NCBI GenBank assembly: GCA_910576795.1 | Contig: CAJTIX010000022.1 | Location: forward strand, 1 to 22,443 | Source of the DNA: an uncultured Bacilli bacterium | GTDB lineage: Bacteria > Bacillota_I > Bacilli_A > RF39 > UBA660 | Direction of reading: 5' to 3' | Length of the DNA stretch: 22,443 nt | Part shown: piece after piece, positions 1 through 22,443 of the stretch | Layout of the letters: each line of letters opens with the position of its first letter | How positions within the stretch are numbered: the first letter of the stretch is position 1 | Translations under genes and position numbers: made by a program | The notes under the pieces: model-generated | Told to the model about the DNA's origin: nothing | The model's input: only the letters and a program-made list of their open reading frames with translations | The model's database searches: none

Positions 1-333
1 AAAATATTCAAGGCAACAAATGAAGAGGAATTGGATTGTTTAAGAGGTGAAGAGTATATGGATGAAGCGATTGATGAGATTAGAAGAATTTGTAGAGAAC
101 ATAATATTATAGGAGTATATAATGCAGAGAAAGTAGCAAACAAGGTAATGAACAATAGACTCGATTATGCGAAACAACAGGGATATAATAATGGAGTAGA
201 GGATGGTGTGAAAAAAGGAAAAATAGAAGAAAAAGTAGAGATTGTTAAAAATATGTTAAGAAAAAATATGGATATTCCAACTATTATAGAAATAACAGGA
301 TTGACGAATGAACAAATTGAGGAACTAGTTTAG
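1..333 (+). CDS. C-terminal fragment of an Rpn-family (PD-(D/E)XK / transposase_31-like) recombination-promoting nuclease; the 5' end lies outside the window
   Basis: The frame is open from base 1 to TAG at 331-333. The tail GVEDGVKKGKIEEKVEIVKNMLRKNMDIPTIIEITGLTNEQIEEL resembles the characteristic Rpn-family C-terminus as I remember it. Confidence 0.45.
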   Translation, partial: KIFKATNEEELDCLRGEEYMDEAIDEIRRICREHNIIGVYNAEKVANKVMNNRLDYAKQQGYNNGVEDGVKKGKIEEKVEIVKNMLRKNMDIPTIIEITGLTNEQIEELV

Positions 334-401
334 TTTCTTTTTTGATTTCGTGTAAAAATATAGAATCACAAAAAGAAATTCGTCTCTTTTCTACTGTTAT
401 A

Positions 402-410
402 TGATATAAT
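402..410 (+). promoter_or_regulatory. Extended -10 element (TGATATAAT) upstream of proS
   Basis: TGnTATAAT at 402-410, about 100 nt upstream of the proS ATG. No good -35 was seen. Confidence 0.4.
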
Positions 411-507
411 ACTTGTAAGAAATGTGGTGAATTTTATGTATTCTTTAAAATTTCCCCTTGTGGGTGACATAAAATAAAAATATAACAAAATAGAAAGAGG
501 GAATTTT

Positions 508-2181
508 ATGAAATTAAAATCAAGTTTCTTTTTTACTGTAAGAGAAGATAGCAAAGAAGAAGAAAGTGTAAGTGGAAATCTACTGGTTCGTAGTGGAATG
601 ATTAAAAAAATAGGAACTGGTGTCTATTCTTATCTACCAATGGGATATCGTGTTTTACAAAAGATTGAAAAAATTGTAAGGGAAGAGATGAATCAAACAG
701 GGGCACAAGAACTTGTAATGCCTAGCTTACTACCTGAAGATGTTTATGTTGCAAGTGGCAGAAGGGATATTTTTGGATCTAGTATGTTTTCTTTGAAAGA
801 TCGCATGGAACGTAATTATGTATTGGGACCAACCCATGAAGAATTATTTGTTGCAGTTGCGAAAGAAAAAATCAAATCTTATAAGGATATGCCTTTCAAT
901 TTGTATCAAATGGCCAATAAATATAGAGATGAGCCAAGACCTAGATATGGGTTAATTCGTGTTCGTGAATTTATCATGAAGGATGCTTATAGTTTTGATG
1001 CAGATTTAGATGGAATGGACCTTTCTTATCAAAAAATGTATCAGGCATATCAAGCAATTTTTGATCGTCTTGGATTGGACTATAAAATCGTCAAAGCAGA
1101 TACAGGAGCAATGGGAGGGCTTTTATCAGAAGAATTCCAAGCAGTTACTGATATTGGAGAAGATACGCTCGTCCTTTGTGAGAAGTGTGATTACGCATCT
1201 AATATAGAAGTAAGTGCTTGTGTAGCAAGAGAATTTGCACATGAAGAGTTACTCCCTATTCAAAAAGTACATACACCAAATCATGGAACTATAGAAGAAA
1301 TCACCAATTATTTAAACGTATCAGAAGTGAAAGTTGTCAAAACACTCATTTATCAGGTAGATGGTGAATTCTATGCTTGTATGATTGCTGGAGATTGTGA
1401 TTTAAATGAATTAAAATTAAAAAAATTACTAAATGCCAAAGAAGTTGTACTTGCAGAACCAAATGATGTAGAACGTATTACCAATGCTAAAGTTGGATTT
1501 GCTGGACCAATTGGTCTTGATATACCAATTGTTGTAGATGATGAAGTACTTCATATGTACAATTATGTAGTAGGTGCGAATGAAACTGATTATCATTATC
1601 AAAATGTAAATACTAAGGATTTTACTTATGAAATCCATGGTGATATCAAAAATGTCAAAGAACATAGTGCCTGTCCAAACTGTGGAGCACCACTTATATT
1701 TAAAAAAGGGATTGAAGTTGGAAATACCTTTAAATTGGGTACCAAATATTCAGAAAGTTTAGGGCTTTTATATAGTGATATGGAGAATCATCTAAAGCCA
1801 GTTCAAATGGGATGTTATGGAATTGGAATTGGAAGAATTTTAGCCGCAATTGTAGAACAAAATCATGATGATCATGGAATTTGTTTTCCAACTTCCATAG
1901 CTCCTTATCAAGTTGCGATTGTAGATATTAGTGGGGACGGATATGCAAGTGAATTGCATGATACATTAGAAGATAAGGGAATTGATGTCCTACTAGACGA
2001 TCGTGATGTAAGACCAGGTGTTAAATTTAATGATATGGATTTAATTGGAATTCCAATTCGCGTTACGGTTGGAAAAAAACTTGCAGAGGGCTTAGTTGAA
2101 GTCAAATTGAGAAATGAACAAACATCTAAAGATGTGAAAATAGAAGAGGTTGTTTCTTATATAGAAAAACAATTAGGGTAG
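508..2181 (+). CDS. proS: Prolyl-tRNA synthetase (bacterial type with editing-domain insertion)
   Basis: A 557-aa ORF preceded by RBS AGAGGG. It carries class II aaRS and ProRS motifs: YRDEPRPRYGLIRVREFIMKDAYSF, GCYGIGIGRILAAIVEQ and a C-terminal anticodon-binding region DLIGIPIRVTVG. Confidence 0.95.
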   Translation: MKLKSSFFFTVREDSKEEESVSGNLLVRSGMIKKIGTGVYSYLPMGYRVLQKIEKIVREEMNQTGAQELVMPSLLPEDVYVASGRRDIFGSSMFSLKDRMERNYVLGPTHEELFVAVAKEKIKSYKDMPFNLYQMANKYRDEPRPRYGLIRVREFIMKDAYSFDADLDGMDLSYQKMYQAYQAIFDRLGLDYKIVKADTGAMGGLLSEEFQAVTDIGEDTLVLCEKCDYASNIEVSACVAREFAHEELLPIQKVHTPNHGTIEEITNYLNVSEVKVVKTLIYQVDGEFYACMIAGDCDLNELKLKKLLNAKEVVLAEPNDVERITNAKVGFAGPIGLDIPIVVDDEVLHMYNYVVGANETDYHYQNVNTKDFTYEIHGDIKNVKEHSACPNCGAPLIFKKGIEVGNTFKLGTKYSESLGLLYSDMENHLKPVQMGCYGIGIGRILAAIVEQNHDDHGICFPTSIAPYQVAIVDISGDGYASELHDTLEDKGIDVLLDDRDVRPGVKFNDMDLIGIPIRVTVGKKLAEGLVEVKLRNEQTSKDVKIEEVVSYIEKQLG

Positions 2182-2189
2182 GTGATGGT

Positions 2190-2993
2190 ATGGTGAATTT
2201 ACAATCCAGTATTGATGAATTTCAAAAAGAATATAATCGTAATTATGAAAAAATAGAAGATTTGGAACAAAGTTATAAAAATATTTCAAAACAGTTTAAA
2301 AGAAAAGAACGATTCGAAGCCAAGATTCGAAATGTAATAGAAGTACGTAAACTCAGGGTGCGTAATCAAGTGATTCGATCATGTATAGAATCTTTGGAGA
2401 AAGAACAAAAACAAATTCAAACTTTATCTGATAAATATCTCATTCTTCCAAAAACGGAAAATACGACAAAAGAAGAGTTAAGTCAAACGTATCAACATAC
2501 ACAAGAACAATTGGTAGATCAATATAAACAATTAGATATATTGATAACCCAAGAAACAATAAGCAGTAGTAGTATTCAAAATAGGGTAGAACAGTATATT
2601 TTATTAGTAGAAATGGGATTAATTTCACTGTTACTAGCATCTGTTTTTGTACCAGATATCCTACTATATGAAAAGGGAATTTTATTTGTGATTACATATA
2701 GCATTTCTGGTGTATGTTGTGGTATCCACAATAGAAAACACAAAAAGTTGATAGAAAAATTAAACCATGAATTACATGAGAATCCAGAATATGTGAAGGC
2801 AATTGAGGAGAAGACATCAAATGAATTGACGGAACAGATCACCCATACATATTTAGAGTTACAGCAACAAAAAACATTGTTGGAAATCGAAAATAACAAA
2901 GTGAAAAGTAATATTCAGGTGCAAGAAGGAAAACAAGTAATGGTATCTCAATTACCAGAAATGGATTATGATTTTACAAAACAATATAAATAA
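2190..2993 (+). CDS. Hypothetical coiled-coil membrane protein
   Basis: A 267-aa ORF starting 9 nt after the proS stop. It has charged heptad-like N- and C-terminal regions flanking two hydrophobic segments (LISLLLASVFVPDILLY, ILFVITYSISGVCCGI). I recognise no family. Confidence 0.55.
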   Translation: MVNLQSSIDEFQKEYNRNYEKIEDLEQSYKNISKQFKRKERFEAKIRNVIEVRKLRVRNQVIRSCIESLEKEQKQIQTLSDKYLILPKTENTTKEELSQTYQHTQEQLVDQYKQLDILITQETISSSSIQNRVEQYILLVEMGLISLLLASVFVPDILLYEKGILFVITYSISGVCCGIHNRKHKKLIEKLNHELHENPEYVKAIEEKTSNELTEQITHTYLELQQQKTLLEIENNKVKSNIQVQEGKQVMVSQLPEMDYDFTKQYK

Positions 2994-3002
2994 GGTGATA
3001 GA

Positions 3003-3467
3003 ATGAAAAAAATATGTGCACTTGCATTCATAGTTACAATATTAGATCAATTAATCAAATATCTGTTTACAACTTTTATGACATTAGGGGAAAGTGTGAG
3101 TTTTATTCCCCACTTTTTTTCGTTTACATTTGTGAAAAATACAGGTGTTGCATTTAGTCTATTTTCAGGTTCACAAATTCCGATTATTATGCTTTCTATT
3201 ATTGTCTTATTTCTTCTATGTGTATGGATTCCAAAACAAAAAAAAGATACATGGAATCTATTATCTTTTGGATTATTATTAGGTGGTATTATTGGAAATT
3301 TGATTGACCGAATCTTTCGTCAAGGAGTGTTAGACTATTTGGATTTTGAGTTACTAGGTTATGATGCTCCAATCTTTAATTTGGCCGATATTGCTGTTGT
3401 AGTAGGAAGCTTTTTACTATTAATTATCATGTGGAAGGAGGATAAAAAATGCAAAAATATATTGTAG
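3003..3467 (+). CDS. lspA: Lipoprotein signal peptidase II
   Basis: A 154-aa ORF with four hydrophobic segments. LspA motifs are present: NTGVAFS, GGIIGNLIDR, VLDYLDF and FNLADIAVVVG. Confidence 0.9.
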   Translation: MKKICALAFIVTILDQLIKYLFTTFMTLGESVSFIPHFFSFTFVKNTGVAFSLFSGSQIPIIMLSIIVLFLLCVWIPKQKKDTWNLLSFGLLLGGIIGNLIDRIFRQGVLDYLDFELLGYDAPIFNLADIAVVVGSFLLLIIMWKEDKKCKNIL

Positions 3468-4351
3468 ATGTGGAAGATGTTGGAAGTCGTATCGATGCAT
3501 ATTTATCCAAACAAATGGATTTGAGTAGAAGTAAAATTCAAACAATGATAGAAGAAAAAAAAGTATGGGTCAATCAAAACCCTGTAAAAAGTAGCTATTC
3601 TGTAAAGGAAAATGATGTCGTTGAAGCAGAAGAATATCAAGAAGAAATCATGGATTTGAAGCCAGAAAAAATGGATTTGGATATTGTATATGAAGATGAT
3701 GATTTATTGGTAGTCAATAAAGCCAATGGTGTTGTTGTTCATCCGGCTATTGGAAATCCCAGTGGAACTTTGGTCAATGGACTTTTATACCATTCAAAAA
3801 ATTTAAGTTCTATCAATGGAGAATTTCGTCCTGGGATCGTTCATCGTATCGATGCTTTTACAACAGGGTTGTTGGTAGTTGCGAAAAATAACAAAGCACA
3901 CGAGTCTTTGGCAAAACAGTTGGAAGAAAAAACAACATATCGTAAATATGTTGCTCTTGTATGGGGAATTGTTTCTGCTGATACTGGTACCATTGATGCT
4001 CCGATTGGAAGAGATTTGAATGATCGAAAAAAAATGGCGGTTACCGATATCAACAGTAAAAATGCAGTGACACATTTTAAAGTATTAAAACGTTTTTCCA
4101 ATACCACTTTATTGGAGTTACAACTCGAAACAGGAAGAACTCATCAAATTCGGGTTCATATGGATTATATTGGATATCCTATTGTCAATGATCCTGTTTA
4201 TGGTCGTAGGAAAAAAATAGATGATTCTGGACAATGTCTTCATGCAAAGGAACTTGGGTTTCTCCATCCTACAACAGGAGAATATATGGGATTTACAAGT
4301 GAACTTCCACCATGTTTCTGTCAAATTGTAGAGCAATTTACAAATTCATAA
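3449..4351 (+). CDS. rluD: RluA-family 23S rRNA pseudouridine synthase (RluD-like) with an N-terminal S4 domain
   Basis: A 300-aa ORF with RBS GGAGG that overlaps the lspA end by 19 nt. The catalytic motif HRIDAFTTGLLVVAKN and the motif GRTHQIRVH are present, and lspA-rluD synteny is common. Confidence 0.9.
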   Translation: MQKYIVDVEDVGSRIDAYLSKQMDLSRSKIQTMIEEKKVWVNQNPVKSSYSVKENDVVEAEEYQEEIMDLKPEKMDLDIVYEDDDLLVVNKANGVVVHPAIGNPSGTLVNGLLYHSKNLSSINGEFRPGIVHRIDAFTTGLLVVAKNNKAHESLAKQLEEKTTYRKYVALVWGIVSADTGTIDAPIGRDLNDRKKMAVTDINSKNAVTHFKVLKRFSNTTLLELQLETGRTHQIRVHMDYIGYPIVNDPVYGRRKKIDDSGQCLHAKELGFLHPTTGEYMGFTSELPPCFCQIVEQFTNS

Positions 4352-4793
4352 AATAAATGGTAATACATAAAATACAGGCAAATAAACACCAGTATAGATA
4401 TGGAAGCAAGAATTTACTTGCTTTTTTGTCGATTTCTTTTGTTTCATAATAGACAAATAGAGCTGTAATTAAAGTTGCAACAGAGTCGACGAAACCTAGA
4501 AAAATGTTTTCTAATGTGAAAAAGAAAAAGGGAAATAATTGGTTTAAAATGTAATTGCATAGTAGAGATTTGTTATAACTTTTTAAATAACTAAAATGAT
4601 AAATTTGATATACTTTATAAATACTAATGGCAATCAAAATGTATAAAATGGTCCAGATGATTGGAAATAAAAAGCTAGGTGGAGCAAAAAAGGGAAGATT
4701 CAGTGATGTATAAAAACCAGTATTGGAAGAAAATAGTAGTCCACCTAAAAACCATGGAGCTAAAATAAGCAAAAATGTGATTATTTTTTTCAT
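4338..4793 (-). CDS. TspO/MBR-family membrane protein
   Basis: A 151-aa ORF with five hydrophobic segments. The N-terminal pattern FYTSLNLPFFAPPSFLFPIIWTILYILIAIS fits the TspO signature (Y..L.KP...PP...F..VW..LY). Confidence 0.6.
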   Translation of the reverse strand: MKKIITFLLILAPWFLGGLLFSSNTGFYTSLNLPFFAPPSFLFPIIWTILYILIAISIYKVYQIYHFSYLKSYNKSLLCNYILNQLFPFFFFTLENIFLGFVDSVATLITALFVYYETKEIDKKASKFLLPYLYWCLFACILCITIYFMNL

Positions 4794-4856
4794 GAAAGCA
4801 CCTCTTTACTTATCCTATGAAATAAGATACAATATTATTACTGACTGGAGGAAATT

Positions 4857-6020
4857 ATGGAAGAGATTATGCTAGAAAAAAGCGACGAACTTGTAATGAA
4901 ACTTTTGCATTTTTTCATAACAGAACAAGGATATAACCCAATTGTATTACATGGTGCAAAAAATGAAATCTGGTTAGAAAATTTAGAAAATTCTTATCCG
5001 GTTGTTCGAATTGTATCCAATTATATTCACAATGATGAACAAATGAGTTTTGATTTATATCGTACCAAACAAATATTGAAAAGAGTAAAGAAAAAAACTT
5101 GTTCTTTCCATATGGAGGCTTTATCTTTGTTTTTGAATTTAGGAGAAAGTGTTCATATAGATGACTATACACGTTTTGGAAATATCAGTTGTGCCAACAT
5201 TCAAAAAATATCGGATTTTAAAAAATATCCTTTCATTTTAGAGGAATTCCCAACGATTACGAAAAAAACAAATTTCAAAGAAAAAGGCGCAGAATTGTTT
5301 ATGAAAATTACAAGGGATATTAGTAAGAAGAATGAAGAAGAGTCTAAAAAGGCACAAAATGTATTTGAACCAAAAAAACCAGTTATGACATACTTACTGA
5401 TTGCAATTAATACCATTGTATTTTTAGCAATGTATTTATTTGGCGAAGGCAGTAGGGATGTTTCAACTTTAGTTTACTTTGGAGCAAATTACGGGGCAGC
5501 AGTCAGAAATGGAGAATATTACAGATTGCTTACCAGTGCATTTGTGCATATTGGTTTACTACATTTCATTATGAATAATTATGCTCTTTATATCATTGGT
5601 GCTCAAATTGAAAGTTTTTTGGGTAGATTTAAATATATTGTGGTTTATTTGTTAAGTGCGATTATGGGGAATTTATTATCAATCGTTTTTTCTGAATATA
5701 TCAGTGCAGGTGCAAGTGGAGCAATATTTGGTTTGTTTGGAGCATTGTTGTTCTTTGGTTACCACTACCGAATTTATTTAGGAACTGTTTTAAAATCTCA
5801 AGTAATTCCTTTGATTGTTCTCAATTTAATCATTGGATTTACCATTTCTGGAATTGATAATGCTGCTCATATTGGAGGGTTAATAGGTGGTTATTTACTC
5901 ACTATGGCAGTTGGTGTTCCATATAAATCTACAAGAGCTGAGAAGATCAATGGATGGATTTTAACCTCTATTTTTGCAGTATTTTTGGTATATATGGCTT
6001 TTCATGGAATTGTACTGTAA
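4857..6020 (+). CDS. Rhomboid-family intramembrane serine protease with a cytoplasmic N-terminal domain
   Basis: A 387-aa ORF. Rhomboid motifs are present: FVHIGLLHFIMNNYALY, the catalytic-Ser motif GASGAIFGLFGA and the catalytic-His motif AHIGGLIGG. Confidence 0.85.
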   Translation: MEEIMLEKSDELVMKLLHFFITEQGYNPIVLHGAKNEIWLENLENSYPVVRIVSNYIHNDEQMSFDLYRTKQILKRVKKKTCSFHMEALSLFLNLGESVHIDDYTRFGNISCANIQKISDFKKYPFILEEFPTITKKTNFKEKGAELFMKITRDISKKNEEESKKAQNVFEPKKPVMTYLLIAINTIVFLAMYLFGEGSRDVSTLVYFGANYGAAVRNGEYYRLLTSAFVHIGLLHFIMNNYALYIIGAQIESFLGRFKYIVVYLLSAIMGNLLSIVFSEYISAGASGAIFGLFGALLFFGYHYRIYLGTVLKSQVIPLIVLNLIIGFTISGIDNAAHIGGLIGGYLLTMAVGVPYKSTRAEKINGWILTSIFAVFLVYMAFHGIVL

Positions 6021-6035
6021 AGTAAATGTGGAAAT

Positions 6036-6068
6036 GATTATCTTTTATGGTAATCTTTCTTTTTTTTC
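6036..6068 (+). terminator. Weak intrinsic terminator after the rhomboid gene
   Basis: An imperfect stem GATTATC/GGTAATC (6036-6055) is followed by the T-rich run TTTCTTTTTTTTT. Confidence 0.35.
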
Positions 6069-6097
6069 GCTATAATGAGTTTAGATAGGTGAAGAGT

Positions 6098-7132
6098 ATG
6101 AAGAAAGCAGTTCAAGTATTGTTTGTTATATTATTTTTATTATTGATTGGTTTGGGTATTGTATTTGGTGTTTCAAAGGTGTTACAGAAAGAGAATCATT
6201 CAAATGAAGAGGAACAACCACCAGTGGAAGAAATTCCAGTTCCCAAATTACAGATTATAGATGAAGATTCTAATAGTAGACCTTATGCGGTTATGATCAA
6301 TAATCATGCGCAAGCCAGAAAGAATCATGCAGGTTTACAAGATGCATATGTCGTATATGAGATGATTGTAGAGGGTGGTTTGACACGTTTGATGGCGGTT
6401 TTTAAGGATCAAACAACAGCGCGCATTGGATCTGTTCGTAGTTCTCGTCATAATTTTTTGGATTATGCATTAGAACATGATGCGATTTATGTTCATTTTG
6501 GTTGGAGTCCAAAAGCCCAGACGGATATATCGGCATTAAAAGTTTCCAATATTAATGGATTATATGATGATGGTTTTTATCGAGATCGTAGTCTAGGTGT
6601 TGCTTATGAGCATACGGCATTTACAGATATGGAACGTATTCAAAATACAGCTACTCAGAAAGGATATCGTATGACTTCTGAACAACCTTTGTTACTTCAT
6701 TATAGTGTTGATGAGATTGGATTAGAGGAAAGGGAAGATGCGATTTTAGCTTCTTCTGTTATTCTAAGATATTCTGCATATGTAACTTCTTCTTATCAAT
6801 ATGATGAGGCTAGAAAAGTATATTTGCGTTCTGTAAATGATGAAATTCATAAAGATGCGATTACTGGTGAACAATATTATTTTAAGAACATTATTATTGC
6901 AAATGTAAATAATTATAATATGGATTCTTATGGAAGACAAAATTTAGATACGGTTGGAACAGGAACAGGCTATTATATGACAAACGGGTATGCTGTACCA
7001 ATTACTTGGAGTAAATCTTCCAGAACTGCACAAACGGTATATTCATATTTAGATGGAACCCCAATTACTGTGAATGATGGAAACACGTTTATTCAAATAT
7101 TTCCAACGAATCAAACTGCAATTATTTCATAA
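6098..7132 (+). CDS. DUF3048 (YerB-like) secreted or membrane-anchored protein
   Basis: The ORF track starts at GTG 6089. ATG 6098 has better RBS spacing (AGGTGA at 6086-6091). There is an N-terminal TM/signal segment, and PYAVMINNHAQARKNHAGLQDAYVVYEMIVEGGLTRLMAVF matches the DUF3048 core as I remember it. Confidence 0.8.
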   Translation: MKKAVQVLFVILFLLLIGLGIVFGVSKVLQKENHSNEEEQPPVEEIPVPKLQIIDEDSNSRPYAVMINNHAQARKNHAGLQDAYVVYEMIVEGGLTRLMAVFKDQTTARIGSVRSSRHNFLDYALEHDAIYVHFGWSPKAQTDISALKVSNINGLYDDGFYRDRSLGVAYEHTAFTDMERIQNTATQKGYRMTSEQPLLLHYSVDEIGLEEREDAILASSVILRYSAYVTSSYQYDEARKVYLRSVNDEIHKDAITGEQYYFKNIIIANVNNYNMDSYGRQNLDTVGTGTGYYMTNGYAVPITWSKSSRTAQTVYSYLDGTPITVNDGNTFIQIFPTNQTAIIS

Positions 7133-7158
7133 CCTATGTTGAAAAACATAGGTTTTTC
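7131..7158 (+). terminator. Rho-independent terminator
   Basis: A perfect 10-bp stem AACCTATGTT/AACATAGGTT with GAAA loop is followed by TTTTT. It overlaps the stop codon. Confidence 0.85.
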
Positions 7159-7266
7159 AATGGCTATCCTTATTTTATAGAAATAAATTTAAAAAATGTT
7201 ACAAAAATAATGATTAAATTCTAAATTTTATGATATAATGTAATAGTACTTGAGGTGAAAGTAAAA

Positions 7267-7779
7267 ATGGTCAATTATCATCGAGACAATCAATATATGA
7301 AATTAGTGAGTCCGATTTTAGAAAATAAAGAATTTAGTCAGTTAGAAACAGTGGTCCATCATGGTACAACTCGTATGAATCATTCTCTTAGAGTTTCTTA
7401 TTATTCTTATAAAATTGCGAAAGCTTTATGTTTGGATTATGATCAAGTTGCACGCGCTGGATTGTTGCATGATTTCTTTTTAGATCGTACTGTAGATTAT
7501 GAAAAAACAAAGGATAAAGTTTTATTATTTACAACAGGACATCCTAAGGTAGCTGCTGAGAATGCAAAAAAGTATTTTTCTTTGACGGAAAAAGAAGAAG
7601 ATATGATTAAAACTCATATGTTTCCAGTTGACTATCGTATTCCAAAATATGCAGAGAGTTGGATTATATGTGCAGTGGATAAGCTTGTAGGACTTTATGA
7701 GTTTGGGCGTAAGTTTAAATATCAACTTACATACGGATTTAATTTTTCTTTATTACTCATGTTAAATATTTTAAAATAG
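7267..7779 (+). CDS. HD-domain phosphohydrolase
   Basis: The track starts at GTG 7255. ATG 7267 sits 8 nt after RBS GAGGTGA, and an extended -10 TGATATAAT lies at 7231-7239. The motifs H..R(HSLRVS) and the HD dyad in LLHDFF are present. Confidence 0.75.
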   Translation: MVNYHRDNQYMKLVSPILENKEFSQLETVVHHGTTRMNHSLRVSYYSYKIAKALCLDYDQVARAGLLHDFFLDRTVDYEKTKDKVLLFTTGHPKVAAENAKKYFSLTEKEEDMIKTHMFPVDYRIPKYAESWIICAVDKLVGLYEFGRKFKYQLTYGFNFSLLLMLNILK

Positions 7780-7798
7780 GGTAAAACCTATTTTTTTT
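7776..7798 (+). terminator. Weak intrinsic terminator after the HD gene
   Basis: A 5-bp stem ATAGG/CCTAT is followed by a T8 run. Confidence 0.4.
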
Positions 7799-7826
7799 CG
7801 AATTCAATATGATACAATATTAACAA

Positions 7827-7902
7827 GTTCTCGTAGCTCAGCAGGATAGAGCAGTCCCCTCCTAAGGGACCGATACGGGTTCGAGTCCTGTCGGGAACAC
7901 CA
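7827..7902 (+). tRNA. tRNA-Arg (anticodon CCT), CCA encoded
   Basis: Folded by hand into a cloverleaf: acceptor GTTCTCG/CGGGAAC, D-arm GCTC..GAGC, anticodon stem GTCCC/GGGAC with loop CTCCTAA (anticodon CCT), T-arm ACGGG-TTCGAGT-CCTGT, discriminator A and CCA. Confidence 0.9.
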
Positions 7903-7915
7903 TTTATGGACAATT

Positions 7916-7940
7916 AAACTGATACTATACATCAGTTTTT
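7916..7940 (+). terminator. Intrinsic terminator after tRNA-Arg
   Basis: An 8-bp stem AAACTGAT/ATCAGTTT with a 7-nt loop runs into TTTTT. Confidence 0.6.
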
Positions 7941-7995
7941 GTTTATGTGTAAATATTATTTAGAAAATAATTTATGAAAATAAGAGGAAAGTATT

Positions 7996-8253
7996 ATGGT
8001 AGATTGTAATGAATTATATCGTCTGATTGGTAAAAATTTATCAAATATTCGTCATAAGTTTGGAATTGGGACTCAAGCGAAATTGTCAGAAGATACAAAT
8101 TTAAGTATGAGTTTTATTTCACAGATTGAAAGCCCAAATGTTGATAAAGGGATATCAATAGACACATTATTTTTAATTAGCCAACAATATTGTATAGATA
8201 TTCGTAGGTTTTTTGATGATTATGAAAAGTTAATGTCACTAGAAAAAGAATAA
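7996..8253 (+). CDS. XRE-family helix-turn-helix transcriptional regulator
   Basis: An 85-aa ORF with RBS AGAGGAAA. LRHKFGIGTQAKLSEDTNLSMSFISQIES fits the HTH_3 pattern (Q..LA....S.S.IS.IE). It is the first gene after the tRNA. Confidence 0.65.
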   Translation: MVDCNELYRLIGKNLSNIRHKFGIGTQAKLSEDTNLSMSFISQIESPNVDKGISIDTLFLISQQYCIDIRRFFDDYEKLMSLEKE

Positions 8254-8455
8254 TTTTAACTCTCTTTCACATTTTTCGATGGTAAGTGACCGATATGATT
8301 TTAAATTTAGCTAGGACACTGATAGTTTATTTACTATTGTTATTTAAGTTAAGTTTTTTTGTTTTGTTTATAATATATATTTTTTATTAATTTCCGAACT
8401 ATCTTTTAAAAAAAGAAAAACTTATGTTATAATACCAACTAGGAGTTGTGATGTT

Positions 8456-9040
8456 GTGCTGCAAGTAAATAGAAATGGTGCCTTGAAAATACCAAAGGAA
8501 ATTGAATTATATGAGACCAATTCTAATAGTATAGATGATGCGATTGCAATTAAAAAAGCTTTGGCGATTGCAAATGAGCAAAAAATAAATACAAATAAAT
8601 TAAAGGAACAATTGGAAATGGAAGACCAAGATCTTCAAATGATTTCTAAGATTCCATTCAATGCAAATGATTTAATGGTAATTACAGTAGTGAAAAAATT
8701 AGGTGCTTATGTAATTGCTGTGACAGAGAAATCACCCAAAAAATTTAGAGGTGTATTTGTCAACCGTATGCAAAATTATTGTTTGGATGCTTTAGAGTTA
8801 TTATTACAAGCCAATTTTACTCGAATGGATTCTCAAGCAAACAAGATGATACGAGACCAATTTCAAAAAGAAGCTATTGTAAAATTAAAATTGCTAGGTT
8901 ATGTTGCCATGGTAGCGCAGAGTTCCAATTGTATTTTAATGCGTCAATATAAGCAAATATCCATTCAACTCGCAGAGGCGATTAATTTGATTGTTGCTTG
9001 GAAAAAGAGTGATGATGAAAGATGGCGTAAGAAAATTTAG
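8456..9040 (+). CDS. avd: Avd-like DGR accessory protein (four-helix-bundle family) with an N-terminal extension; start uncertain
   Basis: It lies directly upstream of the TR. The C-terminal ~120 aa (AVTEKSPKKFRGVFVNRMQNYCLDALELLLQAN ... ISIQLAEAINLIVAWKKS, basic tail) parallel the BPP-1 Avd layout (P+K motif in helix 1-2, basic C-terminus) as I remember it. GTG 8456 follows AGGAG (8441-8445) by 10 nt. In-frame ATGs at 8615 and 8639 would give a more typical Avd size. Confidence 0.55.
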   Translation: MLQVNRNGALKIPKEIELYETNSNSIDDAIAIKKALAIANEQKINTNKLKEQLEMEDQDLQMISKIPFNANDLMVITVVKKLGAYVIAVTEKSPKKFRGVFVNRMQNYCLDALELLLQANFTRMDSQANKMIRDQFQKEAIVKLKLLGYVAMVAQSSNCILMRQYKQISIQLAEAINLIVAWKKSDDERWRKKI

Positions 9041-9410
9041 GATTTTAGACTGAAAGGTCTTTGATTAAGGAGAAAATTTAAATTGTGCGTTTTTGTTTAG
9101 CCCCCTAGTTGTGCTCGCGCGCGTCGTTAACAAAAACGGTAATAGAAACTAAAACAATGTAAGAAAACGGAATGGTGGGGCGCGTCCAGATTCACTTTTG
9201 AAGAGATTTTTTAATAAATCTAGAAAACAGATGAGAAAAGTTTATTTTAGGTAAAATAAATCCGTGTTGTAAGGTGAAGGAATTTTCTTCTTTTCCAATC
9301 GCTAAAAGATCACTCTCAGGTGCGATGGAAAAATACATAAACACTCACACAAACAACGAATGTATGCATTCTTTGGGCGTTATAAGGGGTGTTTTTTTAA
9401 AGGAGTATTT
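9041..9410 (+). ncRNA. Putative DGR template RNA (TR plus 3' spacer region)
   Basis: This non-coding interval between avd and the RT contains the TR (9116-9192). About 215 nt of spacer follows, with small stems such as AGATTT/AAATCT and CCAATCGC/GCGATGG. The exact RNA ends are unknown. Confidence 0.5.
9116..9192 (+). repeat. DGR template repeat (TR)
   Basis: It is 77 nt and 66/77 identical to 10714-10790. All 11 differences are A in this copy. It is intergenic and contains an in-frame TAA, so it is the non-coding template copy. Confidence 0.92.
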
Positions 9411-10442
9411 ATGAATTTAGAACAAATTTTTACGTTTGAAAATTTATATCAGGCATATCAGGCATGTCGTAAGTCAAAACAACATAAAGGGGAAGTCATC
9501 CGTTTCGAAACCAATTTATCTGTAAATCTATATCAATTGATGAAAGATCTTTATGCCAAAAAATATTGCCTTGGCAAGTATAAACAATTTTATATTTATG
9601 AACCAAAGCAAAGATTGATAGAGGCTTTGCCTTTTAAAGATCGAGTTGTAATTCGGTGTTTTTGTGAAGTTTGTTTAAAACCTAAGGTAGAGAAAAAGTT
9701 GATCTATGACAATTGTGCATGTCGTAAAAATAAAGGAACAACATTTGCGATTGAAAGGTTACATCAATTTTTAAGGAAAGTATATTGGAAGCAAAATAAC
9801 CATCATTTTTATTTTTTAAAGTGTGATATTCATAAATATTTTCCTAGTATCAATCATGATATTTTATTACATTTATTGAAGAAGATTCCTTTTTCAGAAG
9901 ATGAGATGTGGATGATTCAAAAGTTGATTCAGGAGCAACCAAATAATGCGAGTAGGGGTCTACCGCTTGGAAATCAGTCTAGCCAATGGTTTGCCCTTTA
10001 TTATTTAAATGAAATAGATCGTTATGTGAAAGAGGTATTACGTGTAAAATATTATGTAAGATATATGGATGATATGATATTGATTCATTGGGATAAGAAT
10101 TTTTTAATTCATTGTAAACATGAAATAAACCGTTTATGCCATGAGGTATTGGATTTAGAACTCAATCAAAAAACGCAAATTGGCATGGTGAAAAATGGGG
10201 TTGATTTTTTAGGATACCGGCATATTGTTAGTCCTAGTGGGAAAGTAGTGATGAAACTCAGATATTCTTCAAAACAAAGAATGAAAAAACATTTGAAAAC
10301 ATTACGAAAATTATATCGTAAGAAAATTGTAGATGAATCCTATGTATTGATTCGTAAAAACGCCTTTTATAATCATGTCAAAAACACAAGTGAATCTTCC
10401 AAATGGTGGAGCGAATTATTTTTAGCTGAAGAAAAAATGTAA
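9411..10442 (+). CDS. DGR-type reverse transcriptase
   Basis: ATG 9411 sits 5 nt after AGGAG (the track ORF from 9360 has no RBS). The 343-aa protein has the RT motifs FYIYEPKQRLIEALPFKDRVV and KCDIHKYFPSI. It also has the DGR-specific motif 4 LGNQSSQ (9966-9986) and the catalytic YMDD (10062-10073). There is no maturase or endonuclease extension. Confidence 0.9.
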   Translation: MNLEQIFTFENLYQAYQACRKSKQHKGEVIRFETNLSVNLYQLMKDLYAKKYCLGKYKQFYIYEPKQRLIEALPFKDRVVIRCFCEVCLKPKVEKKLIYDNCACRKNKGTTFAIERLHQFLRKVYWKQNNHHFYFLKCDIHKYFPSINHDILLHLLKKIPFSEDEMWMIQKLIQEQPNNASRGLPLGNQSSQWFALYYLNEIDRYVKEVLRVKYYVRYMDDMILIHWDKNFLIHCKHEINRLCHEVLDLELNQKTQIGMVKNGVDFLGYRHIVSPSGKVVMKLRYSSKQRMKKHLKTLRKLYRKKIVDESYVLIRKNAFYNHVKNTSESSKWWSELFLAEEKM

Positions 10443-10504
10443 AAAAATGACAAAATTTGTCTACAATGAGCAAAATTGTGTTATGATATAGATGGTGATT
10501 GACT

Positions 10505-12433
10505 ATGTTAGATTTTACATTTCCAGAAATAAATCAAATATTTGGTGATAAACAATCAGATATATTTAAAGCATACGGAACGAAGTGTGCCATATCGGAT
10601 TTTGCTATTTTATTAGGTGGTTTTGTAGCAAATGGAATATATACAAGTGAGGGAAATACTCTAAAAGATCGTACTGGTTATTGGTGGACCAGAACTTCTG
10701 ATGGAGATAATGACGCGCGCGTCGTTATCAGGAACGGTAATAGAGACTTAGACAGTGTAAGGAAGCGGTATGGTGGGGCGCGTCCAGCTTTACCATACTC
10801 ATCCATCTCTTCTTTCTCCTCGAACGGAGTGAGAGGGGCTAATGGGCTTCTTGAAGTTGAGTTTGGAGAATATCCACAAACTGTTGTAACAGATATCTTT
10901 TCAAATTCATTGGAAAATGTGTACCAACAAGGTGTACTACAGATCGTACAAAAGTATACAACGGATTCAGTTAATTATTCTGATTATGACACGGATTTGC
11001 AGATTCGTGAGTTTAGCGTGTACGAATATATAGGAGAAAAGTATATTCGCTTTTTGGGTGACCAAAATGCAAGTGGTGAAACGCTTTCTAATGGGGCTCA
11101 AGTTGAAATTGGAAAGCCCTATTGGGTGAAAGTTGAGCCAATTCGTTGGTTAGTAGATGAAAGAAATGATTTTGCCATCGCCAAAAAAATATTATTTGCA
11201 GGTGTACAATTCAATCATATTAGAAACTATATGGGAGATTTTTTACAAACAACGATTAAAAAATTCATGGATCAATTTTTTTCAAAAGAAATAATAATCA
11301 ATACAAATAACCTAACAAGGGTAGTGGAACAAGAGAAAGACTTGAATGGTAAAAATTTAAGAAAACAGAACCCATATGGATTCCATTTTGAATCTGTATC
11401 TGAAGAAGATATCATAAGGGGTGCTTTGGAAAGTAACGTATCTGTATTCTTACATGGTAGGTCAAGCGAAGGAAAATCGGCAAGGGTAAAACAATTTGAT
11501 CCAGACTGTGAAATTCTATATATGAGAAACGCAACACCAGATAGCTTGAATGGAAAAAGTGTTTATAATGCCGCAACAGGGGAAATGATTGATGTACCAC
11601 CTACTTGGTATTCACGTGTATTAGAAAAATGCGAAACAGAACCAAATAAGATTCATATTGTATTTTTTGATGAACTAACCAATGCCCTTCCTTCTATTCA
11701 AGGGATGGCCTTTAATATTGTATTAGATGGTGAAGTGAATGGAAAATGGAAATTGCCATCTAATGCTAGAATTGTAGCGGCTGGAAATGATTTAAATGAT
11801 TCATTGGCTGCGAATCAAATGGCAGAGCCATTGTTCAATCGTTTCGCCCATGTTTATATTCATACAACGGTAGAGCAGTGGTTAAAATGGGCATCCACAC
11901 CTGCAAATTACTATGAAAGATTGGACTATAAAGAAGAGAATCAAAATATGAAAATTCATCCCTCTATATATGCTTATGTTGCGTATAAATCCTATAGTGG
12001 AATGGATGTATTAAGAACACCATATACAGGTGATAAACCAAATGCCGATCCAAGAAAGTGGGAAATGGCCTCTAAAATCTTATATAAAACGGGACAACCT
12101 GAAATGTTAAGAGCATTAGTTGGTAATGAATTAACAAGGGATTTTGTAGCGTTTGCAAAATCACAGGTAATTAGTGTAAAAGATGTCATTGAACATAATT
12201 ATTCAGAGAGCGATTTTCAAATGGATTTATCCCAAAAATTTGCAACAGCAGTGGGACTATCCTCTGTAGATGATGCCAATTTTGAAGTAGTAAGAGAATT
12301 TATGAAACAAGTTGGGGCAGAACCAAGAGCTGCTTTTGAAACAATGTGGGCATATGGAGATGAGAAAAGATTAGAGCGCCTTTTGGAATTACAAATGATG
12401 GAACATAATCTTCAAGGAGGAATGAAAAAATGA
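10505..12433 (+). CDS. DGR target protein: an N-terminal VR-bearing putative lectin-like ligand-binding domain fused to a MoxR-like AAA+ ATPase
   Basis: The track starts at TTG 10499; ATG 10505 follows GGTGA by 6 nt. Using track numbering, the VR spans codons 72-98 (YWWTRTSDGDNDARVVIRNGNRDLDSVRKRYGGARPAL). Walker A is GRSSEGKS (aa 320-327, nt 11456-11479), Walker B is IVFFDE (aa 387-392) and the sensor-1-like motif is ARIVAAGND. MAEPLFNRF parallels the MoxR LP.A..DRF motif. There is no signal peptide or TM segment. Confidence 0.85.
   Translation: MLDFTFPEINQIFGDKQSDIFKAYGTKCAISDFAILLGGFVANGIYTSEGNTLKDRTGYWWTRTSDGDNDARVVIRNGNRDLDSVRKRYGGARPALPYSSISSFSSNGVRGANGLLEVEFGEYPQTVVTDIFSNSLENVYQQGVLQIVQKYTTDSVNYSDYDTDLQIREFSVYEYIGEKYIRFLGDQNASGETLSNGAQVEIGKPYWVKVEPIRWLVDERNDFAIAKKILFAGVQFNHIRNYMGDFLQTTIKKFMDQFFSKEIIINTNNLTRVVEQEKDLNGKNLRKQNPYGFHFESVSEEDIIRGALESNVSVFLHGRSSEGKSARVKQFDPDCEILYMRNATPDSLNGKSVYNAATGEMIDVPPTWYSRVLEKCETEPNKIHIVFFDELTNALPSIQGMAFNIVLDGEVNGKWKLPSNARIVAAGNDLNDSLAANQMAEPLFNRFAHVYIHTTVEQWLKWASTPANYYERLDYKEENQNMKIHPSIYAYVAYKSYSGMDVLRTPYTGDKPNADPRKWEMASKILYKTGQPEMLRALVGNELTRDFVAFAKSQVISVKDVIEHNYSESDFQMDLSQKFATAVGLSSVDDANFEVVREFMKQVGAEPRAAFETMWAYGDEKRLERLLELQMMEHNLQGGMKK
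10714..10790 (+). repeat. DGR variable repeat (VR) with a GC-rich IMH-like 3' end
   Basis: This is the coding copy of the 77-nt repeat. It differs from the TR only where the TR has A. The 3' GGTGGGGCGCGTCCAG is a GC island in AT-rich DNA. Confidence 0.92.
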
Positions 12434-12831
12434 ACCAAGAAAGATTCAATTTATTGGAAAATTATATAAAGGTTGGTGTATCTCCATTATTAGTAAAAAA
12501 TATATCATCTCATTCATTTCGAAATTCTGTTGTGATTGAGTCCAATATAAAACAATCAGAACTAAATGGACACTATGAAAATACCCTATTTTGTCCACCT
12601 ATGTGGTACCAAGATTTGCTACAAAAAAGTAAAAATGGAACTGTTGTTTTGGTGATTGAAAATATCAATGAAATAAGGGTAGAAGAACAGACAAAATTTA
12701 TAGAAATCCTCAAATACAAAAAAGTGAGTACATTTGATTTGCCAAAAAATTGTTTGATAGTAGTTACTTGTTCTGATGCTAGTATATATAAAATAAATGA
12801 AGAAGTTTATTCTTTATTGGCCCAAATATAA
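12430..12831 (+). CDS. Small protein paralogous to the C-terminal half of the upstream AAA+ core; lacks Walker A and has a degenerate Walker B
   Basis: The ATGA start/stop overlap with the target gene indicates translational coupling. PPMWYQDLLQK...VVLVIENINE...DLPKNCLIVVTCSD aligns by eye with PPTWYSRVLEK...IHIVFFDELTN...KLPSNARIVAAGND of the upstream protein. Confidence 0.6.
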   Translation: MNQERFNLLENYIKVGVSPLLVKNISSHSFRNSVVIESNIKQSELNGHYENTLFCPPMWYQDLLQKSKNGTVVLVIENINEIRVEEQTKFIEILKYKKVSTFDLPKNCLIVVTCSDASIYKINEEVYSLLAQI

Positions 12832-12840
12832 GGATAGAAT

Positions 12841-14271
12841 ATGAATATAGAATTACTGAAAAGAAAATTACTCGTAAAATATCCTTTCTTTGGAAGTATA
12901 ATTGCGCATTCTAACTGTGTTGTAGAACCATCGATTGAAACTGCAGGGACAGATGGTACGAATATTTATTATAATCCGAATTATATGGAAACTCTTACAG
13001 AGGATGAACAAATATTTGTATTCGCTCATGAAATTAGTCATATTGCATTTAGTCATATGGATAGAAGTGCTGGAAAAGATCGAAAACTCTGGAATATCGC
13101 AACTGATGCGGTTGTGAATGCTTTTCTAAAACAGGATGGTCTAACTGCAGTGAAGGGTATTGTTGACATGGAAGATGCGATTGATTATGATGCCGAAGAA
13201 ATGTATCAAAAACTATTAGCTCAAAAGCAACAAGATGGCAAACAAGGAAATCAGAGCAATGAATCTAAAACACAAAGTGGACAAAACAATTCCAATTCGT
13301 CTTCTAATAATACACAAAATGGTAAAGAAGAAAAACAGGATGCAAATCATGATGTTGGACATGATACACATTCTATGTGGGATAAGGCGATAGAGAAAAA
13401 ACAAAAAGAACAGTTAGAAGAAAGCTCTGAACAATCTAGTACTTCAAATGAATTCAAAGATTTCCTGGATAAGATAAGTAAAATGTTTTCAAAGAAAAAG
13501 GAAAAATCAGAACAACAACCGAATGAAAAAGTAAATCAAGAGAATATCAAGAATGAAGAAATTAAAAAAATAACAGAATTAGGTGAAAAAAGAGCATTTC
13601 AACAAAATAGGGTTGAACGAAAAAAACAACTAGAAGAATTGAGACAAGCATTGATTCATCAATCACAAGGGCATGGAAGTGATACCAATAGTCAAAAAAT
13701 AAATATAACGGATATTGGGATATCGGAACCACTTATTGATTGGCGCATGTTACTAAAAGAGGCAGTTCAATATGATGTGGATTGGTCTTATCAAAATGCA
13801 GGAATAGAAGATGGCGTTGTAACTGCATATTTGGAAGAGATACCAAGACCAGAAACAGAGATTGTTTTAGATACAAGTGGTTCCATCAATGAAACACTTC
13901 TTAGAAATTTTTTAAGAGAATGTAAAAACATTTTACAAAATTCTAAAGTGAAAGTAGGTTGTTTTGATACAAAATTTTACGGTTTTACCGAGATCAAGCA
14001 GTTATCCGATATTGATTATTTACCCTTTTATGGTAGAGGTGGAACTAACTTTGAAGTAGCAGTAAATGCTTTTACAAGAAGAGTAGAAAATAAGATTATT
14101 TTTACAGATGGAGATGCAGATATGCCAACTACAAATATAGATGCGATTTGGATTGTATTTGGAAATCATAAAATTCAACCCAAAGGAGGAAGGGTTATTT
14201 ATATCAATGCAGAACAACTTCAAGCATTGGCATCTATGTATTTAATAAATGATAAGGGAAGGTCTAGATGA
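12841..14271 (+). CDS. Putative zinc metallopeptidase domain (DUF2201_N-like, HExxH) - low-complexity linker - VWA-like domain (DUF2201-like, MIDAS DxSGS)
   Basis: It starts 9 nt after the previous stop. The N-terminus KYPFFGSII...TAGTDGTNIYYNP...FVFAHEISHIAFSHM...WNIATDAVVN contains HEISH at 13027-13041. Residues ~125-290 are Q/N/S/E/K-rich. The C-terminus IVLDTSGSINE (DTSGS at 13870-13884)...GRGGTNFE...IIFTDGDADMP is a VWA-like domain. This domain pair is the classic partner of MoxR ATPases. Confidence 0.85.
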   Translation: MNIELLKRKLLVKYPFFGSIIAHSNCVVEPSIETAGTDGTNIYYNPNYMETLTEDEQIFVFAHEISHIAFSHMDRSAGKDRKLWNIATDAVVNAFLKQDGLTAVKGIVDMEDAIDYDAEEMYQKLLAQKQQDGKQGNQSNESKTQSGQNNSNSSSNNTQNGKEEKQDANHDVGHDTHSMWDKAIEKKQKEQLEESSEQSSTSNEFKDFLDKISKMFSKKKEKSEQQPNEKVNQENIKNEEIKKITELGEKRAFQQNRVERKKQLEELRQALIHQSQGHGSDTNSQKINITDIGISEPLIDWRMLLKEAVQYDVDWSYQNAGIEDGVVTAYLEEIPRPETEIVLDTSGSINETLLRNFLRECKNILQNSKVKVGCFDTKFYGFTEIKQLSDIDYLPFYGRGGTNFEVAVNAFTRRVENKIIFTDGDADMPTTNIDAIWIVFGNHKIQPKGGRVIYINAEQLQALASMYLINDKGRSR

Positions 14272-14284
14272 AGCCTTCTTTTAT
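14258..14284 (+). terminator. Weak candidate terminator after the VWA gene
   Basis: A 5-bp stem GAAGG/CCTTC with an 11-nt loop is followed by TTCTTTTATT. Confidence 0.3.
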
Positions 14285-14336
14285 TGAAACTATTTTTCAA
14301 AATCAAATCAAAACTTGTCGAAATATGAAAAAAATA

Positions 14337-14376
14337 TGATATAATAAAAATGTGAGATGAACGGAACATTTGTTCT
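14337..14376 (+). promoter_or_regulatory. Extended -10 promoter (TGATATAAT 14337-14345) followed by a Cheo/LexA-like box GGAACATTTGTTCT (14363-14376)
   Basis: The box has the form GAAC-N4-GTTC. Its core AACATTTGTTC is identical over 11 nt to lexA box 1 at 21274-21287. It sits just downstream of the -10, which is an operator position. Confidence 0.5.
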
Positions 14377-14430
14377 AAATCTATCAATTAAGGATAAGAA
14401 GAGGTTGAATAATGGAAAGAGGGAGTGAAT

Positions 14431-14958
14431 ATGAACAACTATATCGATGAAAATACACCATTTGGAATTCAAAATCAACATAATTATTCAACAATTATAC
14501 CAACAGGAGAATGCATTACCTATTTAGTACAATATTGCTGCGATGAGTACAATAAATTTATCGCACTTACAGAAGAGGTTGAAAAAAACAAAGAGCAACA
14601 TGGGGAATATAATTATAGTTTTAAAAAAGGAAACTCAGTTTTTGAAGTTTCTTTAAGGGGAAAAATGTATACAAATGTTATTTGCCGTGATATGGAAGAA
14701 TTTGAAGAAGCAACTCACGAAAAAGGTTTAAAGGAAATGAGTAGTTTAGAAATCAAAATGCATTTGAATTTTAAAAGGGATCGGGAAGATGTAGGTTCAG
14801 AACATCAAAATGAATTTGTCATCACATTCAGGCCTTATGAAATTTCATTTACTAGAAAATCAAACTATAATGAAACAATGATGAATCAAATTGAAATGAA
14901 TATAGATGAAGTTTTAAAGAGATTTCCATCTATTAATAGCATTTTTTCTTCTAAGTAG
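14431..14958 (+). CDS. Hypothetical protein
   Basis: ATG 14431 sits 5 nt after AGAGGGAG (the track starts at GTG 14425). The 175-aa protein matches no motif I recognise. Confidence 0.6.
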   Translation: MNNYIDENTPFGIQNQHNYSTIIPTGECITYLVQYCCDEYNKFIALTEEVEKNKEQHGEYNYSFKKGNSVFEVSLRGKMYTNVICRDMEEFEEATHEKGLKEMSSLEIKMHLNFKRDREDVGSEHQNEFVITFRPYEISFTRKSNYNETMMNQIEMNIDEVLKRFPSINSIFSSK

Positions 14959-14966
14959 GAGATTTT

Positions 14967-15278
14967 ATGGCTATTACCAAAGAGTATAAAGATTATATCT
15001 TAGAAAAATTGGAGTGTTTAGGTTCGATTACATACCGTCCTATGATGGGAGGATATTTATTTTACTATCAAAATATTTATTTTGGTGGAATTTATGAAGA
15101 AGAACGTTTTTTGATTAAAGAAACATCAAGTAATGAAAAATATCACTTGAAAGAAGCTTTGCCTTATCAGGGTGCGAAAATGATGTATTGGTTGAAAGAT
15201 TTAGAGGACTCTGAACAAGTGAAAAACATTATTGTAGATACCTGCAAAGAATTGAAACCGAAAAAAAAGGCAGATTGA
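14967..15278 (+). CDS. TfoX N-terminal-domain protein
   Basis: A 103-aa ORF. ITKEYKDYILEKLECLGSITYRPMMGGYLFYYQNIYFGGIYEEERFLIK fits the TfoX_N pattern (..L....V..R.MFGG.G.Y..G..F..I.dd.L.lK). Confidence 0.65.
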   Translation: MAITKEYKDYILEKLECLGSITYRPMMGGYLFYYQNIYFGGIYEEERFLIKETSSNEKYHLKEALPYQGAKMMYWLKDLEDSEQVKNIIVDTCKELKPKKKAD

Positions 15279-15312
15279 AAAATCTGTTTTTCTAATATAA
15301 AGAAGGCGTTTT

Positions 15313-16188
15313 ATGATTTTAAATGTAAGTGGAAGAACAGATATTGTGGCATTTTATTCTGATTGGTTTATGAAAAGATATCAAGAAGGATTTGTAGATG
15401 TGAGAAATCCTTTTTATCCAAAACAAATCAGTCGTATTTATTTTGAAGATGTGGATGCGATTGTTTTTTGTACCAAAAATCCTATTCCAATTTTAAATCA
15501 ATTGAAAATGATTGAAAAACCCATTCTTTTTCATGTTACCTTAACCCCTTATTTAAAAGAAATCGAACCCAATGTTCCACCAAAAGGAAAAATCATAGAG
15601 GCAATCAAACAGTTATCTTCTATTGTTGGAATTGACCATTTATGTATACGTTATGATCCTGTCTTTTTAAGTGATCAATATGATATTTCCTATCATAAAA
15701 AAGCTTTTGATCATATGTGTTCTTTGTTAAATGGATTTGTAAAAACCATTATTGTATCCTTTATAGATGATTATAAAAATGTTCGTAAAAATCAATTGAT
15801 ATTGAAGACAAGAGAGTTTACCGATGAAGATTATAGAGAAATCGGAATTTCATTTAGTGAAAGTGCAAAACGAAATGGTATGACAGTGCAAACGTGTTAT
15901 GAGGCAAGAAATTTAACAGAATATGGATTTAGAAAAGGGGAGTGCTTATCTAAATCTTGTGCGTATCAGTTAACAGGTAAAACTTATCCAAAATGGGGTG
16001 CTAGAAAATGTGGTTGTATCGAAATGGTCGATATTGGTGTTTACAATTCCTGTAAGCATTTTTGTAAGTATTGTTATGCTAATTATGATGAAAAATTAGT
16101 CATGTCACATTTTGGAAATCATAATCCGAGTAGTAGTTTATTAATTGGTAATTTAGAACAGGATGACGTTATAAAAAGAAGAAAATGA
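15313..16188 (+). CDS. DUF1848-family protein with a C-terminal CX3CX2C cluster
   Basis: A 291-aa ORF. The N-terminus ILNVSGRTDIVAFYSDWFMKRYQEGFVDVRNPF is typical of DUF1848 as I remember it. The cluster CKHFCKYC lies at 16051-16074. Confidence 0.7.
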   Translation: MILNVSGRTDIVAFYSDWFMKRYQEGFVDVRNPFYPKQISRIYFEDVDAIVFCTKNPIPILNQLKMIEKPILFHVTLTPYLKEIEPNVPPKGKIIEAIKQLSSIVGIDHLCIRYDPVFLSDQYDISYHKKAFDHMCSLLNGFVKTIIVSFIDDYKNVRKNQLILKTREFTDEDYREIGISFSESAKRNGMTVQTCYEARNLTEYGFRKGECLSKSCAYQLTGKTYPKWGARKCGCIEMVDIGVYNSCKHFCKYCYANYDEKLVMSHFGNHNPSSSLLIGNLEQDDVIKRRK

Positions 16189-16351
16189 AGAGTAAAGTAT
16201 AGTAGTTCGTTTTAGATGAAATTACATTTTATTTGTAATAGTTTTCTATATAAATTTTATTTTAGAAAGGAAAAAAGTAAGTATCTAATAACTGTAAGTT
16301 AAACCCTCTAAAAATTGCAAAAATTTTTTCCAAAATTATTAAAATTAAGAT

Positions 16352-16387
16352 AAAAAGGTAATGTCCATGCTTTACATTACCTTTTTT
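16352..16387. terminator. Bidirectional intrinsic terminator between convergent genes
   Basis: A 9-bp stem AGGTAATGT/ACATTACCT with a 9-nt loop is flanked by A5 on the left and T6 on the right. Confidence 0.75.
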
Positions 16388-16425
16388 ACACCCTTTACAA
16401 TGTAATTTCTTAAACTGATAACATT

Positions 16426-16444
16426 GAGGAGGACGTACAATAAC
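16426..16444 (+). repeat. 19-nt direct repeat copy 1 (GAGGAGGACGTACAATAAC), 1 nt beyond the stop of the minus-strand gene 16446-17153
   Basis: It is 18/19 identical to 17259-17277. Both copies lie within 1-3 nt of the stop codon of a minus-strand gene. Confidence 0.7.
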
Positions 16445-16445
16445 T

Positions 16446-17153
16446 TTATTTTAGGCCATATTTTTCTGAAAAATATTTTATACTTACTTCTAATATAATA
16501 TTGCCATCATTTCCAATTTTACTTTTATCATTTATATATTTTAATAGTTCGTCAGGGCTTTTTGTTTCAATTAAGTATCTCCCAACAACTTTAAATAATT
16601 CATAACCATTATAGTCTTTTGTTTTTATATTTCCCTTAGAAAATTCTAATTCGTTCATTTTGGGTAATTTTTGATTGTTTTTTAATTTCAGTATAATTTC
16701 TAAAAACTCACCGTTTTCTATTAATTTTTCAGTTGTTCCATCAAAGTTTCCAGCTAACGATTCATCAAGCCATACTATTCTATCCATATTATTTTTTTTG
16801 TATACAAATTTTTGAAATAGTAAGTGAAACGTTTCATGAGCAAGAGTACAAAAACGATCATATATATTTTGGGAATTAAGCAATATCTGAGTTTCTCCAC
16901 CATAAAAACATCCTTTAGCCCAACTGGGTGGATTAGCTTCTGGAGCTAAATTTTTAATTCTATTAAAAAAATCTTCACTTGATAGAAAAAAGGAAGCTCT
17001 TATTTTTGTTCCATAACTTTTTAGATTAAAAAAATGCAAAAAATATTCTATTTTATCAGTGGAATATTTTATAACTTCATTACCATATTTTTTTAATGAA
17101 TCGGGAATAGATATTTCAAAGTAATCATTTTCTATTATTATATATTTTTCCAT
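16446..17153 (-). CDS. Peptidase-MA-like (gluzincin HExxH...E) hypothetical protein
   Basis: A 235-aa ORF. LAHETFHLLFQKFVYKKNNMDRIVWLDESLAGNF fits the HExxH + W..E.LA pattern of the Peptidase_MA_2-like family. No signal peptide is present. Confidence 0.55.
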   Translation of the reverse strand: MEKYIIIENDYFEISIPDSLKKYGNEVIKYSTDKIEYFLHFFNLKSYGTKIRASFFLSSEDFFNRIKNLAPEANPPSWAKGCFYGGETQILLNSQNIYDRFCTLAHETFHLLFQKFVYKKNNMDRIVWLDESLAGNFDGTTEKLIENGEFLEIILKLKNNQKLPKMNELEFSKGNIKTKDYNGYELFKVVGRYLIETKSPDELLKYINDKSKIGNDGNIILEVSIKYFSEKYGLK

Positions 17154-17214
17154 TTAATATCACCTTATTAATTTGTTTTCATAAGCATTCTATCATAAAT
17201 TCAAGTATATTAGA

Positions 17215-17255
17215 ACTCGAAACATAAAAGTCCGAGTAACAATCAATCTGGTGCC
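17215..17255 (+). repeat. Imperfect copy of the tRNA-Thr 3' end plus its downstream hairpin (att-like direct repeat)
   Basis: ATCAATCTGGTGCC (17242-17255) is identical to 18253-18266, which comprises the last 7 nt of tRNA-Thr plus 7 nt of flank. The adjacent hairpin ACTCGAAA..AAGTCCGAGT mirrors ACTCGAAAAAGTTCGAGT at 18230-18247. Confidence 0.7.
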
Positions 17256-17258
17256 CTA

Positions 17259-17277
17259 GAGGAGGACGTACAACAAC
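17259..17277 (+). repeat. 19-nt direct repeat copy 2 (GAGGAGGACGTACAACAAC), 3 nt beyond the GNAT stop
   Basis: It is 18/19 identical to 16426-16444. Confidence 0.7.
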
Positions 17278-17280
17278 ATT

Positions 17281-17772
17281 TTATAGTTCAAATAAATATA
17301 TATTCTCTAAATATTTTTCTCTAAATAAATGATTGCCTATAAATTTTCCTCCAAGATGCTTATAAAATTCATTAGAAGGATTACCATCTAAACAACCAAT
17401 TATTAATTTTTCAATTTTATTTTTTGATATATTTTCAACTGCATAATTATATAATAATTTACCATATCCATTTCCTTGAAACTCCTTTAATACATATAAA
17501 GAATGAATTTCTGCAGCATTTTCATATTTATCACTGTCTAATGTATAATAGATCCATCCAATTATTTTATTTTGTAATATTAGAACGTAATAATTGGGTT
17601 GTTCATTTATACTATTTTTTAGTCTTTCAGCAGACTGTTTTTCACCATTTAATAGATTTATTAAAAATTCGTCATCAACAATTCCTTTGTATGTTGTATT
17701 CCACACCATTGCAATTGCATGCGCTAATTCTTCAGAATCTTCAAAACGTCTTTTTCTAATTTCTGGCTTCAT
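17281..17772 (-). CDS. GNAT-family N-acetyltransferase
   Basis: A 163-aa ORF. The acetyl-CoA motif A LYVLKEFQGNGYGKLLYNYAVE (Q/R-x-x-G-x-G/A) is present. Confidence 0.85.
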   Translation of the reverse strand: MKPEIRKRRFEDSEELAHAIAMVWNTTYKGIVDDEFLINLLNGEKQSAERLKNSINEQPNYYVLILQNKIIGWIYYTLDSDKYENAAEIHSLYVLKEFQGNGYGKLLYNYAVENISKNKIEKLIIGCLDGNPSNEFYKHLGGKFIGNHLFREKYLENIYLFEL

Positions 17773-17892
17773 CTATATACTCTCCTTCAATTATATAATT
17801 ATAATTTAATATCATACTCCAATAATTTTGTTATATTGCCCTGTCAATATACAAGTGTGTTTACTAAACTGTCAGAATTTAGCATAAACTTA

Positions 17893-17921
17893 TTGTATTA
17901 AAAACAAATGTTTGCTATAAT
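17893..17921 (+). promoter_or_regulatory. Sigma-A-type promoter TTGTAT-17-TATAAT for the small hydrophobic ORF transcript
   Basis: The -35 is at 17893-17898 and the -10 at 17916-17921, with 17-nt spacing. The predicted +1 is about 17928, exactly where the long-range helix begins. Confidence 0.55.
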
Positions 17922-17984
17922 TTACTTAGGAACATTTAATAGTTGGGTGATTGCCAAACTTCAAGAGTGAAGGGAGGCGATATA

Positions 17985-18068
17985 ATGAATAAGAAAGATT
18001 TTTTAATCTTATCTTTAGTAATTCTTATCTTCCTATTAGTATTATTACTATTTATAGTATTAATATAA
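17985..18068 (+). CDS. 27-aa hydrophobic peptide MNKKDFLILSLVILIFLLVLLLFIVLI; type I toxin-like
   Basis: It has a strong RBS AGGGAGG (17971-17977) 7 nt before the ATG, a charged N-terminus and a single TM helix. The ORF is enclosed by 5'/3' mRNA pairing. It falls below the ORF-track length cutoff. Confidence 0.45.
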   Translation: MNKKDFLILSLVILIFLLVLLLFIVLI

Positions 18069-18115
18069 AAAGAAAATCACCTAACTCAGTATTGAATTAG
18101 GTGAAACCAAATATA

Positions 18116-18160
18116 TTGGCAACACTCAACACTGCAATATTGAATGTTCCTTTTTTATTT
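18116..18160 (+). terminator. 3' arm of the long-range helix plus T-run (intrinsic terminator of the small-ORF transcript)
   Basis: 18116-18151 pairs with 17928-17957. The helices are 14, 8 and 7 bp, separated by a 7-nt bulge and a 1-nt bulge. TTTTTTATTTT follows directly. Confidence 0.55.
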
Positions 18161-18259
18161 TATGCAAGTTTCCTTGACATATTCATGATATCATAAAAAC
18201 AGCTTTTTGACAAGCCGTTTTCTGTTGCTACTCGAAAAAGTTCGAGTTTCCTATCAATC

Positions 18260-18333
18260 TGGTGCCGCCTGTAAGAATCGAACTTACGACTGAGCCTTAC
18301 CATGGCTCTGTTATACCACTTAACTAAGGCGGC
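18260..18333 (-). tRNA. tRNA-Thr (anticodon GGT), CCA encoded
   Basis: The reverse complement folds into a cloverleaf: acceptor GCCGCCT/AGGCGGC, D-arm GTTA-AGTGGTA-TAAC, anticodon stem GAGCC/GGCTC with loop ATGGTAA (anticodon GGT), T-arm GTAAG-TTCGATT-CTTAC, then A and CCA. Confidence 0.9.
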
Positions 18334-18350
18334 AAATTTAAAACAAATCC

Positions 18351-18379
18351 ATTATATCATATAATTTTATGCTTGCCAA
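18351..18379 (-). promoter_or_regulatory. Promoter TTGGCA-17-TATAAT for tRNA-Thr
   Basis: On the minus strand the -10 TATAAT is at 18351-18356 and the -35 TTGGCA at 18374-18379, with 17-nt spacing. It lies about 17 nt upstream of the tRNA 5' end. Confidence 0.55.
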
Positions 18380-18454
18380 TCAAAAATGTTTCTTTTTTTG
18401 ACAAAATATGTTATACTAAATAGGAATTTTAAAGTCTGAAATGGAGTTCATATT

Positions 18455-19132
18455 ATGTATGATTTAAAAACATGGTTTTTATTGTTTATGATTTATTCCT
18501 TTATTGGGTGGTTTATTGAAGTAATTGATATTTTTTTAATTACAAAAAAATGGATAAATCGTGGTTTCTTACTTGGACCTTACTGCCCAATCTACGGATA
18601 TGGTTCTTTATTTATCATTTACTTTTTACATTCTTATACAGATAATCCACTTGTTTTATTTATTATGACAGTGGTCATTTGTTCTATATTAGAATATGGA
18701 ACAAGTTATGTTATGGAAAAAATATTCAAAGCAAGATGGTGGGACTATAGCAATAGCAAATTTAATATTAATGGTCGCATTTGCTTAGTCAATATGATTC
18801 TTTTTGGAATTGGTGGTTGTTTGATTTTATATATAGCGAATCCTTTTATTACCCATATTTTATCCTTGATACCAGGTCAATTACTTACCATAATGGCAAT
18901 CGTTTTATTTGTAATCTTCTTAACTGATAACTTGGTTTCCTTTAAAGTGATTTTGAATTTTAAAAAGGTGGCAACCAACATTCGAAAAGATAGTACAGAA
19001 GAAATATCCAAAAAAGTAAAAGCCGTTTTATCTAGTAGTTCCTTTTTAGGAAAACGTTTGATGAATGCTTTCCCAGATGTAAAAGCAATATTAAAAAACT
19101 ATAATGAAAAGAGAAAAAAGAAACGGAAGTAA
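18455..19132 (+). CDS. Polytopic membrane protein, PF06541-like (so-called putative ABC-transporter type IV / CmpB family)
   Basis: A 225-aa ORF. FMIYSFIGWFIEVI...NRGFLLGPYCPIYGYG is the conserved N-terminal signature of that family as I remember it. It has a basic C-terminal tail. Confidence 0.6.
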   Translation: MYDLKTWFLLFMIYSFIGWFIEVIDIFLITKKWINRGFLLGPYCPIYGYGSLFIIYFLHSYTDNPLVLFIMTVVICSILEYGTSYVMEKIFKARWWDYSNSKFNINGRICLVNMILFGIGGCLILYIANPFITHILSLIPGQLLTIMAIVLFVIFLTDNLVSFKVILNFKKVATNIRKDSTEEISKKVKAVLSSSSFLGKRLMNAFPDVKAILKNYNEKRKKKRK

Positions 19133-19181
19133 GTTTCTTTTTTCTGTGATGTATGCTAAAATAAGTACTGGAAGTGGAAAT

Positions 19182-19790
19182 ATGAAAATCAATTATCAAT
19201 TAAAATTAGACGAAATTTTATCCCATTTACCAAAAGAAAAAAAAGCAACTTTATTGTTACACAGTTGTTGTGGTCCTTGTAGTAGCTATGTTTTAGAATA
19301 TTTAGAAAATTACTTTGAAATTACAGTCTTTTATTATAATCCAAATATTACAAATCACATAGAATATCAACATAGGGTAGAAGAACAAAAAAGACTAATC
19401 GAATTGGCACATCCAAATGTACATTTTTTAGAAGGAACTTATCAACCAGATCTATTTATAGATATGAGTAAAGGGTTCGAAGAAGAACCAGAAGGCGGAG
19501 TACGTTGTACCAAATGCTATTATTTAAGGATGCATGAAACAATCAAAAAAGCAAAAGAATTAGGTTTCGATTACTTTACAACCACTTTATCAATCAGTCC
19601 TTATAAAGATAGTGAGAAACTAAATCAAATTGGTGAAATGTTAGAACAACAATATGGTGTTTGTTATTTATATGCGGATTTTAAAAAAAGAAATGGATAT
19701 AAACGTTCTATTGAATTATCCAAACAATATCATTTATATAGACAGGATTATTGTGGTTGTGAATTTTCCAAAAAGAGGTGTGAAATATGA
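19182..19790 (+). CDS. queH: Epoxyqueuosine reductase QueH (DUF208)
   Basis: I prefer ATG 19182 to the track start at 19104, which overlaps the previous gene. The motifs LLLHSCCGPCSSY, FYYNPNI, CxxCY and YRQDYCGCEFS are diagnostic of QueH. Confidence 0.85.
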   Translation: MKINYQLKLDEILSHLPKEKKATLLLHSCCGPCSSYVLEYLENYFEITVFYYNPNITNHIEYQHRVEEQKRLIELAHPNVHFLEGTYQPDLFIDMSKGFEEEPEGGVRCTKCYYLRMHETIKKAKELGFDYFTTTLSISPYKDSEKLNQIGEMLEQQYGVCYLYADFKKRNGYKRSIELSKQYHLYRQDYCGCEFSKKRCEI

Positions 19791-20575
19791 GATGGATTTT
19801 TGTTATAGTAAGTTTATTCTTGTTAACAGGTTGTAATGAGAAAAAAGTAATCCAAAATGAAAACAATCAAAAAGTGGATTTTGAAAATGAGGAAAAGATA
19901 GAAAGTTCTAATGAACAAATTTCTAGTGAGTTACAAGACCCAAATTCTAGTACAGAAGTTTCTAATTTAGAAACAGGAAATGTTCCAACAATGGAAGAAT
20001 ATAGCAACAAAGATTTTTCTAATATGAATGCGCAACCAGAAAGTATACCTGTTGCTGTAAAGGAGGAACAAACGGTGCAACAAATTGACTCTTTGGAACA
20101 AGAAGTTACTATGCTTCTTTCATCAGAAAAAGTAGAATCTGTCAAAGAAGTCATTGCAACAAAGTTTATTACATTGGTCGATTTCATTTACTATGAAGAA
20201 CCAATTGGTGATGTGTATTTTAAAGATTTAACGCAAGCTGCACAAGAAAAGATCCGTGCAATTTTAACACGTATGGATACTGCTATTGAAAGCAAAATAC
20301 CGAATTATAAGGATACATTACAAGCAAAATATCAAAGTGCTCTTCATTATGTAAAAACTGGGGTAGGAAATATTACAAATAAGGTATCAGAAAAATTAGA
20401 ATCTACAATGGGCAGTGACAATTATCAAAATTTTGTGGATGCCAAAGATGACATGGTAGAATCATTTCAAAATACGGGTAAGATCATCAAGGAAGGTGCT
20501 TCCCATATATATCAATCTGGAAAAGAAAAGGTAAGTAATTGGTATCAAGGTTTAAAAGAAAAATATGAAAAATAA
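19787..20575 (+). CDS. Lipoprotein of unknown function
   Basis: The ATGA overlap with the queH stop indicates coupling. The signal peptide ends in the lipobox LLTGC (MRWIFVIVSLFLLTGC), followed by an acidic, low-complexity mature N-terminus. Confidence 0.7.
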   Translation: MRWIFVIVSLFLLTGCNEKKVIQNENNQKVDFENEEKIESSNEQISSELQDPNSSTEVSNLETGNVPTMEEYSNKDFSNMNAQPESIPVAVKEEQTVQQIDSLEQEVTMLLSSEKVESVKEVIATKFITLVDFIYYEEPIGDVYFKDLTQAAQEKIRAILTRMDTAIESKIPNYKDTLQAKYQSALHYVKTGVGNITNKVSEKLESTMGSDNYQNFVDAKDDMVESFQNTGKIIKEGASHIYQSGKEKVSNWYQGLKEKYEK

Positions 20576-20576
20576 A

Positions 20577-20601
20577 AGAGGATTCGGTTGAATTCTCTTT
20601 T
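20577..20601. terminator. Bidirectional terminator between the lipoprotein gene and lexA
   Basis: A 9-bp stem AGAGGATTC/GAATTCTCT (one G-T pair) with a GGTT loop is flanked by an A-run and a T-run. It overlaps the lexA stop. Confidence 0.55.
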
Positions 20602-21217
20602 ATAATTTACGATAAAGTCCAATCGCAATTCCTAATATAGTAACATTGTCTAAAATAATCGGTTCCATGGTATCATTTTCAGGTTGTAATCTAAAATATC
20701 CATCTTCCTTATAAAATGTTTTTAAAGTTACTTCATTTTCATCTGTCATGGCTACAACAATTTGTCCATTACGTGCTGTATTTTTTCGTTCTACAATTAC
20801 AATATCGCCATCTAAAATTCCTGCGTTAATCATACTAGTACCACTCACATTTAGAGTAAAGACATCTTTATTTTTAGGAACCAAATAAGATGGTATTGCA
20901 AAGGTCTCATCTGGATGTTCAATGGCTTCAATTGGAGAACCCGCTGTAATTTTCCCTAATAAAGGTACTTCTATAATTAATTCATTTTTTGGCTCAAATT
21001 CATTTTCTACTAATAATTCCAAAGCACGATTTTTGGTTTCTTGTTTACGAATGAATCCTTTTTTCTCCAAATTGGCTAAATGGGCGTGAATGGTTGCAGG
21101 GGATGAAACATCTACAGCAGCACCAATTTCACGAATGGTAGGGGGATAACCATGAGTTGCGATATATTTTTTGATATAGTTCAGTATCTCATTTTGACGA
21201 TTGGTTAATGTAGTCAT
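20600..21217 (-). CDS. lexA: LexA SOS repressor
   Basis: A 205-aa ORF. It has the N-terminal winged HTH (LTNRQNEILNYIKKYIATHGYPPTIREIGAAV...HLANLEKKGFI). It also has the S24 peptidase Ser motif VSGTSMINAGILDGD and the Lys region VTLKTFYKE. Confidence 0.95.
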   Translation of the reverse strand: MTTLTNRQNEILNYIKKYIATHGYPPTIREIGAAVDVSSPATIHAHLANLEKKGFIRKQETKNRALELLVENEFEPKNELIIEVPLLGKITAGSPIEAIEHPDETFAIPSYLVPKNKDVFTLNVSGTSMINAGILDGDIVIVERKNTARNGQIVVAMTDENEVTLKTFYKEDGYFRLQPENDTMEPIILDNVTILGIAIGLYRKL

Positions 21218-21247
21218 ATAATGACCTCCTTTTTTATTTTCAAATTC

Positions 21248-21276
21248 ATTTTAACATATTGTTGACGACAAGTCAA
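21248..21276 (-). promoter_or_regulatory. lexA promoter TTGACT-17-TAAAAT
   Basis: On the minus strand the -35 is at 21271-21276 and the -10 at 21248-21253. The -35 overlaps SOS box 1. Confidence 0.6.
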
Positions 21277-21287
21277 ACATTTGTTCG
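21274..21287. promoter_or_regulatory. LexA (Cheo-type) box 1: CAAACATTTGTTCG
   Basis: It matches the Firmicute consensus CGAAC-N4-GTTCG with one deviation and overlaps the lexA -35. Confidence 0.7.
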
Positions 21288-21296
21288 AATTTTCTA

Positions 21297-21325
21297 TTGA
21301 CACGAATATATGTTCGTGTTAAACT
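21297..21325 (+). promoter_or_regulatory. Divergent promoter TTGACA-17-TAAACT with SOS box 2 in the spacer
   Basis: The -35 is at 21297-21302 and the -10 at 21320-21325. Confidence 0.55.
21303..21316. promoter_or_regulatory. LexA (Cheo-type) box 2: CGAATATATGTTCG
   Basis: It is a near-perfect CGAAC-N4-GTTCG palindrome lying between the -35 and -10 of the plus-strand promoter. Confidence 0.75.
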
Positions 21326-21349
21326 GATATTAACAAAGGGAGTGATGAT

Positions 21350-21484
21350 ATGAAAGAAATGTTACATAGTAAGGTATTGGTTGGTTTTATTCTATTTGTG
21401 TTGGGGTTCACTTATTTGAATTCTATACAAATAAATCATTTAAAAGAAGAAAAAAATATGGATGAGATTTTGTATCTTCCATAA
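21350..21484 (+). CDS. 44-aa single-pass membrane protein, putatively SOS-induced (MKEMLHSKVLVGFILFVLGFTYLNSIQINHLKEEKNMDEILYLP)
   Basis: RBS AGGGAG lies 7 nt before the ATG. The ORF is divergent from lexA and behind an SOS-box promoter. It falls below the ORF-track cutoff. Confidence 0.5.
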   Translation: MKEMLHSKVLVGFILFVLGFTYLNSIQINHLKEEKNMDEILYLP

Positions 21485-21495
21485 TATTGAAATAA

Positions 21496-21867
21496 GTGGT
21501 GATTATAGTGGAGCAAATACAATTAATGGAACAATTAAAAAAAGAGGATCGTTTAAGTACCATTCAGGAATATTTAAAACAGGTGATTGCAATTAGAGGA
21601 TTTGATCATCAATCTGTTGAAAAGGAAATGTTATTGTTAACAGAAGAAATCGGCGAGCTTGCGAAAGCCATTCGGAAAGACAAGGTCAATATGGGTATAG
21701 ATCAAAATAAATTGCAAAATTATGACTCTGTTGAAAGTGAGATTGCCGATGTTTTTATCGTACTCGTATCAATATGCAATAAACTTGGAATATCTTTATA
21801 TGAATGCTTGATTGAAAAAGAAATGAAAAATATTGAACGAACATGGAAGCCAGTACTTCAAAAATAA
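21496..21867 (+). CDS. MazG-like nucleotide pyrophosphohydrolase domain protein; start uncertain (GTG 21496, GTG 21508 or ATG 21526)
   Basis: LLLTEEIGELAKAIRK ... ESEIADVFIVLVSICNKLGISLYECLIEKEMKNIER fits the MazG EExGE...E..D pattern. Confidence 0.7.
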   Translation: MVIIVEQIQLMEQLKKEDRLSTIQEYLKQVIAIRGFDHQSVEKEMLLLTEEIGELAKAIRKDKVNMGIDQNKLQNYDSVESEIADVFIVLVSICNKLGISLYECLIEKEMKNIERTWKPVLQK

Positions 21868-21982
21868 TGCAGAGATGCAATTTTTTTATTTATGCATAAA
21901 CTGTATTTAAAAATGATAGGAATATATATTAGAAAATTAAAAATTTGTCTTTTTCAATTTTCCAATATATTATTTTTATACT

Positions 21983-22011
21983 TTGACAATTGGTCCAACA
22001 TTCTTTATATT
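21983..22011 (+). promoter_or_regulatory. Promoter TTGACA-17-TATATT
   Basis: The -35 is at 21983-21988 and the -10 at 22006-22011, about 20 nt upstream of the ATG at 22033. Confidence 0.55.
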
Positions 22012-22032
22012 GTTAGTATAAAGGAGTGAGCT

Positions 22033-22443
22033 ATGAAAAAAGAACATATCAAACAAATCCAGTTGTATATTTTAGAGGCTTTGTGTCATCCTATTGATAA
22101 TGGTATTTTGATATCTCTTTATTACCAAATTGGATATTATCTTTGCAATCATCATATTCCTACTGATACCTTTAAGGTATTAGAATGGGAATTGCAAAAA
22201 CAATATGGAATTGTAATTGGTTTTACAAAAAGAAATTTGATTTCTATGATGCATTTTTATCGTGCGTATTCCAAAATTGATTTTTCCTATATCAAATGTA
22301 TTACTTGGCATCAACATTTATATTTATTAAAAACAAGAAAATTGGCACGGAAAAAAATGCTGTTCATAAAGGGGAAGAATCCTTATCGATTGATTGTGTG
22401 TAAGAAAAAGTGTCTATTATTTATTCAAATTGATTATATGTTG
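22033..22443 (+). CDS. Partial ORF (open at the window end), DUF1016/YhcG N-terminal-domain-like
   Basis: RBS AAGGAG lies 6 nt before the ATG, and 137 codons follow without a stop. LISLYYQIGYYL...LEWELQKQYGIVIGFTKRNLISMMHFYRAY resembles the YhcG N-terminal domain (GFS.RNL..MR.FY..Y). It is absent from the ORF track, presumably because it has no stop. Confidence 0.45.
   Translation, partial: MKKEHIKQIQLYILEALCHPIDNGILISLYYQIGYYLCNHHIPTDTFKVLEWELQKQYGIVIGFTKRNLISMMHFYRAYSKIDFSYIKCITWHQHLYLLKTRKLARKKMLFIKGKNPYRLIVCKKKCLLFIQIDYML

What the first reader, a model, noticed from the sequence alone, without database searches (positions are those of the whole stretch)
8456..14271. DGR that diversifies a cytoplasmic MoxR-type AAA+ ATPase in an operon with a VWA-metallopeptidase: candidate hypervariable intracellular sensing or defence system
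Seen in the sequence:
- The genes lie in one orientation with tight spacing: avd-like gene, TR, RT, target, small ORF and VWA protein.
- The target gene and the small ORF share an ATGA overlap, and a 9-nt gap separates the small ORF from the VWA gene.
- The protein carrying the VR has no signal peptide or TM segment.
- After the VR domain it carries a complete P-loop ATPase core: GRSSEGKS, IVFFDE and ARIVAAGND.
- The last gene encodes an HExxH domain (HEISH) plus a VWA domain with MIDAS DTSGS.

Established knowledge:
- Classical DGR targets (Bordetella phage BPP-1 Mtd, Treponema TvpA, Legionella LdtA) are surface-displayed or phage-tail ligand-binding proteins with a C-terminal VR.
- MoxR AAA+ and VWA proteins form obligate functional pairs.
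- Comparative genomics has proposed vWA-MoxR modules, and DGR-diversified NTPase sensors, as biological-conflict systems.

Inference: a mutable lectin-like domain recognises a variable intracellular ligand such as a phage protein. It signals through the AAA+ motor to the VWA-tethered zincin peptidase effector. I cannot judge novelty without database searches. As far as I know, a DGR VR fused directly to a MoxR ATPase with a DUF2201-type partner has not been experimentally characterised.
Basis: partly seen in the sequence, partly recalled or inferred. Interest (0 to 1): 0.95.

Follow-up and report, generated by a model that had tools for sequence, protein, structure and literature searches.

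The report
DGR-varied sensor domain on AAA+ ATPase
A gut bacterium uses a mutagenic reverse-transcriptase cassette to rewrite a small binding patch at the front of a cytoplasmic ATP-driven motor protein that is paired with a protease-like partner; this looks like a new architecture of hypervariable intracellular recognition system, but its function has not been tested.

Summary
Window 8456-14271 holds a complete diversity-generating retroelement (DGR): Avd, TR 9116-9195 and RT. Its VR (10714-10793) is codons 72-98 of a 644-aa protein with no predicted membrane segment.

- **DGR activity.** All 10 TR/VR differences in the variable part are at TR adenines. A sister strain (~96-97% identical DNA) has a different VR that follows its own TR. 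Eleven related loci show the same pattern.
- **Small ORF.** It is a degenerate, motif-less paralogue of that ATPase core.
- **Last gene.** It is DUF2201_N (HExxH) plus DUF2201-VWA (MIDAS); both motifs are conserved.
- **Distribution.** The ATPase/DUF2201 module occurs in at least 235 species and in phages. Only about 21% of loci carry the DGR. DGR-less loci often hold tandem paralogues that differ mainly in the VR-equivalent segment.
- **TR stop codons.** 10 of 12 TRs examined carry in-frame stops, and 5 of 13 DGR-positive loci have a stop in the VR.

The "variable intracellular recognition" reading is supported. "Defence" remains inference. This is a new variant of known DGR-NTPase conflict systems.

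The parts
7827..7902 (+). tRNA-Arg(CCT) directly upstream of the cassette. Context only; possible island border.
   Evidence: ARAGORN. The indel relative to sister strain L079 starts right after it.
7996..8253 (+). Small HTH (Cro/C1-type) gene. Accessory, not a core part.
   Evidence: HTH_19 E 7e-6, below the Pfam cut-off. The whole ~7900-8340 stretch is absent from the sister strain, which keeps the cassette. Not found in any of 77 related loci.
8456..9040 (+). Avd-like DGR accessory protein (194 aa, with a conserved ~70-aa N-terminal extension).
   Evidence: PHROG phrog_3206 'Avd protein of DGR' E 2e-13. NCBIfam DivGenRetAVD 1.9e-6 and Pfam bAvd 2.7e-4, both below their cut-offs. Conserved upstream of the RT in related loci.
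9116..9195 (+). Template repeat (TR). The adenine-mutagenised part is 9130-9171; the invariant G+C-rich 3' part is 9172-9195, ending GATTCAC (IMH*-like). It has an in-frame TAA when read in the target's frame.
9360..10442 (+). DGR reverse transcriptase. YMDD and the LGNQSSQ motif are visible in the translation. Probable start is the ATG at 9411.
   Evidence: RVT_1 9e-17; phrog_1423 1.9e-101. The best phage relative is the DGR RT of phage nd12, 40% identity. Sequence.
10499..12433 (+). DGR target: a 644-aa protein with no predicted signal peptide or membrane segment (probable ATG at 10505). N-terminal variable domain plus AAA+ ATPase.
10499..10828 (+). N-terminal DUF6273-like (reported C-type-lectin-like) domain, aa 1-110, which carries the VR.
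   Evidence: Weak DUF6273 match aa 58-98, E 0.11. Homologue P0001 matches DUF6273 at 27.3 bits, above the cut-off of 23.5. Model pLDDT 91-98 over aa 11-100, lower at the two ends. DUF6273 is described as C-lectin-like with the VR at its end (PMC10743442; bioRxiv 10.1101/2024.10.15.618418).
10714..10793 (+). Variable repeat (VR), codons 72-98. Variable codons are 77-91 (10728-10769). The 3' invariant part ends GCTTTAC (IMH-like).
   Evidence: Hypervariable across homologues: entropy 1.49 against 0.28 for the rest. Differs from the sister strain at 11 of 80 nt, all at TR-A sites.
10850..11293 (+). Second, beta-rich domain (aa 118-265) of unknown type, followed by a disordered linker (aa 266-300).
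   Evidence: AF2 model: strands 118-228 and helix 252-264 at high confidence; pLDDT below 50 at aa 270-281. Conserved motifs EYGEYPQ and VEPIxW.
11402..11863 (+). AAA+ alpha/beta core (aa 302-455). Walker A GRSSEGKS 11456-11479; Walker B IVFFDE 11657-11674; sensor-1-like AAGN.
   Evidence: Foldseek probability 1.0 to MCM AAA+ subunits and to phage dynein-related, MoxR-like and N4 gp24-like ATPases. Profile hit to NtrC AAA+ at E 0.0025 with Walker A and B aligned. Homologues at 35-40% identity pass the AAA_5 or AAA_3 cut-offs. phrog_1297 ATPase 4.9e-39.
11870..12415 (+). Helical lid and C-terminal helical domain (aa 458-639).
   Evidence: AF2 model. Highly conserved in the family.
12430..12831 (+). 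Small ORF (133 aa): a degenerate paralogue of the target's own AAA+ core, without Walker A or Walker B.
   Evidence: hhalign A4 against A3: probability 98%, E 1.7e-13, aligned to target aa 303-452. Conserved in 32 of 56 loci. ATGA overlap and Shine-Dalgarno-like sequence.
12841..14271 (+). DUF2201 protein (476 aa). Zincin-like DUF2201_N spans 12862-13401 (HEISH 13027-13041), then a low-complexity linker, then the DUF2201 VWA domain 13861-14205 (MIDAS DTSGS 13870-13884).
   Evidence: DUF2201_N 1e-30 and DUF2201 4.7e-12. HExxH and DxSxS conserved in 58-63 of 63 homologues. Follows the target in 54 of 56 loci.

Best explanation
This is a chromosomal DGR coupled to a three-protein ATP-driven machine.

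**DGR step.** The Avd-TR-RT unit copies the TR into cDNA with errors at adenines. It replaces a 15-codon patch (aa 77-91) on the N-terminal DUF6273-type domain of a protein predicted to be cytoplasmic.

**Machine.** That domain is the specificity (ligand or substrate recognition) module of an AAA_5/MoxR-like AAA+ ATPase. I infer that the ATPase works together with an inactive AAA+ paralogue (the small ORF) and with a DUF2201 partner. The partner would dock through its MIDAS-VWA domain and bring a zincin-like HExxH domain.

**Function.** The DGR therefore changes what the machine recognises inside the cell. DGR-less relatives get the same result from tandem paralogues with divergent N-terminal domains. 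The most likely class of ligand is fast-evolving foreign protein from phages or other mobile elements, which makes this a conflict system. The outcome would be ATP-dependent remodelling and/or proteolysis.

**On/off behaviour.** Because the TR carries in-frame stop codons, retrohoming also frequently switches the target off.

**Shown versus inferred.** Shown: the anatomy, the homologies, adenine-specific diversification, module conservation, the location of variability, and the null alleles. Inferred: physical complex formation, the role of the protease, the identity of the ligands, and any defence role.
For: **DGR activity**
- A-specific TR/VR differences occur in the window and in 11 related loci: 149 of 172 mismatches at A, most of the rest being a fixed 3' end difference.
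- The sister strain has a near-identical TR with one private A>C change, and its own VR carries that change. Its VR differs from the window VR at 11 of 80 nt, against about 96-97% identity in the flanks.

**Recognition module**
- The VR segment is the entropy peak of the family, 1.49 against 0.28 bits.
- In DGR-less loci, 2-3 tandem paralogues share one small ORF and one DUF2201 gene. In most of these pairs the ATPase part is 88-99% identical while the VR-equivalent segment is 24-60% identical.
- A distant homologue carries ankyrin repeats in place of this domain (P0266).
- DUF6273 is a known DGR-diversified, lectin-like binding domain in gut phages (PMC10743442).

**Motor and partner**
- AAA+ fold with intact Walker A and B.
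- The small ORF is an inactive AAA+ paralogue.
- The DUF2201 partner is adjacent in 54 of 56 loci, with HExxH and MIDAS conserved.

**Cytoplasmic location**
- No membrane-like segment and no signal-like N-terminus.

**Long association**
- RT and target identities to the window fall together across loci: 62-71% against 58-70%.

**Precedent**
- DGR-diversified sensors linked to MoxR or STAND NTPases have been proposed as conflict systems (PMC7159879; PMC10907252).
Against: - The target, the small ORF and the DUF2201 protein match no known defence family (PADLOC).
- The neighbours are housekeeping genes in the window and housekeeping genes plus transposases in L080, not a defence island.
- There is no recognisable toxic effector.
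- MoxR-VWA pairs are classically maturation chaperones. The phage version of this module has been proposed to serve virion assembly (PMC7824862).
- Only 10 of 47 loci with enough upstream DNA carry the DGR.
- Roughly half of DGR-positive loci have a disrupted target: stops in L007, L008, L019, L022 and L079; a frameshift I infer for L029 from a 1-nt TR/VR length difference; and a VR deletion in L006. Decay would explain this as well as switching would.
- The C-lectin fold of the N-terminal domain and the MoxR subclass were not directly demonstrated for this protein.
- No interaction data exist.
Confidence: 0.55

Rival explanations
1. The module is a chaperone or maturation machine rather than immunity. 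It would be a MoxR-like chaperone with a VWA-peptidase co-chaperone, of phage ancestry, that remodels or processes particular cellular or prophage proteins. The N-terminal domain would be a substrate adaptor, and the DGR would merely broaden or retune the substrate range.
For: - N4-like phage LUZ7 has the same three-gene order: ATPase, small protein, DUF2201_N+VWA.
- 574 phage records match the ATPase and 354 match the DUF2201 protein; PHROG hits are.
- Iyer et al. propose a virion-assembly and processing role for the MoxR plus metallopeptidase-vWA pair of jumbo phages (PMC7824862).
- Most cellular loci lack a DGR, and there is no PADLOC hit.
- One related cassette lies next to a prophage lysis module (L082).
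Against: - A housekeeping substrate would not favour hypermutation, divergent tandem paralogues, or frequent null alleles.
- The CLec-ATPase fusion is almost absent from viral contigs: one full-length relative in IMG/VR by the pattern scan.
- The N-terminal domain has no tblastn match in phage records.
Confidence: 0.2
2. The DGR here is a decaying passenger. A phage-derived DGR with its DUF6273 module became fused to a host ATPase gene, and it now mainly damages the target. The variation seen would be neutral or deleterious and not used.
For: - 5 of 13 DGR-positive loci have a stop in the VR. One more probably has a frameshift, one has the VR deleted, and two have lost or truncated the RT.
- A large lineage has a fixed VR (AIVVSKSGDRSWFNVSKRSGGYRPALP) across many metagenomes.
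- The RT is closest to gut-phage DGR RTs.
Against: - RT, Avd, TR and VR are intact and syntenic across loci whose targets are only 58-70% identical, which indicates long co-retention.
- VR changes stay strictly at TR adenines with the scaffold residues conserved.
- The sister-strain VR tracks its own TR, so homing is recent.
- DGR-less paralogue arrays vary the same segment by another route.
Confidence: 0.12
3. The system performs self/non-self or kin discrimination, or tunes a regulatory pathway. The variable domain would recognise a polymorphic cellular protein rather than phage proteins, as proposed as an alternative for DGR-STAND systems.
For: - This alternative is raised for DGR-diversified NTPase sensors in PMC10907252.
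- The protein is predicted to be cytoplasmic.
- No defence-island context was seen.
Against: - The hosts are unicellular gut Bacilli and Clostridia.
- No polymorphic partner gene is conserved next to the module.
- Nothing in the data speaks specifically for this reading.
Confidence: 0.08

Closest known systems
DGR-associated VMAP ternary conflict systems (MoxR + vWA + VMAP) of cyanobacteria and gammaproteobacteria (Kaur et al. 2020, PMC7159879; Doré et al. 2024, PMC10907252)
   Same: A DGR diversifies a lectin-like domain of a protein predicted to be cytoplasmic, and that protein works with a MoxR-like AAA+ ATPase, a vWA protein and a peptidase. The proposed logic is a variable sensor feeding an ATP-driven transducer.
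   Different: - There the VR is C-terminal, of FGS/CLec type, and sits on the vWA protein or on a separate target; the MoxR is a separate gene and a VMAP protein is present.
- Here the VR is N-terminal, DUF6273-like, and fused to the ATPase itself.
- Here the partner is DUF2201_N zincin plus DUF2201 VWA. No VMAP or bpMoxR Pfam match was found.
- An extra inactive AAA+ paralogue is present.
- The hosts are unicellular gut Firmicutes.
[quoted passage not shown] 2018, PMC5758913)
   Same: The DGR-variable domain and an AAA-type ATPase are in one polypeptide.
   Different: - Doré et al. place signal detection for those targets in the C-terminal region (PMC10907252); here the VR is N-terminal.
- The RT clade and the host phyla differ.
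- No DUF2201 partner is mentioned in the papers I read.
- I made no direct sequence comparison.
Tentaclins and other DUF6273 DGR targets of gut phages (Baykov et al. 2023, PMC10743442; bioRxiv 10.1101/2024.10.15.618418)
   Same: [quoted passage not shown]
- The best phage RT match to the window RT is phage nd12 from that study, at 40% identity.
- In the model here the VR region forms a beta-hairpin, as described for tentaclins.
   Different: - Tentaclins are virion receptor-binding proteins with Ig-like domains after the variable domain.
- Here the domain is followed by an AAA+ ATPase and the gene is chromosomal.
- The N-terminal 270 aa has no tblastn match in phage records.
Phage MoxR-like ATPase + metallopeptidase-vWA pair (N4 gp24-like ATPase module; group 2.2 jumbo phages; Iyer et al. 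2021, PMC7824862)
   Same: - The ATPase is homologous: phrog_1297 at 4.9e-39, and about 24-28% identity by tblastn.
- The DUF2201_N+DUF2201 protein is homologous: phrog_1314 at 5.7e-63.
- LUZ7 has the same ATPase / small protein / DUF2201 order.
   Different: - The phage ATPases are about 350 aa, with no N-terminal variable domain and no DGR.
- The phage small protein shows no detectable similarity to the small ORF here.
- The proposed phage role is virion assembly.

Membership tests
Diversity-generating retroelement (DGR) | Reverse transcriptase of the DGR type | tested here: met
   RVT_1 9e-17; phrog_1423 1.9e-101. The closest phage hits are DGR RTs from nd12, VP585 and FP_Brigit. YMDD and LGNQSSQ are visible in the translation.
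Diversity-generating retroelement (DGR) | TR/VR pair whose differences lie at TR adenines | tested here: met
   10 of 10 differences in the variable part are at A. Pooled over 13 loci, 149 of 172 mismatches are at A.
Diversity-generating retroelement (DGR) | Accessory protein (Avd) next to the TR and RT | tested here: met
   phrog_3206 'Avd protein of DGR' 2e-13. The Pfam and NCBIfam Avd models match below their cut-offs. Conserved in related cassettes.
Diversity-generating retroelement (DGR) | IMH/IMH*-like invariant G+C-rich 3' end that distinguishes VR from TR | tested here: met
   The TR ends ...CCAGATTCAC(TTT) and the VR ends ...CCAGCTTTAC(CTT). The first of these differences (GAT against GCT) recurs in all 13 pairs and the following ones in the 10 pairs whose alignment reaches them. 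Function is not testable here. No hairpin was found downstream of the VR.
Diversity-generating retroelement (DGR) | Evidence of actual TR-to-VR transfer and diversification | tested here: met
   The sister strain L079 has a private TR change that is mirrored in its own VR. Its VR differs from the window VR at 11 of 80 nt, all at A sites. Read-level heterogeneity was not testable.
MoxR-like / AAA_5 AAA+ ATPase | AAA+ fold with Walker A, Walker B and sensor-1 | tested here: met
   AF2 model pLDDT 91. Foldseek probability 1.0 to AAA+ proteins. Motifs aligned to NtrC AAA+. K326 and D391 are nearly invariant across 61 sequences.
MoxR-like / AAA_5 AAA+ ATPase | Significant match to the family models (Pfam AAA_3 or AAA_5) | tested here: inconclusive
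   The window protein has no hit at E 0.01. Homologues at 35-40% identity pass AAA_5 (P0220 29.1 bits, P0260 24.2, P0228 22.6) or AAA_3 (P0266 32.3). The top Foldseek PDB hits are MCM subunits, not MoxR. BFVD hits are named dynein-related or COG0714 MoxR-like.
MoxR-like / AAA_5 AAA+ ATPase | Adjacent VWA (MIDAS) partner gene | tested here: met
   DUF2201 VWA with an invariant DxSxS. Adjacent in 54 of 56 loci.
MoxR-like / AAA_5 AAA+ ATPase | Hexameric ATPase activity and physical complex with the VWA partner | not testable with these tools
   No multimer prediction or biochemistry was available.
DUF2201_N + DUF2201 (zincin-like + VWA-like) | Both Pfam domains above the cut-off, with HExxH and MIDAS present | tested here: met
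   DUF2201_N 107.7 bits (cut-off 23.2) and DUF2201 46.5 bits (cut-off 26.4). H63, E64 and H67 are conserved in 58-62 of 63 homologues; D344, S346 and S348 in 63 of 63.
DUF6273 (C-lectin-like DGR target domain) | Match to PF19789 above the cut-off, with the VR at the C-terminal end of the domain | tested here: inconclusive
   Window protein: E 0.11, 12.8 bits, aa 58-98 against profile positions 127-168. Homologue P0001: 27.3 bits, above the cut-off of 23.5. Some precomputed homologue hits. Only 1 of 25 N-terminal segments matched at E 0.01. The C-lectin fold itself was not tested, because the full-length Foldseek lists are filled by AAA+ hits.
VMAP ternary conflict system | VMAP protein plus a vWA protein carrying the variable or effector domain, with a separate MoxR | tested here: not met
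   No VMAP, bpMoxR or related Pfam match at E 0.01 in any cassette ORF scanned. The VR is on the ATPase, not on the vWA protein.
Known anti-phage defence systems (PADLOC-DB v2) | Match of the module proteins to a defence-system model | tested here: not met
   No hit for the Avd-like protein, the target, the small ORF or the DUF2201 protein. Only the RT matches generic RT/DRT models.

The most novel reading that the evidence does not exclude
Gut Firmicutes carry a previously undescribed intracellular 'hypervariable receptor' immune module. A DGR rewrites the ligand-binding patch fused directly to an AAA+ motor, and that motor drives a VWA-tethered zincin protease against foreign proteins. The stop codons built into the TR make the same retrohoming event a programmed on/off switch that limits the cost or autoimmunity of the system. 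DGR-less relatives encode the equivalent repertoire 'in the germline' as tandem paralogues.
Probability: 0.22. Interest if true: 0.85.

Novelty: new variant of a known kind. Interest (0 to 1): 0.62.

Why it matters
Most characterised DGR targets are surface or virion binding proteins. Cytoplasmic NTPase-linked targets have so far been proposed mainly for multicellular cyanobacteria, purple sulfur bacteria and CPR lineages.

This cassette extends the idea to common unicellular gut Bacilli and Clostridia, with a compact and different architecture: the variable domain is fused to the motor itself, alongside an inactive motor paralogue and a zincin-VWA partner.

It offers a natural comparison within one protein family: DGR hypermutation, tandem paralogue arrays, and lineages with a fixed VR. 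It also links the poorly understood DUF2201/MoxR-like module, which is widespread in phages, to variable target recognition.

The TR-encoded stop codons, if functional, would be a new way for a DGR to act as a phase switch.

The module is small, about 5.8 kb, and could be tested in a heterologous host.

Tried and rejected
- **Direct family searches on the target.** Pfam, NCBIfam and PADLOC gave nothing significant.
- **PDB sequence searches.** The single protein and the shallow profile A2 gave nothing. The deeper profile A3 gave only a weak NtrC hit. The N-terminal profile A5 gave spurious repeat-protein (Scone) hits.
- **First AF2 run.** With 23 close homologues the mean pLDDT was 50, so I discarded the model. 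The second run with 61 diverse sequences reached pLDDT 91.
- **Foldseek on the full-length model.** It lists only AAA+ proteins, MCM first, at about 30 Å rmsd. It cannot settle MoxR against other clade members and cannot test the N-terminal fold.
- **Promoter and terminator scan.** No more sites than in shuffled sequence.
- **Hairpin after the VR.** None found; there is only a palindrome at the VR 5' edge.
- **N-terminal 270 aa against phage records.** No match.
- **Prophage origin of the window.** Rejected. The flanks are proS, lspA, rluD-like, a rhomboid gene, queH and lexA, and only one full-length relative turned up in IMG/VR.
- **HTH gene as part of the system.** Rejected because it is absent from the sister strain.
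- **DUF1848, TfoX_N and orf177 as parts.** Rejected because they are not conserved in any other locus, despite a PADLOC RTasDUF1848 hit.
- **VMAP ternary membership.** Rejected; see the membership test.
- **Look-ups.** Two encoding-contig runs failed for lack of a slot. The first was repeated successfully.

Full report
**1. What is in the window**

Between 8456 and 14271 six features lie on the + strand:
- an Avd-like gene, 8456-9040;
- a non-coding TR, 9116-9195;
- an RT gene, 9360-10442;
- a 644-aa ORF, 10499-12433;
- a 133-aa ORF, 12430-12831;
- a 476-aa ORF, 12841-14271.

Both downstream genes have Shine-Dalgarno-like sequences. The target probably starts at the ATG at 10505, which lines up with the start of its homologues.

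The flanks are housekeeping genes. Upstream are prolyl-tRNA synthetase, signal peptidase II, a pseudouridine synthase, TspO, a rhomboid, DUF3048 and an HD protein. Downstream are queH, lexA and a MazG-like gene. A tRNA-Arg gene (7827-7902) sits just before the cassette. This is chromosomal DNA of a low-GC (~30%) bacterium, not a prophage.

**2. The DGR is real and has been active**

- **The repeat.** TR and VR are an 80-nt repeat. All ten differences in the variable part (TR positions 15-56) are at TR adenines. The two differences near the 3' end (GATTCAC in the TR, GCTTTAC in the VR) recur in most related loci, so they are a fixed IMH*/IMH-like distinction rather than mutagenesis.
- **The RT.** It matches RVT_1 and a phage DGR-RT PHROG at 1.9e-101 and shows YMDD and LGNQSSQ. 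Among phage records its nearest relative is the DGR RT of gut phage nd12.
- **The Avd assignment.** It rests on a PHROG hit at 2e-13. The Pfam and NCBIfam Avd models match only below their cut-offs.
- **Related loci.** Eleven loci from other species have the same Avd-TR-RT-target order and a 77-84-nt TR/VR pair at target codons ~71-100. Pooled with the window and the sister strain, 149 of 172 mismatches are at TR adenines.
- **The sister strain.** A syntenic contig (L079) is ~96-97% identical in DNA. Its TR differs from the window's by a single A>C, and its own VR carries that same C. Its VR differs from the window VR at 11 of 80 positions, all at TR-A sites. This is direct comparative evidence for recent TR-to-VR transfer.

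**3. The target protein**

- **No direct hits.** The window protein gives no significant Pfam, NCBIfam, PADLOC or PDB-sequence hit.
- **Size of the family.** More than 3000 proteins match in the metagenome collection. 3995 representatives at 50% identity match the ATPase part. At least 235 GTDB species genomes encode a relative, mostly gut and rumen Bacilli and Clostridia, including the cultured Zhenpiania hominis.
- **Structure model.** With a 61-sequence alignment AlphaFold2 gave pLDDT 91. The model has an N-terminal domain (aa 1-110) in which the VR forms a beta-hairpin region, a second beta-rich domain (118-265), a disordered linker, an alpha/beta core (302-455), and a helical C-terminal part.
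- **The C-terminal half is AAA+.** Foldseek places it among AAA+ proteins with probability 1.0. The PDB list is headed by MCM subunits; the viral list by phage 'dynein-related AAA', N4 gp24-like and 'COG0714 MoxR-like' ATPases.
- **Supporting sequence evidence.** A family profile aligns Walker A, Walker B and the sensor-1 region to NtrC AAA+ domains at E 0.0025. Family members at 35-40% identity pass the Pfam cut-offs for AAA_5 or AAA_3.
- **Conclusion on the ATPase.** "AAA+ ATPase of the AAA_5/MoxR-like kind" is supported. Strict MoxR membership is not settled.
- **The N-terminal domain.** It matches DUF6273 only weakly in the window protein (E 0.11) but above the cut-off in a homologue. DUF6273 is described in the literature as a C-lectin-like DGR target domain of gut phages with the VR at its end (PMC10743442; bioRxiv 10.1101/2024.10.15.618418). 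I could not test the fold directly.
- **Localisation.** There is no membrane-like stretch (maximum KD19 1.50, inside a confidently folded region) and the N-terminus is acidic.

**4. The two partner genes**

- **Small ORF.** It is not an orphan. A profile of 25 orthologues aligns to aa 303-452 of the target family at 98% probability, E 1.7e-13. Walker A and Walker B are replaced. It is an inactive paralogue of the ATPase core.
- **Last gene.** It is DUF2201_N (zincin-like, HEISH) plus DUF2201 (VWA-like, DTSGS), separated by a low-complexity linker. HExxH and the MIDAS residues are conserved in 58-63 of 63 homologues.
- **Conservation.** The DUF2201 gene follows the target in 54 of 56 loci with enough downstream DNA. 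The small ORF is detected in 32 of 56; it is missing from the more distant, mostly Clostridia-labelled loci, where the system is two genes.

**5. Relatives without a DGR, and phage relatives**

- **DGR frequency.** Only 10 of 47 loci with at least 2.5 kb upstream carry the RT or Avd. All are in the branch closest to the window, and RT and target identities decline together. The association is old but not universal.
- **Paralogue arrays.** Fourteen DGR-less loci show two or three tandem target copies, most beside a single small-ORF/DUF2201 pair. In most of the pairs compared, the ATPase part is 88-99% identical while the VR-equivalent segment is 24-60% identical.
- **Other N-terminal arrangements.** One distant homologue has ankyrin repeats instead of this domain, and some proteins carry the N-terminal domain twice.
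- **What this shows.** All of this points to the N-terminal domain as the specificity module and to selection for varying it.
- **Phage relatives.** The ATPase and the DUF2201 protein have many phage relatives. N4-like phage LUZ7 has the same ATPase / small protein / DUF2201 order, with the DUF2201 gene mis-annotated as an HNH endonuclease. Iyer et al. described a MoxR plus metallopeptidase-vWA pair in jumbo phages and proposed a virion assembly and processing role (PMC7824862).
- **The fusion is cellular.** The variable-domain fusion is almost absent from viral contigs, with one full-length relative found. That copy lies beside a prophage lysis module.

**6. An unexpected feature: stops in the TR**

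Read in the target's frame, 10 of 12 TRs contain one or two stop codons (TAA, TAG or TGA) at recurring positions, and further AAA and AGA codons can mutate to stops. A faithful or lightly mutated copy therefore truncates the target.

Five of 13 DGR-positive loci (L007, L008, L019, L022 and the sister strain L079) have a stop in the VR, each at a codon that is a stop in the locus's own TR. L029 has a 1-nt length difference between VR and TR, which I take to be a frameshift. L006 has lost the VR segment. No stop was seen in the N-terminal segment I translated for any DGR-less locus.

The DGR literature I could search stresses that AAY codons avoid stops (bioRxiv 10.1101/2024.11.15.621889). I found no description of TR-encoded stops. 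This may be a built-in off switch, or it may be a sign of decay.

**7. How it most likely works**

- **Shown.** A DGR rewrites 15 codons of the N-terminal domain of an AAA+ ATPase that has no predicted signal peptide or membrane segment. This ATPase is nearly always encoded with a zincin-VWA protein, and in this branch also with an inactive AAA+ paralogue. The family's variability is concentrated in that N-terminal patch.
- **Inferred.** The patch binds a ligand or substrate. The ATPase (possibly as a mixed ring with the paralogue) and the VWA-zincin partner then remodel or cleave something. The ligands are fast-evolving foreign proteins, so the module is a conflict system.
- **Confidence.** About 0.55 for the variable-recognition machine as stated. 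The defence role alone is roughly 0.35-0.4 likely.
- **Rivals.** A non-immune chaperone or processing module of phage ancestry (0.2); a decaying passenger DGR (0.12); kin or regulatory recognition (0.08).

**8. Comparison and novelty**

The closest published systems are these:
- DGR-linked VMAP/MoxR ternary systems (PMC7159879) and DGR-STAND systems (PMC10907252);
- CLec-AAA targets of CPR bacteria (cited in PMC10907252);
- DUF6273 tentaclins (PMC10743442);
- the phage MoxR/metallopeptidase-vWA pair (PMC7824862).

The present cassette combines elements of all four in an arrangement that none of the papers I could search describes. Searches for DUF2201 with DGR terms returned nothing, and a 2024 DGR survey does not mention ATPase or VWA targets. 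The N-terminal-VR targets with long uncharacterised C-terminal regions counted in earlier surveys (PMC5758913; bioRxiv 10.1101/2020.04.01.020958) could include members of this family. I could not check that.

I rate it a new variant of a known kind, interest 0.62. It is clearly real and testable, and it has an intriguing switch-like feature. It is conceptually anticipated by prior work, and no functional evidence exists.

Noticed in passing
window 9116-9195 (TR); VRs of L007, L008, L019, L022 and L079: Read in the target frame, 10 of 12 TRs carry one or two in-frame stop codons at recurring positions (TAA in the window). Five of 13 DGR-positive loci have a stop in the VR at exactly such a codon, so retrohoming often yields null alleles. 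This could be an on/off switch.
   Followed up: partly
L079 9677-11605 (sister strain of the window): The target is split into 81-aa and 534-aa ORFs by the retained TAA. The gene caller started the second ORF at codon 111, so a product lacking the N-terminal variable domain might be made.
   Followed up: partly
L020, L024, L030, L033-L035, L037-L039, L044, L045 and others: DGR-less loci hold 2-3 tandem target paralogues beside one small-ORF/DUF2201 pair. In most pairs the ATPase part is 88-99% identical and the VR-equivalent segment 24-60% identical. The two copies in L024 are 100% identical.
   Followed up: yes
window ~7900-8340 (HTH gene 7996-8253): This stretch, directly after tRNA-Arg, is absent from the sister strain L079, which keeps the whole cassette. 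It is an indel at a tRNA border.
   Followed up: partly
window 15313-16188 (also 14425-14958 and 14967-15278): A DUF1848 protein (E 4e-86) also hits the PADLOC model 'RTasDUF1848' (5.6e-29), two genes downstream of the DGR module. It is preceded by an unknown 177-aa ORF and a TfoX_N-like ORF. None of these is conserved next to the module in other species.
   Followed up: partly
L078 4507-5712 (Pseudomonas phage LUZ7 gp039) and phrog_1314: The phage gene annotated 'HNH endonuclease' is in fact DUF2201_N + DUF2201/VWA_CoxE. The PHROG family carries the same doubtful label.
   Followed up: yes
P0266; P0001, P0003, P0093; P0125, P0130: Architectural variants of the ATPase family. One has ankyrin repeats in place of the N-terminal domain. 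Three proteins of ~910 aa have two tandem N-terminal domains. Two proteins have a copy of that domain on each side of the ATPase.
   Followed up: partly
L002, L006, L016: Signs of DGR decay. The RT match is partial with no TR (L002). The VR segment is deleted from the target although Avd and RT are present (L006). Avd is present without an RT (L016).
   Followed up: partly
P0007, P0009, P0011-P0020 and others: A large lineage seen in many metagenomes shares one identical VR peptide (AIVVSKSGDRSWFNVSKRSGGYRPALP), so there is no diversification there. I did not establish whether these loci lack the DGR.
   Followed up: no
L082 (IMG/VR contig) 1-11622: The only full-length relative found in viral contigs has the complete cassette next to tail-fibre-like, holin and endolysin genes. 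Its Avd gene is frameshifted. It is either at a prophage end or in the adjoining host flank.
   Followed up: partly
window 10706-10729: A 12+12-nt palindrome (GATAATGACGCG/CGCGTCGTTATC) straddles the 5' boundary of the VR. No hairpin was found downstream of the VR.
   Followed up: no

Follow-up and report, generated by a model that had tools for sequence, protein, structure and literature searches.

The window analysed here, a 22,443-nucleotide contig of an uncultured Bacilli bacterium (RF39; UBA660; GenBank assembly GCA_910576795.1, contig CAJTIX010000022.1), contains two short and nearly identical repeats, one intergenic and one within a gene. This raises the question of whether a DGR operates at this locus and, if so, on what kind of protein. 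We are confident that the locus is a chromosomal DGR of an uncultured low-GC gut Bacilli, diversifying a predicted N-terminal hairpin of an AAA+ ATPase target. The cassette anatomy, the adenine-only mismatches, a covarying RNA, and VR-only divergence between near-identical strains carry this conclusion. The mechanism is canonical, and the novelty lies in the target.

THE REPEAT PAIR

10714..10787, + strand: variable repeat (VR), codons 70-95 of the target gene counted from ATG
9116..9189, + strand: template repeat (TR), 74 nt with 28 adenines, between the Avd-like gene and the reverse transcriptase (RT) gene
10772..10787, + strand: GC-rich IMH-like 3' element of the VR, GGTGGGGCGCGTCCAG, identical to TR 9174-9189

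A preliminary description of this DNA, made without database searches, aligned 9116-9192 with 10714-10790 (offset 1598) at 66/77 identity, and our re-alignment reproduced this result. The mismatches lie at 9130, 9133, 9134, 9147, 9151, 9153, 9157, 9164, 9167, 9171, and 9190; all 11 are A in the upstream copy, whereas the downstream copy reads T, G, G, G, T, G, G, G, G, T, and C. The chance that all of them fall at A was given as ~5e-6, and we recomputed a hypergeometric p of 5.2e-6 (29 A in 77 nt). Too much was made of the 11th mismatch, however: the TR reads GAT and the VR GCT at 9190 in 18/18 DGR-linked loci examined, and this difference is most probably the limit of the tract that is transferred and not a product of adenine mutagenesis. 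Because it is constant, we place the repeat boundary there and take the TR as 9116-9189, within which 10/10 mismatches are at A (28 A in 74 nt, p = 1.8e-5) and none is at a non-A template position. Similarity had been said to stop at 9192/10790, but it actually runs on weakly to 9195/10793, with one non-A mismatch.

Both repeats begin with (CG)4, which is part of a shared GC-rich end, CGCGCGCGTCGTT, and end with GGTGGGGCGCGTCCAG, as previously described. The suggestion that an IMH element would sit at the latter agrees with the family-wide pattern: homology between the copies stops directly 3' of this element, and an equivalent GC-rich 3' end is kept in most family members, many of them without an adjacent RT. 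GGTGGGGCGCGTCCAG occurs at two places only in the window, even when 3 mismatches are allowed (0.02 chance matches expected), and no second TR/VR pair was found in the window, whose VR is represented by one consensus sequence. Read in the VR frame, the TR carries the seven AAY codons already reported (AAC x4, AAT x3) and also an in-frame TAA at 9150-9152, at a variable codon, so that it is non-coding in this frame; neither this stop codon nor the identity of the target was in the earlier description. The codon changes listed there (I77, R78, D83, L84, D85, S86, R88, K89, Y91, and A97) are correct, but they were numbered from TTG 10499. Because homologues begin with MNNFTFL, the start is almost certainly ATG 10505, and two should be subtracted from each residue number.

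THE CASSETTE UPSTREAM OF THE TARGET

8456..9040, + strand: Avd-like accessory gene, 194 aa, of which aa 75-185 are Avd-like
9190..9395, + strand: structured spacer RNA between TR and RT, from an alignment of 15 loci, RNAalifold, and pair counts
9191-9198 pairing with 9271-9278, + strand: spacer helix H2
9204-9221, 9240-9261, and 9294-9329, + strand: spacer hairpins
9339-9346 pairing with 9387-9394, + strand: spacer stem, followed by a T-run
9411..10442, + strand: DGR-type RT, 343 aa, Pfam RVT_1 E 9e-17
9966-9986 and 10062-10073, + strand: RT motifs LGNQSSQ and YMDD

An Avd-like gene, the TR, a covarying spacer RNA of ~200 nt, and the RT gene lie directly upstream of the target, and the locus is flanked by housekeeping genes. 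The Avd-like gene matches Pfam bAvd (E 2.7e-4, profile positions 6-106 of 107) and NCBIfam DivGenRetAVD (E 1.9e-6, positions 3-103 of 104), in both cases below the curated cutoff. A homologue is present at the same position in 14/17 other TR-bearing loci (55-69% identity; 98% in the sister locus), and the remaining three have too little upstream sequence to show Avd. The spacer RNA forms 50 pairs in eight helices, with compensatory changes at 23 pairs in the 15-locus alignment; 94.4% of cells are paired, against 40-55% when the partners are slid, and its pairing score was reached by 0/500 shuffles. The RT carries both motifs reported for it, and its best solved-structure match is PDB 8ub7 (E 5e-37), a 328-aa reverse transcriptase that we take to be that of the Bordetella phage DGR (bRT); LGNQSSQ aligns with IGSLTSQ and YMDD with YMDD. 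The initial DGR interpretation is thus well supported, every sequence-level hallmark being present.

RELATED LOCI AND STRAIN COMPARISONS

Our survey covered 78 related loci, whose hosts are small-genome gut Bacilli, and 18 DGR-linked loci were examined (the window and 17 others). In each of the 17 others, the RT is full-length and a TR/VR pair occupies the two positions seen in the window. In three pairs of close strains, the VR diverged while the TR stayed constant or almost so:

L059 and L068: 0 TR differences; 14 VR differences, 14 at TR adenines; downstream flank identity 99.3%
L050 and L052: 0 TR differences; 12 VR differences, 12 at TR adenines; downstream flank identity 99.3%
Window and L001: 1 TR difference; 11 VR differences, 11 at TR adenines; downstream flank identity 96.5%

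The sole TR difference between the window and L001 is A versus C, and the L001 VR carries the C of its own TR.

These data bear on two simpler explanations. That the repeats are an ordinary duplication or gene-conversion tract, with an adenine bias produced by chance or AT-rich composition, is effectively refuted: adenine is indeed the base likeliest to be hit by chance in a TR of 38% A from a genome of 30.5% GC, but p is 1.8e-5 to 5e-6 for the window locus alone, the bias extends to 179/189 mismatches at adenines in the pooled 17 loci (the window and 16 others, where adenines are 33% of TR bases), the change is directional among close strains, and a DGR-type RT and an Avd-like gene adjoin the repeat. 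We also think it unlikely that the element is a recently inactivated relic, in which the mismatches would be fossils and the VR would now be frozen in this strain. Decay is common in the family: in eight loci, Avd and TR are gone and all that is left of the RT upstream of the target is a 5'-truncated remnant, the L007 target has no VR segment despite an intact cassette, and RT is absent upstream of the target in 32/56 loci whose upstream sequence is long enough. A published survey likewise rejected more than half of its candidate DGRs as defective (PMC5758913). In the window, however, Avd, TR, and both VR ends are intact, as are the spacer helices and the RT with its YMDD motif, the TR shows zero non-adenine drift, and L001, a 96-97% identical strain, has a different VR beside a nearly identical TR.

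THE TARGET AND ITS PARTNERS

10505..12433, + strand: DGR target gene, 642 aa, N-terminal variable module fused to a predicted AAA+ ATPase
11456..11674, + strand: AAA+ core, with Walker A GRSSEGKS (11456-11479) and Walker B IVFFDE (11657-11674)
12430..12831, + strand: 133-aa partner gene, whose start overlaps the target stop codon
12841..14271, + strand: DUF2201 protein, 476 aa (Pfam DUF2201_N E 1e-30, DUF2201 E 4.7e-12, Peptidase_M48 E 1.4e-4)
13027-13041 and 13870-13884, + strand: motifs HEISH (HExxH) and DTSGS (DxSxS MIDAS) of the DUF2201 protein

The target has more than 3000 homologues. Protein entropy among 138 of them is highest exactly at the VR, and the ATPase half hardly varies. In the AF2 model (mean pLDDT 77, with moderate confidence for the ATPase half), the VR is predicted to be a beta-hairpin of two strands, aa 69-74 and 80-84. 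Residues 1-100 are similar to the end of DUF6273 that bears the VR, at E 0.11 for the window's own target and above the cutoff for the homologues P0001 and P0062; DUF6273 has been described as C-type-lectin-like (PMC10743442). AAA_5 gave weak matches in 29/30 homologues and a sub-threshold one in the window's own protein, remote homologues are above the AAA_5 and AAA_3 cutoffs, and Foldseek matched the target model to NorQ, the NorQ-NorD VWA complex, and phage MoxR-like or dynein-related ATPases. Judging from these homologues and the moderate-confidence model, the C-terminal half belongs to the AAA+ ATPases of the MoxR/dynein type. No membrane segment is predicted in the target (maximum 19-residue hydropathy 1.50, against a Kyte-Doolittle cutoff of about 1.6). 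What is unusual is that the DGR appears to rewrite a small predicted ligand-binding hairpin of a cytoplasmic ATPase, not a phage tail or surface protein.

In a large majority of the 78 loci, the 133-aa gene comes after the target, and the DUF2201 protein is near the target in almost all of them, so that this triad recurs in uncultured gut Bacilli. The 133-aa protein has no Pfam, NCBIfam, or PADLOC match and a weak pairwise similarity (E 0.003) to the stretch of the target that runs from Walker B to sensor 1. The DUF2201 protein consists of an N-terminal putative HExxH metallopeptidase, a low-complexity linker, and a C-terminal VWA-like domain.

PROPOSED MECHANISM AND ROLE

We propose that the Avd-like gene, TR, spacer RNA, and RT would be transcribed as a cassette, that RT with Avd would copy TR RNA into cDNA while misincorporating opposite template adenines, and that the cDNA would replace the VR under the guidance of the shared GC-rich ends (5' CGCGCGCGTCGTT, 3' GGTGGGGCGCGTCCAG). 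The segment rewritten would be the predicted beta-hairpin of ~25 codons near the target N-terminus. The variable module may be a programmable ligand sensor, and the ATPase may couple ligand binding to the VWA-metallopeptidase partner by analogy with MoxR-VWA pairs, which would point to an intracellular surveillance or conflict system. A TR TAA left unmutated at its variable codon would yield a null allele, and the element could therefore also switch the target off.

Such switching (phase variation) might even be the main selected role, above the exploration of binding specificity, although we regard this reading as rather unlikely. In-frame TAA, TAG, or TGA is found in 12/18 TRs, mostly at a conserved-Trp site and the second variable codon. 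In six of the 18 loci (L001, L008, L010, L020, L023, and L075), the VR has a stop where its own TR has one, and no other in-frame stop occurs in the gene, although these VRs are MAG consensus sequences that could misrepresent mixed populations, so that the dominant allele may differ. The L001 target is broken in this way into 81-aa and 534-aa ORFs. The genetic code is the standard one, given that TGA also terminates these genes where they are expected to end. On the other hand, the same TRs hold at least seven AAY codons, which are incapable of giving stops, and the stop-free protein repertoire of the window VR is about 1e13. TGA or TAA at the Trp site opens Trp, Cys, Tyr, Phe, and Leu, which are not fully AAY-reachable; stops may be the tolerated cost of this codon choice, and six TRs are entirely stop-free. 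A comparable degree of doubt attaches to a reading of the triad as a housekeeping chaperone or maturation system whose variable module tunes recognition of endogenous or dietary substrates. MoxR-VWA pairs, NorQ-NorD among them, serve to insert cofactors or to mature proteins, the target model matches NorQ structures, the flanking genes are housekeeping genes, and no PADLOC defence model matches the target, the 133-aa protein, or the DUF2201 protein. A hypervariable binding surface is nevertheless hard to square with a fixed endogenous client, and in the family one genome holds several paralogues and variable modules occur as tandem duplicates. Moreover, DGR-diversified lectin-fold domains together with MoxR and vWA have been tied to conflict systems (PMC7159879; PMC10907252).

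COMPARISON WITH KNOWN SYSTEMS

The order and strand of Avd, TR, and RT are the same as in the prototype DGR of Bordetella phage BPP-1 (Mtd, Avd, TR, bRT). The RTs are alike, with xGxxxSQ and YMDD aligned; both elements have adenine-specific mismatches, a GC-rich VR 3' element common to the TR, and a structured RNA 3' of the TR, whose first helix joins the TR 3' flank to the downstream spacer. The window target, however, is downstream of the RT and its VR is N-terminal, whereas the BPP-1 target is upstream and its VR C-terminal. The BPP-1 TR is about 134 nt and thus longer than that of the window, which also has an in-frame stop codon. The Bordetella phage element has a hairpin downstream of the VR, while folding detected none there in the window (z = -0.47). 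Finally, the window locus is chromosomal, and that of BPP-1 is a phage tail-fibre locus.

Tentaclins, receptor-binding proteins of phages nd4 and nd12, have an N-terminal DUF6273 (C-lectin-like) VR (PMC10743442). The window VR is likewise near the 5' end of the target, in a DUF6273-like segment, and Phage nd12 is among the best of 128 phage records matching the RT (40% identity). Tentaclins run into Ig-like or Fn3 domains and are extracellular, whereas the window module belongs to a cellular operon, where it is joined to an AAA+ ATPase, and has no tblastn match at E 1e-3 or better among 50,697 phage records.

VMAP ternary conflict systems with DGR-associated MoxR-vWA are known from cyanobacteria and purple sulfur bacteria (Kaur et al., 2020, PMC7159879; Dore et al., 2024, PMC10907252); some of them are predicted to be cytoplasmic and have peptidases as partners. 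They share with the window the coupling of a DGR-diversified ligand-binding domain, a MoxR-type AAA+ ATPase, and a VWA-domain protein. Their VR, however, lies within an FGE-type lectin domain at the C-terminus, in most cases that of the vWA protein, and their MoxR is encoded by a gene of its own that is not diversified, whereas the window ATPase itself bears the VR, at its N-terminus, and the window VWA protein has an HExxH metallopeptidase domain (DUF2201_N). VMAP-like, adaptor, or effector domains were not detected at the window locus with Pfam and PADLOC, and the VMAP systems belong to multicellular bacteria, not small-genome gut Bacilli.

At the level of the fold, the ATPase half matches the NorQ hexamer and the NorQ-NorD VWA complex (E 1.5e-6, TM 0.41-0.42 on the target), and the window operon also encodes a VWA partner with a MIDAS motif, as in NorQ-NorD and CbbQ-CbbO. 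A PDB sequence search with the target gave zero matches, sequence similarity to NorQ-type proteins being too low. Compared with these proteins, the target has in addition an N-terminal variable module of 280 aa and, at its C-terminus, a long helical region. The partner differs in its peptidase domain, and the locus in having no evident link to a metalloenzyme client.

ELEMENTS UPSTREAM OF THE AVD-LIKE GENE

7996..8253, + strand: small HTH (Cro/C1-type) gene, Pfam HTH_19 E 7e-6, below the curated cutoff
8405..8433, + strand: promoter-like site TTTAAA-17-TATAAT with extended TG, from a consensus scan

Because promoter-like sites are no commoner than expected from shuffling, the evidence for a promoter ahead of the Avd-like gene is weak. 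The HTH gene sits inside a segment of ~490 bp that is missing from the sister locus L001, and homologues are found upstream of Avd in L037, L050, and L051; it is possibly a regulator or a cassette-associated gene.

Template and variable repeats

The DGR (diversity-generating retroelement) core is canonical, and what the preliminary description had noted is a textbook DGR signature. Re-alignment of 9116-9192 to 10714-10790 (offset 1598) reproduced the 66/77 identity claimed there, with 11 mismatches at 9130, 9133, 9134, 9147, 9151, 9153, 9157, 9164, 9167, 9171, and 9190, where the upstream copy always carries A and the downstream copy T, G, G, G, T, G, G, G, G, T, and C, respectively. The upstream copy contains 29 A per 77 nt (hypergeometric p = 5.2e-6; about 5e-6 by the earlier hand calculation) and, when read in the downstream frame, four AAC and three AAT codons, as had been counted. 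The same pair was the top repeat in 7000-13000 with an independent repeat finder, and the reported reverse transcriptase (RT) motifs LGNQSSQ (9966-9986) and YMDD (10062-10073) were found in the sequence. The features defined by our analysis are as follows.

8456-9040: Avd-like gene (accessory variability determinant), 194 aa; both Avd profiles nearly full-length, below cutoff
9116-9189: template repeat (TR); re-alignment, boundary set by the 9190 mismatch
9190 to about 9395: spacer RNA; 15-locus alignment, 8 helices
9411-10442: RT, 343 aa; RVT_1 E 9e-17, PDB 8ub7 E 5e-37
10505-12433: target, 642 aa; homologue searches, AF2 model
10714-10787: variable repeat (VR); re-alignment, entropy peak across homologues

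All 11 mismatches do lie at template adenines, as claimed, but the one at 9190 is most likely not a mutagenised adenine. The TR reads GAT and the VR GCT, the Ala codon of a conserved RPALPY motif, and this mismatch is identical in 18/18 DGR-linked loci compared, while GATTCACTTTTGAAG, directly 3' of the TR, is near-invariant between species. Because the mismatch is constant and the flank barely changes, the transferred tract most likely stops at this point. Alternatively, this codon may be mutagenised and then kept under strong selection for Ala or Val, and some members of the family with no RT next to them do have GTT at the equivalent codon. When the TR is taken as 9116-9189, a stretch of 74 nt that includes 28 A, 10/10 mismatches are at A (p = 1.8e-5).

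The GC-rich 3' end had been suggested as the site of an IMH, and this held up: GGTGGGGCGCGTCCAG is present in both copies and is followed by divergence (CTTTAC versus ATTCAC), and the same arrangement of a GC-rich VR end with a diverged TR flank was seen in 18/18 loci. The 16-nt GC-rich 3' block has two sites only in the window when up to 3 mismatches are allowed (0.02 expected by chance). By sequence and position, GGTGGGGCGCGTCCAG is an IMH-type element with a putative homing role. A hairpin 3' of the VR was not supported by folding (z = -0.47).

Reverse transcriptase, Avd-like protein, and spacer RNA

The best PDB match of the RT was 8ub7, which we take to be the Bordetella phage DGR RT, and its IGSLTSQ and YMDD motifs pair with LGNQSSQ and YMDD here. 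The [I/L/V]GxxxSQ and YxDD motifs place the RT, as judged from its sequence, in the DGR clade. The RT matched 128 phage records, Bordetella phage records among them, and an exact look-up of its sequence returned no record. Phage nd12 is among its best phage-genome matches (40% identity), and the target of the Phage nd12 DGR has an N-terminal DUF6273 domain (PMC10743442).

The Avd-like protein scored 21.8 bits against Pfam bAvd (cutoff 40) and 28.1 bits against NCBIfam DivGenRetAVD (cutoff 80), covering nearly the whole of each profile, and its gene occupies the same position in 14/17 other TR-bearing loci.

The spacer of ~200 nt between TR and RT is conserved as an RNA in 15 loci of different species. 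In the alignment 94.4% of cells are paired, versus 40-55% with the partners slid 1-3 columns; compensatory changes were found at 23 pairs, and 0/500 shuffles matched the observed values. The first long helix joins 9191-9198, the immediate 3' flank of the TR, to 9271-9278 and covaries (CA/TG to TG/CA). In the Bordetella element, cDNA priming depends on RNA that lies 3' of the TR. At window 9339-9400, between the last spacer helix (AAACACTC / GGGTGTTT) and the ribosome-binding site of the RT gene, there is a T-run; this arrangement resembles an intrinsic terminator and is absent from the list of a simple terminator scan.

Diversification in related loci

Besides the window, 17 loci with a full-length RT have their TR and VR in the corresponding two positions. 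The sister locus L001, from another sample, shares 96-97% identity with the window across 11 kb; the two TRs differ once (9167, A to C), the two VRs differ at 11 positions, 11/11 in TR-adenine columns, and in column 9167 the L001 VR carries C, as does its own TR. Two further pairs of close relatives have identical TRs and flanks that are 99.3% identical, with 12 VR differences between L050 and L052 and 14 between L059 and L068, all at adenines. This constancy of the TR beside a variable VR points to information passing from TR to VR. When TR/VR mismatches were pooled over the window and 16 loci, L034 being left out for its VR indel, 179/189 were at TR adenines, against an adenine share of 33% in the TRs; A changed to G 81 times, and to T and to C 49 times each. 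Taken together, the adenine-only mismatches, the strain pairs, and the pooled count support the DGR interpretation of the preliminary description, and we consider it very likely that a DGR acts, or has acted, on the VR of the window.

A scan of GTDB genomes and JGI metagenomes with an adenine-masked TR/VR pattern gave 0 matches, the pattern being too strict. L080 and L081, which came from the p133 and Avd look-ups, are 100% identical to the window; they share its source and do not count as independent loci. In L034 (6199-6300) a 1-nt indel between VR and TR shifts the target frame, with many stops from codon 110.

The target protein

The VR codes for residues 70-95 of the 642-residue target, that is, near its N-terminus, and the entropy over 138 full-length homologues peaks exactly at residues 72-89, with a near-invariant C-terminal half. 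An N-terminal VR was found in 3/372 DGRs surveyed (PMC5758913). Judging from sequence similarity, residues 1 to ~100 look like that end of DUF6273 (PF19789) which bears the VR, the window's own match being sub-threshold (residues 56-96 to profile 127-168; E 0.11, 12.8 bits, cutoff 23.5). Homologues P0001 (27.3 bits) and P0062 (25.4 bits) exceed this cutoff over the last ~70-90 profile positions only. DUF6273 has been described as C-type-lectin-like with the VR on a β-hairpin, and 5'-proximal VRs as rare (PMC10743442). An AF2 model from 41 homologues (mean pLDDT 77, mostly 80-95 over residues 1-260 and 74-95 over residues 1-100) places the VR on two strands (69-74 and 80-84); it superseded a model from 30 sequences that was unusable (mean pLDDT 52.9, Foldseek TM ~0.13). 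Both Foldseek lists were filled by ATPase matches and gave no lectin-fold match; the lectin-like nature of DUF6273 is taken from the published study (PMC10743442). The N-terminal module had no match in phage genomes.

The other half of the target carries Walker A (GRSSEGKS) and Walker B (IVFFDE) motifs within residues ~300-450. The target gave nothing significant in Pfam, NCBIfam, or PADLOC and noise only against PDB (single sequence and profile), and AAA_5 is sub-threshold in 29/30 members of its own subfamily (best E 0.0078). Homologues at 35-40% identity are above the AAA_5 cutoff (P0219, 40.8 bits; P0271, 29.1; P0255, 28.6), and P0219 is above that of AAA_3 also (38.7 bits). Foldseek matches at E 1e-6 to 6e-13 were MCM subunits, the NorQ hexamer, the NorQ-NorD VWA complex, and phage ATPases annotated as 'dynein-related' or 'MoxR-like'. 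A search with the C-terminal half alone found 3992 cluster representatives, of which 227 had an E value no higher than 1e-30. From these results we conclude that the C-terminal half is most likely a MoxR/dynein-type AAA+ ATPase. The 19-residue hydropathy maximum of the target is 1.50, just below the usual Kyte-Doolittle membrane cutoff of ~1.6, and inspection of the sequence revealed no signal-peptide-like N-terminus; we infer a cytoplasmic protein.

In members of ~890-940 aa (P0001, P0003, P0149-P0154, and P0157), two tandem N-terminal variable modules of ~270 aa precede a single ATPase. A VR-like WWW...GGxRPALPY stretch in each module was read in P0001 and is inferred from length in the others.

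A conserved triad

The stop codon of the target overlaps the start of p133, a 133-aa gene (12430-12831) with no family match in Pfam, NCBIfam, or PADLOC. A DUF2201 protein of 476 aa (12841-14271) follows p133, two genes downstream of the target. Its N-terminal domain is a putative metallopeptidase in which the HExxH motif is intact (HEISH); a low-complexity linker leads to a VWA-like domain at the C-terminus (E 4.7e-12) that bears the DxSxS MIDAS motif DTSGS. A predicted VWA-domain partner is thus encoded near the MoxR-type ATPase. A weak pairwise alignment (E 0.003) was obtained between p133 and the Walker B-to-sensor 1 segment of the target, and p133 may be a degenerate ATPase fragment.

To assemble our locus set we scanned GTDB, with a single genome for each species, and fetched 78 loci; almost all of them have the triad (target, p133, and DUF2201 protein) in the same order or the same genes nearby. 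Relatives of the target are present in 188 GTDB species representatives, and the family counts over 3000 clusters when proteins are grouped at 90% identity. Nearly all hosts are uncultured gut 'Bacilli' or 'Tenericutes' known from metagenome-assembled genomes (MAGs) of humans, rabbits, ruminants, and mice, one example being a complete MAG chromosome of 1.46 Mb.

Stop codons and targets without an adjacent retroelement

The window TR has an in-frame TAA at 9150-9152, at the Trp codon of the family consensus, where the window VR has TTA (Leu); the TR is therefore not coding in the downstream frame. In-frame TAA, TAG, or TGA codons occur in 12/18 TRs, mostly at this Trp site and at the second variable codon. 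Six of 18 VRs, all from MAG consensus sequences (L001, L008, L010, L020, L023, and L075), carry a stop where their own TR has a stop codon, and in all six it is the sole in-frame stop of the gene; in L001 it splits the target into ORFs of 81 and 534 aa. Genetic code 4, with TGA read as Trp, was considered and rejected: TAA and TAG are also present in VRs, and TGA, otherwise absent in frame, ends the same genes at the expected place, indicating that the code is standard. The window TR holds four further stop-capable codons (two AAA and two AGA), and its stop-free protein repertoire is ~1e13.

AAY codons cannot yield stops (bioRxiv 10.1101/2024.11.15.621889), and stop codons in the TR run counter to the textbook view that the AAY design avoids nonsense codons; no description of TR-encoded stops was found in the literature. 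TAA or TGA in the template could bring Trp, Cys, Tyr, Phe, and Leu within reach where aromatic residues are preferred, with frequent null alleles as the price, or the null state itself could be useful. Surveys that drop targets with premature stops may lose a real biological state.

Among 56 loci with enough sequence upstream of the target, 14 have a full adjacent RT, 10 a partial or displaced one, and 32 none. The VR-equivalent stretch is nevertheless hypervariable in 60/60 full-length members, and most DGR-less loci have GC-rich VR ends like those of DGR-linked paralogues. Loci such as L042, L043, L048, L049, L055, and L058 keep DGR-type VR ends (5' GATGTCCGC, 3' GTTCGCCCAG) and are equally variable without a full RT upstream, a mixed set in which some have no RT match within 6 kb and some a remnant only. 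Several genomes hold two or more paralogues. Diversification in trans is plausible; recent loss of the DGR is plausible too. The retained ends and equal variability suggest trans-acting DGRs or, if loss is the cause, a very recent one. In eight loci (L003, L026, L033, L038, L054, L055, L057, and L065) a 5'-truncated RT remnant lies directly upstream of the target, with neither Avd nor TR, which looks like repeated decay of the DGR with the triad persisting. In L007 (2827-6729) the Avd-TR-RT cassette is intact and the adjoining target (613 aa) is without the whole VR segment.

Possible function and relation to known systems

Following established DGR biology, the RT together with Avd would copy TR RNA into adenine-mutagenised cDNA, which would replace the VR between the two GC-rich anchors. 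By analogy with MoxR-VWA pairs and with DGR-linked MoxR/vWA conflict systems, which have been proposed before (PMC7159879; PMC10907252), the variable hairpin could be a programmable binding site, and ligand binding might be passed by the ATPase to the VWA-metallopeptidase partner. A sensor or conflict function of the triad is a tentative proposal, to which we give somewhat less than even weight.

Most DGR targets described are phage tail fibers or surface proteins anchored in the membrane, and their VR sits in a lectin fold at the C-terminus (PMC8144416). Cytoplasmic NTPase-linked targets, proposed as antigen sensors mainly in multicellular bacteria, have the VR on a separate vWA or STAND protein (PMC10907252; PMC7159879). 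Unusual here are the position of the VR at the N-terminus, in a compact DUF6273-like module joined without intermediary to an AAA+ motor, the conserved triad with an HExxH/VWA protein, the unicellular, small-genome gut commensal hosts, and the template-encoded stops; nothing specific on this target architecture was found in the literature. In the VMAP ternary conflict system the VR lies in the C-terminal FGE-type lectin of the vWA protein (Kaur et al. 2020), whereas in the window it lies in the ATPase (residues 70-95), and no counterpart of the TR occurs in the VWA gene. The triad is alike in outline and different in two defining features, and we do not class it as a VMAP ternary system. No VMAP-like component is present, and the third conserved gene, p133, is without a match in Pfam, NCBIfam, and PADLOC. 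VMAP models are included in Pfam. PADLOC defence-system models matched neither the target nor p133 nor the DUF2201 protein.

In its fullest form, which we regard as unlikely when all parts are taken jointly, the triad would be an undescribed surveillance system with a DGR-programmable AAA+ receptor, a VWA-metallopeptidase effector, deliberate TR stops, and targets served in trans. Such a system would be intracellular, in small-genome, non-multicellular gut Bacilli; the AAA+ motor would itself bear the receptor, in ~1e13 stop-free variants, and when ligand-bound would drive the effector. Template stops would keep null and armed alleles always present in the population, and one DGR would serve several paralogous targets. 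If the sensor reading were true, DGR-based anticipatory recognition would reach unicellular, genome-reduced commensals, and a compact three-gene system would be at hand for experiments. The target architecture and the null-allele feature are of specialist interest and directly testable.

Genomic surroundings

The flanking genes have housekeeping functions (ProRS, LspA, RluD, rhomboid, and QueH), so the element is chromosomal and a prophage origin was rejected. A DUF1848 gene (15313-16188) matches the PADLOC model 'RTasDUF1848' (E 5.6e-29), a component associated with defence RTs; it lies beside the triad in the window and L001 only (L024 has a fragment), and for this reason we rejected it as part of the system and take it to have probably no relation to the DGR. 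A segment of ~490 bp (7903-8396) between tRNA-Arg and the Avd-like gene is missing from L001 and contains a small HTH gene of Cro/C1 type (ORF 7996-8253). L037, L050, and L051 have homologues of this gene (58-59% identity) upstream of Avd, encoded on the opposite strand, and the gene may be a regulator travelling with the cassette. The DGR and triad region is flanked by tRNA-Arg(CCT) at 7827-7902 (+) and tRNA-Thr(GGT) at 18260-18333 (-), and the synteny of L001 with the window stops near 16300.
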